Position numbers and translations under genes: made by a program
DNA from: Alphaproteobacteria bacterium
GTDB taxonomy: Bacteria > Pseudomonadota > Alphaproteobacteria > RF32 > CAG-239
Assembly: GCA_045633945.1 (NCBI GenBank)
Contig: JAZQZH010000021.1
Span: 30,808-94,807, forward strand
Reading direction: 5' to 3'
Length of the DNA stretch: 64,000 bases
Notes under the pieces: model-generated
What the model was told of the DNA's origin: nothing
The model's database searches: none
What the model saw: only the letters and a program-made list of their open reading frames with translations
In this document: piece by piece, positions 1 to 64,000 of the stretch
Numbering within the stretch: the first letter of the stretch is position 1
How the letters are laid out: each line of letters begins with the position of its first letter

Positions 1-416
1 TCAACACTGCGAGATTTACGTAAATTCTCACAACTTCCAGCTGTTTTCAATACACGAGAAAGCGTAGCTAATGCTGTTAAATGATCTGCACCACTATTCT
101 CTGGGCTGATAAGTAAAAATACTAAATCAACTGGTTTGCCATCAAGTGAATCAAAATCAACAGGCTCATCTAGACGCACAAACATTGCAGAAACTTTTTT
201 TAGTCCTTCAATTCTTGCATGAGGAAAGGCAACTCCGTCGCCATAACCTGTAGAACCTAAATTTTCGCGCTCCCAAACAGCTTCAAAAACAACGCGTTCA
301 TCTACACCAGATAGGCTAGCTATTTTGTTAGATAAAACTTGAATTAATTCGCGCTTTGTTGTTGCTTGAACATTATCAAGAACAGCTTCTTTAGAAATGA
401 TATCTGCAATATTCAT
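1..416 (-). CDS. ptsN: PTS IIA-Ntr nitrogen regulatory protein PtsN; the 3' end runs off the window start
   Basis: Minus-strand translation from ATG at 416 gives MNIADIISKEAVLDNV...GSTGYGDGVAFPHARIEG, the EIIA-Ntr family with the phospho-His in the PHA motif. It lies directly downstream of hpf, the canonical position. Confidence 0.75.
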   Translation of the reverse strand, partial: MNIADIISKEAVLDNVQATTKRELIQVLSNKIASLSGVDERVVFEAVWERENLGSTGYGDGVAFPHARIEGLKKVSAMFVRLDEPVDFDSLDGKPVDLVFLLISPENSGADHLTALATLSRVLKTAGSCENLRKSRSV

Positions 417-437
417 GGTGTATATCCTTAAACTTAA

Positions 438-1001
438 TTATTCAGATTTAGGTTCAACCCAGCCAATGTTACCATCTTTACGACGGTAAACCATGCTGAT
501 GTGGTTGTTTGCACTATTTCTAAACATGATAGCGCATTCATTACTTAAATCCATAAACATAACTGCTTCACTAACGGTACATACAGGAATGTTTGCATCT
601 GTTTCTGCTATAGTTAAAGGTGCATTTTCATCTATATTTACTTCTTCATTTTCTTCAACTAATGGTAAAACAGCCTCATAAGCAAGCTCAGCTAAGCCAA
701 CTTTGCTCTTGTGAGCATTTAATTTTGTTTTGTGACGGCGTAAACGTGTTGCAATATGAGCATTTGCATTATCAAAAGCAGAATAAGGATCAGAAGCTGA
801 ACCACTACCTTTTAATACAATGTTTTTAGTTGGATGTACAGTAATTTCAGCCCCAAAATCTTCTCCTTCTTTAGAAAAAGCAACAGAGCAGCTAAGTGGC
901 GCGCTAAAATATTTCTCTACAGAAACACTAACCCCTTCTTCAACATGTTTACGTAATTTGTCGCTAACATCTACTTGTTTTCCTGAAAATGTAACTTTCA
1001 T
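438..1001 (-). CDS. hpf: Ribosome hibernation promoting factor, long form
   Basis: 187 aa, MKVTFSGKQVDVSDKLRKHVEEGV... matches the HPF/YfiA sigma-54 modulation protein family. It sits between lptB and ptsN. Confidence 0.85.
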   Translation of the reverse strand: MKVTFSGKQVDVSDKLRKHVEEGVSVSVEKYFSAPLSCSVAFSKEGEDFGAEITVHPTKNIVLKGSGSASDPYSAFDNANAHIATRLRRHKTKLNAHKSKVGLAELAYEAVLPLVEENEEVNIDENAPLTIAETDANIPVCTVSEAVMFMDLSNECAIMFRNSANNHISMVYRRKDGNIGWVEPKSE

Positions 1002-1084
1002 CTCTTATCCCTTCATATATTTAAAACTATTTACTGACCAAATTTTATCCTCAAATTCTCTAAAAAGTCAAACAAAAAAGCCTG

Positions 1085-1831
1085 TTATATTGAAAAATTA
1101 TCTCCCAAATAAACTTTTCTAACATCTTCGCTTGCAACGATTTCCTCAGGAGTTCCCTCCATAAGAACTGTTCCACCATGTAATATATAAGCTCTATCAA
1201 TAATATCCAATGTTTCACGAACATTATGATCGGTAATTAGTACGCCAAGACCTCTATTTTTTAATTTAGAAACAAGCTCTCTGATTTCTCCAACCGCAAT
1301 AGGGTCAATACCAGCAAGTGGCTCATCTAAAAGAATATAATTAGGTTGTCCAGCTAATGCTCTTGCAATTTCTAAACGTCTTCTTTCTCCGCCAGACAAT
1401 GCAATAGATGGAGATTTTCTTAAGTGAGATATAGAAAATTCATCTAACAAATCCTCGAGCATTTGCTCTCTTTTATTTTTATCATCAATCACTATTTCTA
1501 ATACAGCGCTAATATTATCTTCAACGCTAAGGTTTCTAAAAATTGATGCCTCTTGAGGTAGATATCCGATTCCCATGCGTGCACGTTTATACATTGGCAT
1601 ATATGTGATATCTTGGCCATCAATATGTACATCGCCATAATCTGGAGTAATTAAGCCAGTTATACAATAAAAACAAGTTGTTTTACCGGCGCCGTTAGGA
1701 CCTAATAGACCAACAGCTTCGCCGCGCTTAACATTCAAAGACACATTTCTTAATACACTTCGATTCTTATAACGCTTGCCGATATTAAAAACTTCTAAAA
1801 CAGAATCTTGAATATTTGAGCATGAAAGCAT
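1085..1831 (-). CDS. lptB: LPS export ABC transporter ATP-binding protein LptB
   Basis: Walker [10 protein letters not shown], signature LSGGERRRLEIARAL, Walker B ILLDEP. Synteny with the lptC/A-like ORF and hpf. Confidence 0.9.
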   Translation of the reverse strand: MLSCSNIQDSVLEVFNIGKRYKNRSVLRNVSLNVKRGEAVGLLGPNGAGKTTCFYCITGLITPDYGDVHIDGQDITYMPMYKRARMGIGYLPQEASIFRNLSVEDNISAVLEIVIDDKNKREQMLEDLLDEFSISHLRKSPSIALSGGERRRLEIARALAGQPNYILLDEPLAGIDPIAVGEIRELVSKLKNRGLGVLITDHNVRETLDIIDRAYILHGGTVLMEGTPEEIVASEDVRKVYLGDNFSI

Positions 1832-1836
1832 GTTTT

Positions 1837-3060
1837 TTAGTCCTCTTTTTTATCTGGCTTACTTTGGGTGAGCTTGCCGGAAATTCTACCACCATTTATT
1901 GCAATAAGTCTGCTTTTAGATGTATTAAAATCAGATATCGCTTTATCTCCTTTTACCATATTACCATCTTTGCTAATGACAACATTTTTTTCTAATTCAG
2001 CAACATTTTTCTTTATAAAATAAACCCCTTTATCTGCAATGGCGATAGCCCCAGATTGTTGAATTTTTACATTATTATACAAATGAAATTCTTCTTTATT
2101 TTGGAAGTAGATGGCTCTATCAGAGGTCGCAATGTTTGTTCCTTTTACTATTCTAACATTACCATTTAGTTTAATAATAGAGGAGTTTGGTAGGTATTCA
2201 ATATTGTCAGCATAAGCCTTTTCGCCTTTAGAGTAAAGCTCTGCATTTCCTTTGCAATATGCGCTATCTATATCAAAGCTTTTAGCATTCTTGAAAAAAA
2301 CGGTTAAAACATTTCCTTTTAATGTTTCGTTGCCTTTTTTTACAGTAGCATCTTCTGCTATAAATTTATTATCGTTTGCATATAGCGTAGCATCTTTAGG
2401 AGTTGACACTTCTATATCATTGCTCGATAAAAATACATTGTTAATTAATGTTATAGTATTATGATTTTTATTAAAAGAAAAACGATTAGCGCTAAAACTT
2501 CCTTTAGTGCCTATGCCAGAGATTTTACTATTACCAAAACCTTCCATGCTTTTAAAATTGTATGATATATTATCTGTTTTTATAGTCATTTCATTGTTGT
2601 AATTTGCAACTATATCATCGGATAAATTTAACACATGTGTATTTTGGTTATATATACCAACTTTAGAAACTATGGTGATATTAGTTTCATTATTTGTAGA
2701 TTGTGCATCAGGATTCGTTAAGTTATATATTTTGCTACCAGCAATAGTTTCTTCAACCGTATTTGCTTTAATTGTACTAATTTGATTATCTTTTTCTGTC
2801 ACTTCAAAGACTATATTTTTCATTCTAAATTTTTCAAAATATACTTTCTTTTCTTTATCAATAGAAAAATTAGAATTTGTAGAATTATCAAAATCAAATA
2901 AAGCAACACCAATGGCAAAAAGCATAGCCGTCAAACAAGGTAGAAATAGCTCCAAAAAACGCACTACCTTTGTTCTACGGCTAATAAAACTTTTCTCTTC
3001 TTCGTCAAAAAGATTTTTTTCACCACTAAAAAAACTATCAATTTTACGAGTGTCGAACAA
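1837..3060 (-). CDS. LptC-LptA-like fusion: N-terminal membrane anchor plus OstA-like beta-jellyroll repeats
   Basis: 407 aa with an N-terminal TM (FLELFLPCLTAMLFAIGVALF) followed by two OstA-like halves. The C-terminal half resembles LptA (YADNIEYLPNSSIIKLNGNVRIV...). It sits between kdsD and lptB where lptC and lptA normally lie. The fusion is my inference. Confidence 0.55.
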   Translation of the reverse strand: MFDTRKIDSFFSGEKNLFDEEEKSFISRRTKVVRFLELFLPCLTAMLFAIGVALFDFDNSTNSNFSIDKEKKVYFEKFRMKNIVFEVTEKDNQISTIKANTVEETIAGSKIYNLTNPDAQSTNNETNITIVSKVGIYNQNTHVLNLSDDIVANYNNEMTIKTDNISYNFKSMEGFGNSKISGIGTKGSFSANRFSFNKNHNTITLINNVFLSSNDIEVSTPKDATLYANDNKFIAEDATVKKGNETLKGNVLTVFFKNAKSFDIDSAYCKGNAELYSKGEKAYADNIEYLPNSSIIKLNGNVRIVKGTNIATSDRAIYFQNKEEFHLYNNVKIQQSGAIAIADKGVYFIKKNVAELEKNVVISKDGNMVKGDKAISDFNTSKSRLIAINGGRISGKLTQSKPDKKED

Positions 3061-3062
3061 AA

Positions 3063-4049
3063 CTATGCCACTCCTGCTTTTAGGCAGTCATGAATGTGTA
3101 TAACACCTAAAGGTTTTTTGTCTTCAATAACAAATAAATTTGTAATGCCTCTACCTGTGTTGTTCATTAAATTAACAGCATCAACAATCAAAGCATCAGG
3201 GCCAATAACTTTAGGATTTTTAGTCATAACTGTTGATACTTTTTCAGTAATCAAATTTGGAGACATCCAACGCCTTAAGTCTCCATCTGTAATAATGCCT
3301 AATAATTCGTTATTGTCATTCACTATGCCCACGCAACCAAGCATTTTTTCACTCATAACAATTAAAGCTTCTTGCATGATAGCATTTTCTTTAAGTAGTG
3401 GAATTTCATTTTCTTTATGCATTATGTCAGAAACTTTACACAATATAGCCCCAAGTTTGCCGCCTGGATGACGTTGTTTATAATCAGAGGATGTAAAGTT
3501 TCTTCTGTACATCAAGCTAACAGCTAAAGCATCTCCCAAAGCAAGAGTCGCAGTAGTTGAAGATGTTGGCGCTAGTCCTAAAGGGCAAGCTTCTCCACTA
3601 TCAGGAAGCTTTAGAACTAAAGTTGAATTTTTTCCAAGAGAACTTTCTGGATTGCGTGTTATAGCAATTATAGGTATATTATGTCTTTTAGCATACATTA
3701 ATACATCTGATAATTCTTTAGATTCACCACTATTAGATATAGCAATTACAACATCATCATCAGAAATCATTCCTAAGTCACCGTGGCTAGCTTCTGCAGG
3801 GTGAACAAAGAATGAAACAGTACCAGTAGAAGCCATCGTTGCAGCAATTTTGTGTCCGATATGACCAGATTTACCCATACCAGTTACAATAACTCTACCT
3901 TTAGTATTTTGTAATAAATCAACAGCTTTAGAAAAGGTTGCATCAAGATTATTCTTCATAATTTCAAGAGCTTCAATTTCTTTGTCTATTGTTGCTCTTG
4001 CGTGTTTAATGTCTTCAAAATCTAATATTTCAGCAACATTGCTTTGCAT
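3063..4049 (-). CDS. kdsD: Arabinose-5-phosphate isomerase (KpsF/GutQ family; SIS plus tandem CBS domains)
   Basis: VIVTGMGKSGHIGHKIAATMASTGT SIS motif and a C-terminal CBS pair. Adjacent to the lpt genes. Confidence 0.85.
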   Translation of the reverse strand: MQSNVAEILDFEDIKHARATIDKEIEALEIMKNNLDATFSKAVDLLQNTKGRVIVTGMGKSGHIGHKIAATMASTGTVSFFVHPAEASHGDLGMISDDDVVIAISNSGESKELSDVLMYAKRHNIPIIAITRNPESSLGKNSTLVLKLPDSGEACPLGLAPTSSTTATLALGDALAVSLMYRRNFTSSDYKQRHPGGKLGAILCKVSDIMHKENEIPLLKENAIMQEALIVMSEKMLGCVGIVNDNNELLGIITDGDLRRWMSPNLITEKVSTVMTKNPKVIGPDALIVDAVNLMNNTGRGITNLFVIEDKKPLGVIHIHDCLKAGVA

Positions 4050-4158
4050 GTTTTCTACTCCTATTATAAAATCATGTTGAACATGTAAATATCATACATT
4101 TAGAAAAAATCAAGATATTTTTGTCATATTTTCTGTAAACATAATAAATAAAACTTAT

Positions 4159-4614
4159 CTATACTTTTTGCTCAAAAGATCCATTATCTTTTTGTTGCCA
4201 ATAATGTAATTCGTAATTTAAATTTTTTATTTGTTTCCAATAAACTCTAGCATTATATAGTGCAACATCATCGCACCCGTCAAAAATATTCAAAACTCTT
4301 TCAAATTCTTTTATAAAACTTAAGTCTGGATATGCATTGTCAGCTAAAATCAAAATGCTAGCATTGTTTTCATTTTTATTATCTGAAGAAATAAATATTG
4401 GTTGTTCTTCAATAAATCCATCTTTTTTACTTCCATGCGGTAAGAACGATTCTTCATTATAAGTCCACAATAATGTATTAACAAACTCAATTCTTTCTTC
4501 ATTACCTAATAAAACTTTTATTTTTTTACCAGATAAGAAAGCCTTTTCACAAAGTTTAGGAAGTACGCTTTCAAGTGGTGTTTTTTGTAAGTGATAAAAG
4601 TCAATTCTAGTCAT
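4159..4614 (-). CDS. holC: DNA polymerase III chi subunit
   Basis: 151 aa starting MTRIDFYHLQ... with ...LWTYNEESFLPHG, matching the HolC family. Confidence 0.6.
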   Translation of the reverse strand: MTRIDFYHLQKTPLESVLPKLCEKAFLSGKKIKVLLGNEERIEFVNTLLWTYNEESFLPHGSKKDGFIEEQPIFISSDNKNENNASILILADNAYPDLSFIKEFERVLNIFDGCDDVALYNARVYWKQIKNLNYELHYWQQKDNGSFEQKV

Positions 4615-5950
4615 TTTCTACCGCCAGTTCAATAGATGTTTGAAAAACATCTTCAGTTCCTTGTACTAAAAGGGATATTGTTCTAAAATCTTCAACTATA
4701 GCATTTCTTATACTATCAAGCATATTATCTACACTATATATATCTCCTCTATCTGCTTCCAGTATAATGTCGCCATTATTAACTCCTTTATTTTTTAGTG
4801 GCGATGTTTTATCTAGTTTTAAAATTAGAAGACCTCTAGGGGATGCTTCTTTTACTGTTATACCTAATTCTGAAATATAAAAAGCATCTTTATCTACGGA
4901 TTTAATAGTATTTAGATTGCTTTCTTTTAGGGCTGCATTAGTTATATTTTTTAGTTCATCACTAGGCATTTCTTGGATACGAACCACATGGCGTATTTCT
5001 TCGCCAAAGCTAACAGTTTTTAGGCGTAATGCTTGGTCTATATCCATTTTTTCTACATAAGACAAAAAAGAAGCAATGTCGCCAGCTGGTGTGTCATTAT
5101 ATGCAGTAATTATATCACCTACTCTAACACCCTCTTTATATGCATTTGAGTTTTCATTTATTTCTGTAACAACAAACCCTTCTTTGCCGGTATATTTATC
5201 AGCACCATAAGATACTGACATGCCTATCCAACCACGTTTTACTTTGCCATTATCTATAATTTGATTAGCTATCCAGTTTGCAATATTAGATGGTAGAGAA
5301 AAACCAACACCTGTTGCACCTTGTTGTTTAAAGATTGCTGAGTTGACACCTATTACTTCGCCATCTGTATTAAACATAGGGCCTCCTGAATTGCCTTCGT
5401 TTATTGCTGCATCTGTTTGTAAGTATTGCTGTTCGCCAAGACCAATATTTCTTGATTTAGCAGAGATTATTCCTTGAGATACACTTACCCCTAATCCATA
5501 AGGGTTCCCAAAGGTTAAAACAATATCTCCGACTCTTGCATTATCTGCATTGCCAAAAACAACAGGCGTAAAAGTTTTATTTTTATCAATATTCGAAATT
5601 TTTAAAACAGCCAAATCACTTGGTTTATCCACTCCAAGAAGTGTTGCACCATAAGAGTGATTATCGGATGTTATAACTGTTATTTTTTTTGCTCCTTTTA
5701 TTACATGCGCATTTGTTAAAATAGTGCCATCTTTTCTAATAAAAAATCCAGATCCAAGATTATCTCTTGCGTTTAAAGATGGATTTATCATAACATTATT
5801 AAATTGTTCCTCGCTATCTAAAGCCATATTTTCTGTAGATATATTTACAACAGACGGCATGAGTACATCAACCAAGTCAGCATAAGATTGAAAGGCAGCA
5901 GCTTTAAAAGAGAAAAACAAACACAAAGTAATATAAAAAAGAAAGTGCAT
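4607..5950 (-). CDS. degP: Periplasmic serine endoprotease DegP/HtrA (trypsin domain plus PDZ)
   Basis: Signal peptide, catalytic GNSGGP motif, LTNAHV His region and C-terminal PDZ-like sequence. Confidence 0.85.
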   Translation of the reverse strand: MHFLFYITLCLFFSFKAAAFQSYADLVDVLMPSVVNISTENMALDSEEQFNNVMINPSLNARDNLGSGFFIRKDGTILTNAHVIKGAKKITVITSDNHSYGATLLGVDKPSDLAVLKISNIDKNKTFTPVVFGNADNARVGDIVLTFGNPYGLGVSVSQGIISAKSRNIGLGEQQYLQTDAAINEGNSGGPMFNTDGEVIGVNSAIFKQQGATGVGFSLPSNIANWIANQIIDNGKVKRGWIGMSVSYGADKYTGKEGFVVTEINENSNAYKEGVRVGDIITAYNDTPAGDIASFLSYVEKMDIDQALRLKTVSFGEEIRHVVRIQEMPSDELKNITNAALKESNLNTIKSVDKDAFYISELGITVKEASPRGLLILKLDKTSPLKNKGVNNGDIILEADRGDIYSVDNMLDSIRNAIVEDFRTISLLVQGTEDVFQTSIELAVEND

Positions 5951-5958
5951 GGTGTTCC

Positions 5959-6822
5959 TTATTTTAATGATTTTACAAAATAGTTAAAGAATTCTCCCTC
6001 TGGAGCTAAAACAACAGAAGTATCCTCGTCAAAAGAATTTTTATATGCCTCTAATGAACGATAAAAAGCATAAAATTCTGGGTCAACACTAGTTGCTTTA
6101 TTCCAAATTTCTGTTGCGATTCTATCACCTTCTCCTTTTATCGTTTGAGCGTCTTTTTCTGCTTCTGCAACAGTTATGGTTGCTTCTTTGTCTGCAGTAG
6201 CTCTAATTTCCTGAGCTCTTTTTTCTCCATCAGCCCTATATCCTTTAGCCTCACGAATGCGCTCTGTTTTCATGCGTTCATTAATAGCTTGAGATACTTG
6301 AATTGGTAAATCTGCTCTTCTTATTCTAACGTCTGCAACTTCCACACCTATTTGTGCTGCATCAGACTTTACTGCTAAACTAATCCTTTTCATTATATCA
6401 TTTCTTTTTTCAGATAAAAGCTCAAGCAAGGTGACCGTTGCAAGTACATTTCTAGCAGAAGAGTTCACAATTTCTTGTAATCTATTTTGCGCTTGATATT
6501 CATTGCGAACAGTTTTGTAGAATGTTAAAGGATCTGTAACTCTGTAGCGTGAAAATGTATCAACATCTAAGCGTTTCTTGTCTTTTAAAACAACTTCTTG
6601 TGCAGGAGGTTCAAGATTAAGTAAGCGTTTGTCATAAAACACAACATTCTGAATGAAAGGTAATTTAAACTTAAGACCAGGTTCTTGTACTAACCTTACA
6701 GGACTACCAAATTGTAGTACAATAGCTTGTTCCGGTTGCATTACAATATATAACGATTGTGATAAGATTAAAACTATAACGGCAATGCCTACCAATATAA
6801 TATGCAAATTTTTCTTCATCAT
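5959..6822 (-). CDS. hflC: Protease modulator HflC (SPFH/band-7)
   Basis: N-terminal TM plus SPFH domain. Lies immediately after hflK on the same strand. Confidence 0.8.
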   Translation of the reverse strand: MMKKNLHIILVGIAVIVLILSQSLYIVMQPEQAIVLQFGSPVRLVQEPGLKFKLPFIQNVVFYDKRLLNLEPPAQEVVLKDKKRLDVDTFSRYRVTDPLTFYKTVRNEYQAQNRLQEIVNSSARNVLATVTLLELLSEKRNDIMKRISLAVKSDAAQIGVEVADVRIRRADLPIQVSQAINERMKTERIREAKGYRADGEKRAQEIRATADKEATITVAEAEKDAQTIKGEGDRIATEIWNKATSVDPEFYAFYRSLEAYKNSFDEDTSVVLAPEGEFFNYFVKSLK

Positions 6823-6835
6823 ACTCTCCTAACTA

Positions 6836-7879
6836 TTATTTTAGTGGTAAAATAGGCATCATATTATTGCTTTTTTGCCCTGGTTCCATAATAACTTTTT
6901 TAGTTTTTTTCAAAACATTTTCCATTGTCTCAAGATATAATCTTTTGGATGTAACTATTTTACCTGTTTTATACGCATTATATATAGAAGAAAAACGTTT
7001 TGCTTCACCTTCAGCTTTGCTTATAGCCGCTTCTTTGTATGCTTCTGCATCCTGTCTTCTTTTTATGGCTTCACCTTGAGCTTTAGGTAGTACTTCATTT
7101 GCGTATGCTTCTGCTTCATTCTTAAATCTTTCAGCATCTGTTTTTGCTCTTTGTACCTCATTAAAAGCATCTACAACTTGTTTTGGAGGGTCTGCTTTTT
7201 GAAGCTTAACACGCACAACGTTTACACCTGTTTGGAAACCATCTAATAAGTTTTGTAATTCTATCTTTGTGTCGTTTTCTATTTTATCGCGATCGCCTGT
7301 GATAATTGCCTCCATTTTGGATTGGCCAATAATTTCACGTAATACTGACTGCGCAGCAACTCTAACAGTTGATTCTGGAGTTCTAGTTTTAAATAGGAAA
7401 TCTTTTGCATCTTTTATATTCCATACAACGGTAAGATTTATATCTACAATATTTTCATCTCCTGTTAGCATATGGCTTTCGGTTAATTCATTTACACTAT
7501 TTCTAGTTCCGTATTCAGATTCGCTTGCGCCAAGATTTATGCTGCGCTCTTTACTGATATCGACAATATAAACTTGCTCAATAGGATACGGTAAATGATA
7601 GTGTAAGCCGGCACTTGTTGTTTCAACATATTTACCTAAACGCAAAATCACGCCTTCTTCACTCGGTTGAACCTGATAAAACCCAGATACAATCCATAAA
7701 AATAACAAAATGCCAATGATAATTTTATAATACCCGCCAAAATTATCTTTAGAGTTTTGCATTTTTGCAATTTTAGCAGAAAAATCAATAACCTTATTCG
7801 GGGACGAAGTATCACTTGATGTGTCCCAGGGATTAATATTGTATGTGACTGTTCTTTTTAACATGAAAACTAACCTCAA
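6836..7879 (-). CDS. hflK: Protease modulator HflK (SPFH/band-7)
   Basis: TM plus SPFH domain and a coiled-coil C-terminus (AEAYKEAAISKAEGEAKRF). Forms an hflK-hflC pair. Confidence 0.8.
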   Translation of the reverse strand: MRLVFMLKRTVTYNINPWDTSSDTSSPNKVIDFSAKIAKMQNSKDNFGGYYKIIIGILLFLWIVSGFYQVQPSEEGVILRLGKYVETTSAGLHYHLPYPIEQVYIVDISKERSINLGASESEYGTRNSVNELTESHMLTGDENIVDINLTVVWNIKDAKDFLFKTRTPESTVRVAAQSVLREIIGQSKMEAIITGDRDKIENDTKIELQNLLDGFQTGVNVVRVKLQKADPPKQVVDAFNEVQRAKTDAERFKNEAEAYANEVLPKAQGEAIKRRQDAEAYKEAAISKAEGEAKRFSSIYNAYKTGKIVTSKRLYLETMENVLKKTKKVIMEPGQKSNNMMPILPLK

Positions 7880-7982
7880 AAGTACTTGAATAAAAAATAT
7901 ATAAATCTATTATAGAGAAATAATACAAAGCTCGTATAAAAACAATATTGAATAAATAATATCCACATTAGGGAATTAAGAT

Positions 7983-8978
7983 ATGATAAATATAAGTGAT
8001 ATAAAAAATATAGTGTTGAAATATTTTAGAGATGATGAAGTAGATGCAATTAAAGAAATTGGTAGCCGCTTAATTGTAACATTAAGGGGTAGAGAGGATA
8101 GTGAAAATAAGCAAAAATTATATGAAGAACTAGCCTTGGTTGCTCCTACTCTAAAAGTGACTATAGCATTTATTCAAGAAAAAAAAGAAGATGATAAAGG
8201 TAGTGATAAGTGGCAAATAAAAGGTGTTAAAAATATTATAGCCGTTTCTTCTGGTAAGGGAGGTGTTGGTAAGTCAACGACATCCGTAAATATAGCTTTA
8301 GCATTGGCAAATAAAAATATGAAAGTGGCTCTTTTGGATGCAGATATATATGGGCCATCTATCCCAACAATGCTAGGATATGCTAATATTCCACCTACAA
8401 CTTTGGATGGTGTTAGATTTGAACCTTTTATGGAATGTGGAATAAAGTCTATGTCAATTGGTAGTATGATTGATAAAGATACAGCTCTTATTTGGCGAGG
8501 GGCAAAAGCTTGTGGTGCAATTGAACAACTTCTTGCATGCACAAATTGGGGGGATGTTGATGTTATGGTGATAGATATGCCCCCTGGTACTGGTGATATT
8601 CAAATAACATTGTCGCAAAAAATAGATTTTAGTGGAGCAGTGATTGTGTCTACCCCTCAAGATATAGCTCTAATTGATGCTATTAAAGGGATAAATCTAT
8701 TTAACAAAATAGGAGTGCCTATTTTGGGTGTTGTTGAAAATATGAGTTACTATATTTGCGAAAAATGTGGTCATAGAGCTAATATTTTTGGGCAAGATGG
8801 AGCAAGGATAACAGCGAAGAATTGCGGGGTGGATTTTTTAGGAGATATACCTCTTCACTATGATATTCGTTTAAATTCAGATTCTGGTACACCAATAGTT
8901 CTATCAATGCCAGATAGTGAACATGCAAAATCTTATGAAAAAATTGCTGAAAAGATAATAGAAAAGTTAAATAAATAG
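7983..8978 (+). CDS. mrp: Fe-S cluster carrier ATPase Mrp/ApbC
   Basis: AVSSGKGGVGKSTTSVNIALALA deviant Walker A, a CxxC pair and an N-terminal DUF59-like segment. Confidence 0.85.
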   Translation: MINISDIKNIVLKYFRDDEVDAIKEIGSRLIVTLRGREDSENKQKLYEELALVAPTLKVTIAFIQEKKEDDKGSDKWQIKGVKNIIAVSSGKGGVGKSTTSVNIALALANKNMKVALLDADIYGPSIPTMLGYANIPPTTLDGVRFEPFMECGIKSMSIGSMIDKDTALIWRGAKACGAIEQLLACTNWGDVDVMVIDMPPGTGDIQITLSQKIDFSGAVIVSTPQDIALIDAIKGINLFNKIGVPILGVVENMSYYICEKCGHRANIFGQDGARITAKNCGVDFLGDIPLHYDIRLNSDSGTPIVLSMPDSEHAKSYEKIAEKIIEKLNK

Positions 8979-8981
8979 CGG

Positions 8982-9680
8982 CTATTTATTCACTTTGAAA
9001 AACTCTTTTCTATTTTTTCTTCCCATACCCCAAAGATTGCCTAAGCCATTTATTGGTTGGACAATATATTGCGATTTAAAGTTGAAATTCCTTGATAAAA
9101 ACAAAGAAGTTGTTTTAGTATAATTGTTCATTGGGCAAAAACCATAAAAGTCAACTTGGATGAGGTTGCCTTTTTTTAATTCGTTAACTGCATTAATGTA
9201 TTCCTTGCTTGTGTTTATGCGATCGCTGTCATCAAGTATTATCATTCCACCGTTATTAAGGCAAGATAGGGCAGTCTTAGCACAATCTGCTCTGCGTTTT
9301 CCGTCAACTACAATGATATCATATTTTTTGTTATCTTCATAAATTGCATTAAAATAACCTTCGCCTTCATCTCGCCAACGAATATCTAGTCTATCGTGTT
9401 TAAACTCTTTTTGCCATTTGCTAAACCAAGTTAAATTATCTTCTATGCTGGTAACTTTTTTAGCTCTATTAGCCCAAAACATTGAAGAGTAACCACATCC
9501 AAATTCAAAAACTTCTTTATCGCTATAATCGAATTGTGATAAGTATTCAATAGCGGGATATGTATACCAAGGAATAGGGTTTCCATCTTTGTCGATGCAA
9601 ACTTTTTCATCGATTGTTCTTTCAATGGCAAAATCTCTTTGCCACATCTCTATAAATTTTAAAAATTTTTCACTATACAT
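8982..9680 (-). CDS. Class I SAM-dependent methyltransferase-like protein
   Basis: FEFGCGYSSMFWA glycine-rich SAM-binding-like motif followed by an acidic motif (IIVVDG). No more specific assignment is possible from sequence alone. Confidence 0.4.
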   Translation of the reverse strand: MYSEKFLKFIEMWQRDFAIERTIDEKVCIDKDGNPIPWYTYPAIEYLSQFDYSDKEVFEFGCGYSSMFWANRAKKVTSIEDNLTWFSKWQKEFKHDRLDIRWRDEGEGYFNAIYEDNKKYDIIVVDGKRRADCAKTALSCLNNGGMIILDDSDRINTSKEYINAVNELKKGNLIQVDFYGFCPMNNYTKTTSLFLSRNFNFKSQYIVQPINGLGNLWGMGRKNRKEFFKVNK

Positions 9681-9693
9681 TGGGTGATTGTTT

Positions 9694-9724
9694 CAAAAAA
9701 TTAGGTGCGAAGTCGATTCGCACC
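9694..9724 (-). terminator. Rho-independent terminator downstream of gcrA
   Basis: Stem GGTGCGAA (9704-9711) and TTCGCACC (9717-9724) with loop GTCGA. On the minus-strand RNA it is followed by a T-run (UAAUUUUUUG). Confidence 0.6.
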
Positions 9725-9744
9725 TGTTTGTTCTGCGATTCTTG

Positions 9745-10218
9745 TTATATTTTCTTTCCAGCCTTTACGTAAGCAACAGCGGCATGTTCTTCACAGTATG
9801 TTTGACCTGTTTTTATACGTTTGCCACAAAAGCAAAAATCTTCATCTTTAGGGTCGCCAATTGGCCAGCGGCAAGTGTGATTGTCTAGTTTAACAAGCGG
9901 TATATTTGTTTCCTCAATGATAGGGGCTACAGGTTTTTGAGGCTCTTCAATAGGAGACTTTTTAACGCATTTAGCCGGTTTAGAGGGAGTTTCTTTTGTT
10001 TTGTTTTTTTCTACTTTAGCTGGTTTGGAAGTTTTTTTCTTATCTTCGCTGTTTTCTGATTTTTTGATAGGAGATGGTCTTGCAGTTAGGCAAAGACGAT
10101 GGACTTTTCCTATTATAGAGTTTTTAGTAACATTCAAGACTTTTGCAATTTGGCCTGTTGTCATGCCTTTATCCCACATTCTTTTTAGTTCTTCAACAGC
10201 TTCATCAGTCCATACCAT
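9745..10218 (-). CDS. gcrA: Cell-cycle transcriptional regulator GcrA
   Basis: MVWTDEAVEELKRMWDKGMTTGQIAKVLNVTKNSIIGKVHRL N-terminal domain and C-terminal CRWPIGDP...FCG...YCEEH, the alphaproteobacterial GcrA hallmark. Confidence 0.9.
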   Translation of the reverse strand: MVWTDEAVEELKRMWDKGMTTGQIAKVLNVTKNSIIGKVHRLCLTARPSPIKKSENSEDKKKTSKPAKVEKNKTKETPSKPAKCVKKSPIEEPQKPVAPIIEETNIPLVKLDNHTCRWPIGDPKDEDFCFCGKRIKTGQTYCEEHAAVAYVKAGKKI

Positions 10219-10347
10219 TTTTTATACTCCATTAAAAGTGAAACCAATTTTAACCAACCATAACTTAAAAGGTTTTAAAAAGCAAGCATAACGTTTTTTT
10301 AATTTTTTCATATTAGAATGTCTTTATAAGTAAGGGATAGAAGCATT

Positions 10348-11601
10348 ATGATAAGAAAAATTAAGTATTTAATTTTAAGTTTGTTGTTTTCAACAAGCGT
10401 TTATGCTAGTGTTATGGATTATAACCAGTATTTTGATGTTGATATGTATATGGAAATTCCAGATATAAAAGCTTTTTTTAAAAAGATAATGAAAGATAAT
10501 GTTTTATACGATAAAGGGTATCGTTCTCGTTTTAGTATGGGTAATAGGTTTAAAAAAGAGTTTAGTAAAACAATAAAGTTCTATGGATTAAGTGAGGGTA
10601 GGATAAAAAAAGATTATGAAGATGATCTTTTAGAGATGATTAGTTGGCTACCTAAAGAAGCGTATCAATATGTTGGTCCTATGTTGCATGAAGTTCCAGG
10701 AATGTCTGAGAAGATATTGAATCTTCCTGGTATTAAAGAAACAAAAAATAAATTTCCAGAAAGGGTGGCGGATAAAATGAAAGATATAGAAGGCATAGAA
10801 TATATGTCTCCTGCACTGTATTTTTTATTGATGCCTGAAATATGGGGGGAAGTAGCAGATGAGGAAACTCAAGTAGAACAAGAAGAGGTTGTCAAAAAGA
10901 AAAAAACCAAAGTTGAGTTGCCTGATTTTTTGAAAAAGAAGATAGGGTTGTCAACAGTTGAACCTGAAGCACCTAAGGTGCTAGTAAAAGAAAATAAGCG
11001 CCAGGGATTAAATTTAAGGACATTATCGCCTACATTAATATCTCCTTTAACAACAAAAGATGCAGAGGCTTTTATTGGTACTTTGGATGAAATTATAAAA
11101 TGGGGTGATGATAATAATATGGATATATATTCCAAAATAATAACAGGTGATTATCTTTTAAATATGTGGGAAATTGAACAAAATACTGCATTATCTCAAA
11201 ATGCATTAAAGGATATTGTAAATCCGTGTCAAAGATTAGTTCTAAAAATGCGTTTTGCAGGTGTTTATAATGGGTTTAAGTGGATTATGGCAAAACATGG
11301 TTATACTCCAGAACAATGGGCTTATGTAGGGGACAAAACAATAAAGGCATATAGGGCTGCAACGGCAACTCCAGGTATGGCGTATGCAGTAAGGTATCAT
11401 AGAAAAGGTTATTACAACAGTTATATTGAGCGCCTTCCTAAAAAGTGGAGAGAGGAAATGTATGTTAATGAAGCTGCTATCATTAGAATGTTTGCGGTTT
11501 TAAAAGAAGATGTAGAGGCTGTTCGTCCTATACAAAAAGAAATAAAGGAAGAGTTTCTTAAAACTAATGGTGTTTTGTTAGGTGTGCCAATATTTTATTA
11601 A
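10348..11601 (+). CDS. Hypothetical secreted protein
   Basis: Signal peptide MIRKIKYLILSLLFSTSVYA. No recognisable family. Contains a charged KK/EE-rich linker. Confidence 0.5.
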   Translation: MIRKIKYLILSLLFSTSVYASVMDYNQYFDVDMYMEIPDIKAFFKKIMKDNVLYDKGYRSRFSMGNRFKKEFSKTIKFYGLSEGRIKKDYEDDLLEMISWLPKEAYQYVGPMLHEVPGMSEKILNLPGIKETKNKFPERVADKMKDIEGIEYMSPALYFLLMPEIWGEVADEETQVEQEEVVKKKKTKVELPDFLKKKIGLSTVEPEAPKVLVKENKRQGLNLRTLSPTLISPLTTKDAEAFIGTLDEIIKWGDDNNMDIYSKIITGDYLLNMWEIEQNTALSQNALKDIVNPCQRLVLKMRFAGVYNGFKWIMAKHGYTPEQWAYVGDKTIKAYRAATATPGMAYAVRYHRKGYYNSYIERLPKKWREEMYVNEAAIIRMFAVLKEDVEAVRPIQKEIKEEFLKTNGVLLGVPIFY

Positions 11602-11619
11602 AAAATATCAAAAAAAAGG

Positions 11620-11648
11620 TTGCATTTACAATATGTTTTGTGTATAAA
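11620..11648 (+). promoter_or_regulatory. Putative sigma-70 promoter of rpoZ
   Basis: TTGCAT (11620-11625), 17-nt spacer, TATAAA (11643-11648). A strong RBS AAGGTGG precedes the ATG at 11690. Confidence 0.4.
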
Positions 11649-11689
11649 CTCTCTCAAAGTGTAAATTTTGTTTAAAAAGGTGGAATATA

Positions 11690-12169
11690 ATGGCTCGCGT
11701 AACAGTTGAAGACTGCATTGAAAAAATACCAAACCGCTATGAACTTCTTTTAGTTGCTTCTCAACGTGCAAAAGATATTGCTTCTGGTTCTCCAATCAAA
11801 GTAGAACGCGATAACGATAAGAATTCAGTTGTAGCATTAAGAGAAATTGCTGAAAGTAAGGCTGATATTGAAGAGTTGCAACGTTCTCTGGTAATGGGTT
11901 TGCAAAAATATGTAGAAGTTGAAGAGCCCGAAGAAGAAGAATTGGAAATTAAAGCGGCAGAAAGAGAGTTAGCTGAATTAGATGCTCAATTTGATGGTGA
12001 AACAATTTTGGATGTTGCTCTTGCTGAGAGTATGCAAATTGAAGATAGTCAAGGGAATACTTTGGATGTTGATTCCGATTCTATTGGATTAGATGATGCT
12101 GATCTAGATGATGATTTACTTGATATGAGAGATGATTTTTCTGACGATTTAGATGATTTTGAAGAATAA
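11690..12169 (+). CDS. rpoZ: RNA polymerase omega subunit with an extended acidic C-terminal tail
   Basis: [30 protein letters not shown] omega core. The C-terminal ~60 aa are D/E-rich ([25 protein letters not shown]). Confidence 0.9.
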
Positions 12170-12189
12170 TCATTATTTTAGTCGTAATA

Positions 12190-12225
12190 AAGCAAGATGC
12201 ATATAAAGTATCTTGCTTTTTTTTA
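12190..12225 (+). terminator. Rho-independent terminator after rpoZ
   Basis: AAGCAAGAT...ATCTTGC stem followed by TTTTTTTT. Confidence 0.6.
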
Positions 12226-12267
12226 TTTTACATACTATAATCAACCGATAGCAAGAAACGAGGTTAC

Positions 12268-14394
12268 ATGTTAAGACAGTATGAATTAGTTGATTTAGTT
12301 AAATCTTATGATCCAAATGCTAATGAAGAAGCATTAAATAGAGCATATGTGTTTGCTATGAAAAAACATGGTGCACAATTACGTACATCAGGTGATCCAT
12401 ACTACTCACACCCAATAGAAGTTGCCGGAATTTTAACGAAGTTTCGTTTAGATTGCAATTCAATCATAGCAGGATTATTGCATGATACGGTAGAAGATAC
12501 AGATACAACAGTTGAAGAAATAAAAGATTTGTTTGGCCCTTCTGTTGCGGCCATTGTTGATGGTGTTACAAAATTAGCAATTATTGAACAAAAGTCAGGT
12601 GCTAGCAAGCAAGCAGAAAACTTCCGCAAATTATTACTAGCAATGTCTGAGGATATTCGTGTTCTTTTGATAAAGTTAGCAGATAGGCTTCATAATGTTA
12701 GAACACTTCATTTTTGTTCTGAAGAAAAACGTAGAAGAATAGCAAAAGAAACATTAGATATTTATGCACCTCTTGCAGAAAGAATAGGTATGCAAGAGAT
12801 TAAAACTGAATTAGAAGAAATTGCTTTTAGAGAACTCCATAAAGAAGCTCATGATTCTATTGTTGCGAGACTTAATTTTTTAAGGGAACAAGGAAGTAAT
12901 CTTGTTCCAAAAATTATCAATCAATTACAACAAGATATGAAAGATGGCGGGGTGAAAGCTTTAATAACTGGAAGAGAAAAGGCTCCATATTCTATATGGC
13001 GCAAAATGCAGTTAAAAAATGCTTCCTTTGAGCAGCTGTCTGATATTATGGCTTTCCGTATTTGTGTTGATGATATTGGGGCTTGTTATCAAGCCTTAGG
13101 TGTTATTCATAGTAAATATCATATGGTTCCACGCCGATTTAAGGATTATATTTCAACGCCAAAACCTAATGGATACCAATCTATACATACCGGGATTATC
13201 GGCCCAGAAAATACTCGTATTGAAATTCAGATTAGAACCAATGAAATGCACGAAATAAATGAAAAAGGCGTTGCTGCTCATTGGGCTTATAAGCAAGGGC
13301 AAAAGGTTGCAGGTCGTAGCTTTAGATGGATACGTGAGTTATTAGAAATTTTAGAGCAAGCGCAAAATCCTGATGAATTTTTAGAAAATACAAAACTAGA
13401 AATGTATAATGACCAAGTATTTTGCTTTACTCCCAAAGGGGATTTAATAGGTCTTCCATTTGGCTCTACACCTGTTGACTTTGCATATGCTATTCATTCA
13501 AGTGTTGGTGATAAATGTGTTGGCGCCAAGATAAATGGAGAAATAAAACCACTAAGAAGCGTTTTGCAAAATGGTGACCAAGTAGAGGTGCTAACTTCTA
13601 AAGCACAGCATCCTTCAACTGAATGGGAGAGGTTTGTTGTTACAGGTAAAGCTAAAGCGGCAATTAGAAGATATGTTAGGGCATGCAAACGTGAACAATT
13701 TTTATCATTGGGTAAAGATATATTAGAAAAGTTATTTAAACAGGAAAGTCTAGAGTTCAATGAAAAGTCTATATATGGCACATTATCACAGTTTGAATGC
13801 GAAAGCTTAGATGATTTATATGCAAAAGTTGGTGAAGGTCTTGTTACTGGGTGGGATGTTTTACGTACAGTATATCCAGCATACAAGCAATCTAAAATAA
13901 CTAAAGTTGTTAATTCTATAAAATTATCTAAACCACATAAAAAGAAGAATACTGCTCTCAAAATAGAGGGATTAATAACGGGTATGGCGGTGCATTTTGC
14001 AGGATGTTGTCATCCTGTTCCAGGTGATAGAATTGTTGGTATTGTGACAACAGGTAAAGGTGTTGCAATACACTCCTTGTCTTGTAAAGGATTAGAGAAA
14101 TATGCAAATGAACCAGAAAGATGGCTAGATATATCTTGGGGGGAAGACGCTAAAGTAGATAATCATACAGCACGTATCAAAGTTATGATTAGTAATGAGC
14201 CAGGGGCTCTAGGGGAGTTATCAAACCTTATTGCTAGATTTAATGCTAATATTATAAACTTGAATATTGTATACAGAACGATTAGTTATTTTGAACTACT
14301 GGTAGATGTTGAAGTTAAAGACGTTGATCACTTAAATAATATAATAACAGGATTAAAAGCATCAAAAGTTATAAGTTTTGTATCAAGAGCATAA
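12268..14394 (+). CDS. spoT: Bifunctional (p)ppGpp synthetase/hydrolase (RSH: HD, synthetase, TGS, ACT)
   Basis: HD hydrolase motif (HDTVEDT). The rest follows the RelA/SpoT synthetase layout with a C-terminal ACT-like domain. Lies immediately downstream of rpoZ, as is usual. Confidence 0.9.
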   Translation: MLRQYELVDLVKSYDPNANEEALNRAYVFAMKKHGAQLRTSGDPYYSHPIEVAGILTKFRLDCNSIIAGLLHDTVEDTDTTVEEIKDLFGPSVAAIVDGVTKLAIIEQKSGASKQAENFRKLLLAMSEDIRVLLIKLADRLHNVRTLHFCSEEKRRRIAKETLDIYAPLAERIGMQEIKTELEEIAFRELHKEAHDSIVARLNFLREQGSNLVPKIINQLQQDMKDGGVKALITGREKAPYSIWRKMQLKNASFEQLSDIMAFRICVDDIGACYQALGVIHSKYHMVPRRFKDYISTPKPNGYQSIHTGIIGPENTRIEIQIRTNEMHEINEKGVAAHWAYKQGQKVAGRSFRWIRELLEILEQAQNPDEFLENTKLEMYNDQVFCFTPKGDLIGLPFGSTPVDFAYAIHSSVGDKCVGAKINGEIKPLRSVLQNGDQVEVLTSKAQHPSTEWERFVVTGKAKAAIRRYVRACKREQFLSLGKDILEKLFKQESLEFNEKSIYGTLSQFECESLDDLYAKVGEGLVTGWDVLRTVYPAYKQSKITKVVNSIKLSKPHKKKNTALKIEGLITGMAVHFAGCCHPVPGDRIVGIVTTGKGVAIHSLSCKGLEKYANEPERWLDISWGEDAKVDNHTARIKVMISNEPGALGELSNLIARFNANIINLNIVYRTISYFELLVDVEVKDVDHLNNIITGLKASKVISFVSRA

Positions 14395-14403
14395 GGAGGG
14401 GGT

Positions 14404-14934
14404 ATGTCCCTAATGAGAAAATTAGGACTAGAACTTCGTGCAAAATATAATATAATATTAAAAAAACTTTCGAATATTAAAGGAACGTCATCAAGTATAT
14501 CTAAAGGATTTGCAACAGGAGTTGCAATGTCTTTTACACCGTTTGTAGGGTTTCATATATTGCTATCATTAATAATGGTAAAGTTAACTAAACAAAATGG
14601 CATTGCAGCCGTATTAGGAACAATGGCCGGTAATCCTTGGACATTTCCAATTATTTGGTATCTAACTCTTAATATCGGATATTTATTGTTGCCAAGTAAA
14701 AGTAGATATATTCCAAATGATTTTAAAATATTTTTTTCTAAATTATTTCACGCTATTATAAGTCTTGACTTTAATCTATTTATCTATGATATTTGGCCTA
14801 TATTTTTACCAATGCTTGTTGGGTGTATTCCGTGCTATATTGTAGTATGGATTATAACAGCTAAATTAGTAGAAAAAGCGTTAAATACAGCCTCTAAAAA
14901 AGGAGATAAAAATGATACTAGGTCTAGGGTGTGA
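14404..14934 (+). CDS. DUF2062-family membrane protein
   Basis: 176 aa with 4 TMs. The GFATGVAMSFTPFVGFHILLSL motif is typical of DUF2062 proteins found beside spoT/acpS. Confidence 0.5.
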   Translation: MSLMRKLGLELRAKYNIILKKLSNIKGTSSSISKGFATGVAMSFTPFVGFHILLSLIMVKLTKQNGIAAVLGTMAGNPWTFPIIWYLTLNIGYLLLPSKSRYIPNDFKIFFSKLFHAIISLDFNLFIYDIWPIFLPMLVGCIPCYIVVWIITAKLVEKALNTASKKGDKNDTRSRV

Positions 14935-15313
14935 TATTGTCCAAGTTTTACGTTTTGCAAAAGGAGAGGCTTTTTTACTTCGTTTTATCAAAAAATATTT
15001 TACAGAGCGTGAGTTTAAAGAACTTGAGCGAAAAATAAAATTACAAGATATTGCAATATTAACTCTAGCGGTGGCTACTCGTTTTGCAGCAAAAGAAGCG
15101 GTGTCAAAAGCCTTAGGTTCAGGTTTTCAAAAAGGAATAACCTTAAAAGATGTTGAAATTATGCATGATGCTTCAGGAAAGCCAATAGTTAATCTTTATA
15201 ATAAAGCTTTGGTTCAAGCATATTATATTTCAAACAATCAGGAGTTTAAGATACATTTAACGCTATCAAACGAGAGAGAATATGTAAATGCAGTTGCAGT
15301 GCTGGAGTGTTAA
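14912..15313 (+). CDS. acpS: Holo-[acyl-carrier-protein] synthase
   Basis: MILGLGCDIVQVLRF N-terminus and ...FAAKEAVSKALG motif of 4'-phosphopantetheinyl transferase AcpS. Confidence 0.8.
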   Translation: MILGLGCDIVQVLRFAKGEAFLLRFIKKYFTEREFKELERKIKLQDIAILTLAVATRFAAKEAVSKALGSGFQKGITLKDVEIMHDASGKPIVNLYNKALVQAYYISNNQEFKIHLTLSNEREYVNAVAVLEC

Positions 15314-15350
15314 TCAATTATAGAAAAAGATTATTGAGAAAATCAAATAT

Positions 15351-15387
15351 AAAAAAATCGGGCCAAATGAGCCCGAAAATTTTTTTA
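15351..15387. terminator. Bidirectional intrinsic terminator between acpS (+) and rpmJ (-)
   Basis: TCGGGC (15358-15363), loop CAAATGA, GCCCGA (15371-15376). Flanked by an A-run upstream and a T-run downstream, so it reads as hairpin plus U-tract on both strands. Confidence 0.6.
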
Positions 15388-15396
15388 CTAGTCTAA

Positions 15397-15522
15397 TTAA
15401 CCTTGACGGCACTTATATTTAGGTTCTTTTTTGTTAATCACATAAAGACGTCCTTTGCGGCGAACGAGTTTACAACCTCTAACACGTGCCTTTTTAGACT
15501 TCAAAGAGCTATATAATTTCAT
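15397..15522 (-). CDS. rpmJ: 50S ribosomal protein L36
   Basis: The ORF track omits it because it is shorter than 60 aa. Minus-strand translation gives [41 protein letters not shown], 41 aa with the C-x2-C...C-x4-H-like zinc-ribbon spacing of L36. Confidence 0.8.
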
Positions 15523-15645
15523 TTTTCTATTCCTTACATAAAAGTTTAACGCAAACTTACGATAATAGTTTTAATTTGTCAAATAATTTTTTTACTTGAA
15601 ATAGATTTATTTGTCGTTATAATTACCAAAGCCTGTTTATAGTGA

Positions 15646-16194
15646 GTGTTAAGAGTAATGAAAATAACTAAAATAATAGCATTTTTATTGGCTTTTATCC
15701 CCTTTAGTGCATATTCTAACAGCAAATATATAGATGATGTTAAAAGCTTTGGATATGTTTCAGGGGAGGGGTTAGCATGTGGAGCGATTCGTTATCCAAC
15801 ATATGAACTTATTGTTAGAGCATATTTAGTTAGTGCAGCAAAAACGGATGAGGAGCAAGCTGAAGGTATGTATGCATATAATTCAGCTAAAGCAAAATCA
15901 TACATCAGCATTAGAAGTCTTAATTATTCAGGATGTTCGGAAATAAATGAGCGTTTTAATAACCAAAAAATTTTTAATTCTAAATTATATAAAAATGGTA
16001 CATTAAAGTTACCAGATGGCAAGGTGATAAAGCCACGAAAAAAATACAATCCTAACTATCTTTATGATAGAAATAAGGATGAACGCACCTCTTTGAATAC
16101 TTATTACAATAAAGTTGTGGAGAAAAAACAAAAAAAGGCTAAAAAACAAGGTATATACCAAAAGATATTGCAAGAAGAAAGTAAAAAACGTTAA
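15646..16194 (+). CDS. Hypothetical secreted protein
   Basis: Signal peptide (KITKIIAFLLAFIPFSAYS) and a lysine-rich C-terminus. No recognisable family. Confidence 0.45.
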   Translation: MLRVMKITKIIAFLLAFIPFSAYSNSKYIDDVKSFGYVSGEGLACGAIRYPTYELIVRAYLVSAAKTDEEQAEGMYAYNSAKAKSYISIRSLNYSGCSEINERFNNQKIFNSKLYKNGTLKLPDGKVIKPRKKYNPNYLYDRNKDERTSLNTYYNKVVEKKQKKAKKQGIYQKILQEESKKR

Positions 16195-16221
16195 ATCAAA
16201 TCATAGAAAAGGAATAAAGAT

Positions 16222-17901
16222 ATGGCATCCTATCAATACATTTATGTTATGCAAAATTTAAGTAAAGTTTTTCCTGGAGGAAAAGAGCTATTTAAAAATA
16301 TTAGCTTATCTTTTTTTCCTGGTGCCAAAATTGGTGTTTTAGGTGTAAATGGCGCAGGTAAATCAACATTATTAAAAATTATGGCCGGAATCGATAAAGA
16401 ATTTAACGGTGAAGCATGGGCTCAAGAAGGTGTTAAAGTTGGATATTTAGAGCAAGAGCCTAAACTTGATGCATCAAAAAATGTTATGGAAAATGTAATG
16501 GATGGTTTAGGAGAAACTGTATCTTTACTCAAACGTTTTGAAGAAGTATCAATGAAGTTTGCAGAGCCAATGAGTGATGATGAAATGAATGCATTGATAG
16601 AAGAGCAAGCAACACTTCAAGAAAAAATAGATGCAGTTAATGGATGGGATATTGAGCGAGCTGTTCAAATTGCTATGGATGCTTTGCGCTGTCCTCCTGC
16701 TGATGCTGATGTTACTAAATTATCTGGTGGTGAAAAAAGAAGAGTAGCTTTATGTAGATTATTGCTGTCAAAGCCCGATATGTTATTACTTGATGAGCCA
16801 ACAAACCATTTGGATGCAGAATCTGTTGCATGGCTAGAACATCATCTTAGAGATTATAAAGGAACTGTAGTTATGGTAACACATGACCGCTATTTCTTAG
16901 ATAATGTTACAGGATGGATACTTGAATTAGACCGTGGTCAGGGTATTCCTTATGAAGGTAACTATACTTCTTGGCTTGAGCAAAAGCAAAAACGTATAGA
17001 ACAAGAGCAACGTGAAGAGAATGCAAGACAAAAAACTTTAGCAAACGAATTAGAGTGGATTAGAAAAAATCCTAAAGCACGTCAGGCAAAATCAAAAGCT
17101 CGTATTAATGCTTATGAAGAATTATTAAGAGAGAGTACAAAGGAGCAAATAACCCAAGCATATATTAATATTCCTATGACAGAAAGACTTGGTGATATGG
17201 TTATTGAAGCCAAAAATATTTCTAAAGCATATGGTGATAAAGTATTAATAGATGACTTATCATTTAAGATTCCAAAGGGGGCTATTGTTGGCATTATTGG
17301 TCCTAATGGTGCAGGAAAAACAACTTTATTTAGAATGATTACAGGACAAGAAAAGCCTGATTCTGGTGAGATTATTATAGGAGAAACCGTAGATTTAGGT
17401 TATGTTGATCAAAGTCGTGATGAATTGAGAGCTGATAAAAATATATGGGAAGAGATTTCTGATGGCTTAGATATTATTGAACTGGGTAAAAAACAGATGC
17501 CATCTCGAGCATATGTTGGTCAATTTAACTTTAAAGGAACAGATCAACAAAAGAAAATAGGTCAGCTATCTGGCGGAGAAAGAAATAGGGTTCATTTAGC
17601 AAAAATGTTAAAAAAGGGAGCAAACGTTATTTTGCTTGACGAACCAACAAATGATCTAGACGTTGATACACTTCGTTCATTAGAAGAAGGAATTATGAAT
17701 TATCCTGGATGCGTGTTGGTTACATCTCACGATAGATGGTTTTTGGATAGACTAGCAACACACATTCTTGCGTATGAAGATGAGGGACATGTAGAGTGGT
17801 TTGAAGGTAATTTTGAAGATTATGAAAAAGATAAGATTCGCCGTCTTGGAGAAGATGCATGTAATCCACATCGTATTAAATATAAGAAATTAGAAAGGTA
17901 A
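16222..17901 (+). CDS. ettA: ABC-F energy-dependent translational throttle EttA
   Basis: Two ABC cassettes with no TM domain. The N-terminus ...[51 protein letters not shown] and C-terminus ...[11 protein letters not shown] align nearly colinearly with EttA. Confidence 0.9.
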
Positions 17902-17906
17902 AAAAA

Positions 17907-17931
17907 AGCCAGCAAAAGCTGGCTTTTTTTA
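17907..17931. terminator. Bidirectional intrinsic terminator between ettA (+) and the 17929..18873 gene (-)
   Basis: AGCCAGC AAAA GCTGGCT stem-loop with AAAAAAA upstream and TTTTTTT downstream. Confidence 0.75.
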
Positions 17932-18873
17932 TGCATTAAATTTAGAAATTAGATTACCTTTTTCTCTAGGTATTTTAAAAAACCATCCATCAAAAAGAAT
18001 ATTATTTTCATCTAACCATTTTCTTCCTTCATTAGACATTAACTTATTTTTATCAAGTTTAATATGAAGCCAGTAATCCCCGACATCATTTGTATAGATT
18101 GATAGTTTGTATATAATACCGTTGAACAAAAAGATTTCATAAAATTTCACTTTTTTAAATTCATTTAATTTAAAGTTAGCTGAATGCTTTACATCAATAG
18201 CAGATAAAAACCAAATATATTCTACAAAATTGGAAACTAAAGGTACATTATTATCTGTTATAGATACAAAAACATCATCTTTAAATTTTCGAGAAATATG
18301 GAAGTTATCTGTTTTAATTTCTTTTATTTCATTTTCTCTTATTTTTAATAAAGGCATTTGAAGCCAGTCAATAACATTAGAATTAAGATTATAGTTCTCG
18401 CTAATCTGATATAAAAAACCATCGTTATTTAATAATGCATAATGATGCTTATTTTTTTTACCTTTCAATGCAATTGTCGCATTATCAATAATTTCTCCGT
18501 TTTCATTTATTGACTGTATTATAATGCTATTTTTCATATCAAAAGGTAAATTGTTATTTTTTAATTTATCTGTTCTATAAATAATGGTGTCTCTAATTAA
18601 GTGAATGAGAGTATTTATTTTGGCAAAAGAAACAAGATAATCATCAGCTTCAGCGGCTCTCCACAATTGCTCATGCTTTTTTAGTGTTATATTTTTATTA
18701 TTAGGAAAATTTATAACAATAGTAGAAATATAAGGGTGTTCTCTGGTTGTTTCAAAAAAGTAATTTCCTTTTGATAATGCGTGTATTCTACTATTATTCA
18801 GATAGATACCATAAATAAATAGTGGTATCAAAATAAGTAAAATAAGAATTCCAATTTTAAGATGCTTTAGCAT
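17929..18873 (-). CDS. Hypothetical membrane-anchored protein, last gene of the Gld-like ABC operon
   Basis: Single N-terminal TM (LKIGILILLILIPLFIYGIYL). Overlaps the upstream permease gene by 17 nt. This is the position where a DUF4340-like accessory protein often follows GldG, but I could not verify that family. Confidence 0.4.
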   Translation of the reverse strand: MLKHLKIGILILLILIPLFIYGIYLNNSRIHALSKGNYFFETTREHPYISTIVINFPNNKNITLKKHEQLWRAAEADDYLVSFAKINTLIHLIRDTIIYRTDKLKNNNLPFDMKNSIIIQSINENGEIIDNATIALKGKKNKHHYALLNNDGFLYQISENYNLNSNVIDWLQMPLLKIRENEIKEIKTDNFHISRKFKDDVFVSITDNNVPLVSNFVEYIWFLSAIDVKHSANFKLNEFKKVKFYEIFLFNGIIYKLSIYTNDVGDYWLHIKLDKNKLMSNEGRKWLDENNILFDGWFFKIPREKGNLISKFNA

Positions 18874-21214
18874 TATTTATTAATCTCCCAATTTTTTTGA
18901 ACTTGAATGTTTTTAGCACTAATAAAACAATAAACATTATGCCAAGAAAGATAAAAGGAAAGACAAGGATTAAGATAATGGTTAATCCTAAAATAATGTT
19001 TTTATAGTCATTTCCGATCATAGCTTTTGTTCTATTTAATTCATCGGTTGTTTCTTCTATTTTCTGCTCAATTTTACTCATGTCTCCAATATTTTTAACT
19101 GAAGCAAATTTTTTAGTATGTAAAACACCATAAAAATCATCTCTTTTCTTTTGATTTTCATCAATAATATTTTGTAATTTTTGTAAAGTATCTTTATAGC
19201 GCTCATTTATATGATTTATAATAGCTTTTCCAATGCTTAAAAAGTTAAGATTGTAGTGATGATATCTAATCATATCTTCAGATTTACTGTTTGTTATATA
19301 ACTCATCAGTCTTTGCATAAATAAAATATTATCAGTAACTGGAATTATATCATAAAAATAATCTGATTTGCTTTCCTTTGATGTAGTTAGATAATCTTTT
19401 ATAAAATCTGTATCATTAAAAAACACAACTCTTCCACTTTTTTTCGAAAAAGGAATAATTGCTTCATAATCTTTTGCAATGGATGTATGGTTTGAAGCAA
19501 AATATCCTTCTGATATTGCAGAGATACTATTGTTTTCATAGTTGAGAATTGATTGTATTTTATAATTTTTATCTTCTAATAAATCAATTTTTCCAGGATT
19601 ATGAATAACCACAGATCTTATGTCTTTAGATGTGTGCTCAAAATTGGAAATTGCAGGAATCAAAGGAAAGTCGTTCGTATTAATATATTCATCGACAATA
19701 TATATACCAAAAGTGCTTAAAAACTTAACAATTTGTTCTCCAGAATATGACATTAAATCATTGTGTTCAGCTAAGAATAGTAAAGAACCACCATTTAGAA
19801 CATATTGTTCAATAGTAAGTAAAGATTCTGTAGAAAAATATTTAGGTTTAATTATGATAAGCGCATCAAAGCTATCATCAACAAAGTATGGAATAGTATC
19901 AAAATAAACAACATTATAAAACTCTTTGAGCATTCCTTCAAAACTAGAATATAAAGTTTTTTCTGTTGGATGAACAAATAATCCAATCTTTTTCTTTTCA
20001 TTACCAAAATTTTTTATAATTCTTACTATATCAGCCTCTAACAAATTCTGTCTCATGCTATGTAGTGATTTTATGAAATTATAGTTTCCTTCATTATCTA
20101 AGAACTCCATAGCTATATATCTCTTGTAACCTAAATTGTCTTCATCAAAAACAATACCATCATTTATAAGGCGCCTTTCTAAACTGCTAAAAGGCTCAAC
20201 AAGTGTTACATTAACACGAATAATACCATTTGATTGTTTTTCAAAGGCTCGTAAAATTTTTTCAACAAAGGTTGCATAAACAGCATAGTTAGAATTAGCA
20301 TTACTACGTGAATTTTTAGATTCGTACAAAGTTATATCAATTCTTTTATCTATAGACTTTAAAATATTATCTGTTTCTTTTGATAAAGTTAATCGCTTCT
20401 CATCTGTGATATCAAACTGTTTATCAAAACAAGTTGATACGCCAACAATAGTAAATATAAATATTAGAGAAAAAGTCAAAACTAAGTAACAGAAAATAAA
20501 TTTATCTTTATTTGATGTTGCTTTTCTTAAATGAATGCCTATAACGTTCAACCAAATAAATAAAATTGTAGCAATTATAAAATAAACAAAGTTATTCAAA
20601 GACAATACACCACTTAAAAATGCAATAAAATTATCTTCAAAGCTAAGATGATTTATTGGCAGGTTGCCAATAAGATTAAATCTAATCTGTGTTATAAAAA
20701 ATAACATAAAAATAGTGGCAATATAGCTTAATATATTATTTTTACAAAATACAGATATTGAACATCCAATAGAAGTAAATAGAGCACCGCAAAGAAGCAG
20801 ACCAATATAGCCTGATACAACAACACCAATATCAAGCATTGAAACCAAATTAGAGAAAATAAATAATAATATAGAAGACAATATTAGTAATACAAAAAAA
20901 CAATATGAAGCAAAAAATTTAGCTAACACTATTGTTAAATAACTAATAGGCTGAGTAAGCAGTATTTCAATAGTTCCAGTTTTTATTTCCTCAGCCCATG
21001 ATCGCATGGTTATTGCTGGAATTATAAATAATAAAATAATTGGTTGCATAACAAAAAATGAGTTCATTATATCCGATTCTCTTAAAAAATAATCGCCTAG
21101 ATATATAGTCGTAAAAAGAGATAATATATAATAAGCACCCAAAATAACATACGCATTTAGGTTGGTGAAATTAGCACGAAAATCTTTATTAAATTGAGTT
21201 AAAAATATCTTCAT
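18857..21214 (-). CDS. ABC-2 family permease fused to a GldG-like periplasmic auxiliary domain
   Basis: The N-terminal ~250 aa have 6 TMs (ABC-2/GldF-like). A ~480-aa GldG-like domain follows. The C-terminus is a coiled coil plus TM (IILGLTIILILVFPFIFLGIMFIVLL). It is translationally coupled to the ABC ATPase gene by a 4-nt overlap. Confidence 0.55.
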   Translation of the reverse strand: MKIFLTQFNKDFRANFTNLNAYVILGAYYILSLFTTIYLGDYFLRESDIMNSFFVMQPIILLFIIPAITMRSWAEEIKTGTIEILLTQPISYLTIVLAKFFASYCFFVLLILSSILLFIFSNLVSMLDIGVVVSGYIGLLLCGALFTSIGCSISVFCKNNILSYIATIFMLFFITQIRFNLIGNLPINHLSFEDNFIAFLSGVLSLNNFVYFIIATILFIWLNVIGIHLRKATSNKDKFIFCYLVLTFSLIFIFTIVGVSTCFDKQFDITDEKRLTLSKETDNILKSIDKRIDITLYESKNSRSNANSNYAVYATFVEKILRAFEKQSNGIIRVNVTLVEPFSSLERRLINDGIVFDEDNLGYKRYIAMEFLDNEGNYNFIKSLHSMRQNLLEADIVRIIKNFGNEKKKIGLFVHPTEKTLYSSFEGMLKEFYNVVYFDTIPYFVDDSFDALIIIKPKYFSTESLLTIEQYVLNGGSLLFLAEHNDLMSYSGEQIVKFLSTFGIYIVDEYINTNDFPLIPAISNFEHTSKDIRSVVIHNPGKIDLLEDKNYKIQSILNYENNSISAISEGYFASNHTSIAKDYEAIIPFSKKSGRVVFFNDTDFIKDYLTTSKESKSDYFYDIIPVTDNILFMQRLMSYITNSKSEDMIRYHHYNLNFLSIGKAIINHINERYKDTLQKLQNIIDENQKKRDDFYGVLHTKKFASVKNIGDMSKIEQKIEETTDELNRTKAMIGNDYKNIILGLTIILILVFPFIFLGIMFIVLLVLKTFKFKKIGRLINNAKAS

Positions 21215-21933
21215 TTTTTCCCCTTTTCATTTGTGCTTAAAATGCGAAATGCATCGCTCAAATTATCAGTTCCTGATACTTTTTTAAATTCTTTAATTGT
21301 AGTATCCATGATTATTTTACCATGGGACATCATAACCACTTTATCAGCAATATCTGCATCTTCAAGCACATGTGTCGAAACCAAAACACAATGTTCTTTG
21401 GCATAATTTTGCATGAATTTTCTTATGTCATATTTTTGGTTGGGATCTAAACCATCGGTGGGTTCATCTAAAATTAGAAACATTGGTTTGTGTAGTATAG
21501 CAGAAGCTATTTCAACACGTTTTTTATATCCTTTAGATAAGTTTTCGATTCTTTCTGTTAAAACATCAATGATATTCATTTGTTTAGCTGCATCAATAAT
21601 TGCTTCAGCTATGTTTTTTATATTCCAAACCTTAGCAATCCATTCTAAAAAATCAAAAACAGTCATGTCAGCATAAAGTACAGATAGTTCTGGTACGTAT
21701 CCTATATGTGATAAGGCTTTAATTCTATTTTTTTCAATATCATCATCAAATATAGTAACATTTCCATGTGATGGAGCTAAATATCCCGTCATAACTCTCA
21801 TTAAAGTAGATTTTCCTGCGCCATTTTCTCCAATTAGAGCAATGATTTCTCCAATATTAAAGGATAAATTAATGTCAGATAATGCTATTTTTTTTCCAAA
21901 ATTCTTAGATATATTGCTGATTTTTATCATCAT
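21211..21933 (-). CDS. ABC transporter ATP-binding protein (GldA-like)
   Basis: Walker A GENGAGKST, signature LSKGYKKRVEIASAIL, Walker B LILDEPT. Confidence 0.85.
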   Translation of the reverse strand: MMIKISNISKNFGKKIALSDINLSFNIGEIIALIGENGAGKSTLMRVMTGYLAPSHGNVTIFDDDIEKNRIKALSHIGYVPELSVLYADMTVFDFLEWIAKVWNIKNIAEAIIDAAKQMNIIDVLTERIENLSKGYKKRVEIASAILHKPMFLILDEPTDGLDPNQKYDIRKFMQNYAKEHCVLVSTHVLEDADIADKVVMMSHGKIIMDTTIKEFKKVSGTDNLSDAFRILSTNEKGKK

Positions 21934-22080
21934 AAACTCAAAATGCTGTTGTCTAATAACTATTATCTAACAGAAAATGTTTAAAATTTTCACAATTTTA
22001 TTGGAATTATTACAAAACAATGATGACAATAAATTATTTATAAGCTATAAGATAAAAAAAATATAGTAAGGAGTAATAAA

Positions 22081-22617
22081 TTGGAGGAAAAATATTCCAA
22101 AGAAGAGATGAAGTCAATTCGAATTGGTTTAATGTCTCTATTAGTAATTTTAGTTGTTGTATTTATTACAATTTCACATAACACATCTATAAAAAATGAT
22201 GGGTTAGGTGAAACATATAATATTTATGCTGATTTTGGACGAACCGATGGTCTAAATTTGGGGGACGCGGTTCGTATGTCTGGAGTAACAATTGGTAGAG
22301 TGGTAGCTAATAAATTAGATGAAAATTATACAACAAGATTAACTCTAGAAATATCATCTAATATTAAAATTCCAGATGATAGTAGCGCATCAATAGTTAG
22401 TTTCGGTTTAATTGGCGGGAAATATGTTGAGATAGATGTTGGTGGTTCTGAAGAATATATGGCCAAAGAAAGTACCATTGGATACACACAAGATGCTATG
22501 GTTTTAGAAGAATTGTTAGAGCGCATAATATCTTTGGGAAAGATGAAAAAAGATGCAATAAAAGATGAAAACATTGAAGTAATAGAAGAAGTAGCAGAAG
22601 GAGAAGGTAATGAATAA
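22081..22617 (+). CDS. mlaD: MCE-domain protein (MlaD-like), copy 1
   Basis: N-terminal TM plus MCE domain (YNIYADFGRTDGLNLGDAVRMSGVTIGRVVANKLD...IVSFGLIGGKYVEIDVG). Ends with an acidic tail. Confidence 0.7.
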   Translation: MEEKYSKEEMKSIRIGLMSLLVILVVVFITISHNTSIKNDGLGETYNIYADFGRTDGLNLGDAVRMSGVTIGRVVANKLDENYTTRLTLEISSNIKIPDDSSASIVSFGLIGGKYVEIDVGGSEEYMAKESTIGYTQDAMVLEELLERIISLGKMKKDAIKDENIEVIEEVAEGEGNE

Positions 22618-23065
22618 AAAACCAGTTGAGACAATTATGGGCATGGTAGTACTCGTTGTGGCTGTACTGTTTATGATGTTTGCATATAGAGTATCCGATT
22701 TGCATGTAGTCAAAGGATATGATATAAATGCTAAATTTTTAAAAGTTGGAGGCCTAAACACAGGAGCAGATGTTCGTATCAATGGCGTAAAAGTTGGTAC
22801 AGTTATTGCTCAACAAATAAATAAAGAAGATTATATGGTTGATGTAAAAATGAGTATACTTCCTGAAATAGTGTTACCTAAAGACAGTGTATTGACTGTT
22901 GCAGGAGATGGTTTAATGGGGGATAAGTTTATAAAAATAGAGCCAGGAAAATCATCCGAAAAAGTTATGCCAGGAGAGGTTGTTAAAAATACTAAAGATG
23001 CAAAATCTCTAGAAGATATGGTCGGTGAAATCATTTTTATGGTGACAGGAAATGAAGATAAATAA
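22610..23065 (+). CDS. MCE-domain protein (MlaD-like), copy 2
   Basis: TM plus MCE domain (YDINAKFLKVGGLNTGADVRINGVKVGTVIAQQIN...). Overlaps copy 1 by 8 nt. Confidence 0.7.
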   Translation: MNKKPVETIMGMVVLVVAVLFMMFAYRVSDLHVVKGYDINAKFLKVGGLNTGADVRINGVKVGTVIAQQINKEDYMVDVKMSILPEIVLPKDSVLTVAGDGLMGDKFIKIEPGKSSEKVMPGEVVKNTKDAKSLEDMVGEIIFMVTGNEDK

Positions 23066-23813
23066 AAGTATTATATTGAGCTCAGTACTCGGCGTGTGTA
23101 TTTCTCAGGTAGCAATGTCTGCTGAAATTAATACCAATGCTGCTCTTATGCAAGCAATGGACAAACTAACAGGACGTGTAAATAAAATTACAATTCCTGT
23201 TAATTCTAAAATTGCATTCGGTGATTTTTCTTTGGTTTTACGCGCTTGTAAAAAACATCCTCCAGAAGAAACTCCGGAAAACTTTGCATTTGTTGATGTT
23301 ACGGATAAAAGTTTTGGAACAGAAGAATATAATATATTTAGAGGTTGGATGCTTTCATCTGCTCCTGGTATAAATTCTATTGAACACCCGATATATGATG
23401 TGTGGTTGCTTGAATGTATTGATAGTGAAAATAAGTCTGCAGAAATTTTAACTAAAGAAGAGCTCGATAGAAGAGATAGTCTTCCTACTAAAGATTTTAT
23501 GCAAGGACAAAATATTGCTCAAAATTTAACATCTAAAGATAATGAGATAAAAAGTAAAGAAGTTAAAAAAGCAATACATATTAAAGAATTTATGAATGAA
23601 GATAGAGATATCGAAAAAGAAATTTTTCAAAAAGGCGTTATAGAGGTTGATAATGACGTAATGCGAGATGACGATAGCCCCGAAAATTTGCTTAATTTTA
23701 CTAAGCAAGGTAATAAAGATGTAAAAGAAAATACCGATGCAGATTCTCACTTAATGAGTGATGATATCACAAAAGCTATTGATGAAGAAATAAAACAGCT
23801 ACAAGATTTCTAA
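23052..23813 (+). CDS. Hypothetical secreted protein downstream of the MlaD pair
   Basis: Signal peptide (ILSSVLGVCISQVAMSA). Overlaps the mlaD paralog by 14 nt. Has an acidic C-terminal region. Confidence 0.45.
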   Translation: MKINKSIILSSVLGVCISQVAMSAEINTNAALMQAMDKLTGRVNKITIPVNSKIAFGDFSLVLRACKKHPPEETPENFAFVDVTDKSFGTEEYNIFRGWMLSSAPGINSIEHPIYDVWLLECIDSENKSAEILTKEELDRRDSLPTKDFMQGQNIAQNLTSKDNEIKSKEVKKAIHIKEFMNEDRDIEKEIFQKGVIEVDNDVMRDDDSPENLLNFTKQGNKDVKENTDADSHLMSDDITKAIDEEIKQLQDF

Positions 23814-25363
23814 GATATAGTAATATATATATAAGAAGACATAGCCGCATAAATTATAGAAACAGCCAATATTATATATTGTGCTGTTTTATTTTTGGGT
23901 ATTAAGCTACCAATAATAAAACTTTCAGCAAGCATTATTAAAGTAAATAATCTATAATCTGATGAGCAGATATATGGTAATTCCATTGTATATTTTATTA
24001 TATATCCCCATGTGATTATCCATATAGATATAAATAAAATTGCGTAAGCATTGTTGTAAGTGCTTTTATTTGTAGTTAATATAATAAATCCTAATAAAGA
24101 GACCAATTTAATCACTATATTTATCAAATAAATGATTGTCGCAGCTGCCTCTATATTTTTACTAAATATTCTTAAGTCCCATTCTCCAAAAAGCTCTGTT
24201 TTTATAATGGCCAAAATCATATTCGCATCATTTACATAAGGAACATTCATAAAAGGAGAGGATAGCATTGAGAAGTCTGTTAATCTATCAAATAAAGAAA
24301 GATTATAAAAATTTTGCCCACCTGGAGAGGTGCTAGGTATATTATAAAATTGCATGTCAAATAAAATATGATTGCGTACAATCCATAATAATGACAATGG
24401 AACAGCAATAATTACAAACAAAGAAATTGCTCTTATTGTTTTTTCTTTGTGATTGCTTTTCAATAATTTAAATAAGAAAAATAACGATATGCAAGGAGCA
24501 TATAGTAACATAGATAGTTTTGATAATACTCCAAAACCAAATCCAATAGCTGAAAGTAATATGTGTTTTATCGAGTCTTTTTTATACCACATTAGTATAT
24601 AATAAATAACAAAAACACTCCAAAATAAAACAGCTACATCATTTGATATATATCCTGAAAATAAAAATAAAGTAGGGTTAAAAGATATTAAAATTAGCAA
24701 GGCTAAATATGTCTTTTTTGAAAATCTAAATAAACACAATATGCGAGCTATAAATATAGTTGTTGCTGTTACATAAAATAAAGATAAATACTGTAACCCT
24801 TCATAAGCAACAGAATAAGCATCCCACAATGTATTGCCAATAGTATATACTAGTTTTTGTAATATGAAATTTAAAGGTTGATGGAAAGTATAGTACATAT
24901 ACCAAGGATTAAAATATTTCCAGTTTAGGCCATTTTCTGATATTTTTGATATATATGTAATAATACCTGTTAAATCATGTTGAAGAAAATCAACTTTTGT
25001 ATTTTGAATATAATATAAATGAAAAATGAAAGATAAAGAAATGATTATTGATGAAATATGATATAAAGAGTTTTTATTTTTTATGGCATACCAAGAAATA
25101 AGCAGTGTTTCAATAAGTAATAAAAAAATATCTTTTTCATAGAGGAAAAAATAAAACACCAGAGATAATAAAGTTACCCAAATAACAATAATACGATCTA
25201 TAAATTCTTTTTGTATAAATAAAAATATTGTTGATACCAATATGAAGTTAGAACATTGCGCATTAATATAATGTCCACCAAAAAACATGCCTGCTGATAT
25301 AAAAAACAACAGACATGTTAATGTAAGAAAGCAAAAAGGATTATTTCTAATAAAGTTTATCAC
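23810..25363 (-). CDS. Polytopic membrane protein, putative GT-C fold glycosyltransferase (PMT/ArnT-like)
   Basis: 517 aa with about 12 predicted TMs. An aromatic-rich first loop (LQHDLTGIITYISKISENGLNWKYFNPWYMYYTFHQP) matches GT-C architecture. Lies 12 nt downstream of the TolC-like gene on the same strand. Confidence 0.4.
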   Translation of the reverse strand: MINFIRNNPFCFLTLTCLLFFISAGMFFGGHYINAQCSNFILVSTIFLFIQKEFIDRIIVIWVTLLSLVFYFFLYEKDIFLLLIETLLISWYAIKNKNSLYHISSIIISLSFIFHLYYIQNTKVDFLQHDLTGIITYISKISENGLNWKYFNPWYMYYTFHQPLNFILQKLVYTIGNTLWDAYSVAYEGLQYLSLFYVTATTIFIARILCLFRFSKKTYLALLILISFNPTLFLFSGYISNDVAVLFWSVFVIYYILMWYKKDSIKHILLSAIGFGFGVLSKLSMLLYAPCISLFFLFKLLKSNHKEKTIRAISLFVIIAVPLSLLWIVRNHILFDMQFYNIPSTSPGGQNFYNLSLFDRLTDFSMLSSPFMNVPYVNDANMILAIIKTELFGEWDLRIFSKNIEAAATIIYLINIVIKLVSLLGFIILTTNKSTYNNAYAILFISIWIITWGYIIKYTMELPYICSSDYRLFTLIMLAESFIIGSLIPKNKTAQYIILAVSIIYAAMSSYIYITIS

Positions 25364-25375
25364 AATTATTCTCTA

Positions 25376-27244
25376 TTATAGGTCTCCAGAAGCGCAAGGG
25401 CTACCAACTTGACATTTGTGATACACCTTAGCGCGTCTATATCCATTTAAGCCCTTATATTCCATTGTATGAACATACACATTATTTACGGTAATTGTAA
25501 AACTCAAAACAGCAGAGTTTCCAGTCTTGTCTATTGCGTAAACTTTAATTCTGTATGATCCAACATCGTCTAAAGAAGGGGTTCCTGTAAAGGTGCGAGT
25601 TTCATCACTATATGTTAACCAGCTAGGTAGACCCGCATCATCTAAAGAACCTGCAACCGTTTTATATTCACCATTCCAATTTACTTGTTCGAAAACCTCA
25701 TCTGGTAATCTTATACTAATTTCTGATCCTGCGCCAACAACAGTATCAGGAACAAGAACTCTAGAAGAAATATCAAGAGGAGGTTTCTTGTTCGAAAGAG
25801 GAGTATTGAGGGATTGAGATGCACTAAAAATTCCCTCATTCCATTCATCCAACTTCTTTCTAATACTGATTGCAATAGCAGAAGGTGTTTCATAAAGTAC
25901 ATCAGCATCTACTACATCCATGCCGATACTTGCATATAGGCGGCTGATAGCTTCTTGTAATTCAATATAAGATAAAAATGCATTTGCTTCATCAACAATG
26001 GCTCTTGCCGATTCTAAGTGACTTATAGCCTTGTTAGCTCCTTCTTTGTTCGTGATATCTTCAGCAATACCCTCTGATGTTGTAGCAACCCCCATGTTTA
26101 GGTAATAGTCCTCAATAGCAGATTGATATAGAGCCCATGAAAGATATACTTGGTTTAGAACAATGTTTGTCAATCTCTGGCGCGCTAAAGAGTTATATGT
26201 TTCATTATTTAAAAGTCTAATATCTTCAAATAATGTCATTGATAAATCTCTAGATTCTTTAGACCATTTTCTATTGTAGTAGTTAGGGTCTTGATTATAA
26301 TCGCTATTATCAATTGTATCCATATCCTTGATAACTAATTTTAGTTCTTCTTCAGAAGTAATTGCATCAAATACTCTTAATTCTGGGCGATTCGTTAAGG
26401 CTAGCCACTCAAGTTGTTGTAATTTTGCTCTCATAGAAGGAACGGGGAAGTTACCATATTCTGAACCAGCTAACTTTATTTCAGTTGATGGGTAGAAGCC
26501 AAGTAGACCAGCAAATTGAGCTTGAGCTGTTTCGAATTTTCTGCGTAAATCTGCAAGTTGTTTGATGCTTTCTAAATATTTACGTTTCTTTACAAGTAAG
26601 TTTGTTGAGGGTTTCTTGCCATTCTTGATCAATTCATTAGAGCGAGCACTTAATTCATCTACAACTCTAACAAGATATTCATTCATATCATCAATAACAG
26701 GTATCATTCTTTGAGCGCTAAGTGCTTTCCAATAAAGAGAACGAGCTTCTAGCATAATATTATTGATAACTTTTCTACTTTGTTCACCTGTTAAAATATC
26801 CTGATTGGGATTCTCGCTTTGGTAATACATAGAAGAAACATCAAGTAAATTCCATGAAACTTTTAAGTCTGCAGGAACAGCATCGCTTTCAGATGTTGTG
26901 GCATACCCTAAGTTTTCAGCAATAGTAGAAATATTTGCTGGGGATATATTGTTTTTAACTAGATTCTCTTTATAAGAAGCAAGTCTTCTAGAGTAGTTGT
27001 ATTTGATAGCTAGAGCCATTGCCATATACATATCAATAGGCTTCGTAATACTAGACGGTGTGCCTATATACATATTTTGCATATCGACATCTGCTCTAAC
27101 AGCTCTATCCCAATCCGAATAGTATGCTGACATAACAGGAGCATCTATAGATGTATTATTGTTTGTGTAAGTAGAGCATGCTGATAAAAAACTAACAGCT
27201 ACTCCGATAAAATATATACATTTTTTCATCAAAGTTTCCCTCAA
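25376..27244 (-). CDS. NodT/TolC-family outer membrane factor lipoprotein with an extra C-terminal He_PIG (putative Ig) domain
   Basis: Lipobox FLSAC. OEP-type repeats (LEARSLYWKALSAQRMI..., LADLRRKFETAQAQFAGLLGFYP) over ~470 aa. Then LPSWLTYSDETRTFTGTPSLDDVGSYRIKVYAIDKTGNSAVLSFTITV, the PF05345-like consensus (LPxGL..d..TG.isGTP...G.y...v.a.D..G). A Cys-containing tail follows. Confidence 0.6.
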   Translation of the reverse strand: MRETLMKKCIYFIGVAVSFLSACSTYTNNNTSIDAPVMSAYYSDWDRAVRADVDMQNMYIGTPSSITKPIDMYMAMALAIKYNYSRRLASYKENLVKNNISPANISTIAENLGYATTSESDAVPADLKVSWNLLDVSSMYYQSENPNQDILTGEQSRKVINNIMLEARSLYWKALSAQRMIPVIDDMNEYLVRVVDELSARSNELIKNGKKPSTNLLVKKRKYLESIKQLADLRRKFETAQAQFAGLLGFYPSTEIKLAGSEYGNFPVPSMRAKLQQLEWLALTNRPELRVFDAITSEEELKLVIKDMDTIDNSDYNQDPNYYNRKWSKESRDLSMTLFEDIRLLNNETYNSLARQRLTNIVLNQVYLSWALYQSAIEDYYLNMGVATTSEGIAEDITNKEGANKAISHLESARAIVDEANAFLSYIELQEAISRLYASIGMDVVDADVLYETPSAIAISIRKKLDEWNEGIFSASQSLNTPLSNKKPPLDISSRVLVPDTVVGAGSEISIRLPDEVFEQVNWNGEYKTVAGSLDDAGLPSWLTYSDETRTFTGTPSLDDVGSYRIKVYAIDKTGNSAVLSFTITVNNVYVHTMEYKGLNGYRRAKVYHKCQVGSPCASGDL

Positions 27245-27351
27245 ACATTGTTGTTTAACTAAATATCTACACTAAATATTTTTTAATTGGTAGTATTTTA
27301 TTTGATTTTATACAACTTTCATGTAGAATGATATAAAAGTAGAAAATATTT

Positions 27352-28101
27352 TTGGTGATGACGGCTATGTTTGATTTATTATATACATTATTTAAATATA
27401 AAGAAAAAGATCTGAAAGATGAGCTAGGGTATTATCCTGAAAAGGTAAGTGTGTCAGCTTTTCCTGAGAGAAGATATTTGTGGACATCTAGATTCTTAGT
27501 TGTGTTTTCTTGTATTAGCATGTGTGTTACCATGATTTTAGGATGTGTATTGTGTTTGATGATACCGCAAAAAAAATCAGAAGTTATGCCACTACAGATT
27601 GATTATAAAAAGCATGAGGTTACACGTATGCAGTACGCTGAATATAATGCTTTTGCAAGTAATCTTGTTACAGATAGTGTTATGGCTGATTATATCATAA
27701 ACAGATACACTATTGGTGAAGAATTTGAAGAGTTGGCTAATCGTTATAGTGAAAATGAATTTTTCTATTTGGCTTCAAGTGAAGAGGTGTGGGGGGAGTT
27801 TGAGAGAACAGAGAAGCCATATTTTGAGATGCTACAAAAGACTGGTGTGCGAAGAAAAGTGATAATTGAACAGAGTTATCCTGTCTCATTTAACTTTTGG
27901 CAAGTTCGTTTTCAGACAGTAGATACATATCCTAATAGTGATGAAAAATTAGTTAGTAGCTGGTTGGCATCTATTAGAATGACATTTAGTTTTACAAAAT
28001 ATGACAATAAAAAACAGGGACTAAAAAATCCATACGGTACAAGTGTTGTTGTATATAATTTATCATATTTAGGTCGTAAAACAGTAAAAAAAGAGGAATA
28101 A
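27352..28101 (+). CDS. VirB8-like bitopic protein (NTF2-like periplasmic domain); alternative: Tim44-like domain protein
   Basis: Cytoplasmic N-terminus, a single TM (FLVVFSCISMCVTMILGCVLCLMI), then a ~180-aa domain ending ...LKNPYGTSVVVYNLSY, which resembles the VirB8 NPxG(F)xV..Y C-terminal signature. Confidence 0.4.
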   Translation: MVMTAMFDLLYTLFKYKEKDLKDELGYYPEKVSVSAFPERRYLWTSRFLVVFSCISMCVTMILGCVLCLMIPQKKSEVMPLQIDYKKHEVTRMQYAEYNAFASNLVTDSVMADYIINRYTIGEEFEELANRYSENEFFYLASSEEVWGEFERTEKPYFEMLQKTGVRRKVIIEQSYPVSFNFWQVRFQTVDTYPNSDEKLVSSWLASIRMTFSFTKYDNKKQGLKNPYGTSVVVYNLSYLGRKTVKKEE

Positions 28102-28194
28102 ATATAAAATATTTTTACTTTTGTTTACCATTTATTGAAGAAATTGTTTTATCCTAATCTGAGTTAATATAATTTAATTGAGGATTTTAGATAA

Positions 28195-28821
28195 ATGAAC
28201 AAAAGTGCAATAGAAGTTTTTGATAACACATTAGTACCAATGGTTGTTGAGCAAACATCTCGAGGAGAACGTTCTTTTGATATTTTTTCAAGATTACTAA
28301 AAGAGCGAATAATATTTTTAACAGGAGAAGTTAATGACGCGGTGTCATCGCTAGTTTGTGCTCAGCTTTTATTTTTAGAGTCTGAAAATCCTAAAAAAGA
28401 TATATACTTGTATATTAATTCACCTGGAGGGGTAGTGACATCTGGAATGGCAATGTATGATACAATGAAGTATATTTCATGTGATGTTGCAACTTTGTGT
28501 ATTGGTCAAGCTTGTTCTATGGGATCATTCTTATTGGCAGGAGGAACAAAAGGTAAACGTTTTTCGTTGCCAAATTCGCGTATAATGATACATCAACCAT
28601 CAGGCGGGGCAAGAGGTATGGCATCAGATATTGAAATTCAAGCACGCGAAATTCTAGAGTTGAAAAAACGTTTAAATAAAATTTACGCAGAAAATACCGG
28701 CAATAAATTATCTGTTATAGAAAAAGCAATGGATAGAGATAATTTTATGAATCCAGAAGAAGCTAAAGAGTTTGGTTTAATTGATCATATTGTTAAAAAT
28801 CGTTTAGATGTAATTAAGTAG
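28195..28821 (+). CDS. clpP: ATP-dependent Clp protease proteolytic subunit
   Basis: 208 aa with the active-site region [14 protein letters not shown], the His region MIHQPSGG and the usual ClpP N-terminus. Confidence 0.9.
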
Positions 28822-28830
28822 GAATTAGTC

Positions 28831-30084
28831 ATGAGTGATACAGAAGATAAAGTGTTACATTGTTCTTTTTGCGGAAAAAGTCAAAATGAGGTAAAAAAAC
28901 TAATTGCTGGTCGTGGAGTATATATTTGCGATGAGTGTATAGATGTTTGTATCAATATTGTGTCTCAAGAAGTAAAAGAAGAACGTAAGGAAGAAGATAA
29001 AAAATTTCAAGAACATTTACCGACACCATCTAAAATTAAAGAATTTTTAGATCAATATGTGATTGGGCAAGATCATGCTAAAAGAGTTCTATCTGTTGCC
29101 GTTTATAATCACTATAAAAGATTAAACAATAAACTAAAAAATACAGATGTAGAAATATCAAAATCTAATGTGATATTGATTGGTTCAACAGGGTGTGGTA
29201 AGACACTTTTAGCTCAAACTCTAGCAAAAGTTTTAGATGTTCCATTTGCAATAGCAGATGCTACAACTTTAACTGAAGCAGGATACGTTGGTGAAGATGT
29301 TGAAAATATTGTATTAAAACTGGTTCAAGCCGCTAATTATGATATAGAAAAGGCAGAGCGTGGTATTGTGTATATCGATGAGATAGATAAAATAACGCGC
29401 AAAACAGATGGTCCATCAATAACACGTGACGTGTCTGGAGAAGGTGTTCAGCAGGCTCTTCTTAAAATCATAGAAGGTACAGTTGCTAATATTCCTCCTC
29501 AAGGTGGTAGAAAACATCCTCAACAAGAATTTTTGCATGTTGACACAACAAATATATTATTTATTTGCGGTGGTGCATTTGCTGGGATTGAAAAGATTAT
29601 TGGTAGAAGAGGTGAAGAAACATCTATTGGTTTTGGTGCTCAAATTAAAGATAGCCAAGAAAAAACTTTAGGAGAAATTTATAAGCAAGTTCAACCAGAA
29701 GATTTATTAAAATATGGATTAATTCCAGAATTTGTTGGTAGGTTGCCAGTTATAACTGCTCTTGAAGATTTAAATGAAGAGGCTTTAATTAAAGTATTAA
29801 CAGAGCCCAAGAATGCATTAATTAAGCAATATGAAACTTTATTTGGTATGGAAGATGTGAAGTTAACCATAACTAATGAGGCATTAATTGCTATTGCAAA
29901 AAAAGCAATTGAACGTAAAACAGGAGCTAGAGGCTTAAGAGCGATAATGGAAGAAAATTTACTGGATATAATGTATGATATTCCAGATAAAAAAGATATT
30001 GTAGAAATTGTAGTAGATGAAAAAGTAATAAAAGAAGGAAAAACTCCAACTTATGTGCGTAAACGCAATAAAAAATCTGCTTAA
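28831..30084 (+). CDS. clpX: ATP-dependent Clp protease ATP-binding subunit ClpX
   Basis: N-terminal C4 zinc finger (CSFCGK...CDEC), Walker A GSTGCGKT, Walker B YIDEIDK, and an IGF-loop region. Confidence 0.9.
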
Positions 30085-30097
30085 GGATTACAATAAA

Positions 30098-30125
30098 AAA
30101 GACATCTAAAAGATGTCTTTTTTTA
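30098..30125. terminator. Bidirectional intrinsic terminator between clpX (+) and holA (-)
   Basis: GACATCT AAA AGATGTC stem-loop with AAAAAA upstream and TTTTTTTT downstream. Confidence 0.7.
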
Positions 30126-31148
30126 TCTAAACTTTTTAACTCCATTTGCTATTTTTAATATAGCAAAACTTGCAACTTGTTCTGCAGGTAAATCTGTTGT
30201 TTTGCAATCCTTTTCAGTTTGATACAAAAACGTAATTGCACTAAGAATACGACTTCTATTCCATATTTTTAATTGATTGATAAAAGATGTTTTGCGAAAA
30301 AACATTAGAGGAGGTTTTAAGCTAGATACAACTCTATCAGCAGTATCGCCTTTCTCTACCTTAATGGCACAATCTAACAATTTCATAAAGTGATAACTAA
30401 TCGCTCTTATAATGCTAACAGGATTCTCGCCTTCAAAAACTAATCTATTATATGATGCGAGCGCTTTATCAACTAGCCCAAGCGCTATAAAATAACATAA
30501 ATCTTCTTGTGATGATGCAGATGTATCACTAATAACTGTTATAATATCATTTATGTTGATATTTTTATTACTTCCCATATAGGTTATTAGCTTCTCAATT
30601 TCATTATTGCTAATCTTTCTATCATTAGACAACCTTGAGCATAAAATTTGAAAGGCTGAATTATCTATATTAAAACCATTTTTAGCGATTATTTTATTGG
30701 CAAACAGAGATATATCTTCATCTCTGTCATCATAACAACCAATTCCATATAAACAATCTTCATCTTTGGCCATAATAGCTAAAGAATCTTTTGTTTTTAA
30801 GCTTGATGATGTAATAACAAGCAAACTATCAGAAGATGAACTATCCAGGAGTTCACGTAATTGTTTGGTTAGTTGATTTGTTGCTTCTTTTATAACAACA
30901 ACTCTTCTCCCGCTCATCAAAGATTGTGCGTTAAATTCCGCATATAATGCACCAATGTCAGAAGTTAAATCCCCCATATCCAAGTAGCTTACATGGAATG
31001 CATCGTATAAATCTTTTGATATTGCCCCAATGAACTGCTGTGAAATTGTTGAAACCATTCCTTCGTTGCTACCATAAATAACAACGCCTCTAATATTTTG
31101 AGGTATAGATTTAACAATACTTTCAACTTGCTCCGGTTTAATATTCAT
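30123..31148 (-). CDS. holA: DNA polymerase III delta subunit
   Basis: 341 aa. The start begins VIYGSNEG. Lies in the conserved leuS-lptE-holA arrangement. Confidence 0.65.
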   Translation of the reverse strand: MNIKPEQVESIVKSIPQNIRGVVIYGSNEGMVSTISQQFIGAISKDLYDAFHVSYLDMGDLTSDIGALYAEFNAQSLMSGRRVVVIKEATNQLTKQLRELLDSSSSDSLLVITSSSLKTKDSLAIMAKDEDCLYGIGCYDDRDEDISLFANKIIAKNGFNIDNSAFQILCSRLSNDRKISNNEIEKLITYMGSNKNININDIITVISDTSASSQEDLCYFIALGLVDKALASYNRLVFEGENPVSIIRAISYHFMKLLDCAIKVEKGDTADRVVSSLKPPLMFFRKTSFINQLKIWNRSRILSAITFLYQTEKDCKTTDLPAEQVASFAILKIANGVKKFR

Positions 31149-31701
31149 CCGGATTTCCTCGTTTAGTTTGTAAAGAGTGGAAGTAAGCCCCCAATCTCAA
31201 AGATATATCGTTTGCAATAATCTTCGCTGCATTCTTCTCATTTTTCTTTTGAGCAAATGTTGTAGAATAAGGGTCTCTTAAAATATCATACCCTAAATAT
31301 GCAACACTATTTCCTGAGATGAGTGTTTGAAGATCTGTATTTTTAAGAGTATAGCTTACAGTGTATATAACCTTCTTTCGTGTAGCTGTAATATCATTTC
31401 TGAGTGCTTGGTCTATCTCCTCTTTGTTAATTTTGGTTACACTAAAAATATATTTAGGATTTTTAGGTTCACCTTTAGGCGTAAGCTTATCAAGTAGATC
31501 GTTTCTGATTAATTGTCCGATTCTATCTTGTATAAGTTCAATTTTTACACTAGCCATTTCGTCTTTAATACCTGTATCAAATTCACTATTATAATACCAG
31601 TCACTAGACGATTTTTTTTCAACATAAAGCGGCTCAAATCCACATCCAGATATTAAGCTAAAAAACACTAAAAGTGCTATATTTTTTACACTACAAGACA
31701 A
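31138..31701 (-). CDS. lptE: LPS-assembly lipoprotein LptE
   Basis: Lipoprotein signal ...ALLVFFSLISGC. Probable TTG start at 31701 (M/LSCSVKNIALLVFFSLISGC) overlapping the leuS stop. The longer ATG-initiated ORF in the track would overlap leuS by ~100 nt. Position between leuS and holA. Confidence 0.55.
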   Translation of the reverse strand: MSCSVKNIALLVFFSLISGCGFEPLYVEKKSSSDWYYNSEFDTGIKDEMASVKIELIQDRIGQLIRNDLLDKLTPKGEPKNPKYIFSVTKINKEEIDQALRNDITATRKKVIYTVSYTLKNTDLQTLISGNSVAYLGYDILRDPYSTTFAQKKNEKNAAKIIANDISLRLGAYFHSLQTKRGNPDEY

Positions 31702-34168
31702 TGTTAACAATCCTATTTGGTACAACAATAATTTTCTTTGGTTCAATACTAGATAATTGCTTTGATACATTCTCAAGAGAAGTTGCAATCTCAATAACTT
31801 TATCTTTATCTAAATCACGCTCTACTTCTATTGTGCCACGCATCTTGCCATTAATTTGTACTGCAATTGTAACTGTATTTTCAATTGCAAGTTTTGCATC
31901 GCCAATAGGCCATGTTTCTTTAACAATAAGAGTTTCATGTCCTAGTCTTGCCCACATTTCTTCAGCTAAGTGAGGCGCAAATGGTGATAATAATTTCAAA
32001 AATGTTTCATACAAATTAATAGAAATTTTATCTAAGTTTGCAAGATAGTTTGCAAGTGTCATTAAGGATGAAATCGCAGTATTAAATTTCATCTGGTCAA
32101 TACGTTCACCGACATCCAAAATGGCCTTATGCATAACTTGAATATCTTTAGCAGTCATACCTACATTTGCAACTTTTCCAAATAGTGTATAAATTTTATT
32201 AACAAAACGATATACACCATTCAAGCTATCATCTGACCACATTGCAACTTGATCAAACGGACCTATAAACATTTCATACATTCTAAAGGCATCAGCACCA
32301 TAAGAATCAATAACTTCATCCGGGTTAATAACGTTACCTCTAGATTTTGACATCTTTTCACCATTTTCAGCTAAAATCATACCGTGAGAAGTACGCTTAT
32401 TAAACGGTTCAGATGATGGAACGCATCCGCAATCATATAAGAATTTATGCCAAAAACGTGAATACAATAAGTGAAGAGTAACATGTTCCATACCACCATT
32501 ATACCAGTCAACATTCATCCAATAATCAAGAGCCTCTTTCGATGCAAATTCTTTATCATTATGAGGATCACAATATCTTAAGAAATACCAAGAAGAGCCT
32601 GCCCAGTTTGGCATAACATCTGTTTCTCTGCGAGCTTCTTTTCCACATTTAGGACAAGTAGTTTTAACCCAATCAGTTGCCTTTGCAAGAGGGGATTCTC
32701 CTTCATCATTTGGTAAAAAGTCTGTTACATCAGGTAAGGTTAAAGGTAATTCAGACACTGGTAATGGTTGCCATCCACAATGTTGGCAGTAAACCATAGG
32801 TATAGGCTCTCCCCAATAACGTTGACGAGAAAATACCCAGTCACGAAGCTTAAAGTTTATTTTAGCCTCACCAAACTTCTTTTCTTTAGCATATTCAATT
32901 GCTTTTTTTATACCTTCATCTTTTCCAAGACCATCTAAGAAATCTGAATTTATATGGAGCCCATCTTCTTCAAAAGCTTTTTCAGAAATATCACCACCAT
33001 CAAGCACTTGAATGATAGGTAAATTAAATACTTTTGCGAAATCGTAGTCTCTTTGATCATGAGCTGGAACAGCCATAATTGCACCAGTACCATAACCAGT
33101 TAAAACATAATCAGATATAAATATTGGTATAAGATTTCCATTGAATGGATTCTTAGCCTTAATGCCTTTCAATTCAACTCCTGATTTAGAATCATTTGCT
33201 GTTCTTTGTAAGTCAGATTTTTTTGATGTTTCCAATACATATGCATCAATATCATCAACGTTTTCAAAATTATTTTTAAGTTCAGATACATATTTATGCT
33301 CAGGAGCCATAACCATATACGTAACACCAAATGCAGTATCTGGACGAGTTGTAAATACTTTTAACTTTTTGCCTAAATAATTACCGTAATTATCAGTGAT
33401 CTCAAAATCCAACTCAGCACCTTCAGAGCGACCAATCCAATTTATTTGTTGAGCTTTAACTCTGTCAATAAAATCGATGTCTTTAAGATCATCAATTAAT
33501 CTGTCTGCATACTTAGTAATAGCAATCATCCATTGTTCTTTGTTTTTGCGAACAACATCTGCTCCACAACGTTCACAATGCCCATCGACAACTTCTTCAT
33601 TTGCAAGACCAACTTTACAACTTGGACACCAGTTAATAGCAATTTTGTCTTTATATGCTAGACCTTTTTCATAAAATTTTAAAAACATCCATTGTGTCCA
33701 TTTATAATATTCTGGATCGCAAGTATTAAAGCATCTATCCCAATCAAATGAAAGACCGATAGACTTTAATTGTTTTGTAAAGTTTTTAATATTTTCTTTG
33801 GTAGAAATAGCAGGATGAATACCTGTTTTAACCGCATAGTTTTCAGCCGGTAAGCCAAAAGCATCAAAGCCCATAGGGTACAAAACATTATATCCTTCCA
33901 TTCTTTTTTTACGAGAGATAACATCAAGAGCAGTATATGAACGAGGATGGCCAACATGAAGACCTGCACCCGATGGATAAGGGAATTCCACTAAAGCATA
34001 AAATTTTTCTTTATTCTTATCAATTTCCACTTTGTATGCTTTTTCATCATCCCAAATATTTTGCCATTTATTCTCAACAGTTTTAAAGTTGTATCTATCT
34101 TCTAAAGCCCAATCTTTTTTCCATTCTTCAAAAGTTTCTTTTCCGTTATATCTGGCATTATTACCCAT
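31691..34168 (-). CDS. leuS: Leucyl-tRNA synthetase
   Basis: HIGH motif (HVGHP), KMSKS motif and a CP1 editing domain. I prefer the start at 34168 (MGNNARYNGKE...) because of an AAGGA RBS; the track ORF begins 33 nt further upstream. Confidence 0.9.
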   Translation of the reverse strand: MGNNARYNGKETFEEWKKDWALEDRYNFKTVENKWQNIWDDEKAYKVEIDKNKEKFYALVEFPYPSGAGLHVGHPRSYTALDVISRKKRMEGYNVLYPMGFDAFGLPAENYAVKTGIHPAISTKENIKNFTKQLKSIGLSFDWDRCFNTCDPEYYKWTQWMFLKFYEKGLAYKDKIAINWCPSCKVGLANEEVVDGHCERCGADVVRKNKEQWMIAITKYADRLIDDLKDIDFIDRVKAQQINWIGRSEGAELDFEITDNYGNYLGKKLKVFTTRPDTAFGVTYMVMAPEHKYVSELKNNFENVDDIDAYVLETSKKSDLQRTANDSKSGVELKGIKAKNPFNGNLIPIFISDYVLTGYGTGAIMAVPAHDQRDYDFAKVFNLPIIQVLDGGDISEKAFEEDGLHINSDFLDGLGKDEGIKKAIEYAKEKKFGEAKINFKLRDWVFSRQRYWGEPIPMVYCQHCGWQPLPVSELPLTLPDVTDFLPNDEGESPLAKATDWVKTTCPKCGKEARRETDVMPNWAGSSWYFLRYCDPHNDKEFASKEALDYWMNVDWYNGGMEHVTLHLLYSRFWHKFLYDCGCVPSSEPFNKRTSHGMILAENGEKMSKSRGNVINPDEVIDSYGADAFRMYEMFIGPFDQVAMWSDDSLNGVYRFVNKIYTLFGKVANVGMTAKDIQVMHKAILDVGERIDQMKFNTAISSLMTLANYLANLDKISINLYETFLKLLSPFAPHLAEEMWARLGHETLIVKETWPIGDAKLAIENTVTIAVQINGKMRGTIEVERDLDKDKVIEIATSLENVSKQLSSIEPKKIIVVPNRIVNIVL

Positions 34169-34298
34169 TTCGAAAATCCTTATTATATAAATTTTAATCA
34201 ATATTTAGCGTTAATCTATCATAATGAAAAAAAAATACAATGCTTTTAAATAAAAAAATATATTTATTCATATTTAATAATTAGCTATATAAAACAAA

Positions 34299-34330
34299 AA
34301 GGTTTCATACATTATGTATGAAGCCTTTTT
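34299..34330. terminator. Intrinsic terminator downstream of the 34342..35277 gene
   Basis: AGGTTTCATACAT / ATGTATGAAGCCT imperfect hairpin flanked by an A-run and a T-run. Confidence 0.55.
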
Positions 34331-34341
34331 GATAAGGTAGT

Positions 34342-35277
34342 TTAGACGTAACCAAATCTTTCTTTTAATAGGTTGTTCCACTCTGCCTTCTTAAATTGCT
34401 TAATAGCCTTTTTGGCATCATCGCTCATTCGTTTGCTATATTTCAATAGATAACCAATGGCTTTAAAGTTTTTGCTATTTATTAATTCAAGTTCAGCAGA
34501 ATATCCTATCCACTTGTTTGAGAGTATAAGTTCAATCATGCGACCACTGCAATATTTAAAAATTGCGATGGAAACCTCATGTGGTAGAGATGAATGATGC
34601 ATGTTATCTAACATCAATCTTAAAATAATTTCGTTGTTAGATTTTACAGCATACATTTGCGTTTCTGTATTCTCCCAAACGCAACAAGCTTTGAGTGATA
34701 GGCAATTAATTGCAAAAGCGTGCTCGTAGTCAATATAAGCAAACTTTCTCAACCTTAAAAGATGTAATAAGTTAAAGTCGCCATTTTCTAAAGCCAACTG
34801 AAGGAGGTGTACATCATTAGAAAATCCGATTTTTCTGATAAGGTGTTTTACTTCAGTTAGATCTTCGCCATGAAGATCGGCTACACAAACATTTTTTAAT
34901 ACTGCGTTAGCATCTCTTAATACGCTTTGGAGGTATTCGGGAGATATCAGGCTGATTGCATTAAAATGTGTGATACATCCCTTTGAATGCGTTTTTATAG
35001 TGTCTATACAGTTTATCGCTATTAAGGGGTAAAGCTCATCTTGAATACCGCCTCTATTTATAAGTTGCAAGCAATTAAAAGGGGTGCCGTATTCGCAGAT
35101 AGCTCTTTTAGCTTCAATGGGTAAAAAACGCTTTTTTGCAAGTCTCTCTAAATAAATAGGGTTTCTTGTTTTGGCTATTTCTAACATTTCTTCAATGCTC
35201 ATTTCATAGCTATAAGCTAGATGATCAAGTATTTTCACATGAGATGCACTTGAAGTGGGAGTGTCATTTGTTTTCAT
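34342..35277 (-). CDS. Hypothetical cytoplasmic or possibly secreted protein with no signal peptide; weak ankyrin-like helical repeats
   Basis: 311 aa. Leu-rich helical segments (DVHLLQLALENGDFNLLHLLRLRKFA; NEIILRLMLDNMHHSSL). No clear family. Monocistronic between two terminators. Confidence 0.4.
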   Translation of the reverse strand: MKTNDTPTSSASHVKILDHLAYSYEMSIEEMLEIAKTRNPIYLERLAKKRFLPIEAKRAICEYGTPFNCLQLINRGGIQDELYPLIAINCIDTIKTHSKGCITHFNAISLISPEYLQSVLRDANAVLKNVCVADLHGEDLTEVKHLIRKIGFSNDVHLLQLALENGDFNLLHLLRLRKFAYIDYEHAFAINCLSLKACCVWENTETQMYAVKSNNEIILRLMLDNMHHSSLPHEVSIAIFKYCSGRMIELILSNKWIGYSAELELINSKNFKAIGYLLKYSKRMSDDAKKAIKQFKKAEWNNLLKERFGYV

Positions 35278-35488
35278 AATTTCAATTTTATTATTAAATT
35301 CATAAAAAGTAATTACATGTTAAATACATTTACTAACCAAGGTATAAATAATGTTATAGTGTTTAATAATACAATACGAAAATATTAACATAATTATCAA
35401 ATTTGTTAGAAAGTATAGTTTTTTTGTTTTTTTGTCAATAGTAATCGTTAAAATCAAAATAAAATGTTTTTTATTTTAACCATTATAG

Positions 35489-36151
35489 TTATAATCTGTT
35501 TGAGATTCTTTTTAGTGCATCTTCATTGGCTAGTACTTTGTCGTAGAACTTTTCTAAGAACCAATCAATATTTTCACCTTCTTCAATAATCATTTGATAA
35601 AAGCGTTTTCTATACTCAATAACCATACTTACATTTGATATAGATACATCTACAGCTTGAATGCGATTTTGTTTGCCTCTAATTAGTTTGAATTCAACAG
35701 GAATTTTTTCGACAGGAACCTCACCGGCGAATTCTCCCAACATAACAGAACAGGTAACGGTTGTAAATTTTGGATATTCTACTACATCGTCAATACTAAA
35801 AGATATGTTGGATGAAGTAAACTTTATATTAAATTGTTTATATAAACTCAATATGTATCTTTGAAATAAATTATTATATCTAGTTTTCTGAGAGTTATTC
35901 ATTTTTCTTGCATATTTTCCAATTACAAACTTGGAGACATACTCAATATTTATGTCTTCTAAAATCATTTGATCGAGTTTTGCGTATTTTTCTACAGTGT
36001 TCTCCATCCCTAATGTCTGTAGTAACTCCTGTCCTTTATCGTTAGCCCAAACTCTAGCTTCTTCAGCATTAATAGAGACCTCTGAAGCTTTAACCATGCC
36101 TCCCCAAAAAATAAATGTTATATATAATAAAAAATGCAAGAATTTAATCAT
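35489..36151 (-). CDS. mlaC: Phospholipid-binding periplasmic protein MlaC (Ttg2D/toluene-tolerance family)
   Basis: Signal peptide plus Ttg2D-like fold sequence (...YVSKFVIGKYARKMNNSQKTRYNNLFQRYILSLY...). Confidence 0.7.
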   Translation of the reverse strand: MIKFLHFLLYITFIFWGGMVKASEVSINAEEARVWANDKGQELLQTLGMENTVEKYAKLDQMILEDINIEYVSKFVIGKYARKMNNSQKTRYNNLFQRYILSLYKQFNIKFTSSNISFSIDDVVEYPKFTTVTCSVMLGEFAGEVPVEKIPVEFKLIRGKQNRIQAVDVSISNVSMVIEYRKRFYQMIIEEGENIDWFLEKFYDKVLANEDALKRISNRL

Positions 36152-36216
36152 AGAAACACCTGTCTATACAATAACTATGATACAAGCTTATAGCTAAAAT
36201 ATTAAAAAAATATAAA

Positions 36217-37671
36217 TTATTTTAATGTTGCCAAATATTCAAACTCTGTTTGTTTGTATAATGTGTTAATAATGTCAGGGGCGTATACTTGAGAGTATTT
36301 TTGTTCACCATACATTCTAAAGGCTCTTAAATCAAAGTGATTCTTTGTATAAATAAATTTAGGACGATTATTTAATATAATATTATTTATATCAACAATC
36401 TTTTTTAGGCCAAATTCTTGTTCCATTACAGGTATCAGCATATCAAGGCCAAACCAATAATAACTAGCATCTAATCTGTATATGTTAAAATTTTTATCAT
36501 ATCCATTCATTACAATATCATCTTTATCAGAATTTTTATGAACATATTGTGATAATTTATAGTTATTATAGCTATTATGAATTTCAGAAGTTTGTATTAT
36601 TTTGTTAAAAAGAAATCCTTGATATAAAAATAGGATTATCGCAATCAGTACATTTGTGCCCCAATATTTGCCTAGATACTTCGTGATGAATAAAGATAAA
36701 ATTAAAGCATTTAAAAATACTAAAGTTGTATAATAATTAGGGTGTGGCGAAAAATAAAAAGCTCGCATTACAAATTCTGTGCAATAAAGAATAGATATAA
36801 TTTTAAAATATAGATTTTCTTTTTTGAATAAATACAAGGCTATAATAAATGTTATACCATAAATACTTGTAATTAAATTGCTATACCAAAAAGAGCCTCT
36901 ATCAAAATAATATACAAGAGCTTGATTAAAACGATAATTTAGAGCAAAAAACTCAATTCCTGCGCCTTTTAGGATGAAAAACATAATGCTAAACGAGATT
37001 AATAAAACACATGGCACAGATGCAAGTATAATATTTTTAAAAGTAATTTTTTTAATAAATAATAAGCCAAACAGAATTGTTATAATGTTTGCTAAAAGAA
37101 ATGCAATTTTTTGTAAAAATAAAAAAGATATTCCAAAGCAAATAAAACTTATAACCAAATTTTTTAATTGTTTGTTATTTAAATAGCAAAACCAATAATA
37201 TATGCCCATAATAAAAAATAAATTCATGAAATTATCTGGGCGAAATTGGTAAAAGTTATATAGCGAAATAATGTTGCATAAAGATAAAGCAACAACTATC
37301 CATCCGCATTTTTTATTTGAAAAAAACTGCGATATTTTATAGATGTATAAGAGTGTTAGGCTCGATGCCCCCAAACTAATTAAGCGCATCACGTAAAATA
37401 CTATTGCTTCATCATAAAAAGCTCTAACAATTGGTGCTGATAAAAACCAAAGTAAAGGGTGATGATGTTCAAAAAAATCTCTATATGGAATCTTGCCTTG
37501 ACTCACCAGCCACGAAGCGTGCAAATGCTCAAACTCATCAACAACCTGAAAGCCTGAAAAAATAAATCCATATCCAATTATAAATAAGGACACTATAATA
37601 AAAAGCTTTATTGCATGTATAAGCGACGCATCATCAAAATCATTCAGTTGTTTTTTTATTAGCCTTAACAT
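36217..37671 (-). CDS. GT-C fold membrane glycosyltransferase, PMT_2/ArnT-like (GT39/GT83 type)
   Basis: 484 aa with about 12 TMs. The first periplasmic loop is VVDEFEHLHASWLVSQGKIPYRDFFEHHHP, a DE..H motif like the PMT/ArnT catalytic loop. A 4-nt gap to the upstream FAD-oxidoreductase gene suggests an operon. Confidence 0.5.
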   Translation of the reverse strand: MLRLIKKQLNDFDDASLIHAIKLFIIVSLFIIGYGFIFSGFQVVDEFEHLHASWLVSQGKIPYRDFFEHHHPLLWFLSAPIVRAFYDEAIVFYVMRLISLGASSLTLLYIYKISQFFSNKKCGWIVVALSLCNIISLYNFYQFRPDNFMNLFFIMGIYYWFCYLNNKQLKNLVISFICFGISFLFLQKIAFLLANIITILFGLLFIKKITFKNIILASVPCVLLISFSIMFFILKGAGIEFFALNYRFNQALVYYFDRGSFWYSNLITSIYGITFIIALYLFKKENLYFKIISILYCTEFVMRAFYFSPHPNYYTTLVFLNALILSLFITKYLGKYWGTNVLIAIILFLYQGFLFNKIIQTSEIHNSYNNYKLSQYVHKNSDKDDIVMNGYDKNFNIYRLDASYYWFGLDMLIPVMEQEFGLKKIVDINNIILNNRPKFIYTKNHFDLRAFRMYGEQKYSQVYAPDIINTLYKQTEFEYLATLK

Positions 37672-37680
37672 AAGTAATAT

Positions 37681-39246
37681 CTAAGCTGTTTTTTTTTCTT
37701 CATGATAGTCTGATTCTGTATTGACCGCCCATATTTCTTCACGGTCATTTATGTCTCCCAATATTAAATCGACCGTTTTCATGGCAGCTAGAGTAGAGTG
37801 ATCCATATTATTGTATCTGTGCATACCATTTCTTCCAACTAAATATAGATTCTCAATGTTATTAACATATTGTTTAACGTCATCAAATTTATCATATGTT
37901 CCAAAGTATGCTGGATATGCTTTTTTCACTTTATGTGTGTATGCATCTAACACATCGTTCTTATCAAAAATACCTATTTTATCTGCTTCATTTATTGCAA
38001 ATTCAATAAATTTGTCATTCTCATCATTCCAAATATGATCATTTTCGTTGCAGAAATATTCAAGGCCAATCCACACTGTATCTTTAAAATTATCAACCAA
38101 ATATGGACTCCAATTGTTAAACACCTGAAGTCGTCCAAGTTTAACATCGCGCTCTTGTATATAAATCCATGTATCAGGAACAATGTTATTTATTGTTTTT
38201 ATTTGTGTAGTATTTTTTAGCTTTAATTTATTTAATAATACACCGACAACTCTAAAGTCTCTATACATTAAGCCGCTTGCAATATCTTTAATATTATTAG
38301 GAACATCATTCATAGCTTCTACTAAATCTTTAACAGGCATTGTAGATATGAATAAGTCTCCTTCATAAACTTTTTTGTTGCCATTTTTATCTATCGCCTC
38401 AATTGCTACAATTTTATTTTCGTATTTTATTACACGCGTAACAGTTTCATTGAAAATAATTTTTCCACCTTTTTCTATTATGTCATTTGCAACATTTTGC
38501 CACATATGCCCCGGTCCAAATTTAGGGTAAAAAAAGCTCTCAATAAAACTTGTTTCGACAGCTTTTCCTTTTTTGCCACTTAAATTATTGATGATTTGCT
38601 TTAATACTTTAAGTATAGATATGCCTTTAATTCTTTGAGCCCCCCATTCAGCAGATATTTTATTACAATCTATACCCCATAACTTTTCTGTATAGTCCTT
38701 GAAGAAGGTTAAATAAAGTTCTTTGCCAAAGCGATTTATCATGAAATCTTCAAGGGATTTTTCCTCTTTTATAGGAAAAGCCAATGCTTTCATATAAGAA
38801 CAGCCAATTTTAAACATTCTCCATAAACCAAGTCCTTTTATAGTATCCATATTTAAACTTACAGGATAATTAAAGAATGTTTTCAAGTAATATATACGAG
38901 AAAGCCTATTTCTTTTTAACATTACTCTATCTGTTTTTTCTGGGTCTGGCGCTCCTTTAATGTCTGATAATTCAACATTGCGCTCTAATATTGTATCATC
39001 TTTAGAGGGAGTGCCTTGTAGAGGTAGAATATCAAGCCACCATTTCATAACTCTTTCGGATTTAGAGAAAAATCGATGCCCCCCCATATCTATCTTATTA
39101 TTTTTATAATCAAGTGTTGCGCTTATGCCACCAACGAAATCATTTTCTTCAATAATAATAGGAGAATAATCTGAACGTTGTAATAGCTCATATGCTGCAG
39201 TTAATCCAGCTGGCCCAGCACCGATTATAATAGCTTTTTTACTCAT
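37681..39246 (-). CDS. FAD/NAD(P)-binding oxidoreductase (amine-oxidase/UDP-galactopyranose-mutase-like Rossmann N-terminus)
   Basis: Dinucleotide-binding motif at the N-terminus: [19 protein letters not shown]...[10 protein letters not shown]...MGGHRFF. 521 aa. Confidence 0.6.
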
Positions 39247-39344
39247 AAGATCTCCTCCTTCACGTTACAATATGTAGCAATATATTAATTTTTTTTCTAT
39301 TTTGCAATATAATAAATAAATAGTGTTAATATATTAATCTTTGT

Positions 39345-39368
39345 ATAAAAAAGGGAGCTTTCGCTCCC
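39345..39368 (-). terminator. Rho-independent terminator downstream of pgk
   Basis: GGGAGC TTTC GCTCCC hairpin (39353-39368). On the minus-strand RNA it is followed by UUUUUUAU. Confidence 0.7.
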
Positions 39369-39377
39369 AATGTTTGA

Positions 39378-40589
39378 TTACTTCTTCATAACTTGAACAC
39401 CTGGAAGTTCTTTTCCTTCCATCCATTCAAGAAATGCGCCACCTGCGGTTGAAATGTATGTAAAGTCATTTGCAACTCCTGCATTTTCTAATGCAGAAAC
39501 AGTGTCGCCGCCGCCTGCAACAGAAGTTAAAATGCCTTCTTTAGTTAATTTTGCAGCATGTTGAGCGACTGCATTTGTAGCTGTGTCAAATGGCTTCATT
39601 TCAAATACGCCAAGAGGACCATTCCAAACTAGTGTTTTGCATTCATTAAGTTTTTCGTTGATGGTTGCGATAGTTTTAGCGCCAACATCAAGTAAGCTCC
39701 AACCCTCTTGAGGAATTTCGCTTAACTCAACTGTTTTGTGTTCAGCCATTGGTTTGAATTCTTTAGATACAACAACATCTTTAGGTAAAATAATTTCGCA
39801 ATTATTAGCTTTTGCAGTTGCCATAATTTCTTTTGCTGTATCAAGCATATCCATTTGAACTAAAGAGTTTGCTTCGTTAATAGTATCTACACCACTTGCT
39901 TTTAAAAATGTATGAGCCATGCCACCAGAAATAACAAGCTTGTCAACTTTTTTAACTAAGTTGTTAAGCAGGTCTAATTTTGTAGAAACTTTAGATCCGC
40001 CAACAACAGCAAGTAAAGGTCTAACTGGGTTGTTTAAGCCGGTAGATAGAGCGTTAACTTCTTCGGCCATTAAAAGTCCCATGGAAGATGGTAACAATTT
40101 TGCAGCAGGAACCATAGAAGCATGAGCTCTGTGTGCTGTAGAGAAGGCATCAGAGATATACACGTCAGCAACTTTAACTAGTTCTTTTGCAAACTCTTCA
40201 TTGCCTTTCTTTTCTTCATTATAAAAGCGAAGATTTTCCAATAATAAAACTTCATCATTAGACATGTTTTTTACAGCCTCTTCAACTTTGAGACCAATGC
40301 AATCTTCAACAAATACTACTCTTTTACCTAAAGACTTTTCTAAATCTTTTACGATATGAGATAAAGAATTTTTCATATCACCTTTACCTTCAGGTCTACC
40401 AAAGTGAGAAATAACAACAACTTTAGCACCTTTATTCATTAAGTATTTAATTGTTGGAACAGTTCTATCGATTCTAGCTGTATTTGTTACATTAAAATTT
40501 TCATCCATAGGAACATTTAGGTCTGCTCTTAGCATGGAAACTTTGCCATTTAAATTACCTAAATCTTCAATAGTTTTATATTCTGTCAT
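39378..40589 (-). CDS. pgk: Phosphoglycerate kinase
   Basis: Full-length Pgk with the N-terminal substrate basket and C-terminal nucleotide-binding motifs (GGGA...). Confidence 0.9.
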   Translation of the reverse strand: MTEYKTIEDLGNLNGKVSMLRADLNVPMDENFNVTNTARIDRTVPTIKYLMNKGAKVVVISHFGRPEGKGDMKNSLSHIVKDLEKSLGKRVVFVEDCIGLKVEEAVKNMSNDEVLLLENLRFYNEEKKGNEEFAKELVKVADVYISDAFSTAHRAHASMVPAAKLLPSSMGLLMAEEVNALSTGLNNPVRPLLAVVGGSKVSTKLDLLNNLVKKVDKLVISGGMAHTFLKASGVDTINEANSLVQMDMLDTAKEIMATAKANNCEIILPKDVVVSKEFKPMAEHKTVELSEIPQEGWSLLDVGAKTIATINEKLNECKTLVWNGPLGVFEMKPFDTATNAVAQHAAKLTKEGILTSVAGGGDTVSALENAGVANDFTYISTAGGAFLEWMEGKELPGVQVMKK

Positions 40590-40615
40590 TTGTTTTATCC
40601 TAAAATAAAAAAATC

Positions 40616-40658
40616 CCCGCGTTTAAGTTTAGCAAAATTTGCTAAACTAAGCGCAGGG
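40616..40658 (-). terminator. Hairpin plus U-tract between gap and pgk (partial terminator/attenuator inside the operon)
   Basis: CCCGCGTTTAAGTTTAGCAAA / TTTGCTAAACTAAGCGCAGGG long imperfect inverted repeat. On the minus-strand RNA it is followed by AUUUUUUUAUUUUA. Confidence 0.55.
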
Positions 40659-40667
40659 AATGTTAAA

Positions 40668-41770
<1,103 letters not shown>

Positions 41771-41835
41771 GATAAATTTAAATATGGTATCTTGTTTTGG
41801 GGAAGTTATCCACAGAATGGTGCTTTATATGTAAA

Positions 41836-41866
41836 CAAAAAAAGTACCAAATTATGGTACTTTTTC
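41836..41866. terminator. Intrinsic terminator downstream of the 1114-aa gene; bidirectional geometry
   Basis: AGTACCA AATTA TGGTACT with AAAAAAA upstream and TTTTT downstream. Confidence 0.65.
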
Positions 41867-41885
41867 GTTTTAGTGCGGTATTTGA

Positions 41886-44800
41886 TTATCGTTGGTTTTG
41901 ATTTGGATTAAAAGGAGCCTGTGTTCCCTTTCTATCAATAACAATGCTTCTAGTCTCTACATTGGCGTCTATATCATTAGGGCTAACATTCTCAGAAATA
42001 ACTGTACCATCATTCAAATTATTTGATTTTATAATATCAACAGTAAACTCTCTTTCCTCTGTAATTTCATATTCATTACCATCGACAATGTCAAAACCAA
42101 TTTGAACAGGCTTCTCAGAAACAACTGGTAAAGGACGAAGATATAGGCGATCAAAACTATCTGTGCTAGGAACAGTTACTCCAGATGTGGTTCTTTCAAT
42201 GCTATATGTTCCTGCTTCTCCGCAGTCTCCGGCTTGGAAGTATCTTACAACTACATTTTTCGTTCCTGTAACACCATCAATTGTACCATTCTCATTTACT
42301 CTATCTATAACTTCTTTTACATGAGGAGCCATTTCTGGAGAAATATCTTCGCTACAACCTTTTAAGTAGTTTATTGTTGCGGTAATTTCTTTAGAAAATT
42401 CACCGTGTTGATCATTTGACCATGCAACCATTTGCTTCACAGAGAACATTGATTGTTCAACACTCAATCCTTCAAAAATACCTCCTTTAGCTCTCATTTC
42501 ATCAGTAATCATTGATGAGAAGAAGTCATATGCATTATCGCCGTAACGGTCTTTGAAGAATGTTTGCATTGCATCAAATTGTCTTTGAGTAATACCCGAA
42601 TTGTTATATCCGCCACGTTCTTCTACGTTTCCTGCTGCAGGTGTTCCTATTTCAACATCTTTAGAGTCAGGAACTACTTCTGCATTATCCCAATCAAGCG
42701 CAACATCGCTTGCATAAGATGTAACATGTGTTTCAGTATATGTGGCTTCTTCTAAAGTGTTAGACACGTTATTTAACTGAGTACTAGAATATACATTATC
42801 TTCTATATTGGAGCTATTATTAATAAAATTATTTGATGCAACATCTGATTGAGTTACTGCATTGTCTAAGTTTTCAGTCATAGATGTATTAACTACAGAA
42901 CCACTATTATCATAAATAGAAGCAGAGCTATCATGAGCCTCAACATTGCCGCTATGGGATAAATTTTCTGCATTGGTATTTATTACAATTTCTCTATTTT
43001 CAGTATTTAGAGTTATGTCATCGCTACCCCAAGAGCCAACTAATTTTCCATCATCAAGATTATTTGATTGATAGATATCTACATTATATTGTTTTACATC
43101 TTCAATAGTAATTGTTTGTCCTGCGGTAGTATCAAAACCTACTTGTACCTCAGAATAAGGAGTGGGGACAACATCTTCAGGTTCTGAAACTATTTTGGCT
43201 ACAGGTTCGAATACTGTTTTGTTTTCTACAGTTACTGTAGATAATGTATTTTCTCCTCCGCAATTGATTTCGCGAGAAGTAACAATAGTATTCATTTTTC
43301 CTTCAACACCTAAAATGCTACCATCATCCATTACACTATCTAATACTAAGCCGTCTTGATAGGTTAGAGTAGATAATGTTTTACATTCAAAGAAACTGTC
43401 AAACTTTTTAATATCATCATGATGTTGCCATAAATTCCAAGAAGACATTCTCTCATATTTAAAGAGTACTTCATCTCTTGTCATTCCTTCGAAGGCACCG
43501 CCTGATTGTAGCATATCATCAGTGATTCTAGAATAATATTCTTGATATTTTTCAGGTCCACCCCAAAAAGTTTGTAGTCGATTCCATTGATTTCTTGTTA
43601 TGCCAGATTCTTTTGACCAGTCACTAGGAGCTTGAACTGTTTTTGGAACAACATCTTCAGTCACTGTTTCCACAGTAGTTTCATTATTTTCTGTTAATGA
43701 TGTTGTTTCATGGGCTTCAACAGGTTCAGGAGTGCTAGTTGCAGGCATATTAGCTTGAGTATTAGTTTCTGTATCAGTATCAAGGGCTGCATAAGCAATA
43801 AAAGCAGAAGCTGCGCCAAAACCTACAACAGCAAGAGCTTTGTCCCAGAAATCTTTGTTTTTATTTTTAAGAGTAGCAATAGTATTTGTTGCTCCATGAA
43901 CAGAGGAAACAGCTAGGCTAGCAAGTCTTTGTGCTCCACGTGCTGCAATAGCACCTGTAGCACCAAAAGTTCCGCTTACAACAGCTCCTGCAGCACCTAA
44001 TCCTATAAGTCCTGCTGCACTCCCCCATCCAGCTTCTTTAAAGTATTCTTTTCTTGATTCTTTATTGCTGAATATAGAATTAGATGCTTTTTTAAGTCTT
44101 TCCATAAAGGTTGTTTTTTTGTCTTTAGGATTATTTTTTGATAAACGAGCATCGCGTCTAGCTTTTGTGATAATTGGCCATACCCAAGATGATGCAACTT
44201 TGTACGCACCATATGCTACAACTGCAGTTCCTAGCCATGGAGCGCCAATGGCGGTTGCGCCGATTAACCCACTAACAGCTGCAATATCTGTAATTGTTTT
44301 TGGAGCTCTATCGCGCATGTTGTTGGCAAATTCATATCGTTGCCCCCAAATTTGTTTGGCTTTCTGAGAAAAAGATTCCTTTGCTCTAGAGATAAAATTG
44401 CTTGCTTTATTTAGAAAAGATTTTGCATTCTCAGATTTTGCAGCTGCTGATAATACTGAGAGTTTGTGTGCGTATTTGCCCGCATTATATTCAGTTTCAG
44501 CACATGATGCTATAACAATATCAGCATGAACTTTAACTTTTTGATTAAAATCTGCAGCTTTATCTTGAAGTTCCATGTTGCCTAAAGCAAGTTGTTGATT
44601 TTGGAAAAACTCTTCATTATCTTCAGTTAGAGCTTTTTCAGCATTAGGAACATTATCTGCAATTTGAGCAGCGGTCCGTAGATGCATTAAAGAGCCTAAG
44701 AATGATGTTTTTATTTCTTTTTTTAGATATTCTATTTTTTTATCATCAGTCAGTTCGGAAAATTCAGAGCTTTTAGATTGCTCGCACATAACATCCAGTT

Positions 44801-45194
44801 TAGTTTTTTCAACGAGCATACTGATATATTTTTCTTTTTCTTCTTGCGATAGCTCATAAACGTTATCTCCATTATTATCTATAACTGGAGTGTTATTAAT
44901 AGCTAGTGATACTTCTTCATCTTCAAGTAGGCTTTTTTCAAAATCATTATTATCTAGTTTATTATATAAAAACTCAGTATTTTTAGCTAAAACCTCAGCA
45001 GATACACTAAGTCGTTCATTATCAGCATGTTTTTGTTTAGATAATTTTTCATAGTTACGAGCCTCTATTAATATCTGAGCAATTTCTTTATCATGCTCTT
45101 CAATGAGTTTGATGGCTTTTTCAAAAGTTGCTTGATCGGATTCTACAAATCCACCTGCAATATTATATGCCTCATCAATGGTCATTAAATTCAT
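41886..45194 (-). CDS. Large orphan protein: coiled-coil N-terminus, glycine-zipper hydrophobic hairpins, Thr/Glu-rich linker, tandemly duplicated ~230-aa C-terminal module
   Basis: I prefer the start at 45194 (MNLMTIDEAYN) with RBS AGGAGT 9 nt upstream; the track start is 45230. The hydrophobic region (track residues ~313-482) is GLIGATAIGAPWLGTAVVAYGAY ... GWGSAAGLIGLGAAGAVVSGTFGATGAIAARGA ... ALAVVGFGAASAFIAYAAL. Residues 543-757 and 879-1114 are paralogous (GIT(R/Q)xQ...QTF...GG.FEG...VGFD...NNL.DG). Confidence 0.6.
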   Translation of the reverse strand: MNLMTIDEAYNIAGGFVESDQATFEKAIKLIEEHDKEIAQILIEARNYEKLSKQKHADNERLSVSAEVLAKNTEFLYNKLDNNDFEKSLLEDEEVSLAINNTPVIDNNGDNVYELSQEEKEKYISMLVEKTKLDVMCEQSKSSEFSELTDDKKIEYLKKEIKTSFLGSLMHLRTAAQIADNVPNAEKALTEDNEEFFQNQQLALGNMELQDKAADFNQKVKVHADIVIASCAETEYNAGKYAHKLSVLSAAAKSENAKSFLNKASNFISRAKESFSQKAKQIWGQRYEFANNMRDRAPKTITDIAAVSGLIGATAIGAPWLGTAVVAYGAYKVASSWVWPIITKARRDARLSKNNPKDKKTTFMERLKKASNSIFSNKESRKEYFKEAGWGSAAGLIGLGAAGAVVSGTFGATGAIAARGAQRLASLAVSSVHGATNTIATLKNKNKDFWDKALAVVGFGAASAFIAYAALDTDTETNTQANMPATSTPEPVEAHETTSLTENNETTVETVTEDVVPKTVQAPSDWSKESGITRNQWNRLQTFWGGPEKYQEYYSRITDDMLQSGGAFEGMTRDEVLFKYERMSSWNLWQHHDDIKKFDSFFECKTLSTLTYQDGLVLDSVMDDGSILGVEGKMNTIVTSREINCGGENTLSTVTVENKTVFEPVAKIVSEPEDVVPTPYSEVQVGFDTTAGQTITIEDVKQYNVDIYQSNNLDDGKLVGSWGSDDITLNTENREIVINTNAENLSHSGNVEAHDSSASIYDNSGSVVNTSMTENLDNAVTQSDVASNNFINNSSNIEDNVYSSTQLNNVSNTLEEATYTETHVTSYASDVALDWDNAEVVPDSKDVEIGTPAAGNVEERGGYNNSGITQRQFDAMQTFFKDRYGDNAYDFFSSMITDEMRAKGGIFEGLSVEQSMFSVKQMVAWSNDQHGEFSKEITATINYLKGCSEDISPEMAPHVKEVIDRVNENGTIDGVTGTKNVVVRYFQAGDCGEAGTYSIERTTSGVTVPSTDSFDRLYLRPLPVVSEKPVQIGFDIVDGNEYEITEEREFTVDIIKSNNLNDGTVISENVSPNDIDANVETRSIVIDRKGTQAPFNPNQNQR

Positions 45195-45387
45195 CTTATT
45201 TTTACTCCTAAAATCGCTATTCTGCTGCACTATACCCTATTTAATGAATAAATTCAATATTTTTTTTGTCAATTTTAAATATTTTTTAAAAAATTGTCAA
45301 ATTTTTGTGTTTTTTACGATGCTGAAAAAAATGTTGCTAAATATAATCAATAATATTATAAGACAAAAAAACAACAAAGAGGAACTT

Positions 45388-46470
45388 ATGCGCGTAGATT
45401 TATTTGACTTTGAGCTTGATAGAGATTTAATAGCTAGTAAGCCTGTTTTTCCAAGAGATACATCTAAATTGCTAGATGTAACAAGTGATGATATTGTTGC
45501 AGATAGACATTTTTATGATTTGCCAGAAATTTTAAAGAAGGGAGATGTACTTGTTTTCAATAATACCAAGGTCATACCTGCAAGATTATATGGAAAAAGA
45601 AATAATGCAGAAGTAGAGGTTACTCTATATCATCCTGAAAATGGCTTAAGTTGGTGGGCATTTATAAAAAACTCAAAAAGATTGCATAAAGAAGACATTA
45701 TTTCTTTTTATACAGATGTTATAAATGTTGAAGATTCTTTATTTAAGGCAAAGGTGCTAGAAAAGCATGGTGAAGAAGGTGTTTTAATAGAATTCATCTG
45801 TAGAGAAGAGGAACTATCAAAAAAATTAGAAGAATATGGTCATATGCCTCTTCCTCCTTATATAAAAAGAGATAAACCAACAACTGGTATATGGAATAAA
45901 TATAACGATAAGGAAGATTATCAAACTATATATGCGCGCCATGAAGGGGCTGTTGCAGCTCCAACAGCAGGGCTTCATTTTACAGATGAGATATTGCAAA
46001 AACTTGAAGAAAAAGGTGTAGAAAAAGTGTTTTTGACATTACATGTAGGAGCGGGAACTTTTTTACCTGTAAAAACAGATAACACTCAAGATCATAAAAT
46101 GCATGCAGAGTTTGGTATTATTACTCAAGAAACGTGTGATGTAATCAATAAAGCTAAAAAAGAAAACAGACGAATAATTGCAGTAGGAACAACATCTGTA
46201 AGGTTATTAGAGGCAGCATCTGATGATAAAGGGATATTAAATCCTTTTTATGGTGAGACATCTATTTTTATTACGCCTGGTTATAAATTTAAAATTATAG
46301 ACTATATTATAACAAACTTTCATTTGCCTAAATCTACATTATTTATGCTTATTTGTGCAATAGCCGGTACAGATAGAATGAAAGAGGCTTATAAACATGC
46401 AATTAAAGAAAGATATCGTTTTTATTCATATGGCGATAGTTCTATATTAAAATGTGTAAATAAAATTTAA
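45388..46470 (+). CDS. queA: S-adenosylmethionine:tRNA ribosyltransferase-isomerase
   Basis: True start MRVDLFDFELDRDLIASKPV at 45388 with RBS AAAGAGGAA. PLPPYIKR motif. The track ORF has a spurious N-terminal extension overlapping the upstream gene. Confidence 0.9.
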   Translation: MRVDLFDFELDRDLIASKPVFPRDTSKLLDVTSDDIVADRHFYDLPEILKKGDVLVFNNTKVIPARLYGKRNNAEVEVTLYHPENGLSWWAFIKNSKRLHKEDIISFYTDVINVEDSLFKAKVLEKHGEEGVLIEFICREEELSKKLEEYGHMPLPPYIKRDKPTTGIWNKYNDKEDYQTIYARHEGAVAAPTAGLHFTDEILQKLEEKGVEKVFLTLHVGAGTFLPVKTDNTQDHKMHAEFGIITQETCDVINKAKKENRRIIAVGTTSVRLLEAASDDKGILNPFYGETSIFITPGYKFKIIDYIITNFHLPKSTLFMLICAIAGTDRMKEAYKHAIKERYRFYSYGDSSILKCVNKI

Positions 46471-46510
46471 CTTTTTTGCTTTAAAATGTCCCAAAATTTA
46501 AAAACACATA

Positions 46511-47695
46511 ATGGAGATTTTCGTGTTAAAAGGGGTTGATGCTCAAAAGGTAATATCTTACAGTAAAAATGCAATATTTCCAATTGCAGTATTATCTGTA
46601 TTTTTAATGTATTTTTTTTCGGTAAAGCAAAAAAGTGATGGATTGTACCAATCATTGCATAATGTGTTTTTAGTAGTTTCTGTATTGACATTATTTATTG
46701 GTGTGTATTTTAAGGTGATTGGCTCAGTTATGAGTTCATTAGCTATATATATAGCGTATATAGTTATAAATAACACAAGATATATGTATGGTGAAGACTA
46801 TATTTTTTCACCATCATATAATATATGGATAATACTAATTGTTCCAACAATATATTTAATAAGCTATTTTTCAAAGTTTAGATTTGCGAAAAGGCATTGG
46901 AGCTTATTTTTAATTTTTTTATTTTTGGAAACATCTTTAGTTGAAGGGTTACAGTCTCAGGCTATTGAGATAGATTATGTTTTTTTCTATAAACATATAG
47001 GGGCAATGAACGTGCCTTCGTTTTATGTTTCAATTTTTTGTATATTCCTATTGTTGTTAAAATATATCTCTAAAGGATATATTTTAACAATAAAAACTCT
47101 GTTTAGCTCTTTATCTGTTATACTTGGAGTATATTTTTCCAATAATTTAGAGGCATACAGTTTATTCTTTTTATCTTCAGCTATTATTGAATGCGTAGTT
47201 ACTATTTATTATGTTATTTTTACAAGATATAAAAATGAAATATTAAATATTGCAAATATAAATATGTTTTATAAAGATGCAGAAAAAAAGTATCCACCCA
47301 AATTTAGTATAATACTTTTATATCTTGATGATTATGAACGTGTTTTAAAAAGATTTGGCGAGCCAAAAATGACTGTTTTAAAGAAAATGTTTTTTAAACG
47401 TATAAATAAGGTTGCACCTGATGTTAAAATATATAATTACCAAGATGATGCTTTGATACTTTCTTGCATGAATTTAAAAGCCAACGATTGTTTTGAAAAA
47501 GCAGAAGAGATAAGAAGAGCTATAGCTACATCTATTTTTATATTTAATGAGAATAATCATCTACAATTAACAGTCTCTCAATGTGTTAGCGAGAAAAAAC
47601 GTAGCGATATAAATACGGAGGTTGTATTACAAAGAGCAGAAGTTGCTCTGAAAAAGGCTTGTAAATTTACACGCAATATAACTGTTAAGGCTTAG
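46511..47695 (+). CDS. Polytopic membrane protein with a C-terminal degenerate GGDEF domain
   Basis: About 8 TMs, then a domain that aligns with GGDEF (LYLDDYERVLKRFGEP...VKIYNYQDDALILSC...LQLTVSQCVS...LQRAEVALKKACK). The catalytic GG(D/E)EF is replaced by YQDDA. Confidence 0.5.
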   Translation: MEIFVLKGVDAQKVISYSKNAIFPIAVLSVFLMYFFSVKQKSDGLYQSLHNVFLVVSVLTLFIGVYFKVIGSVMSSLAIYIAYIVINNTRYMYGEDYIFSPSYNIWIILIVPTIYLISYFSKFRFAKRHWSLFLIFLFLETSLVEGLQSQAIEIDYVFFYKHIGAMNVPSFYVSIFCIFLLLLKYISKGYILTIKTLFSSLSVILGVYFSNNLEAYSLFFLSSAIIECVVTIYYVIFTRYKNEILNIANINMFYKDAEKKYPPKFSIILLYLDDYERVLKRFGEPKMTVLKKMFFKRINKVAPDVKIYNYQDDALILSCMNLKANDCFEKAEEIRRAIATSIFIFNENNHLQLTVSQCVSEKKRSDINTEVVLQRAEVALKKACKFTRNITVKA

Positions 47696-48476
47696 ATATA
47701 GTTGCTTTATTTAATATATATATGCCAATAACTAAGAATGGAATAGATAGTAACTGTCCCATAGTTATTGTATTCCATAAAAAGCCAATATGTGCATCTG
47801 GCTCGCGGAAAAATTCCATCCCTATTCTAGATAATGAGTAAATTATTAAAAACATTGCAGATATAATACCGTTGTTTTTGCGTACAAATTCCTTTTTCCA
47901 TAATATGTTCAATATAATTAACATCAATAGTCCTTCTGTAAGCGCTTCGTATAATTGAGATGGGTGTCTTGGTAAATAGCCACCGGTTGGAAATTTGACA
48001 GCCCAAGGAACAGTAGTAACTCTTCCCCAGAGTTCTCCATTTATGAAATTGGCGATTCTTCCTAAGAAAATACCTATAGGGACATATAGAGCAACGATGT
48101 CTGTGATTTTTAAGAATTTAAATTTTTCTTTATGTGAAAAATAAAATAAGCCCAATATTACGCCAACTATCCCCCCATGGAATGACATTCCTCCATTCCA
48201 AATAGCAAATATTTGTAAGGGGTTATTAAAAAAGTAATCTTTACCATAGCAACAAATATATCCGATTCTACCGCCTAATATTATGCCTAATGTAGAGTAA
48301 AATGCTAAATCATCAAGTTGTTGATTGGAAATTCCTAAATCATATTTATCAATATTTTTCTTTATTAATATCCAAGCTATTATGATTCCAAACAAATATG
48401 CGAGAGCATACCATCGTAAATCAAATGGTCCAATAGACAAAGCTATTGGTGATATATTAGGGAAATCGATATACAT
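47685..48476 (-). CDS. lgt: Prolipoprotein diacylglyceryl transferase
   Basis: LGGRIGY and WNGGMSFHGG signature motifs. 7 TMs. Confidence 0.85.
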   Translation of the reverse strand: MYIDFPNISPIALSIGPFDLRWYALAYLFGIIIAWILIKKNIDKYDLGISNQQLDDLAFYSTLGIILGGRIGYICCYGKDYFFNNPLQIFAIWNGGMSFHGGIVGVILGLFYFSHKEKFKFLKITDIVALYVPIGIFLGRIANFINGELWGRVTTVPWAVKFPTGGYLPRHPSQLYEALTEGLLMLIILNILWKKEFVRKNNGIISAMFLIIYSLSRIGMEFFREPDAHIGFLWNTITMGQLLSIPFLVIGIYILNKATISKP

Positions 48477-48708
48477 AAATTCAACTCCAGACAGTGATGT
48501 ATTTACTTAAATTTATCTTAATAAAAAAATATAATCCACATAAAAACATTAAAAAAAATATAATATTTTATAAGTGTTTGAAAGTAAACGGTTTGTTAAA
48601 TGGGTAAAAGTTACTATTTACTTAAAAAAGTGGAAAACTGAATATATTTATTGTCTCAAATAAGGAATTGTTGCAAAAAATAAAACATCACGAACAAAAA
48701 GGCGTAAG

Positions 48709-49194
48709 ATGATGAATTTGGCAATAAAGCAAGAAATGTATAATCCACTTGATACAATAGAAAACATCTTTGTAAGAGATGATGTTTCTTTTGATAGAAG
48801 GGGAGATAATGAACTCGTTGCTGAAGTTTTAGGCAAATGGGATAATATGTTAGTATTTTTTGCATATGAAGAGCATATGCGATGCTTGCATATATCTTGT
48901 TTGTTAAACATAGAGACGTCTTCTGTTGATAGAACAAAAATGTTTGAGTTACTCGCTATGTTAAATGAGAATTTGTGGTTGGGGCATTTTTCTTATTGGA
49001 GTGAGCAAAAAATGCCAATATTCAAACATTCACTCATATTGCAAGATGAAGAAGAGTTGTTTAGTGATAAAATAAGTAAAATAATTGAGCTGTCAATTAT
49101 GGAGTGTGAGAGAGTTTTTCCAATTTTTAATGCGGTAATGCGCCAAAATGTATCACCTATTCAAGCTCTTCATTCCGATATTATGATAATGTAA
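48709..49194 (+). CDS. YbjN-like domain protein (T3SS-chaperone-like fold; putative sensory transduction regulator family)
   Basis: 161 aa, soluble. Weak resemblance to the YbjN family layout. Confidence 0.35.
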   Translation: MMNLAIKQEMYNPLDTIENIFVRDDVSFDRRGDNELVAEVLGKWDNMLVFFAYEEHMRCLHISCLLNIETSSVDRTKMFELLAMLNENLWLGHFSYWSEQKMPIFKHSLILQDEEELFSDKISKIIELSIMECERVFPIFNAVMRQNVSPIQALHSDIMIM

Positions 49195-49196
49195 AA

Positions 49197-49637
49197 TTAC
49201 CAAATATTTACATATTTAAGTAAGAAAATTATAACCCCAATTTGAATAGCTATAGAGGCAAAAAATGTTGCCATATACGCTTTCTTTTTATATTTATGGC
49301 GAAAAAACTTTTGTCCGCAAAAAGCACCTATCACACCGCCTAATAATTCAAGGGTGTGTAGTTGTATTTCAGGTATACGCCATTGTCCTTTTTGTGCTAA
49401 ACGTTTATCTTTGCCGTAGGCTAAAAAAGTAAAAAAATTAATCAATATAAGGTGAAATATGATAAAAAGAGAAAGGGCTTTTTTAGAAAATAAAAAAACT
49501 TTAATTTGCCAATAGTTTTCTAGAAAATATGCAACTGCAATCATAGAAATAGCATATAAAATATAAAAAATATTTTTTCTAATGCCTTGAAAAATAGCTA
49601 GTAAACTCAAAACAATGCTCGCAAATGTAATAACCAT
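49197..49637 (-). CDS. DUF1294 family membrane protein
   Basis: YGKDKRLAQKGQWRIPEIQLHTLELLGGVIGAFCGQKFFRHKYKK matches the DUF1294 core motif. Confidence 0.6.
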   Translation of the reverse strand: MVITFASIVLSLLAIFQGIRKNIFYILYAISMIAVAYFLENYWQIKVFLFSKKALSLFIIFHLILINFFTFLAYGKDKRLAQKGQWRIPEIQLHTLELLGGVIGAFCGQKFFRHKYKKKAYMATFFASIAIQIGVIIFLLKYVNIW

Positions 49638-49763
49638 GATATCTCCTTAGTTGCTAATTATTAACATAAAAAAAAGAAAAGTAAATTCAAAACTTAATAT
49701 TTTTTTAATTGCTTTGCTTTAAAAATAATACAAAAGATAATAAATTTAGCTAGGAGATGCTCT

Positions 49764-50720
49764 ATGAAAAAAATATTGAGTGTAGTTACTTGTTCTGTTT
49801 TAGCAGCCTGCGCATGCAATGACGCTAGTTGGGAAGATGTAGATAACGTTACTTTTGAAGAAGTTGTATATGAAGATAATGCGCCAATTGTTGTTGAGCC
49901 TGCGCCAGTATATGTACAAGTTCCTCAAGCTGTTCAAGACTGTGCATGTAGCGAAGTTGCAAAGCCATGCTATCAACCATGCGCTTGTCAAACAATGCCA
50001 AAGGTTGAACCCAAAATAATAAAGACAAGAAAAATAATTACAACAACTACAACATATGAAGAGCCTTGCGGTAAGCCTGTATGTGAACCAGTGGTTACAG
50101 TAAATGAAGAAGTTGTTCCTGTTGAGGAAGAAGGTGAAGTTGTGATTTTTGAGCCAGAAGTTGTAGCAGAGCCAGTAGTTAAAGTGGAAAAAGAAGTTGT
50201 TGTTCCTGTAGTTAACATAACTAAAAAAGAGGTTGCACCATCTGCTCCAGTTGAAGATGCTGTAAAAATTACAGTAGAAAAGAGCCCATATCATTCAAAT
50301 GTTGTTGATATTCGTAAATCAGATGCAAAAGTGGCGTTAGGAACAGTTGTTAAATATTCTCCAGAAGCTTATATTGTAGTAGCAACCCGCGCAACCAATC
50401 GTATGCTTCAAGATACATCTGCAATATACGATAGTGCTTCAAAGAAGATTTATATCAAAGATATTAATCTTTTAAGTTCAGATCTTCCATATGGTGGACA
50501 TCGCTTAAAAGGGGCTACAAAAGAAATTATTAGTGGCTCTAATACTTTTGAAGTTGTAAACAATATCAAAGATGCAGATTTTGTTGTTGAACCAAATGCA
50601 GATTGGTATGTTTCAGCAAATAGCGATATTCCAGCATTACAATATACAATGAGATTACTAGATAAAAATGGTAATAAGATTGATGAATGGATTGAGGTAA
50701 TAAGACAAGTTAAAGAATAG
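49764..50720 (+). CDS. Lipoprotein with a Pro/Val/Glu-rich linker and a C-terminal LpoB/COG3417-like domain
   Basis: Lipobox VLAAC. Linker VVPVEEEGEVVIFEPEVVAEPVVKVEKEVVVPVVN. Its C-terminal ~150 aa resemble LpoB, the penicillin-binding-protein activator (inference, moderate). Confidence 0.4.
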   Translation: MKKILSVVTCSVLAACACNDASWEDVDNVTFEEVVYEDNAPIVVEPAPVYVQVPQAVQDCACSEVAKPCYQPCACQTMPKVEPKIIKTRKIITTTTTYEEPCGKPVCEPVVTVNEEVVPVEEEGEVVIFEPEVVAEPVVKVEKEVVVPVVNITKKEVAPSAPVEDAVKITVEKSPYHSNVVDIRKSDAKVALGTVVKYSPEAYIVVATRATNRMLQDTSAIYDSASKKIYIKDINLLSSDLPYGGHRLKGATKEIISGSNTFEVVNNIKDADFVVEPNADWYVSANSDIPALQYTMRLLDKNGNKIDEWIEVIRQVKE

Positions 50721-50728
50721 AGATAATA

Positions 50729-51583
50729 ATGTCTAAAGCCTTACTTAAGCTATCTGTTTTTTTTGTATTGTTAATTTTTAATACAATGTCAAAAGCAGAT
50801 AGCTTTTTTTTACCAATTAGCTCAACATATTGTACTCCTAAGCAAAGTGATGCGGAAGATTCTGATGTTTATCTTAAAGCATACGATAAAACAGCATATT
50901 TAGCTGTGAAGTCATCTCAATATATAAAAGAGAAAATACTTAATTTTGATGACTATAATGCTAGTATATTTATTTATAAGGTGATAGATAGCGCCATAAA
51001 AGATGTTATAACAAGCACTACTAAAGATAATGACAAAGAAATATGTTTAAATTTTAGCGCCTTCATAGATAGTTCTAAAATAGATGAGCTTCTAAACAAC
51101 TACAATGATAAAAATATAGAAAAAGAAGACATTAAAAAGCTCACAAAAGAAATAAATGAGATGCTTCCAAAATCAATTTATGAAACAAAAGATAGCATCC
51201 CTTTAATATATATAGAAGATCTAGAATATTATAATAAAAAAACAACAAAAGTATATACTCGAGATATATCTGAAGAACTCTCATTTGAACCTCGTATTTT
51301 AATTACTGAAAATAGAGAGCTTGCAGATTATTATATCATTCCTAAATTAGTAAAATCAGCGGTTGATTTTATTGATGATGAAAAGAGTAGATATAGTATG
51401 TCGCTAGTAATTGAGGTGCATAATTTAGAAAATATCACTATAATTAAAGAAGAAAAAAGTCGATATATAATAATCAGTAACAATGATGATATACAAGAAA
51501 TAGCCCACAAAATGATAAACAAACTTATAAAAGATGCTTTAAATTCTTTAAAAGAAAAAATAAGTATTTTATTAAAAGAATAA
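50729..51583 (+). CDS. Hypothetical secreted protein
   Basis: Signal peptide (LSVFFVLLIFNTMSKA). Lies 9 nt downstream of the lipoprotein gene. No recognisable family. Confidence 0.45.
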   Translation: MSKALLKLSVFFVLLIFNTMSKADSFFLPISSTYCTPKQSDAEDSDVYLKAYDKTAYLAVKSSQYIKEKILNFDDYNASIFIYKVIDSAIKDVITSTTKDNDKEICLNFSAFIDSSKIDELLNNYNDKNIEKEDIKKLTKEINEMLPKSIYETKDSIPLIYIEDLEYYNKKTTKVYTRDISEELSFEPRILITENRELADYYIIPKLVKSAVDFIDDEKSRYSMSLVIEVHNLENITIIKEEKSRYIIISNNDDIQEIAHKMINKLIKDALNSLKEKISILLKE

Positions 51584-51588
51584 CAAAA

Positions 51589-52026
51589 TCATTTTTCTAA
51601 TTCAAAAGTTGCAGGGCCATCATTAATTAACTTTACTTTCATATCGCTTTGAAATATGCCATTTTCTACTTTAAAACCCTTCTCGTGCAATAAATTATTG
51701 AAATAGTTATACATATCTTTTGCTTTAACAGGATTCTCAGCATTTATAAAACTCGGGCGATTCCCTTTTGATGTATCTGCAGTAAGGGTGAATTGAGAGA
51801 TAACTAGTATTTCCCCCTTAATGTCGTTAACGCTAAGATTCATTTTTCCATTTTCATCTTCAAAAATTCGTAAATTAACAAGTTTTGTTGCTAATGCGTT
51901 TGCTTTGTTCTTATCATCACCTTTTTCAATACCCATGAATACAAGTAAACCTTTTCCAATCTTGCCAACAGTATTGCCATCAACATCAACACTAGCTTCA
52001 ATAACTCTTTGTATTAAAAGCTTCAT
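51589..52026 (-). CDS. dtd: D-aminoacyl-tRNA deacylase
   Basis: True start [15 protein letters not shown] at 52026 with RBS AAGGAGG. SQFTL motif. The track ORF has a 25-codon spurious extension. Confidence 0.85.
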
Positions 52027-52037
52027 TATAACCTCCT

Positions 52038-53270
52038 TTAATTGGAATAAAACATATAAGAAAGCAATATTGCTGCTAATATTCCAGCAAAATCTGCCCA
52101 CAAAGCATATTTCAATGCGTATCTTATTTTAGATATATTTATGGCGCCAAAATAAACTGTTAATACGTAAAATGTTGTTTCCGTAGATCCTTGTATAACT
52201 GATGAGCAAAATGCAATAAAGCTATCCGCACCATGTGTTTGCATGCTTTCTATCATCATTGCTCTAGCTCCGCTTCCAGATAGAGGTTTCATAAATGCAG
52301 TTGGTAGAGCACCAACAAAAGAGCTGTCTAATCCAGTAAAATCTACGATATTTCTAATCACATTAATTAAGATATCAAGAATGCCTGACGCTCTAAATAC
52401 GCCGATTATCACAAGCATAGCCACTAAATATGGTATAATTTTAATAGCAATGCTAAATCCTTCTTTTGCGCCTTCAATAAATGCTTCATAACCATTTATT
52501 TTATTTCTTAATGCCAAAATCAGCGTATATGAAATTAGCAAAATGATAATTAAATTGCCAATATTATATGATATAAGAAGCCTTTTTTCATAGCTAATAG
52601 AGAAAAATAAAGTACAAATGCAAAAAGTTATGCCAATCAAAAACAATAGTAGCTTCAAAATAAAATTATTTTTCAAATCTATTTTTTGTTTAATGGCAAC
52701 ACTAATAAAACCAAATAGGGTAGATATAGTGGTTGCAAGTAGAATAGGTATAAAAACATCCGTAGGATATTTTGCTCCCATTTCAGATCGATACATAAAT
52801 ATTGTGATGGGTATGAGAGTAACAGATGAAGAATTAAGAATCATAAACAATATTTGAGCATCACTTGCTTCATCTTTCTTCTTATTATGTTTTTGTAATT
52901 CTTCCATGGCTTTTAATCCCATTGGTGTGGCTGCATTATCAAGGCCTAAAAAATTTGCAGCCATATTCAAAACTATACACGAAATTGCAGGACTGTTATC
53001 CGGAATATCTTTCATGATAATCTTAAATAAAGGGGTTAGTTTATTGGATATTGTTTCAGCAAAGCCTGTTCTTTCTACTATTTTAAGCATCCCCAACCAA
53101 AAGCTTAAAATACCAATTAACCCGATAGAAATTTCAACAGCTGCACCAGCATTTAAAAAAATAGCTTTTGTTAATTTTGAAAAAATATCATAATTGTTAT
53201 AAAAAAATAATTGAGCCAAGGCTGAAGCCACAGCAAGCAAGAACATAAATATCCATATAAAATTTATCAT
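52038..53270 (-). CDS. Nucleoside-recognition (Gate) domain membrane protein, SpmA/SpmB-like fusion
   Basis: 410 aa, polytopic. Two Gate-like halves. Confidence 0.45.
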
Positions 53271-53298
53271 TTACGCCTCTTGTTCAAAAACAATCTTA

Positions 53299-54195
53299 TT
53301 ATAATTTATTGTCCAGCTCTTTTATCGTTTTTAATGCTTCATTGTACAAAACCTTATTTTTGCGTATAGATAAGCGGATGTCTGATTTTGCTAATTCTTC
53401 ATTTGTTCCGCAATCATAACGTTCAGAAGTGGTTATAACTCCCCTCAATTCGCATCCGTTGCTTGCAGCCAAATTAATAGCATCAGTTAGATTTATTTCA
53501 CCATTACTTCCTTTTGTAACCATTGGTAAAATGTCTAAAACAAGATTAGGTAAAATATATGGTCCCATACTTGCATATTCAGACTCTATTTCTTCAATTT
53601 TAGGCTTTTCAACAACTCCAGATGCTTTAATTATGTTTTCGGATTCTTTTTCAATCCCTTTAAGTACACCATATCTTGAAAGCTGTTCTTTAGGATAGGA
53701 TATAATATTTTCAACTATTCCACCAACTCTTTCATATACATCTAGTAATTGTAATAAGATACCTTTTCCTCTGCATACATAAACATCATCTACCCACATT
53801 ACCATAAAATCTCTATCTCCAATAATATCTTTAGCACACAATATTGCATGTCCATTTCCTTTAGGTTCATCTTGTTTTGCAAAAGAAAATTTTACACCAC
53901 TTGGTGTTGTGCGTTTTAGAGCTTCCCATAATTCTAATTTGTCATTTCGAAGTAAACACTCTTCCAAAGACGGATTTGGTGAGAAATATCTATTATACAT
54001 AGATTTACTAACTTCGTCACTATATATGAAAATAATTTCTTCAACACCTGCTTCTATACACGCATCAACAGCATATTGAATAATAGGAAGGTTATTTAAG
54101 CATAAAAAACCTTTATGCATAGCTTTAGTAGCAGGTAAATTTCTTGTAGATAATCCTGCAACAGGTAATACAGCAACAGTGGGTCTATTAAACAT
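53299..54195 (-). CDS. galU: UTP-glucose-1-phosphate uridylyltransferase
   Basis: VAVLPVAGLSTRNLPATKAMHKGFL N-terminal nucleotidyltransferase motif. 298 aa. Confidence 0.85.
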   Translation of the reverse strand: MFNRPTVAVLPVAGLSTRNLPATKAMHKGFLCLNNLPIIQYAVDACIEAGVEEIIFIYSDEVSKSMYNRYFSPNPSLEECLLRNDKLELWEALKRTTPSGVKFSFAKQDEPKGNGHAILCAKDIIGDRDFMVMWVDDVYVCRGKGILLQLLDVYERVGGIVENIISYPKEQLSRYGVLKGIEKESENIIKASGVVEKPKIEEIESEYASMGPYILPNLVLDILPMVTKGSNGEINLTDAINLAASNGCELRGVITTSERYDCGTNEELAKSDIRLSIRKNKVLYNEALKTIKELDNKL

Positions 54196-54264
54196 ACGAA
54201 TCTCCTTATAAATATATTCAGTATTATAAGATAGAACAAACTGTTAAGTAAACTAGAAAAAGGA

Positions 54265-57200
54265 TTATTTAACAGATAAAGCTATTTTTTTACCAACACT
54301 TCCTGATAAGGTGATTTTATCTACATTATTTGCAGCAAATATATATTTATTGTGATTTTTTATTGGTTTATATTCATTTTTACTACGTAGGATATATTTA
54401 CCAACTTCGCCGCTACCAGAGATTGTTGATGTATTTGTAAAAACATAATGTTTATGTTGAAGCTCTTTTTTATATTCAGCAACAATATCAGATGTTTTTA
54501 CATCAATATTTCTTGTGAAATTATCATTTGAATTCGCAAAAAACTTTAGGAACTGCTTTTCTTTTTGGGGTTCAAGTTTCTCTTTTATTTTATCCTCATT
54601 GATAGTATTTTCATCAATAGATACTTTTATACCTTCTTCTTTTGTAGCATCTTTCTTGAAATAAAATCCCTTTCTTTTATGTGATGTTAATGATGATTTT
54701 ATATCAATATCTACTAAATCTGTTTTTCCAATATTCATAGCAATAACAGGATTTATTTTTAATGTATTTGAATTATTCTCTGTTTCTATTGCTACTTCTT
54801 GCTGCTTGATATTTTTTAAAACCATTTCCTCTTTTTGAGAAATATTATATATTATATCTGATAACGCTAGTTTAGTTTTATCTACAATAGAATTATCAAT
54901 AGCAACAACTGGCTTCTGAGCAATATCAATATCTTCAGCTACAACAACTGGTTCTAGGTTAGTCTTAGTATCTTCAGCTATAACAACTGGTTCTAGGTTA
55001 GTCTTAATATCTTCAGCTACAACAACTGGTTCTAGGTTAGTCTTAATATCTTCAGCTACAATAACTGGTTCTAGGTTAGTCTTAATATCTTCAGCTATAA
55101 CAACTGGTTCTAGGTTAGTCTTAATATCTTCAGCTACAACAACTGGTTCTAGGTTAGTCTTAGTATCTTCAGCTATAACAACTGGTTCTAGGTTAGTATC
55201 AATATCTTCAGCTACAACAACTGGTTCTAGGTTAGTATCAATATCTTCAGCTACAACAACTGGTTCTAGGTTAGTCTTAATATCTTCAGCTACAACAACT
55301 GGTTCTAGGTTAGTCTTAATATCTTCAGCTATAACAACTGGTTCTAGGTTAGTATCAATATCTTCAGCTACAACAACTGGTTCTAGGTTAGTATCAATAT
55401 CTTCAGCTATAACAATTGGTTCTAGATTAGTCTTAATATCTTCAGCTATAACAACTGGTTCTAGGTTAGACTCAATAGTTTTTTCTGCAACTACAAAGGT
55501 ATTCATTTCTGGAATATTATTAACTATACTCTTTATTCCTGTTTCACTAGCAGGTTGAATGTCGTGCTTGTTTTTAGCTTTGAGTGTATTAAATAAAGAG
55601 GCTACACTATTTGCAAAAGTATTAAAAGATATTTTTAACTCATCTTTGTTTTTTAAAATACTACTTTCTGTAGTATTATTATTTTTAATTTCATTATCTT
55701 TTATAATGTTGTCATTTTTTTTTTCTAATTCAGGTGCATTATTTTTTGTCTGATTAGTATTTTTAACAACAGGTGAACTAATATCTATTTCATCCACTGT
55801 TTCTGGTGGATAGAGTAAATATGTATCATAATCTCTAGCTTCAATATCTAAAACAGATCTAAATTCATCAATACTACTTACAATGTTATCGTTTAATTGT
55901 TTGATATAAGATAACATTGTATATAGAGCTTGAACAGCCATATCATTATTTCTCTTCATATCAATAAGACTGCTACTATCGATAATATTTAGATAACTAT
56001 CTCTAATTCTGTTATATAATACGCTAATTTTATCACTATTATCAGATATTTTATCAGTATCTTCTTTTAATTTTGCAACTGTTTCTTCAGCAATAGGTTC
56101 ATCTGTTGTTTTTAACAGTTCAATCTGTTTCATGTAAACCTCAACTAAACTATTGTAGTAAGAAGAGTTGTTTTGTGCCAAATTAAATAACCATGTAAGT
56201 TTACTAAAACTGTTGTCGAATATATATTTACTTTCAGCGATGAAGTTTTCTTCAAGAGATTTAGGTAAATATATTATTTTAGATGACTCTTTTGCAATTT
56301 TAGCCTCTATATCCATCAAATCTTTTTCACTATTTTGCCCTTTTAGTGCAGTGCCAAGATTATTAATATTATTTTCAACTTCTTTTAATTTCGCTTGTAG
56401 TTGATTATATGCTTTTACAATATCTTTATTGTTAGTTGTAGGCTTAAATTTAATGAAATCCAAAGACATGCGCTCTATGTTTTGCTTAGTTTCATCAATA
56501 CTTTTTTGTAAAATATCGATTCTACTTTGTAAAATACCATCTTTTTGCTTTTTTATGCCTTCATTTTCAATTAAAATTCGATTCTCAACCTCTTTAATAC
56601 GCTCTATACTTTCGTTAATATTAATTTTTAACTCAGGATTCGATACATCTCCAGATAGGTTAAATTTAACCACGTCAGAAAATGAAGCATTATTATAAAA
56701 TATATTAAAGTCAGACGTTATTAACCAACTACCTAAATTTACATTTATTTTCATGTCTAAATTTTCAACAGGTGAGCTTAAAACAGAATTATCTGATACA
56801 AATACACCTTTTGAAAACTCAAATTTACCACTTCCTTTATTAAACAATGTCTTGCCCATTCTTAGGTTGCTTGCAATAACTTCTTCCAAATCTTTAATAG
56901 ATTTGCGTTGTTCTAATTCAAATTTGATAACATCCAAATCCCAACCATTCATAACAAGATTTGTGAGACTATAATTACCCTTGGCGCTTAAATTATCATA
57001 AAATGCTTTTTCTGAAAGTAGATTAGAAGCAAAACTACCTTTTGAGTTTAAGATGGCTTTTTCAATCTTATATATACTACCTCCAAATGATGGTGCATTA
57101 TATTTAGATATATTATAATTACCTGTAATCTTTGCTAAATTTTTACTATCAAGAATGAAGTTAACATCAAATACACTGTCATCTTTTTTTATGTTAAATT

Positions 57201-59676
57201 TTTCGACATTAATTACACCATCATTGAGCATGACTCTTGTCTTTAAGTCTGCATATTTTTGATTATTCCAAATAGGTTGTTTTATATTAGCTGTAATATC
57301 AAAATCAACATTATTAAGATAAGATAAATCAATCTTTTCATCAGATAGATTTAATTTATCAATAAATGTGTTTGTTGTGCTTATTAATGGTTTTTCTTGT
57401 TTTTTACTAATATTAAACATATTATTTATGTTAAAGTTATCAAAGTTTAAATCAGCAAGAATCTTCGCTTTAGATGTTGTATTATCTACTTTAACAATGC
57501 CTTGAATATGATTTGTTCCTAAGTGTGCGTTTATATTATTTAATTCAAATAAGTTAAATGATCCAACAATCTGTGCGTTCAGAGTAAATGTTGTAACAGG
57601 AAGATCTGGTTTATAATTACTAAAACCAATAGCTTGGGCAAATTTTGTAAAGTTATTAGCTTTTAATTCAATATCTCCATTTAAAGATAGATCCCCATCT
57701 TTAGCATTTGCAGCTATACCCGTATATGAAATTTCTGTGTCGCCAAATTTTTGGATAGAGCTTATATTTAATTGGCTCATAGAACCATTTATAATACCTT
57801 GTGATGCAAAAGTTTTCCTTTTAAATATATCTTTCGAACCAGTATCTAAACCAATATTTGTCGCAAAACCAGGGAAGTTTGCTGTTTTAATATCATATGT
57901 TAGCTCTTCAAAATAAGGATTTGAATAAGGATTTTTAATATCTGCTTTAAGATTTATTTGAGAGCCAGCGAAGTTTTCAATAGAGAGAGATTCTATATTT
58001 AAATTGTTTTCATCCGCAACAAAATCAAATTGTAAGTTTTCTAAAGCAATATTATTGTAAACAGCATTTTTTATATTGATGGCTGCATCAGTTGTAAATT
58101 TACCTTTCCAAGGAGATAAATTTAGTTGATATAATAACTTATCTTCAAATGATTGCTTTTTATCATTTACATATGCTAAATCAACATATTTATCAAATAA
58201 TATTTTTTCTAAATCTGTTTGCAATATTACATGCGTTTCACCTTCATTAAATACAAAACCCAAATTTCCAGAAAAATTAGTGTTGTCTATCAAAGCTTTT
58301 GATAAAGCTACTTTAATAGCGTCTTTTCCGCCACTAATCATAAATTCAGCCTGAGCTCTACCAAATATAGATTTTTTATTTTCTTTAGACGCCTTTGCTG
58401 TAAGATTGATATTAAATAGTGAAGCAAAAGTTTTTATATCTTTACTTTCTAGAGTGTTTTCAAATATATACTCTAATTTTGGGGTTGTTGTTAATTTCCC
58501 TAAAGATTTAATGGTTGTTTCGCCTGGCATAGTAACGGCAAATCTATTAAGATTAATAACACCATCATTATATGTAACTCCCATGTTTAGCTTGTGAGCA
58601 GCTGCTCCTTTATATGTAGCATTATCAGATTTTACACTAATATCCATATCAACATTAGGAAGTTTTGTTTCTTCATTTATGTTATTTGAGTAGTTTACAA
58701 TATCTATACCTATGTTTTCTAATAAACTAAGGTCAAATTTTGACATATCAATATCAGAAGAAATATTCCACTTTTCTCCCTTGCTAAGATTCACAAAACC
58801 ATTACCAATAGTGTTGTTTCCATATTTCACATTAAAGTTATTTAATTTTAAAATTTCATTATCTTTACCATATGTAAAAGATACATACATAGATTCGTTA
58901 TATTTATTAGATATACTATCTTCTCCAAATACAGTTGTAAGTGTTTCATATAAGCTTTTACCCTCTAATATAACAGTTCCCTTAGGTTTATCTCCTAAAA
59001 CACCATCAATAGAAAATTTAGAACCTATTACTCCACAATTTATATTCATTTTAACTTTAAGGTCTTTATTATTTTCGATGCTACCACTAAAATTAACTTC
59101 TTTTTTGTTATGAGTGAATTTACCGCTAGTTTTGTATGGACCTTTTAATGAAGGAGCACTTATGCTAGCAGATACTTTAGGTAAAGTAAATTTATTTTTA
59201 TTTTGTTTATTTTCAAAAGTTATAGAGGATTCTACTATCTTTACATCATTGAAAGAAACTTCAATATTTCCTGATTTATTTTTCCCTGCTTTAGTAGAGC
59301 TACCCCAATTGCGAGTACCTTTTTCATCAGTTACTAAGCTAATTTCAGCACCAGTTAAAGTCATACCACTTAAGATAAACTGATTACTCAAAAGAGGCAA
59401 AAAATCGACATTAGCAGAAATATTATTAACCTCTGCTAATGGTGTGCGAGAGTTACCATGAGTGAATTTAACGAGTCCTGCTGAAAATTTAGGCTTTGGA
59501 AAAAGCTCAATACTTAAATTTCCATCGATTGCTGCTTTAAGTCCAGTGATTTGAGATAATCTATGCGCAACAATTGATTTATGTTTGTTCCAGTCAAGCG
59601 TATAAATATATATTCCTAAACCTGTAATGGCTAGAATTAAAAAACAAAGAATACCTATAATAACCTTTTTTAGCAC
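54265..59676 (-). CDS. Giant AsmA/TamB-family envelope protein with an internal coiled-coil and an acidic 13-aa tandem-repeat array
   Basis: N-terminal TM plus AsmA N-domain (LSQITGLKAAIDGNLSIELFPKPKFSAGLVKFTHG). Long beta-rich body. Coiled-coil segment (IKEVENRILIENEGIKKQKDGILQSRIDILQKSIDETKQNIERM). About 15 copies of (TNLEPVVVAEDIK). 1803 aa. Confidence 0.6.
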   Translation of the reverse strand: MLKKVIIGILCFLILAITGLGIYIYTLDWNKHKSIVAHRLSQITGLKAAIDGNLSIELFPKPKFSAGLVKFTHGNSRTPLAEVNNISANVDFLPLLSNQFILSGMTLTGAEISLVTDEKGTRNWGSSTKAGKNKSGNIEVSFNDVKIVESSITFENKQNKNKFTLPKVSASISAPSLKGPYKTSGKFTHNKKEVNFSGSIENNKDLKVKMNINCGVIGSKFSIDGVLGDKPKGTVILEGKSLYETLTTVFGEDSISNKYNESMYVSFTYGKDNEILKLNNFNVKYGNNTIGNGFVNLSKGEKWNISSDIDMSKFDLSLLENIGIDIVNYSNNINEETKLPNVDMDISVKSDNATYKGAAAHKLNMGVTYNDGVINLNRFAVTMPGETTIKSLGKLTTTPKLEYIFENTLESKDIKTFASLFNINLTAKASKENKKSIFGRAQAEFMISGGKDAIKVALSKALIDNTNFSGNLGFVFNEGETHVILQTDLEKILFDKYVDLAYVNDKKQSFEDKLLYQLNLSPWKGKFTTDAAINIKNAVYNNIALENLQFDFVADENNLNIESLSIENFAGSQINLKADIKNPYSNPYFEELTYDIKTANFPGFATNIGLDTGSKDIFKRKTFASQGIINGSMSQLNISSIQKFGDTEISYTGIAANAKDGDLSLNGDIELKANNFTKFAQAIGFSNYKPDLPVTTFTLNAQIVGSFNLFELNNINAHLGTNHIQGIVKVDNTTSKAKILADLNFDNFNINNMFNISKKQEKPLISTTNTFIDKLNLSDEKIDLSYLNNVDFDITANIKQPIWNNQKYADLKTRVMLNDGVINVEKFNIKKDDSVFDVNFILDSKNLAKITGNYNISKYNAPSFGGSIYKIEKAILNSKGSFASNLLSEKAFYDNLSAKGNYSLTNLVMNGWDLDVIKFELEQRKSIKDLEEVIASNLRMGKTLFNKGSGKFEFSKGVFVSDNSVLSSPVENLDMKINVNLGSWLITSDFNIFYNNASFSDVVKFNLSGDVSNPELKININESIERIKEVENRILIENEGIKKQKDGILQSRIDILQKSIDETKQNIERMSLDFIKFKPTTNNKDIVKAYNQLQAKLKEVENNINNLGTALKGQNSEKDLMDIEAKIAKESSKIIYLPKSLEENFIAESKYIFDNSFSKLTWLFNLAQNNSSYYNSLVEVYMKQIELLKTTDEPIAEETVAKLKEDTDKISDNSDKISVLYNRIRDSYLNIIDSSSLIDMKRNNDMAVQALYTMLSYIKQLNDNIVSSIDEFRSVLDIEARDYDTYLLYPPETVDEIDISSPVVKNTNQTKNNAPELEKKNDNIIKDNEIKNNNTTESSILKNKDELKISFNTFANSVASLFNTLKAKNKHDIQPASETGIKSIVNNIPEMNTFVVAEKTIESNLEPVVIAEDIKTNLEPIVIAEDIDTNLEPVVVAEDIDTNLEPVVIAEDIKTNLEPVVVAEDIKTNLEPVVVAEDIDTNLEPVVVAEDIDTNLEPVVIAEDTKTNLEPVVVAEDIKTNLEPVVIAEDIKTNLEPVIVAEDIKTNLEPVVVAEDIKTNLEPVVIAEDTKTNLEPVVVAEDIDIAQKPVVAIDNSIVDKTKLALSDIIYNISQKEEMVLKNIKQQEVAIETENNSNTLKINPVIAMNIGKTDLVDIDIKSSLTSHKRKGFYFKKDATKEEGIKVSIDENTINEDKIKEKLEPQKEKQFLKFFANSNDNFTRNIDVKTSDIVAEYKKELQHKHYVFTNTSTISGSGEVGKYILRSKNEYKPIKNHNKYIFAANNVDKITLSGSVGKKIALSVK
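54906..55483. repeat. 39-nt direct tandem repeat, ~15 copies, in frame inside the AsmA-like gene
   Basis: Unit CTGGTTCTAGGTTAGTCTTAATATCTTCAGCTACAACAA with point variants (GTC/GTA, ACA/ATA, TTA/TCA). Encodes TNLEPV(V/I)(V/I)AED(I/T)(K/D) on the minus strand. Confidence 0.9.
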
Positions 59677-59798
59677 GTTTTTCTCCTAATATAAAAATAA
59701 GCTTTGCTAAATTTTTTTGTTATTGTATAATACAAAAAATTAACGAAACGATAATATTGTTAAAAAAAACGCAAATTATTTAAAAAAAAGGAGTATTT

Positions 59799-60203
59799 AT
59801 GGAGATAAGAGAAAAACTTTTGCAAAAAGCAATTGTGGCGCGTGACAATGCATATGCACCATATTCAAAGTTTTATGTTGGTGCTTCAATCTTTACAGAA
59901 AATCAAAATATTTTTTCATCTTGTAATGTTGAAAATGTATCATATCCATGTGGAACATGTGCTGAGGCAGGGGCAATAGCCACAATGATTGCTGGGGGAG
60001 ATAAAAAAATTATTGAAATTCTGATAACTTCAAGTGGTAAAGGATTAGTATATCCATGCGGAGCATGTTTGCAAAGAATAGGGGAGTTTTCAACCCCAGA
60101 TACATTAGTTCATTTGGCGGACAATCAAAAAATTTGCAAAACATATAAATTAAAAGATTTAATTCCTTATCAATTTAATGCTATGGAGTTGCGTAATGAT
60201 TAG
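59799..60203 (+). CDS. cdd: Cytidine deaminase
   Basis: Zinc-binding motifs CAE (PCGTCAEAGAI) and PCGACLQ. 134 aa, homotetrameric type. Confidence 0.85.
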   Translation: MEIREKLLQKAIVARDNAYAPYSKFYVGASIFTENQNIFSSCNVENVSYPCGTCAEAGAIATMIAGGDKKIIEILITSSGKGLVYPCGACLQRIGEFSTPDTLVHLADNQKICKTYKLKDLIPYQFNAMELRND

Positions 60204-61005
60204 TAAAACCATTAATTTTATTAAAAAGAATTTGTGTATAGAGAGCCCTAAAACTGCTATCATTTTAGGTTCCGGATTAAGTGGATTTGCTAGCGAATTA
60301 AAAGAAGCAAAAATATTAAAATATAAAGATATAGAAGGTTTTCCTAAAAGTACTGTTGCAGGACACAAAGGAGAATTAATAAAAGGCTATATAGGTGATA
60401 ATGAAATACTTTGCTTAAATGGTCGATTCCATTTATATGAAGGACATGATCCAAAAGTCATTGCAGATGTGATGTATATATTAAAAAAATTAGGGGTAAA
60501 GCGCTTATTAGTAACAAATGCAGCTGGTTCTTTGCGTAAAGATTTAGCTCCAGGAAGTTTGATGTTAATTAATGATCACATTAATTTTAGTGGTAAAAAT
60601 CCATTAATTGGTCCAAATGATGATGATAGAGGCCCAAGATTCCCGTCAATGAACAATGCATATACATTAAAACTACGTCAAAAAATAAAAGAAGTTGCAG
60701 AGGGAATTGATGTAGAGTTAAAAGAAGGTGTATATTTAATGGTTGTAGGACCTAATTTTGAAACATCAGCTGAAGTTAAAGCTTTTGGAATACTAGGCGC
60801 GGATGCTGTTGGAATGTCAACAGTTCCAGAAGTTATTTCTGCGGTATATTTTGGAATGGATGTGCTAGGTATTTCTGTTATAACAAATTATGCAGCGGGA
60901 CTAGTAAATAATACTCCATCACATCAAGAAACATTATCTGAAGCTGCCAAAGCCTCGGATAAATTAGTTAAGTTAGTTACTACATTTCTCACTAAAGGAG
61001 AGTAA
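60196..61005 (+). CDS. punA: Purine nucleoside phosphorylase (PunA/XapA-type, trimeric PNP-I family)
   Basis: I prefer the start at 60196 (MISKTINF) with a GGAG RBS; the track start is 60178. Has the PNP-I phosphate-binding region and a family-typical length of 270 aa. Confidence 0.75.
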   Translation: MISKTINFIKKNLCIESPKTAIILGSGLSGFASELKEAKILKYKDIEGFPKSTVAGHKGELIKGYIGDNEILCLNGRFHLYEGHDPKVIADVMYILKKLGVKRLLVTNAAGSLRKDLAPGSLMLINDHINFSGKNPLIGPNDDDRGPRFPSMNNAYTLKLRQKIKEVAEGIDVELKEGVYLMVVGPNFETSAEVKAFGILGADAVGMSTVPEVISAVYFGMDVLGISVITNYAAGLVNNTPSHQETLSEAAKASDKLVKLVTTFLTKGE

Positions 61006-61006
61006 A

Positions 61007-62317
61007 ATGTTACCACAAGAGATTATCCGTAAAAAAAGAAATAAAGAAATCTTGAACAAAGATGAGATAGAATTTTTAATAAAAGGCATAAGTGATGGTA
61101 GCCTTGCTGATGTGCAAGCAGCATCATTTACAATGGCTGCATTTTTAAATGGATTAAATAAAGAGGAAACATTAAATCTGACTTTAGCTATGCGCGATTC
61201 TGGGGAAAAGATTTGCTTTGAAGATATAGATGCCCCAATTGTTGATAAGCATTCAACCGGAGGAGTGGGGGATAAGGTAAGTCTTATGCTCGCGCCAATG
61301 CTGGCCTCTTGTGGTGTTTATGTTCCAATGATTGCGGGGCGTGGTTTAGGTCACACAGGAGGAACTCTAGATAAATTAGATTCAATTGAAGGATATAACA
61401 CCAAAGCAGATGTGGAAACATTTAAAAAGACAGTGAAAAATGTTGGTTGTGCAATTATAGGTCAAACAGCATCACTAGCACCTGCAGATAAAAAGTTATA
61501 TGCAATAAGAGATGTTTGTGCTACAGTTGAATCAATTCCATTGATTACTGCATCAATCTTATCTAAAAAGTTATCAGCTGGTCTTAAATATCTTGTTATG
61601 GATATAAAGTGTGGTAATGGTGCTTTTATGGAAAATAAGAAGAGAGCAAGAGAGTTAGCTCGTTCTATAGTAAATGTTGCTAATAGCGCAAACACAAAAA
61701 CAACAGCTCTTTTAACAGATATGGATAGTGTTTTAGGCTCTGCTGTTGGTAATGTTTTAGAGTTAAGAGAGGCATTGGATTATTTAAAAGGTAAAACAGT
61801 AGATAGACGACTTCATGAAGTAACAATGTCTTTATGCCAAGAGTTGCTTATAAATAGTGGTGTAGCAAGAGATATCACAATAGCCAAAGAGTTATTGCAA
61901 AAAAGCATTGATAAAGGATATGCTTTTGAGCGTTTTATTAAAATGGCAGCATCTCTAGGCGCAAATAAAAACATATTAGAAGATTATGAAAATAAGCTTC
62001 CTCAAGCAAAATATATTGAGCCGATATATGCTAATACAAGTGGATATATTTCTAAAATAGATACTAGAAGTATTGGGCTTGGTGTTATTATGTTAGGTGG
62101 TGGAAGAACCCACCCAGACCAAAACATAAATTATACAACAGGTTTTACTTCTTTTTGTCAGGTTGGTGATAAGGTGGATGCAAGAACACCTCTTTGTTGC
62201 ATACATGCTGAGGATAAAGATAAAATAAAAGAGGTTGGTAAATTAGTAAAAGATGCTATAACTATATCAGATAAAAAAGTTAGAAATAAATCTGCAATTA
62301 TTGAGCGCATATCTTAA
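61007..62317 (+). CDS. deoA: Thymidine/pyrimidine-nucleoside phosphorylase
   Basis: KHSTGGVGDKVSLMLAPMLA glycosyltransferase family-3 motif. 436 aa. Confidence 0.85.
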   Translation: MLPQEIIRKKRNKEILNKDEIEFLIKGISDGSLADVQAASFTMAAFLNGLNKEETLNLTLAMRDSGEKICFEDIDAPIVDKHSTGGVGDKVSLMLAPMLASCGVYVPMIAGRGLGHTGGTLDKLDSIEGYNTKADVETFKKTVKNVGCAIIGQTASLAPADKKLYAIRDVCATVESIPLITASILSKKLSAGLKYLVMDIKCGNGAFMENKKRARELARSIVNVANSANTKTTALLTDMDSVLGSAVGNVLELREALDYLKGKTVDRRLHEVTMSLCQELLINSGVARDITIAKELLQKSIDKGYAFERFIKMAASLGANKNILEDYENKLPQAKYIEPIYANTSGYISKIDTRSIGLGVIMLGGGRTHPDQNINYTTGFTSFCQVGDKVDARTPLCCIHAEDKDKIKEVGKLVKDAITISDKKVRNKSAIIERIS

Positions 62318-62318
62318 A

Positions 62319-63596
62319 TTAATAGAGTTTTTTAGGTTTTCGCGGTTGTTTGGGAGCTCTAAAATCTGCCCAAGATTTAAAGTTTTTTACTCTATATAAT
62401 AGCTGATAATCAGGATACCCATCCTGAGGTATCTTCCATTTCTTTTGCAATTTTTTAATTGCGAGTTTTGTTTTTGTACCCAATTTGCCATCCTCTTTTA
62501 AGCTTAGCTTAAAGATACGATTTGCAAAACGTTGTATGGTTAAAACATCTTCATCAGTTGGTTTGTAGTTTATTTTATCACCTAAAGGGGTAACATTTTT
62601 TTCATTTTTTATGTAGTCTGCCATTTTAACAATAGCTAGAGCATAGTTTGTTGAGCGATTCCATATCATAATACGTCTAAAATTGCTAAGAGTAATATAG
62701 GCTCTACCGCGCCTTCCATCTGGAAGAGTAATTACAGCATTAGCATCCAAAGGAAGCTGAAGCGCTTTACCATTACTACCGATAATGCCCATCTTTTTCC
62801 ACTCGTATACTTTTTTATATTTTTTAGCGCCAACTAAGTTGTAGTCAAAATTCCAAGGTAAAATCACTTCTTGTCCCCAAGGTTCATCTGATTTCCAACC
62901 AAGTTTAGATAAATAATTTGCTGCACTTGCGATTGCATCATCAAAATCATCCCAAATATCAGCAACACCATCATTATTATAATCAACTGCATAGGCATTA
63001 TAGGTAGAGGGCATAAACTGAAAGTGTCCCATAGCTCCAGCCCAGGAACCCATCATTTTATGAGGTTTTAAATCTTGGGTTTCCATAATTTTAAGAGCAT
63101 TATATAATTCATTCTTAAAAAATTTGGATCTTCTATTTTTATAACTTAAATTTGTTAATCCATCAATTAGATGATATTTTCCTTTATTGTATCCAAAGTG
63201 TGTTTCAATTGCCCAAAAAGAGATAAGATAATTAAGAGGAACACCATATTTGTCAGAAATCTCATTATATTTTGGTTCAAGTTGTTTGTAATGCTCTCTA
63301 GCTAAGCTAACTTTATGTTTATTTACTAGCTTATTTATATAATCATCAGAAGTTAACAAAAACTCAGCTTGTTTTTTATCTTGTAAAACAACTTCTTTTC
63401 TTTCATGAAAAAAGTCTGCATTATATGCTTTTTTTATTGTTTTTTTTGAAATTCCTTTTTCAATCATTTCAAGTTTAAGATTAGAAAGCCAAGTATCCCA
63501 TTCTTGTCGTTGTTGTTCAATAGGTTTAACCTTTGCAAAAGCATTGCAAGTAATTAAAATAAAAAATAATGCAAAATATAATGTTATTTTTTTCAT
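62319..63596 (-). CDS. mltB: Lytic murein transglycosylase (MltB/Slt35 family) with a C-terminal peptidoglycan-binding domain
   Basis: Signal peptide. Lytic transglycosylase core (...GPMQFMPSTY-like region: GAMGHFQFMPSTYNAYAVD). C-terminal PG_binding_1 (LTIQRFANRIFKLSLKEDGKLGTKTKLAIKKLQ). Confidence 0.8.
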   Translation of the reverse strand: MKKITLYFALFFILITCNAFAKVKPIEQQRQEWDTWLSNLKLEMIEKGISKKTIKKAYNADFFHERKEVVLQDKKQAEFLLTSDDYINKLVNKHKVSLAREHYKQLEPKYNEISDKYGVPLNYLISFWAIETHFGYNKGKYHLIDGLTNLSYKNRRSKFFKNELYNALKIMETQDLKPHKMMGSWAGAMGHFQFMPSTYNAYAVDYNNDGVADIWDDFDDAIASAANYLSKLGWKSDEPWGQEVILPWNFDYNLVGAKKYKKVYEWKKMGIIGSNGKALQLPLDANAVITLPDGRRGRAYITLSNFRRIMIWNRSTNYALAIVKMADYIKNEKNVTPLGDKINYKPTDEDVLTIQRFANRIFKLSLKEDGKLGTKTKLAIKKLQKKWKIPQDGYPDYQLLYRVKNFKSWADFRAPKQPRKPKKLY

Positions 63597-63709
63597 AAAA
63601 TTATCCTAATTCGTATATAATTACAAAATAAAACAAAATATCTTTACTTTTTCCTAACAATCAACTATTTACATAAAAAAATGTTGTAATAATTTTATTA
63701 GAGGTAAAA

Positions 63710-64000
63710 ATGAATATCAAAGAGTTCAAATCAATCCTTCCTCCATATAAGGCTATACTAGGGATAGATTATGGCTCAAAACGCATGGGGATTGCTGTGT
63801 CTGATTTGTTAAGAACCATCGCTACATCATATAAAATTTTATATCGTAAAGATGATAAAACAGATATTGAAGAATTAAAAAAGATTATAAAAGAAAAAGA
63901 GATTGGTGCTATTGTAATGGGACTTCCTTTGCAAATGAACGGAATGGAAGGAGAAATAGCCCAAGAAGTGAAAAAATTTGCTTTATTTTTAGAAGAAAAT
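63710..64000 (+). CDS. ruvX: Holliday-junction resolvase-like YqgF/RuvX; the 3' end runs off the window end
   Basis: MNIKEFKSILPPYKAILGIDYGSKRMGIAVSD matches the RNase H-like YqgF N-terminus. RBS GAGGT. Confidence 0.7.
   Translation, partial: MNIKEFKSILPPYKAILGIDYGSKRMGIAVSDLLRTIATSYKILYRKDDKTDIEELKKIIKEKEIGAIVMGLPLQMNGMEGEIAQEVKKFALFLEEN

What the first reader, a model, noticed from the sequence alone, without database searches (positions are those of the whole stretch)
23810..27244. TolC/NodT-type outer-membrane lipoprotein with an appended He_PIG Ig-like domain, co-transcribed with a GT-C membrane glycosyltransferase
The 622-aa lipoprotein has a lipobox Cys and ~470 aa of classic outer-membrane-factor repeats. 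It then continues into a ~75-aa segment that fits the 'putative Ig' (He_PIG) consensus almost residue-for-residue (LPSWLTYSDETRTFTGTPSLDDVGSYRIKVYAIDKTGNSAVLSFTITV), followed by a Cys-containing tail. Canonical OMFs end in the periplasmic equatorial domain, so the Ig module would hang in the periplasm. Twelve nucleotides downstream on the same strand is a 12-TM GT-C-like protein. PMT/ArnT-type GT-C enzymes glycosylate proteins or lipids on the periplasmic face, so this pair could be a dedicated efflux duct plus glycosylation module (O-glycosylated Ig domain or modified envelope lipid). No cognate membrane-fusion or inner-membrane pump gene is adjacent.
Basis: partly seen in the sequence, partly recalled or inferred. 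Interest (0 to 1): 0.75.

Follow-up and report, generated by a model that had tools for sequence, protein, structure and literature searches.

The report
TolC-like lipoprotein with Ig domain, VirB8-like partner
An outer-membrane channel-type lipoprotein with an extra Ig-like domain is real and conserved in uncultured gut and rumen Alphaproteobacteria, but its constant gene partner is a VirB8-like inner-membrane protein, not the downstream glycosyltransferase.

Summary

The proposed duct-plus-glycosylation pair is not supported by comparison. The GT-C follows the lipoprotein only in the close clade (37 of 38 loci) and in 0 of 69 loci of the sister clade that keeps the Ig domain. L028 lacks it.

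The two genes share a 63-nt intergenic block that is 94% identical where coding DNA is 72%.

More distant OMF-Ig relatives sit with HlyD-type adaptors, an M50::HlyD fusion and giant He_PIG/cadherin proteins. I read the window pair as a TolC-type duct coupled to a VirB8-like scaffold. Substrate and mechanism are inferred.

The parts
25376..27229 (-). Gene for a 617-aa NodT-type TolC-family outer-membrane lipoprotein with a C-terminal He_PIG Ig domain. The mechanical ORF starts at TTG 27244; the likely start is ATG 27229.
   Evidence: ORF, ATG preceded by GAGGGA. (more than 569 full-length homologues of 613-633 aa). (fold matches). (OEP x2 plus He_PIG in distant full-length homologues).
27176..27229 (-). 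Signal peptide and lipobox (MKKCIYFIGVAVSFLSAC). Cys18 is the lipidated residue and Ser is at +2.
   Evidence: sequence. (C18 invariant in 34, 10 and 94 aligned homologues). Lipidation itself is inferred from the motif.
25832..27124 (-). TolC-like alpha-helical barrel region (residues about 36-466). Long helical hairpins lie at 143-202/209-242 and 342-396/401-435. The expected beta-hairpin regions lie at about 96-135 and 293-338.
25415..25765 (-). He_PIG / dystroglycan-type cadherin-like Ig domain (residues about 489-605), reached through a low-confidence linker of about 22 residues.
25379..25414 (-). C-terminal tail with the invariant cysteine pair C606/C612 (probable small disulfide loop).
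   Evidence: both Cys invariant across groups I and II. The disulfide is inferred.
23810..25363 (-). Gene for a 517-aa divergent PMT/ArnT-like GT-C membrane glycosyltransferase. It starts with GTG 12 nt after the lipoprotein stop, and its 3' end overlaps the convergent DUF2155 gene by 4 nt.
   Evidence: (PMT_2 24.8 bits against cut-off 26.1). (PMT_2 in 22 of 22 orthologues, PMT in 13 of 22). (about 13-14 hydrophobic segments; long loops at 119-192 and 330-405). (invariant Q128-H129-D130). (clade-restricted adjacency).
27367..28101 (+). Divergently transcribed gene for a 244-aa VirB8-family bitopic inner-membrane protein. It has a conserved cytoplasmic N-terminus, one TM segment (about residues 39-69 of the 244-aa protein) and a periplasmic NTF2-like domain. 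It is the invariant neighbour of the lipoprotein gene.
   Evidence: PF04335 45.8 bits against cut-off 23.2. (profile hits Brucella VirB8 at 2.4e-9, plus TrwG and TraE). (single TM). (adjacent in 114 of 115 assessable group I loci by HMM; the exception, L065, is positive by tblastn). (reciprocal look-up). (N-terminus is the best conserved part).
27264..27326 (.). Highly conserved 63-nt block in the shared intergenic region. I read it as overlapping divergent promoters plus an operator.
   Evidence: 93.7% mean pairwise identity in 34 distinct clade-A loci, against 72% for OMF coding DNA and 47% for the rest of the spacer. (a core of about 35 nt is kept in clade B). (unique in the window). (no Rfam match). 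(candidate -35/-10 pairs on both strands, not above chance on their own).

Best explanation
SHOWN. The 617-aa product is a divergent NodT-type TolC-family outer-membrane lipoprotein. Its C-terminus continues, after a flexible linker, into a dystroglycan-type (He_PIG) Ig domain closed by a two-Cys tail. It belongs to a family found here almost only in metagenome-assembled genomes labelled Alphaproteobacteria from gut and rumen.

In the more distant 'group II' members, the same OMF-Ig gene lies in operons with a small HlyD-type adaptor, a 450-aa HlyD-like protein and an M50-peptidase::HlyD fusion. In L092 it lies directly after a protein of more than 1236 aa with He_PIG and cadherin repeats. Ig-less cousins in cultured bacteria lie between an M50::HlyD fusion and a 2489-aa repeat protein; L090, from an assembly named Pseudomonas sp. 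UL073, is the one context read.

In the window's lineage ('group I') none of those partners is nearby. Instead the gene is always paired head-to-head with a VirB8-family bitopic inner-membrane protein, across a highly conserved 63-nt intergenic block.

INFERRED. The ancestral job of this OMF subfamily is to act as the outer-membrane duct of a type-I-like exporter for giant adhesin-type proteins. In group I the duct is co-regulated with the VirB8-like protein and works with it. The periplasmic NTF2-like domain of that protein, an oligomerising scaffold in type IV systems, docks on the periplasmic part of the OMF. The three Ig domains hanging from the equatorial region are the most likely docking site. 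This would link the duct to the inner membrane, and the strongly conserved cytoplasmic N-terminus of the VirB8-like protein would contact an unidentified cytoplasmic or inner-membrane component.

The downstream GT-C is a genuine PMT/ArnT-like enzyme that is probably co-transcribed in this clade. It is a clade-specific insertion next to the Mla/DUF2155 envelope-lipid genes. It most likely modifies an envelope glycolipid or another substrate independently of the duct.
For: Identity of the lipoprotein:
- Lipobox.
- OEP x2 plus He_PIG in full-length homologues.
- He_PIG above cut-off.

Pairing with the VirB8-like gene:
- PF04335 is above cut-off, and the profile hits solved VirB8, TrwG and TraE structures.
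- The gene is the divergent neighbour in 40 of 40 clade-A and 74 of 75 clade-B distinct loci; the one miss, L065, is positive by tblastn.
- The pairing holds although the outer flanks differ: nrdD, recG and clpP in different loci.
- The reciprocal look-up from distant VirB8-like proteins finds the He_PIG OMF again.
- The intergenic block is 94% identical against 72% in coding DNA, and its core is retained at 45-49% protein identity.

Ancestral context:
- L088, L092, L135 and L149 carry HlyD-like and M50::HlyD genes.
- L092 has an upstream He_PIG plus Cadherin protein.
- L090 has M50::HlyD, then a 2489-aa DUF4347/Big_12 protein, then the OMF.

Independence of the GT-C.

The Gly-x-x-S/T-x-L-L turns of both helical hairpins are retained (my reading of the sequence against the model), so the periplasmic tip still looks competent for partner docking.
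Against: - No physical interaction was tested, and no complex could be modelled with these tools.
- VirB8 proteins are known only as parts of type IV systems, and no TolC-VirB8 contact is documented. Literature searches found nothing.
- The rest of the genome could not be searched. HlyD, M50 or pump partners, other OMFs, or a full T4SS may be encoded elsewhere.
- The second beta-hairpin of group I proteins has lost most of its hydrophobic alternation, and AlphaFold does not model strands there. Even channel formation is therefore uncertain.
- No candidate substrate was identified in the window.
Confidence: 0.45

Rival explanations
1. General-purpose TolC. The protein is the house-keeping outer-membrane factor of these small genomes and serves efflux or type I pumps encoded elsewhere. 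The Ig domain is an accessory, for example a peptidoglycan or periplasmic contact. The VirB8-like gene merely shares a regulatory region.
For: No adaptor or pump is adjacent in any of about 125 group I loci, as is typical for E. coli tolC. The surrounding genes are house-keeping: clpP, clpX, holA, leuS, Mla. NCBI names some members 'TolC family protein'. The helical tip motifs are retained (sequence read).
Against: This does not explain the strict, deep conservation of the divergent VirB8-like pairing, or an intergenic block more conserved than the genes themselves. The nearest relatives outside the lineage are dedicated components of HlyD/M50 and giant-protein operons, not general TolCs. The atypical second beta-hairpin also fits poorly.
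Confidence: 0.25
2. Envelope tether rather than channel. Group I proteins have lost a functional beta-barrel. They act as lipid-anchored periplasmic alpha-barrel and Ig struts that, with the inner-membrane VirB8-like protein, bridge or space the two membranes.
For: In hairpin 2 the lipid-facing positions have mean hydropathy 2.1/-2.3/-3.3/-1.0, against 4.1/3.7/2.1/1.4 in group II. AlphaFold with a 94-sequence alignment gives no strands in either hairpin region. The protein has a lipid anchor and an inner-membrane partner.
Against: Hairpin 1 keeps a TolC-like pattern and length (LP..AGY ... DLKVSWNLLD). The membrane-proximal half of hairpin 2 is still amphipathic. Low-confidence monomer models of a trimeric barrel are weak evidence. 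The hairpin regions are conserved within the clade (64-74% identity).
Confidence: 0.12
3. The lipoprotein and the GT-C form a dedicated module in which the GT-C O-glycosylates the periplasmic Ig domain, or modifies a lipid that the duct exports.
For: The gap is 12 nt, and a GTG start 10-30 nt after the OMF stop is kept in 25 of the 28 loci listed. The GT-C belongs to the PMT/ArnT superfamily, and one orthologue weakly hits TMEM260-like. From my own knowledge, not tested here, eukaryotic PMT-type enzymes O-mannosylate dystroglycan, cadherin and IPT Ig-like domains. In L037 the Ig domain and the GT-C are missing together.
Against: The GT-C is absent from 69 of 69 clade-B loci and from all group II loci that keep the Ig domain. 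L028 keeps the OMF-Ig without the GT-C. The adjacency exists only where the entire region is collinear. The GT-C evolves much faster than the lipoprotein (38-71% against 66-90% identity). L037 is a single deletion event.
Confidence: 0.08
4. Orphan or remnant T4SS gene. The VirB8-like protein works in a type IV secretion system encoded elsewhere, or is a decaying remnant of one, and its position next to the OMF gene has no functional meaning.
For: It is a bona fide VirB8 homologue, and NCBI and JGI name it a 'type IV secretion system protein'.
Against: No other T4SS gene was seen in the ORFs annotated in the window or within about 8 kb in more than 120 loci. The gene is intact and under constraint in every locus. 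Its partner and shared intergenic block are conserved across clades that differ by 55-65% in sequence. All 564 detected relatives lie in this one lineage.
Confidence: 0.05

Closest known systems
TolC / NodT-family outer-membrane factors (Pfam OEP PF02321), e.g. E. coli TolC, OprM, CusC, MtrE
   Different: The window protein itself is below the Pfam cut-off (17 bits). The second beta-hairpin is polar. A 150-residue C-terminal extension carries an Ig domain and a Cys-pair tail. No adaptor or pump is adjacent, and the constant partner is a VirB8-like protein.
OMF-He_PIG 'group II' operons and Ig-less cousins: OMF, HlyD-like adaptors, M50-peptidase::HlyD fusion and a giant repeat protein (uncharacterised as far as my searches show)
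   Same: Full-length homologues of 27-38% identity with the same lipoprotein-OMF-Ig-CxxxxxC architecture.
   Different: Those loci carry HlyD-type and M50::HlyD genes and sometimes a giant He_PIG/cadherin or DUF4347 protein, with no VirB8-like gene (0 of 11). Group I has the opposite pattern.
VirB8 / TrbF / TraE / TrwG of type IV secretion systems (PF04335)
   Same: The partner protein has the VirB8 topology, with a short cytoplasmic N-terminus carrying an ERR.W juxtamembrane motif, one TM and a periplasmic NTF2-like domain. It matches solved VirB8 domains by profile.
   Different: There are no VirB4, B6, B9, B10 or B11 neighbours. It is paired with a TolC-family gene, restricted to one lineage, and its cytoplasmic N-terminus is the most conserved part.
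LapE-type T1SS ducts for giant adhesins (LapA/LapBCE) - functional analogy, from my own knowledge
   Same: A TolC-family duct dedicated to a giant repeat adhesin, as suggested by the L090 and L092 contexts.
   Different: No ABC exporter or LapG/LapD-type genes were seen. The inner-membrane components are M50::HlyD fusions (group II) or a VirB8-like protein (group I). No substrate was identified for the window locus.
PMT_2 / ArnT-type GT-C glycosyltransferases (PF13231, PF02366)
   Same: Many TM segments, long conserved periplasmic loops, an invariant His-Asp in the first long loop, and PMT_2 hits in all orthologues.
   Different: Below the Pfam cut-off in the window protein. No NCBIfam family reaches its cut-off. 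No solved relative is detectable by sequence. It is not close to the second PMT_2 gene in the window. Donor and acceptor are unknown.

Membership tests
TolC/OMF (PF02321 OEP) | Two tandem OEP repeats detectable by sequence | tested here: inconclusive
   The window protein scores 17.2 bits (cut-off 22), on repeat 1 only. 16 of 34 close relatives hit OEP, best 2.8e-7. Full-length homologues P0177, P0178, P0211 and P0238 hit both repeats at 65-96 bits. Membership therefore rests on transitive homology.
TolC/OMF (PF02321 OEP) | Long antiparallel helical hairpins forming the periplasmic alpha-barrel protomer | tested here: met
TolC/OMF (PF02321 OEP) | Four amphipathic beta-strands per protomer (12-stranded trimeric barrel) | tested here: inconclusive
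   Hairpin 1 has a TolC-like pattern. Hairpin 2 has lost hydrophobic alternation in its distal half relative to group II and Ig-less relatives. AlphaFold gives low-confidence helices, not strands. The trimer could not be modelled.
TolC/OMF (NodT subgroup) | N-terminal lipoprotein signal with lipobox Cys | tested here: met
   ...FLSAC with Cys18 invariant. Lipidation itself is not testable here.
TolC/OMF tripartite systems | Cognate periplasmic adaptor (MFP) and inner-membrane transporter | tested here: not met
   None was found in the ORFs annotated in the window, or within about 8 kb in any group I locus. The whole genome is not searchable here. tolC is also unlinked in E. coli, so this does not exclude membership.
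He_PIG / dystroglycan-type cadherin-like Ig domain (PF05345) | Profile match above the curated cut-off, and a beta-sandwich fold | tested here: met
GT-C glycosyltransferases (PMT_2 PF13231 / PMT PF02366) | Profile match to a GT-C family | tested here: inconclusive
   The window protein scores 24.8 bits against cut-off 26.1. 22 of 22 orthologues hit PMT_2 (best 7.2e-9) and 13 of 22 hit PMT (best 2.1e-8). NCBIfam gives only sub-threshold hits to GT-C-like families. There is no PDB sequence hit.
GT-C glycosyltransferases | Polytopic membrane protein (8-14 TM) with an acidic catalytic residue in the first long extracytoplasmic loop | tested here: inconclusive
   About 13-14 hydrophobic segments, with long loops at 119-192 and 330-405. 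Q128-H129-D130 in the first long loop is invariant. Loop orientation and catalysis are inferred.
GT-C glycosyltransferases | Uses a polyprenyl-phosphate-linked sugar donor on the periplasmic face | not testable with these tools
   Biochemical property.
VirB8 (PF04335) | Profile match, bitopic topology and a periplasmic NTF2-like domain | tested here: met
   45.8 bits against cut-off 23.2. The profile hits Brucella VirB8 4aky/2bhm at 2.4e-9, plus TrwG and TraE. There is a single TM at about residues 39-69 of the 244-aa protein.
Type IV secretion system (as a system) | Co-occurring VirB4 ATPase and VirB6/B9/B10-type components | tested here: not met
   None was seen among the ORFs annotated in the window or among the called genes around the pair in the look-ups. 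The genome-wide question is open.

The most novel reading that the evidence does not exclude
A hybrid trans-envelope apparatus not described before. A whole lineage of gut and rumen Alphaproteobacteria would have recruited a T4SS-derived VirB8 scaffold to a TolC-family duct that carries its own periplasmic Ig docking domain, replacing the HlyD/M50-type adaptors used by the ancestral giant-adhesin exporter. In effect this would be a new way of coupling an outer-membrane factor to the inner membrane.
Probability: 0.2. Interest if true: 0.8.

Novelty: new variant of a known kind. Interest (0 to 1): 0.55.

Why it matters
TolC-family ducts are thought to be opened and coupled to the inner membrane only through HlyD/AcrA-type adaptors, and VirB8 proteins are known only inside type IV machines.

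Here a TolC-like/VirB8-like gene pair is strictly conserved and shares a promoter/operator block better conserved than the genes themselves. The duct also carries a built-in periplasmic Ig domain. If the two proteins really work together, this points to an undescribed coupling mode.

The result also flags a wider, apparently unstudied export system: OMF, HlyD-like proteins, an M50::HlyD fusion and a giant He_PIG/cadherin protein. That system also occurs in cultured genera, where it could be tested.

The host lineage consists of uncultured, small-genome members of human and ruminant gut communities, about whose envelope biology almost nothing is known.

Tried and rejected
- PDB sequence searches with the lipoprotein or its family profile hit only the Ig domain, never TolC. 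OMF identity needed fold comparison and transitive homology.
- The first AlphaFold run, with a shallow 34-sequence alignment, gave pLDDT 61. It was repeated with 94 sequences, giving pLDDT 77.
- The Foldseek afdb50 library was unavailable.
- The representative search was swamped by giant He_PIG repeat proteins, and only 7 full-length relatives could be extracted.
- The metagenome scan with P0149 alone found nothing. It was repeated with an alignment.
- The GT-C profile had no PDB sequence hit. hhalign to the window's other PMT_2 protein gave only 4% probability. NCBIfam gave only sub-threshold hits.
- There were no PADLOC hits for any of the three proteins.
- Rfam found nothing in the intergenic region.
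- The promoter and terminator scan is not above shuffled expectation in this AT-rich DNA (31 found against 31.5 expected).
- The group II partner proteins (L088 373, 219, 449 and 698 aa) have no homologue in the window or in any group I locus.
- Literature searches for DUF4347, for VirB8-like with TolC, for peptidase M50 with HlyD and TolC, for He_PIG with TolC, and for orphan VirB8 found nothing relevant.
- I considered a T4SS remnant and rejected it as the main explanation. No other T4SS gene was seen in the ORFs annotated in the window or around the pair in any locus examined, and the pair is under strong constraint.
- I believe the lineage corresponds to the GTDB 'RF32'-type order, but this rests on memory only and was not tested.

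Full report
**1. What is in the sequence**

Two same-strand ORFs occupy 25376..27244 and 23810..25363 on the minus strand. The first ends in TAA, and the second starts with GTG 12 nt later.

The mechanical ORF of the first gene begins at a TTG. Five codons further, at 27229, there is an ATG preceded by GAGGGA. This start gives MKKCIYFIGVAVSFLSAC, a textbook lipoprotein signal. All close homologues start at that Met, and the Cys is invariant. I therefore treat the protein as 617 aa.

The window has about 31% G+C and carries house-keeping and envelope genes around the locus. These include clpP, clpX, holA, leuS, lptE, lgt, pgk, gap, an AsmA-family giant protein, two MlaD genes, DUF2155 and an MlaC-like gene.

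**2. The lipoprotein is a TolC-family protein, but a divergent one**

Pfam OEP scores only 17.2 bits (cut-off 22), on one repeat. NCBIfam TolC scores 18 bits (cut-off 225). Sequence searches of the PDB hit only the C-terminal domain. 'Classic OMF repeats' is therefore too strong. Three lines of evidence still establish the family.

- **Sequence relatives.** 16 of 34 close relatives hit OEP, best 2.8e-7. An exhaustive HMMER search found full-length relatives of 27-37% identity with the same architecture. Of these, P0177, P0178, P0211 and P0238 hit both OEP repeats at 65-96 bits and also carry He_PIG.
- **Motifs.** The sequence shows the OMF hallmarks LP..AGY / DLKVSWNLLD (hairpin 1), LEWLALTNRPELR (start of repeat 2) and Gly-x-x-S/T-x-L-L at both helical turns.

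One point is unresolved. In the window's group the second beta-hairpin (about residues 293-338) has lost most of the alternating hydrophobicity that group II and Ig-less relatives keep. AlphaFold also models both hairpin regions as low-confidence helices. Whether a normal 12-stranded barrel forms is open.

**3. The appended domain is real**

The domain is joined to the last equatorial helix (449-464) by a low-confidence linker. It is followed by two further strands and a tail with two cysteines that are invariant across the whole family. OMF C-termini lie on the periplasmic equatorial domain, so the Ig domain should be periplasmic. This is inference from topology.

**4. The downstream gene is a GT-C, but not a conserved partner**

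The window protein is just under the PMT_2 cut-off (24.8 against 26.1). However, all 22 orthologues hit PMT_2 and 13 hit PMT. The protein has about 13-14 hydrophobic segments and two long conserved loops, and Q-H-D in the first loop is invariant.

I collected 172 related loci from species-representative genomes and metagenomes and scored the neighbours with HMMs.

| Clade (distinct OMF sequences) | GT-C follows the OMF | VirB8-like gene adjacent |
|---|---|---|
| Clade A, at least 66% identity | 37 of 38 assessable loci | 40 of 40 |
| Clade B, 45-49% identity, Ig retained | 0 of 69 | 74 of 75 |
| Group II, 27-38% identity, Ig retained | none found | 0 of 11 |

In clade A the whole region is collinear, so adjacency there carries little information. 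L028 keeps the OMF-Ig but has no GT-C. L037 has lost the Ig domain and the GT-C together, apparently in one deletion. The GT-C also evolves much faster than the lipoprotein (38-71% against 66-90% identity).

The duct-plus-glycosylation reading is therefore not supported, although it is not excluded for clade A. By family analogy an envelope glycolipid acceptor is at least as likely. ArnT-type GT-Cs that modify lipid A or LPS core are common in Alphaproteobacteria; this is my own knowledge and was not tested here. The gene sits beside Mla/DUF2155 genes. A second PMT_2 gene in the window sits beside an MlaC-like gene.

**5. The constant partner is a VirB8-like gene**

The gene at 27367..28101 on the plus strand is transcribed divergently from the lipoprotein gene.

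- It matches PF04335 at 45.8 bits (cut-off 23.2).
- It has a single TM segment.
- As a profile it hits the solved periplasmic domains of Brucella VirB8 (2.4e-9), TrwG and TraE.
- It is adjacent and divergent in 40 of 40 clade-A and 74 of 75 clade-B loci. The one HMM miss, L065, is positive by tblastn. The outer flanks change between loci (nrdD, recG, clpP, HTH genes).
- Look-ups started from distant VirB8-like proteins land next to the He_PIG OMF again.
- All 564 detectable relatives belong to this lineage.
- No other T4SS gene was seen among the ORFs I annotated in the window, or around any pair.
- Its cytoplasmic N-terminal 42 residues are its best conserved part: 64-76% identity between clades, against 27-28% for the periplasmic domain.

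**6. A shared, highly conserved control region**

The 137-nt spacer contains a 63-nt block (27264-27326). In 34 distinct clade-A loci it is 93.7% identical pairwise. The first 600 nt of the OMF gene are 72% identical, and the rest of the spacer is 47% identical.

A core of about 35 nt survives in clade B, where the proteins are only 35-49% identical. The block is unique in the window and has no Rfam match. It contains candidate overlapping -35/-10 pairs for both directions (these are not significant on their own) and an imperfect dyad. I read it as a shared promoter/operator, which would mean the two genes are co-regulated.

**7. Where the family comes from**

In group II loci (L088, L092, L135, L149) the OMF-Ig gene is followed by three genes: a 200-220-aa HlyD-type adaptor, a 450-aa HlyD-like protein and a 700-aa M50-peptidase::HlyD fusion. 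In L092 it is preceded by a protein of more than 1236 aa with He_PIG (72.5 bits) and Cadherin domains.

Ig-less cousins of about 500 aa share 40-48% identity with the OMF part of P0238. They occur in assemblies named Pseudomonas, Pantoea, Skermanella, Terasakiella, Azotobacter and others. In L090 the order is M50::HlyD, then a 2489-aa DUF4347/PATR/Big_12 protein, then the OMF.

The subfamily thus looks like the outer-membrane duct of a type-I-like exporter of giant adhesin-type proteins. I found no paper on it. Group II loci never have the VirB8-like gene, and group I loci never have the HlyD/M50 genes nearby.

**8. Most likely mechanism and its status**

*Shown:* domain identities, lipobox, the strict gene pairing, the conserved control block, the clade-restricted GT-C and the ancestral operon contexts.

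*Inferred:* the OMF-Ig trimer and the VirB8-like protein form one trans-envelope unit. The NTF2-like domain would dock on the periplasmic part of the duct, probably on the Ig domains, and the conserved cytoplasmic N-terminus would contact an unknown partner. The unit would export a large surface protein or another substrate. I give this about 0.45.

**9. Novelty**

Databases already hold these proteins as 'hypothetical', 'TolC family protein', 'putative Ig domain-containing protein' or 'type IV secretion system protein'. I found no description of the OMF-Ig fusion, of the VirB8-like pairing or of the M50::HlyD operons.

This is a new variant of a known kind, a TolC-family factor, with an unexpected partner. 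The decisive tests are a whole-genome census of the MAGs, multimer modelling or coevolution of the pair, and expression data.

Noticed in passing
window 27264-27326 (intergenic, between 27229 and 27367): A 63-nt block is 93.7% identical across 34 distinct clade-A loci, although the flanking genes are only about 72% identical at DNA level. A core of about 35 nt persists in clade B. It contains an imperfect dyad, TTTTAyACA-N7-TGwATAAAA, and candidate overlapping divergent promoters. There is no Rfam match.
   Followed up: partly
L088 10066-14171; L092 2-9998; L149; L135; L090 1-9497: An apparently undescribed operon type: a TolC-family OMF (with or without the Ig domain), a small HlyD-type adaptor, a 450-aa HlyD-like protein and a 700-aa M50-peptidase::HlyD fusion. 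It is often next to a giant repeat protein (He_PIG plus Cadherin in L092; DUF4347/PATR/Big_12, 2489 aa, in an assembly named Pseudomonas). No literature was found.
   Followed up: partly
window 25376-27229, residues about 293-338 (nt about 26216-26353): The second beta-hairpin region of the OMF has become polar in the window's group. AlphaFold models both hairpin regions as low-confidence helices, so barrel formation is uncertain.
   Followed up: partly
window 27367-27492 (the cytoplasmic N-terminal 42 residues of the VirB8-like protein): The cytoplasmic N-terminus (FKYKEK..D.LG..PE.V.V.A.PERR.LWTSR) is far better conserved between clades (64-76%) than the periplasmic domain (27-28%). This implies an unknown cytoplasmic contact.
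   Followed up: no
L037 7986-10291; L028 7986-10729: In clade-A-type synteny, one rumen MAG (L037) has an Ig-less 472-aa OMF and no GT-C, probably through a single deletion. Another (L028) has the full OMF-Ig but no GT-C.
   Followed up: partly
window 36217-37671 (-) and 35489-36151 (-): A second, unrelated PMT_2-type GT-C (33 bits, above cut-off) lies next to a gene whose L006 orthologue carries Pfam MlaC. Both GT-C genes in the window therefore sit beside Mla lipid-transport genes.
   Followed up: no
window 22081-23813 (+): Two tandem MlaD-domain genes (178 and 151 aa) are followed by a DUF2155 gene. They run convergent with the GT-C gene, and the ends overlap by 4 nt.
   Followed up: no
window 17929-21933 (-): An ABC ATPase, a 785-aa fusion of an ABC-2 permease with DUF7088 and a GldG-like ABC_transp_aux domain, and a 314-aa protein with no Pfam match. 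This set is syntenic with the locus in clade A only.
   Followed up: no
window 54265-59676 (-) and 41886-45230 (-): An 1803-aa AsmA-family protein, and a 1114-aa ORF with no Pfam hit at E no greater than 0.01.
   Followed up: no
window 23810-25363 and orthologues (L004-L036): The GT-C gene uses a GTG start 10-30 nt after the OMF stop in 25 of the 28 loci listed (ATG or TTG in three), which suggests translational coupling. L031 has an in-frame stop in my extracted GT-C coordinates, so it may be a pseudogene or the coordinates may be wrong.
   Followed up: no

Follow-up and report, generated by a model that had tools for sequence, protein, structure and literature searches.

The window analysed here, a stretch of 64 kb from an uncultured gut alphaproteobacterium, contains two adjacent genes on the minus strand, one encoding a flavoenzyme and the other a polytopic membrane protein, and the question is what such a pair does for the cell. 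An earlier note on this DNA had proposed that they encode an FAD-dependent oxidoreductase and a GT-C glycosyltransferase that together form an envelope-glycan modification module. This overall interpretation is supported by our analysis, with the refinements described below. From upstream to downstream, the features of the locus are:

39353..39368 (−), terminator-like hairpin, GGGAGCGAAAGCTCCC then TTTTTTAT, directly 3' of the pgk stop codon
39279..39337 (−), AT-rich putative promoter region of the pair, with two sigma-70-like matches
39251..39260 (−), Shine-Dalgarno sequence AAGGAGGAGA, taken straight from the DNA letters, with 4 nt between it and the flavoenzyme ATG
37681..39246 (−), cytoplasmic flavoenzyme of 521 aa, UDP-galactopyranose-mutase-like, NF005546/PRK07208.1-2
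37672..37680 (−), intergenic spacer of 9 nt, ATATTACTT, from the TAG stop (37683-37681) of the flavoenzyme gene to the ATG (37671) of the GT-C gene
36217..37671 (−), predicted GT-C-fold (PMT_2-type) polytopic glycosyltransferase of 484 aa
35489..36151 (−), MlaC-like periplasmic lipid-binding protein of 220 aa, 65 nt downstream of the GT-C gene

Both open reading frames start with ATG and lie where the earlier note had placed them, and the motifs quoted from them, YRDFFEHHHP included, are all present; the gap between them, previously given as 4 nt, is 9 nt long. Judging from the many homologues of both proteins, the two frames are real genes and not chance ORFs. The hairpin separates pgk from the pair, and the arrangement suggests that the pair forms a transcription unit of its own, with its own putative promoter region and ribosome-binding site. 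The promoter matches (TTAATA-17-TATTAT and TTGCAA-17-TATATT) are only suggestive, because their number is not above that in shuffled sequence. The spacer in front of the second gene contains no Shine-Dalgarno sequence, which together with its short length makes co-translation of the two genes plausible. The stop-to-start spacing is 10 nt in the close relative L095, and more distant relatives show overlaps of 4-26 nt. No terminator was detected between the GT-C gene and the MlaC-like gene, which adjoins the pair in all of this clade of gut alphaproteobacteria and may belong to the same unit.

The flavoenzyme matches the NCBIfam family NF005546 (PRK07208.1-2, “hypothetical protein”) over its full length, with 801.9 bits against a cut-off of 418. 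It has thousands of homologues, with identities of up to 100%, and the family occurs in at least 599 species-level genomes, with 51-60% identity between members from the Alphaproteobacteria, Clostridia, Bacteroidales, Planctomycetes and Methanobacterium. The best sequence relatives of solved structure are UDP-galactopyranose mutases (UGMs; E 3.5e-17, improving to 5.5e-20 when a profile is used), and the top 34 Foldseek matches of the predicted structure are all UGMs (E 1e-25 to 1e-21, TM 0.65, identity ~20%). The nearest of these are the ~500-aa eukaryote-type enzymes (Glf, EC 5.4.99.9) of Aspergillus fumigatus and Trypanosoma cruzi, with which the fold is shared. The model has low confidence (pLDDT<50) at residues 118-136 and 205-234, which are relevant flap regions. 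Structures of protoporphyrinogen oxidase (PPO) rank after the UGMs (E about 1e-21 to 1e-18), with identities of 11-14% as compared to 20-21% for the UGMs. Matches to the HemY model TIGR00562 (23.9 bits, cut-off 97.85) and to the CrtD and phytoene desaturase models (27-34 bits, cut-offs about 500-570) are confined to residues about 2-70 in the FAD-binding N-terminus. Hence, by models, sequence, fold and motifs, the flavoprotein groups with the UGMs and not with the haem or pigment desaturases, in line with the earlier note. The curated Glf model TIGR00031 is not passed either (39.6 bits, cut-off 303.75), and there is no match to Pfam GLF (PF03275) at E<=0.1, which makes the flavoenzyme a homologue of Glf rather than an orthologue.

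Residues of the mutase active site have counterparts in the flavoenzyme at H57, F60, Y127, Y185-T186, W190, R205, W360, Y362, R372, Y444, R472, Y478 and N480. The FAD Rossmann motif GAGPAGL is located at residues 9-15, and G9-A-G11-P-A-G14 and G55-G56-H57, the latter aligning to GGH63 of the A. fumigatus UGM, are invariant in the family. In an HMM alignment, the A. fumigatus residues H63, F66, Y104, R182, Y317 and R327, which according to the structure titles are those mutated in UGM structures, pair with the family-invariant H57, F60, Y127, R205, Y362 and R372, while W315, Y419, R447, Y453 and N457 pair with W360, Y444, R472, Y478 and N480. The A. fumigatus residues R182, R327, Y419 and Y453 are, as we take from the established UGM literature, the binders of the UDP diphosphate, with the two arginines being essential; their equivalents R205, R372, Y444 and Y478 are invariant or at least 90% conserved. 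Thus, the FAD Rossmann domain, the histidine loop GGH, the diphosphate-binding Arg and Tyr, the sugar-pocket Trp and Tyr and the equivalents of R447, Y453 and N457 are common to both. The bacterial UGM motif GKELYxxFFKGYTxKQWG also aligns within the flavoenzyme, which contains the uridine motif FFxxYTxKxWG corresponding to FFKGYTIKQWG in K. pneumoniae and FFRGYTRKQWG in D. radiodurans. The flavoenzyme differs from the UGMs, apart from the ~20% identity, in two A. fumigatus uridine contacts (F106 is replaced by V129 and Q107 by S130), in an insertion at about residues 75-110, and in a C-terminal tail with the family-invariant residues W506, N509 and Y514-H515-E516 that the UGMs lack. The A. fumigatus N207 has no clear equivalent in the alignment. 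The fold is of the amine-oxidase/UGM type, and no Pfam match to FAD_binding_4 of the VAO family was obtained; a relationship to DprE1 was rejected on model scores and fold. Taken together, these sequence features indicate that the protein is most likely a redox-neutral mutase rather than an oxidoreductase, so that of the earlier description the flavoenzyme stands and the redox role probably does not. We found no paper on this flavoenzyme family or its module in the open-access literature.

The membrane protein matches Pfam PMT_2 with 33.1 bits (cut-off 26.1) at residues 94-227, which span TM helices 3-7. The AlphaFold model (pLDDT 90.9, pTM 0.91) contains 11-12 membrane helices, so that the 12 helices counted earlier are about right, and additionally a C-terminal alpha/beta domain of ~120 aa (about residue 365 to 484). 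In a Foldseek search of the PDB, all matches at E<=0.4 are GT-C enzymes (probability >=0.96), namely STT3/PglB, ALG9/12, DPY19, Pmt4, Emb, AftA/B and PimE. As had been claimed, the protein is, on this model, a GT-C-fold glycosyltransferase, and not an O-antigen ligase or a protein with only a DUF. The best matches are the oligosaccharyltransferases STT3 and PglB and not ArnT or PMT, at TM-scores of about 0.5 that do not discriminate between GT-C subfamilies. Neither the single sequence nor a profile matched any PDB chain at E<=10, and assignment to an ArnT-like, PMT-like or OST-like subfamily is thus beyond the reach of these scores. The protein has no MIR or PMT match in Pfam and matches no NCBIfam family, hence no ArnT model. 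With ArnT (GT83) and the protein O-mannosyltransferases (GT39), the founders of the PMT/PMT_2 families, it shares the PMT_2 match, the GT-C fold and an acidic residue after TM1, but unlike them it carries the motif D-[ED]-x-E-H and a His-rich YRDFFEHHHP loop in place of the PMT DE motif context, and at the sequence level no similarity to ArnT, PMT or other GT-C enzymes of solved structure could be detected. The analogy to ArnA/ArnT or to lipid A modification drawn in the earlier note therefore finds no specific support. Homologues are numerous (250 word-index matches; 2441 representative clusters at E<=0.001) and are named “glycosyltransferase family 39 protein” by NCBI. Across 43 sequences with identities down to 26%, the residues D45, E48 and H49, which immediately follow TM1, never vary, and the same holds for D65, H69, H70, P145 and D146; all of them map to the first two extracytoplasmic loops. 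The fold and the GtrA genes adjacent in relatives lead us to infer that the enzyme would use a polyprenyl-phosphate-linked donor on the extracytoplasmic face.

The linkage of the two genes extends far beyond this clade. In a sample of 56 flavoenzyme loci from many phyla and from Methanobacterium, 35 encode a protein of at least 350 aa with at least six TM helices within 150 nt of the flavoenzyme gene (expected 7.5%; p about 1e-25), far more than by chance, which is in keeping with the earlier note. The pairing is shared by hundreds of species of bacteria and archaea, often together with a small GtrA-type flippase for lipid-linked sugars. A GtrA gene is located within 1 kb in 21 of 47 loci (about 45%), commonly in the order GtrA, flavoenzyme, large membrane protein, and the same pair with GtrA is found in distant genomic contexts (L001, L007 and L010). 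A GT2 gene, the representative of which is PgfS/ArnC-like, occurs within 4 kb in eight of the 47 loci (17%), together with GtrA in only two, and an SDR gene occurs within 4 kb in only four. SDR genes of the epimerase/dehydratase family, whose partial similarity is greatest to GalE-type nucleotide-sugar enzymes, come immediately after the GT-C gene in L001 and L010, and in L078 and L086 they are neighbours of the flavoenzyme gene. L093 has the same gap-pgk/mlaC surroundings, but with the two genes turned around together as one block. In L077, known from a single MAG in which a stop codon may have been lost, an in-frame fusion joins the flavoenzyme to a protein of the neighbouring membrane-protein family, and in L051 and L072 GtrA forms a fusion with the membrane protein encoded upstream. 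Many of the loci lie inside larger polysaccharide clusters with genes for GT2, GT4, aminotransferases and deacetylases, and the neighbourhoods contain glycan genes but no haem or pigment genes. Many of the large membrane neighbours in other phyla have no recognisable family, and alignment with hhalign of the GT-C profile to the single neighbours in L075, L018 and L027 and to the other GT-C of the window gave probabilities below 10%, so that GT-C identity is established only for neighbours with PMT_2 or HMM matches. Homologues of the GT-C with 29-34% identity are also found without a flavoenzyme neighbour (L003, L005, L092 and L094).

On balance, we lean towards the view that the pair represents the core of a furanose branch of the Gtr-type (“three-component”) extracytoplasmic glycosylation systems. 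Judged by its family, its fold and its conserved residues, the flavoenzyme would work in the cytoplasm with reduced FAD and interconvert the pyranose and furanose forms of a UDP-sugar in the manner of UDP-galactopyranose mutase, with Gal, L-Ara, GalNAc and Fuc as candidate sugars. A GT2 of the ArnC/GtrB/PgfS type would then move the furanose onto polyprenyl phosphate, and a GtrA-family protein of the kind encoded next to the flavoenzyme in relatives would flip the lipid-linked sugar. Finally, the periplasmic D45/E48/H49 site of the GT-C may pass the sugar to an acceptor in the envelope, which could be LPS, another periplasmic glycan or a protein, and we infer that the role of the pair would be the modification of envelope glycans. 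Neither tblastn nor iterated HMMs derived from the sequences of relatives identified a GtrA, polyprenyl-phosphate GT2 or SDR in the 64-kb window, nor were these present within 8 kb in the closest relatives L012-L016, so that the second and third steps have no assigned gene in this organism; likewise, no PPPRS, MATE or DprE1-type protein was found. The two-gene module of the earlier note holds as a pair, but in relatives the module also includes GtrA and sometimes a GT2 and an SDR.

The proposed pathway resembles several known systems. In the Gtr systems, exemplified by GtrA/GtrB/GtrC of Shigella and Salmonella phages, CsbB/GtcA/YfhO, and PgfS-PgfM1-PgfE-PgfM2 of S. mutans, a GT-C with a periplasmic acidic loop is likewise present, as are the adjacent GtrA and, in some loci, the PgfS/ArnC-like GT2 of the relatives, and the SDR epimerase in some of the loci recalls PgfE. 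What sets the present module apart from these systems is that its most constant member is the UGM-like flavoenzyme, generally encoded where the GT2 would be, and that the window contains the flavoenzyme and the GT-C only. The flavoenzyme gene also differs from canonical glf in its genomic association with GtrA and large membrane proteins, and we found no published Gtr-type system that includes a mutase in the open-access literature. Three-component systems, including those that add pentofuranoses, operate by the same logic (PMC11127046). One of these, in Citrobacter youngae, consists of the PPPRS ORF15, a MATE flippase and a GT-C of family GT136, with or without the SDR epimerase ORF13 (Kelly et al. 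2024, PMC11127046). As in this system and in the mycobacterial decaprenyl-P-arabinose pathway (DprE1/DprE2, Rv3789, Emb/Aft), a periplasmic GT-C would receive its furanose on polyprenyl phosphate, with auxiliary enzymes in the cytoplasm determining which sugar it is. However, the furanose in these pathways is derived from PRPP via a UbiA-like synthase, with epimers formed by an SDR or by DprE1/E2, whereas a UGM-like mutase implies an origin from a UDP-sugar.

An alternative that we regard as unlikely is that the link between the two proteins is a loose one, in which the mutase feeds ordinary cytoplasmic glycosyltransferases and the GT-C draws on another donor, perhaps working on a finished Und-PP-linked glycan in the way of an oligosaccharyl-transferase or a polymerase-type enzyme. 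This would agree with STT3 and PglB as the best structural matches, had the TM-scores been able to tell the subfamilies apart, and with the placement of many loci in polysaccharide clusters and the lack of a flippase or synthase gene in the window. However, the gene overlaps or 9-nt spacer, the inversion of the pair as a unit and the fusion in L077 point beyond a merely shared pathway, and the frequently adjacent GtrA points to a monosaccharide donor linked through a monophosphate.

The order of GtrA, flavoenzyme and membrane protein mirrors gtrA-gtrB-gtrC, and the flavoenzyme could therefore, in a reading that we consider distinctly unlikely, dock at the membrane, form a complex with GtrA and the GT-C and replace the GtrB-type synthase. 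It would then either isomerise a polyprenyl-P(P)-pyranose to the furanose or hand over a covalent flavin-sugar adduct to polyprenyl phosphate, with the invariant C-terminal tail as a possible docking element. If true, many bacterial phyla and methanogens would make their lipid-linked furanose donors by a new route that depends on flavin. The rarity of GT2 genes near the flavoenzyme fits such a role, as does the fusion in L077, although this has a single source and may reflect a lost stop codon. The components of three-component systems are, however, often scattered across genomes, so that a missing GT2 neighbour counts for little, and the UDP-binding motif and both diphosphate-binding Arg and Tyr of the soluble UGMs are kept, which argues for a nucleotide-sugar substrate. 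To our knowledge, neither flavin-adduct transfer to a polyprenyl carrier nor isomerisation on it has been described.

It is more improbable still that the flavoenzyme is a true oxidase, partnered by an SDR reductase in the epimerisation of a nucleotide sugar or a lipid-linked sugar via a keto intermediate, as a non-homologous analogue of DprE1/DprE2 that feeds the GT-C. The amine-oxidase/PPO superfamily to which the fold belongs consists mostly of oxidases, an SDR gene is located beside the GT-C or the flavoenzyme gene in L001, L010, L078 and L086, and DprE1/E2 with the GtrA-like Rv3789 and a GT-C provides an established precedent (PMC11127046). However, an SDR occurs within 4 kb in only four of the 47 loci and the window has none, the GalE-like SDR fits the making of a UDP-sugar substrate for the mutase, the conserved residues are those of a mutase active site, and DprE1 belongs to another fold family.

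Lastly, the reading of the flavoprotein as a protoporphyrinogen oxidase, carotenoid desaturase or amine oxidase with no link to glycans and with the GT-C as a chance neighbour, which could draw on the name “protoporphyrinogen oxidase” given by JGI to the close homologue P0136, on the second place of the PPO structures in the Foldseek list and on the weak N-terminal matches to the desaturase and HemY models, is effectively refuted by the model scores, the fold, the conserved residues, the glycan-gene neighbourhoods and the enrichment of membrane neighbours.

Furanose sugars are absent from mammals, antigenic, and frequently serve as phage receptors and drug targets. If the pair is indeed the core of a furanose branch, a widespread and strongly conserved family of hypothetical proteins would gain a function, and the annotations “protoporphyrinogen oxidase” and “oxidoreductase” would be corrected. 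There would also be a second extracytoplasmic furanose route, from a UDP-sugar via the mutase and a lipid carrier to the GT-C, beside the PRPP-derived pentofuranose route of 2024 (PMC11127046). GtrA, NF005546 and a GT-C would together serve as a simple genomic marker with which to look for unknown furanose-bearing surface glycans, both in gut commensals and in archaea, and a furanose decoration on an envelope glycan would be predicted for the source organism of the window.

A candidate phage-borne copy, which would have suggested seroconversion, was rejected, as the sequence MT835743.1 (“Bacteriophage sp.”) is a chromosomal fragment from Clostridia with V-ATPase, Spo0A and LysR genes. The window also contains another GT-C gene (23810..25363, minus strand) at a distance of about 14 kb from the pair; its PMT_2 score of 24.8 bits is just below the cut-off of 26.1, but it was recovered by the iterated GT-C HMM at E=4.6e-18, in agreement with the two GT-C enzymes within ~14 kb that had been reported earlier.

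The flavoenzyme gene and the GT-C gene singled out in the earlier note form a pair that is not peculiar to the source genome. It belongs to a module that is widespread and strongly conserved, seems to be uncharacterised, and probably serves extracytoplasmic lipid-linked glycosylation. The observation holds, and the interpretation placed on it is supported with refinements. The host is an uncultured gut alphaproteobacterium with low GC (about 31%), and the nearest records are MAGs titled "Alphaproteobacteria bacterium" from animal guts. The locus contains the following features, in the order in which they are read.

Features of the locus (window coordinates)
39368-39353, minus strand: hairpin GGGAGCGAAAGCTCCC with a T-run, directly past the pgk stop codon
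37681..39246, minus strand: flavoenzyme gene, 521 aa
36217..37671, minus strand: GT-C membrane protein gene, 484 aa
35489..36151, minus strand: MlaC-like gene, next after the GT-C gene

All motifs quoted earlier for the two proteins are found in the window sequence. The gap between the genes, put at 4 nt, is in fact a spacer of 9 nt: ATATTACTT separates the flavoenzyme stop codon TAG (37683-37681) from the GT-C ATG at 37671. The pair forms its own predicted transcription unit, probably co-translated and with a putative coupling, because the AT-rich segment downstream of the pgk hairpin holds two promoter-like matches, a strong Shine-Dalgarno sequence, AAGGAGGAGA, lies 4 nt ahead of the flavoenzyme ATG at 39246, and such a sequence is absent upstream of the GT-C gene. 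No terminator was found between the GT-C gene and the downstream MlaC-like gene. The gene order in the sister genome L095 (L numbers denote database loci compared with the window) is identical to that of the window. The MlaC-like gene (35489-36151, minus strand) adjoins the pair across the alphaproteobacterial clade (L012-L014, L016, L093, L095), and stays beside it even in L093, where both genes are flipped together (GT-C, then flavoenzyme) within the same gap-pgk and mlaC surroundings.

The 484-aa protein had been taken for a GT-C enzyme, and this is borne out by family models and by its fold. Residues 94-227 match Pfam PMT_2 at 33.1 bits (cut-off 26.1), and the NCBI name for its homologues is "glycosyltransferase family 39 protein", while no NCBIfam model matched it. 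An AlphaFold model built from 43 homologues is confident (pLDDT 90.9, pTM 0.91) and has 11-12 membrane helices as well as a small alpha/beta domain at the C-terminus. In a Foldseek search of the PDB, all matches at E<=0.4 were GT-C enzymes with TM-scores of about 0.5, namely STT3/PglB, ALG9/ALG12, DPY19, Pmt4, EmbA/B/C, AftA/B, ALG6 and PimE. The residues D45, E48 and H49, directly past TM1, are invariant down to 26% identity, as are D65, H69, H70 and P145-D146; the site past TM1 is where known GT-C enzymes place their catalytic acidic residue. Sequence similarity to any solved GT-C enzyme was not detected, profile searches included. The Pfam match, the fold and the conserved residues thus make the protein a GT-C of the PMT_2 type, which, given the lack of a sequence match to solved members, is not demonstrable as ArnT (GT83) or PMT (GT39) proper. 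An exhaustive search identified 2441 representative clusters at E<=0.001, 94 of them at E<=1e-30.

The flavoprotein is predicted to be cytoplasmic and to lack a signal peptide, since its Rossmann fold begins at residue 4. The NCBIfam model NF005546 (PRK07208.1-2, "hypothetical protein") recognises it with 801.9 bits (cut-off 418). As first proposed, it resembles UDP-galactopyranose mutases (UGMs), which are its closest solved relatives by sequence (E 3.5e-17 for the single sequence, 5.5e-20 for the profile). The first 34 Foldseek matches of its structure model (pLDDT 79.5) are all UGMs from A. fumigatus or T. cruzi (E 1e-25 to 1e-21, TM 0.65, 20-21% identity). HMM alignments place invariant residues of the family on UGM active-site residues, so that H63, F66, Y104, R182, W315, Y317, R327, Y419, R447, Y453 and N457 of the A. 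fumigatus enzyme correspond to H57, F60, Y127, R205, W360, Y362, R372, Y444, R472, Y478 and N480, respectively. Several of these positions are those mutated in deposited UGM structures, according to the structure titles, and the bacterial UGM uridine motif GKELYEAFFKGYTIKQWG aligns nearly letter for letter. The proteins differ in that F106 and Q107 of A. fumigatus UGM are replaced by V129 and S130, N207 has no clear equivalent, and the flavoprotein has an insertion at about residues 75-110. Unlike UGMs, the family also has an invariant C-terminal tail (W506, N509, Y514-H515-E516), which might be a docking element; the tail (window 37681-37740) is modelled with low confidence. The flavoprotein is a UGM homologue and very probably works as a mutase between the pyranose and furanose forms of a UDP-sugar. 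It is no Glf orthologue, and scores 39.6 bits against the curated Glf model, the cut-off of which is 303.75. A GalU-like UTP-glucose-1-phosphate uridylyltransferase is encoded at window 53299-54195 (minus strand; TIGR01099 202 bits, under the cut-off of 326.8) and is a possible source of the UDP-hexose feeding the mutase.

To follow the pair across genomes, we scanned for flavoenzyme loci in one genome per species, which confirmed at least 599. The best 80 of these show 51-82% identity and are spread over Alphaproteobacteria, Clostridia, Bacteroidales, Elusimicrobia, Planctomycetes, Spirochaetes, Acidobacteria, Melainabacteria and Methanobacterium. Neighbours were counted only at loci with enough flanking sequence (n=56 or n=47). 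A protein of >=350 aa with >=6 TM helices is encoded within 150 nt of the flavoenzyme gene at 35 of 56 loci, 32 of them on the same strand, where the background gene mix would predict 7.5% (binomial p about 1e-25), and within 3 kb at 46 of 56. Pfam assigns PMT_2/PMT to some of these membrane proteins (L025, L060), and others have no family. A gene for GtrA, a small lipid-sugar flippase family, lies within 1 kb at 21 of 47 loci; within 4 kb, a PgfS/ArnC-like polyprenyl-phosphate glycosyltransferase (GT2) is found at 8 and a member of the reductase/epimerase family (SDR) at 4 of the 47. Distant relatives have the two genes side by side or overlapping, in unrelated surroundings and with extra partners. 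L001 and L010 have a divergent GtrA gene followed by flavoenzyme, GT-C and SDR epimerase-family genes between tig and clpP-clpX, and L007 has the order GtrA, flavoenzyme, GT-C amid ankyrin-repeat genes. The gene of a more distant PRK07208 member (35% identity), carried by a plasmid of Methylomagnum ishizawai, overlaps that of a GT2 and adjoins a GT39 gene in a glycan cluster. Conversely, the GT-C also occurs apart from the flavoenzyme: four of its homologues (29-34% identity) have no flavoenzyme neighbour. A homologue of the flavoenzyme with 55-60% identity is encoded by a cultivable host, Hydrotalea flava CCUG 51397 (L081). Flavoenzyme identities of 51-60% across phyla are unusually high and suggest strong constraint and/or horizontal transfer. 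Between L095 and the window, the flavoenzymes are 91% and the GT-C partners 77% identical; the flavoenzyme evolves more slowly than its partner. Locus L096 (MT835743.1, "UNVERIFIED: Bacteriophage sp.") was rejected as a phage. The record is a piece of a Clostridia chromosome wrongly labelled as viral, and encodes a 52% identical flavoenzyme, V-type ATPase subunits, Spo0A, a LysR regulator and a methionine ABC transporter.

Fusions add weight to a real pairing. In L051 (1361-3292) and L072 (6009-7976), a polytopic membrane protein of ~500 aa, with a DUF6020 match in L051, carries a GtrA/DPMS TM domain fused at its C-terminus. The fused product is encoded directly upstream of the flavoenzyme gene. 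L077 (Acutalibacteraceae MAG JAZNOP010000076.1, 8001-11177) encodes the flavoenzyme and a ~540-aa 10-TM protein as one in-frame fusion. The 10-TM part shares 33-41% identity with membrane proteins that stand alone in L068, L075 and L067, where their genes come right after the flavoenzyme gene. Either this is a Rosetta-stone fusion, or a stop codon has been lost in this one MAG.

In the best-supported model, which we consider moderately probable, the pair is part of a Gtr-type extracytoplasmic glycosylation pathway with a furanose donor. The flavoenzyme would convert UDP-pyranose to UDP-furanose, an ArnC/GtrB-like GT2 would move the furanose to polyprenyl phosphate, GtrA would flip the lipid-linked furanose, and the GT-C, as its fold and acidic loop suggest, would pass it to a periplasmic acceptor. 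The SDR of some relatives, which only partially resembles GalE-type nucleotide-sugar enzymes, could produce the mutase's substrate. The weakest point of this model is that GtrA, GT2 and SDR genes were detected neither in the 64-kb window nor adjoining the pair in its closest relatives, and for this reason the window pair is a reduced instance of the module. A looser membership of one pathway, in which the GT-C takes a donor other than the mutase product, is unlikely. In another reading, the flavoenzyme itself would substitute for the GT2 or work on the lipid-linked sugar. The order of genes (GtrA-flavoenzyme-GT-C), the scarcity of nearby GT2 genes and the L077 fusion speak for this reading, which seems decidedly unlikely all the same. 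We regard a DprE1-like oxidase/SDR epimerase pair, formed by flavoenzyme and SDR, as very improbable. A protoporphyrinogen oxidase (PPO) or desaturase is effectively excluded: PPO and carotenoid desaturase matches are confined to the FAD-binding N-terminus, far under cut-offs, and PPOs rank after UGMs in the Foldseek list, at 11-14% identity. P0136, a database homologue 84% identical to the flavoprotein, carries the JGI label "protoporphyrinogen oxidase", which family models and fold comparison indicate to be a misannotation.

The furanose-donor model is closest in concept to the GtrABC-type three-component systems and the S. mutans Pgf system, to the pentofuranose three-component systems of Kelly et al. 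2024 (PMC11127046), and to the mycobacterial arabinan pathway, none of which has a UGM-like enzyme. The pentofuranose systems derive their furanose from PRPP with a UbiA-like synthase, and the epimer is set by an SDR or DprE1/E2 (PMC11127046; commentary PMC11194591). Lactococci add Galf in the cytoplasm and take it from UDP-Galf (PMC10821137). Searches of open-access literature turned up no paper that deals with NF005546/PRK07208 or describes a GtrA-mutase-GT-C module. The general logic of the module is as a glycobiologist would expect, and its function would give a large "hypothetical" family an annotation.

The other GT-C of the window, also claimed earlier, is a GT-C-like protein of 517 aa encoded at 23810-25363 (minus strand). 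An iterated HMM recognises it (E 4.6e-18), and its PMT_2 score of 24.8 bits narrowly misses the cut-off. Beside its gene are two MlaD genes (22081-23065) and a DUF2155 gene, so that, with the MlaC-like gene next to the pair, both GT-C genes of the window lie beside Mla-type lipid-transport genes. Further genes of the window are listed here.

Other genes of the window
54265-59676, minus strand: giant ORF, 1803 aa, with an N-terminal AsmA-family domain
41886-45230, minus strand: 1114-aa protein, no Pfam match
27352-28101, plus strand: stand-alone VirB8-like gene, adjoining clpP
25376-27244, minus strand: 622-aa protein that has a He_PIG Ig-like domain and weakly matches OEP, beside the VirB8-like gene

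AsmA-family proteins are of the outer-membrane lipid-transport type. The 1114-aa protein is internally duplicated, with two similar modules of ~60 aa that start with GITRNQWNRLQTFW and GITQRQFDAMQTFF, and L095 has a 1085-aa gene at the matching position. The arrangement of the VirB8-like and 622-aa genes is also present in L095.

Follow-up and report, generated by a model that had tools for sequence, protein, structure and literature searches.

The window, that is, the whole stretch of 64,000 nucleotides that was analysed, carries on its minus strand a gene whose 1803-aa product is identical to the database protein P0001 and which contains a 39-nt tandem repeat. The features of this gene are given below, from the whole ORF and then from the N-terminal to the C-terminal end of the protein.

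54265..59676, minus strand: ORF of 1803 aa (GTG start; the coordinates include the stop codon), giant AsmA-like protein specific to the clade
59602..59673, minus strand: N-terminal hydrophobic helix, aa 2-25, presumed inner-membrane anchor, LKKVIIGILCFLILAITGLGIYIY (sequence and AF2 helix)
59095..59667, minus strand: Pfam AsmA (PF05170) match, aa 4-194 (88.9 bits, cut-off 29.8)
56623..59541, minus strand: predicted long beta-sheet domain, aa 46-1018, about 51 strands, putative lipid groove (AF2)
55849..56616, minus strand: conserved helical domain, aa 1021-1276, five long predicted helices (AF2)
54877..55776, minus strand: hypervariable linker, aa 1301-1600 (conservation profile, linker lengths, pLDDT of about 25-45)
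55471-55509, minus strand: degenerate repeat unit on the N-terminal side of the array, EMNTFVVAEKTIE
54925-55470, minus strand: array of 14 clean units of 39 nt, TNLEPVV[V/I]AEDI[K/D], aa 1403-1584
54886-54924, minus strand: degenerate repeat unit on the C-terminal side of the array, IAQKPVVAIDNSI
54805..54900, minus strand: semi-conserved predicted helix after the array, aa 1593-1624 (..DKTKLALSDII..; AF2 pLDDT 58-75)
54724..54759, minus strand: motif K-I-N-P-V-I-A-M-N-I-G-K, aa 1640-1651 (family alignment)
54268..54453, minus strand: duplicated C-terminal motif, aa 1742-1803, [KN]-Y-[VIL]-F ... S-G-x-[VI]-G-K occurring twice, ending ALSVK

When analysed with Tandem Repeats Finder, the array extended from position 54928 to 55477 (54928-55477), with a period of 39, 14.1 copies, 94% matches, no indels and a score of 953; no other array of more than two copies was detected in the 64-kb window. 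The units, of 13 codons each, follow one another head-to-tail and leave the reading frame of the 1803-aa ORF unbroken. A search for the consensus unit with at most three mismatches gave 13 matches, all within the array, whereas none of 100 shuffles gave a match. The array is a genuine minisatellite with an in-frame period of 39 bp and, as a length-variable tract, is of an ordinary kind. The interval proposed for it in the initial annotation (54906-55483) brackets it, and the fifteen copies counted there were roughly right, corresponding to 14 clean units and two decayed ones. Among the units, 8 of the 39 columns are variable, and seven of the changes alter the encoded residue (V/I at three codons, I/T, S/T and K/D). 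The K/D swap, which had been described as conservative, results from two linked changes (AAG vs GAT) and is a charge reversal.

As the copy number is based on one assembly of a metagenome-derived genome, an array, or a number of copies, produced by short-read mis-assembly was considered. Other assemblies of the family do break or frameshift at their arrays: the P0048 contig is truncated inside the repeat, the tail of its product resembling a translated sequencing adapter, and the array of L025 does not continue the frame of the ORF upstream of it. However, the array described here is exactly in frame, the ORF runs on into the conserved C-terminus, and in an independent assembly of the closest relative this site again carries an array with a 39-nt period. 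Furthermore, the longest exact self-match within the array is 90 nt, which can be resolved by 150-nt reads or large k-mers; since this is below k=141, the value found in the contig title of the relative's assembly, a large-k assembler could resolve the copy number. An artefact of assembly is, in our opinion, hardly conceivable.

The array has a net charge of -38, compared with -40 for the whole protein. Val and Ile account for 30% of its residues, and there is one Pro per 13 residues. Its charge-hydropathy value (0.518, boundary 0.488) places it on the 'folded' side, unlike classic low-hydrophobicity disordered sequences. In the AF2 model, the pLDDT of the array is about 30 and DSSP assigns no secondary-structure elements to it; the alignment is uninformative in this region, which may partly account for the low pLDDT. 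The array has no predicted structure and is apparently unstructured, so that the polyproline or beta-solenoid spacer envisaged earlier does not agree with the model. A protein search with the array alone as query returned no match, not even the 1803-aa protein itself.

Concerning the host protein, the Pfam AsmA profile matched aa 4-194 with an E-value of 4.8e-25 and a score above its cut-off, and this is the sole part of the protein matched by Pfam or NCBIfam. Together with the long beta-rich domain of the AF2 model, this match bears out the attribution of the gene to the AsmA family. The hydrophobic segment deduced from the sequence (aa 5-27) overlaps the AF2 helix and is among the most conserved blocks of the family. 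The earlier description of the flanks as AsmA/TamB-like holds for the AsmA half: neither AsmA_2 nor TamB/DUF490 gave a Pfam match anywhere in the protein, and DUF490 gave none in its four segments or in 12 family members. The NCBIfam equivalog models gave 74.3 bits for NF008091 (AsmA; cut-off 412) and 15.2 bits for TIGR02099 (YhdP; cut-off 519). With these scores far below the cut-offs and no AsmA_2 or DUF490 match, the protein is, as judged from profile models, AsmA-like and not an orthologue of E. coli AsmA or YhdP.

In the AF2 model of the N-terminal part (m4820daf65825, mean pLDDT 81), the beta-sheet domain is mostly predicted with values of 80-95. Foldseek matched it in the PDB to ApoB100 (E=1.9e-5), LptD (E=9e-4) and TamB (9xdc_B, E=1.4e-3). 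By the rule of thumb of 0.48 nm per strand, 51 strands would correspond to a groove of about 24 nm, enough to span the periplasm. The following helical domain (model m34c9fd7ea456) has pLDDT values of about 85-95 and is kept across the family, and no significant PDB or Pfam match was obtained for it; the element initially called a coiled coil is predicted as several long helices. The array lies about 380 residues past the end of the beta-groove, within a C-terminal extension and, according to the model, it is not part of the lipid groove.

After the array, T1601 is nearly invariant in the family alignment. In the motif at aa 1640-1651, N1642 is invariant and K1640, P1643 and A1646 are at least 90% conserved in a 25-sequence alignment. 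The duplicated C-terminal motif shows a 36-aa internal period in many homologues, with Y1778, F1780 and G1792 invariant; in the AF2 model, the C-terminal motifs are predicted with low confidence. The post-groove extension has no Pfam match, a profile search of PDB sequences gave no match, and Foldseek with the C-terminal model returned only generic helical bundles, none of them significant. Pfam matches to DUF6847 and Lysostaphin_N (the latter at 12.7 bits for a cut-off of 60) were rejected, being below the cut-offs and absent from other family members. Rfam and tRNA scans of the window were empty, a promoter and terminator scan of this AT-rich DNA was uninformative, and the gene neighbourhood, which presents the same housekeeping synteny throughout the clade, provided no functional link.

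About 60 full-length homologues of 1595-1972 aa with a common layout were collected, all of them from uncultured gut or rumen Alphaproteobacteria. The great length, the helices and the acidic linker, which had been noted as unusual, are not particular to this gene and belong to the layout conserved in a clade-specific family that comprises at least 60 proteins. A precomputed PF05170 match is recorded for most homologues, and for some a PF05359 match as well; among 1.84 billion cluster representatives, no more than 47 have the C-terminal extension. The family alignment shows conservation over aa 1-1300, a hypervariable stretch at aa 1301-1600, and a return of conservation at aa 1600-1675 and at the C-terminus. 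In a sister group whose proteins have about 1400 aa, the groove and the helical domain are followed by a short Pro/Glu-rich tail (EP/KP-like), which suggests that what is kept is composition, not sequence.

The linker has no conserved sequence and its length covers a three-fold range among the homologues (101-312 aa). Most homologues are devoid of an array and some of their linkers have only about 100 aa; therefore, a long tether is not required by the family. These properties make near-neutral expansion a serious rival to a tether function: the minisatellite would be slippage noise in an unconstrained linker, with no function beyond keeping the frame. That arrays of differing unit and period (39, 45 and 90 nt) come and go between close relatives is also what such a process would leave behind. 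On the other hand, in each of three separate lineages the array contributes about -30 to -38 net charge, and the core P-x-V-V-[VI]-A-E recurs in several arrays. Moreover, the motif [VI][VITA][VI]A[ED] is about 17-fold enriched in the linkers of array-free homologues (12 observed vs 0.7 expected); this enrichment, calculated on phylogenetically non-independent sequences, could also represent the decay of older arrays. On balance, we rate near-neutral expansion as rather unlikely, while taking it seriously.

A scan of genome contigs by an alignment-based method yielded contigs of relatives, where a single-protein query had found none. The closest relative (63% identity) contains at the same site a 39-nt array of 10.8 copies. 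In both genomes, the units are 94.3% identical within the array, and the identity falls to 62.2% between the two arrays. This high identity within each genome against the low identity between them indicates concerted evolution. The units of the two genomes share only the PVVVAE core, which is identical at the nucleotide level, the remainder having diverged.

Changes by whole units were observed between closer relatives. The L031 (9 x 15 aa) and P0033 (4 x 15 aa) proteins are 87% identical, and 63 of the 65 gap columns are in P0033, where they coincide with the array. In the second pair, 86% identical, L009 has 4 x 15 aa, L010 has a single non-repeated segment and no array, and one 45-residue gap separates them there. 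In both pairs, the length difference consists essentially of only 3-4 linker repeat units. Further lineages contain arrays of 45 or 90 nt at the same site. The initial annotation had proposed a recent expansion or contraction of a repeat prone to changes in copy number, and these comparisons support a repeat that is recent or homogenised, and dynamic (94% against 62% unit identity, 14 against 10.8 copies, and pairs differing by whole units). A copy number fixed in all relatives with diverged units was not what was found, nor did the flanks fail the AsmA profiles. The pair P0048 (1678 aa) and P0066 (1972 aa) was rejected as a case of copy-number variation, owing to the truncation of the former. 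In the protein clusters, P0001 and P0002 are singletons, and the 90% cluster of P0001 has one member. In JGI metagenome contigs, a search for the exact unit or for two PVV[V/I]AE cores 39 nt apart found no other contig.

The persistence of the core raises the possibility of a multivalent docking array, in which beta-strand-forming PVV[V/I]AE peptides, flanked by acidic 'gatekeeper' residues, would bind an envelope partner by strand addition and the copy number would tune avidity. The candidate partners would be the open edge of the protein's own groove, an outer-membrane POTRA/barrel protein or a TonB/TolA-type C-terminal domain; we take the array unit to resemble TonB-box peptides such as ETVVVTA. 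The conservation of the PVVVAE core between the closest two genomes while the rest of the unit diverged is consistent with this proposal, as are the similar cores in the arrays of distant lineages (EPEVVVAE, EPTVVAE and EPVAVIAE), the enrichment of the motif in array-free linkers and in C-terminal tails, and a beta-branched hydrophobic content unusually high for a disordered region. Nevertheless, only about 20% of the array-free homologues carry even one [VI][VITA][VI]A[ED] motif, some arrays are devoid of a PVV[V/I]AE-type core, for instance that of L009 with the unit VSDADTKELEVAQKN, and no significant similarity links the unit to the conserved motif NPVIAMNIGK (p = 0.03-0.98). A derivation of the unit from NPVIAMNIGK was likewise rejected, alignment scores being no better than those of shuffles. 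Docking by the repeat thus appears improbable to us. If it were true, copy number would tune the strength with which a clade-specific AsmA-like bridge is coupled to its partner, a mechanism undescribed for bacterial lipid-bridge proteins in the literature searched.

The gene has evolved much faster than its surroundings: relative to the closest relative, its identity is 63%, compared with 85-92% for the flanking genes. Acidic tandem repeats are typical of exposed antigens, and the organisms are host-associated and gut-dwelling. Such data would fit a surface-exposed, antigenically variable acidic repeat, comparable to acidic tandem-repeat proteins known from host-associated bacteria, whose changes in copy number would help to evade host antibodies or phages. 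Against this stand the uncleaved-type N-terminal membrane anchor and the AsmA-like periplasmic groove. In addition, searches of the C-terminal 800 aa revealed neither a secretion domain nor one for surface anchoring, and the C-terminus (...ALSVK) does not have the aromatic end residue of the usual outer-membrane-protein signal. A role as a surface antigen therefore seems very improbable.

The explanation that we favour, and consider probable, is that a minisatellite driven by slippage or recombination lengthens a flexible polyanionic tether in a clade-specific C-terminal extension. By the known biology of the family, the N-terminal anchor and the beta-groove of about 1000 aa would form a lipid-conducting bridge directed from the inner toward the outer membrane. 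Beyond the groove come, in this order, the helical domain of about 260 aa, the linker of 100-310 aa, the NPVIAMNIGK motif and the duplicated C-terminal motif. The array would have arisen, and would be kept homogeneous, through replication slippage or unequal recombination, as expected for concerted evolution, and its copy number would change on short evolutionary time-scales. In this protein it contributes about 180 residues and about 38 negative net charges, nearly all of the net charge of the molecule, and this addition would turn the linker into a long, self-repelling and flexible polyanion that tethers the C-terminal module to the helical domain.

The array would in this manner act as a flexible periplasmic tether whose exact length is probably only loosely constrained. 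The conserved C-terminal motifs are, on sequence grounds, a candidate outer-membrane docking element, which the tether would carry. The length-variable spacer of the initial annotation is plausible in the form of such a tether; the idea that it sets the span of the bridge is unsupported, the array being outside the bridge.

The copy-number variants of the tether that occur in nature could provide a ready-made length series. All family members come from uncultured gut Alphaproteobacteria, and experiments would therefore need heterologous systems. In practice, the repeat is of use as a strain marker, and it also calls for caution with assemblies from short reads, which are broken or frameshifted here.

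The repeat tract of TolA, another envelope protein, lies in a helical domain. Among E. coli strains, the in-frame repeat tract of tolA varies in copy number; its contraction is RecA-dependent and measurable, the protein is functional over a wide copy-number range, and a fitness or envelope phenotype depends on copy number (PMC3477136). The protein described here would resemble TolA in being an envelope protein that is anchored in the inner membrane, crosses the periplasm and has a repeat tract in frame. It belongs, however, to a different protein family, and no structure is predicted for its units, with their proline and beta-branched residues.

TonB possesses a proline-rich (Glu-Pro / Lys-Pro) periplasmic spacer, a short rigid rod of mixed charge. 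The array resembles this spacer in being a charged, proline-containing tract of low complexity that would join a membrane-anchored part to a C-terminal domain near the outer membrane, and the EP/KP-like tails of the sister group of about 1400 aa also recall it. The array differs from the spacer by its purely acidic, Val/Ile-rich composition, its single Pro in each 13-residue unit and its much greater length. The Arp protein of T. pallidum and the N-terminal domain of lysostaphin (13-residue repeats, PF25533) likewise contain long in-frame arrays of near-identical, short acidic units (about 13-20 aa), and the copy number of the acidic Arp repeats is variable (10.1101/2022.08.02.502389). This likeness is only compositional, those proteins being secreted or exposed and not AsmA-like bridges.

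Finally, AsmA, YhdP, TamB and YdbH are the AsmA-like lipid-bridge proteins of Proteobacteria, built on a repeating beta-groove (PMC10345924, PMC12447247, PMC11126948). How such bridges make contact with the outer membrane is a question still under study, and each characterised paralogue has its own C-terminal solution: hydrophobic helices in YhdP, the last strand together with YnbE in YdbH, and docking to TamA in TamB (PMC10345924, PMC12447247, PMC11126948). The present family would add a fourth C-terminal layout, in which a helical domain and a long acidic tether precede conserved terminal motifs; this layout is not modelled in Pfam and not mentioned in the AsmA reviews examined. With the four known proteins it shares the N-terminal membrane helix, the N-terminal AsmA match and a long predicted beta-sheet, whose size of about 1000 aa is comparable to that of YhdP and TamB and, as in YhdP, YdbH and TamB, specialised elements are situated at the C-terminal end. 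Unlike any of the four, it continues for about 780 more residues after the groove, made up of the 260-aa helical domain, the acidic linker of 100-310 aa and the conserved motifs.

Analysis with Tandem Repeats Finder revealed one strong array of period 39 at 54928-55477, with 14.1 copies, a match rate of 94%, no indels and a score of 953; no other array in the 64-kb window exceeds two copies. The near-perfect in-frame repeat described in the initial annotation was thereby confirmed, with 14 clean units and one decayed unit bordering them on each side, close to the fifteen copies counted there; the interpretation attached to it was borne out in part only. The gene and the array are located as follows:

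54265-59676, minus strand: AsmA-like open reading frame, 1803 aa, GTG start, containing the array
54925-55470, minus strand: array of 14 clean 13-codon units (aa 1403-1584), unit TNLEPVV[V/I]AEDI[K/D]

At up to 3 mismatches, the consensus unit gave 13 matches versus 0 in each of 100 shuffles, and none outside the array in the whole 64-kb window. Eight of the 39 columns vary among the units, and seven of these changes alter the amino acid. The K and D units are distinguished by two linked changes (AAG versus GAT) for which intermediates are absent, as predicted by whole-unit propagation rather than by point mutation. Although the copy number comes from a single metagenome-derived assembly, it is unlikely that the array is an assembly artefact: since the longest exact self-match within it is only 90 nt, a large-k short-read assembly could in principle resolve it.

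A second genome or contig of this species with the array was not found in the searches made. In the closest relative (loci L001/L004), a 39-nt array of 10.8 copies with unit EVKEEEIAPVVVA occupies the homologous site. Unit identity is 94.3% within each genome versus 62.2% between the two, whose units share only the core CCWGTTGTTGTAGCKGAAG (PVVVAE). High identity within and low identity between genomes is the signature of concerted evolution, in an array already present before the two species diverged. Other homologues, designated by locus (L) or database protein (P), also carry arrays.

Arrays in the linker of other homologues
L031: 15 aa x 9, unit PEVVVAEVKDVEASE
P0033: 15 aa x 4, unit EANEPVAVIAEVKEV
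L025 and P0069: 15 aa (x 9.7 in L025), units EPKADDKEVKVAEVT (L025) and EPKAEVKEVKVA.. (P0069)
L009: 15 aa x 4, unit VSDADTKELEVAQKN
P0066: 30 aa x 5, unit KEPTVVAENTTKESMVKPELAVTNVKGDVT

Between L031 and P0033 (87% identical), 63 of the 65 gap columns lie on the P0033 side, at the array, and L009 differs from L010 (86% identical, without array) by one 45-residue gap. As the length difference is almost confined to the array in both close pairs, linker copy number appears to change on short time-scales. The recent copy-number change put forward initially is thus supported, together with homogenisation, by these two pairs and by the comparison with the closest relative (14 versus 10.8 copies).

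Short-read assemblies break at such arrays. In L025, the 45-nt x 9.7 array (7147-7581 of that locus) does not share the frame of the open reading frame upstream of it, whose database product, P0010, ends at aa 1330; the frameshift upstream of the repeat is either an assembly error or the mark of a pseudogene. P0048 (1678 aa) stops inside the 30-aa repeat, and the final residues, DRKSTRLNSSHLN, resemble translated sequencing adapter; its full-length version, P0066, has 1972 aa.

The assignment of the host gene to the AsmA family was upheld. Pfam AsmA matched aa 4-194 (88.9 bits, cut-off 29.8), and no Pfam family matched the other segments; in particular, AsmA_2 and DUF490, the TamB profile, were without match in any of them. 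An AlphaFold2 model of aa 2-1200 (13 aligned sequences, mean pLDDT 81) opened with a helix (aa 2-25), continued with about 51 beta-strands as far as aa 1018 (pLDDT mostly 80-95) and then passed into long helices. Foldseek related it to lipid-associated beta-sheet proteins of the PDB, namely ApoB100, LptD and the TamB of a TamAB complex (9xdc_B, E=1.4e-3). Anchor, N-terminal profile match and long beta-sheet were all tested and all found, and the protein is of the AsmA-like kind. According to the NCBIfam equivalog models for AsmA and YhdP, which scored far under their cut-offs, it is not an orthologue of either E. coli protein.

If each beta-strand is taken, as a rule of thumb, to add 0.48 nm, 51 strands represent about 24 nm, so that the beta-sheet groove (aa 46-1018) alone could cross a periplasm. 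A second model (aa 996-1803) contained five long helices at aa 1021-1276 (pLDDT ~90), for which no significant PDB match was found. Further on, it placed a helix of moderate confidence at aa 1593-1624, and confidence was low at the C-terminus. The array had no predicted secondary structure (pLDDT ~30), unlike a polyproline or beta-solenoid spacer. It lies about 380 residues past the end of the groove; a role in setting the span of the bridge is not supported.

Homologues comprise about 60 proteins of 1595-1850 aa and one of 1972 aa, named, where a name is given, 'AsmA family protein' of uncultured Alphaproteobacteria. Thirty species-level loci were found in GTDB genomes; by record titles, these derive from gut metagenomes (human, ruminant, mouse and others). 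The family alignment is divided as follows:

aa 1-1300: conserved
aa 1301-1600: hypervariable linker, 101-312 aa long across homologues, usually net acidic
aa 1600-1675: conserved again, motif K-x-N-P-V-[IV]-A-[ML]-N-I-G-K
last ~60 aa: conserved, duplicated motif [KN]-Y-x-F...S-G-x-[VI]-G-K

All ~30 loci (L002-L031 included) share one gene order around the AsmA-like gene, with cytidine deaminase and nucleoside phosphorylase upstream, nucleotidyl transferase and nucleoside transporter downstream; this neighbourhood is a housekeeping one. With the closest relative, identity is 85-92% for those flanking proteins that were compared and 63% overall for the AsmA-like protein (groove 73%, helices 70%, linker 36-41%, C-terminus 57%); across the ~30 loci, it is 74-92% for the downstream nucleotidyl transferase and only 37-63% for the AsmA-like protein. 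The latter is encoded by a fast-evolving envelope gene, changing much faster than its neighbours. Near-neutral expansion within a tolerant linker is a serious rival to the reading of the array as a tether.

The array contains 47 acidic and 9 basic residues (net charge -38), nearly the whole net charge of the protein (-40), with 30% Val+Ile and one Pro per unit. With this composition it lies just across the charge-hydropathy boundary, on the 'folded' side, and is not a textbook disordered sequence; its short, strongly beta-prone hydrophobic cores are spaced by Pro and acidic residues. In array-free homologues, [VI][VITA][VI]A[ED] is enriched in linkers (12 observed, 0.7 expected) and C-terminal tails (9 versus 0.7), although it occurs in only about one in five of these non-independent sequences; the helical domain showed no enrichment. 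That the units form a multivalent array of docking peptides is improbable. A weak match to Pfam Lysostaphin_N, made of 13-residue acidic repeats, over 54877-55689 (minus strand; 12.7 bits, cut-off 60) was rejected as homology, the likeness being compositional.

Downstream of the array, K-I-N-P-V-I-A-M-N-I-G-K (aa 1640-1651; 54724-54759, minus strand) looks like a short linear motif: N1642 is invariant, K1640, P1643 and A1646 are at least 90% conserved, and the surroundings are otherwise variable and of low confidence. Its resemblance to the repeat unit was not significant. At the C-terminus (aa 1742-1803; 54268-54453, minus strand), an internally duplicated motif of ~36 aa, conserved across the family and modelled with low confidence, is net basic, whereas the array is acidic; this duplicated motif may be a docking element. 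When the C-terminal 800 aa were searched as a profile, only 47 of 1.84 billion cluster representatives matched: family members, their fragments and a sister group of ~1400 aa (P0094, P0100, P0101, P0063), in which groove and helical domain are followed by a short Pro/Glu-rich tail. This tail (EPxPEP / EPKP) is TonB-spacer-like and ends in a single ...SG.I... motif.

Elsewhere in the window, MlaC- and MlaD-family genes and an isolated VirB8-family gene (35489-36151, minus; 22081-22617, plus; 27352-28101, plus) confirm a diderm envelope but are unlinked to the AsmA-like locus; the MlaC and MlaD families serve outer-membrane lipid homeostasis. For an open reading frame of 1114 aa (41886-45230, minus), no Pfam match reached E<=0.01; its central hydrophobic segments are rich in Gly and Ala, and part of it is duplicated, G[IN]T[RQ].Q[WF]..[LM]QTF followed by ...VLFKYERM / ...SMFSVKQM occurring twice. 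Two adjacent frames of 318 aa (49764-50720, plus) and 284 aa (50729-51583, plus) matched no Pfam family, nor did their counterparts, called 321 and 283 aa, conserved beside the locus in the closest relative.

On the best-supported reading, the array is a minisatellite in which slippage or recombination would expand the repeat and thereby lengthen a polyanionic flexible tether. This tether would belong to a clade-specific C-terminal extension, running from the helical domain, which lies at the groove's distal end, to the conserved terminal motifs, which are docking candidates; surface exposure of the array is unlikely. Among known systems, the outer membrane is engaged by YhdP via hydrophobic C-terminal helices, by YdbH via its last strand and the lipoprotein YnbE, and by TamB, whose DUF490 domain is lacking here, via TamA (PMC12447247, PMC11126948, PMC10345924). 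The C-terminal extension is not mentioned in these three papers and has no Pfam model. The repeat is an ordinary kind of feature; the extension around it is an unusual and undescribed addition to a known kind of protein. The repeat itself has its closest analogue in E. coli tolA, which contains an in-frame tract whose copy number differs among strains, contracts in a RecA-dependent manner and modulates stress tolerance (PMC3477136).
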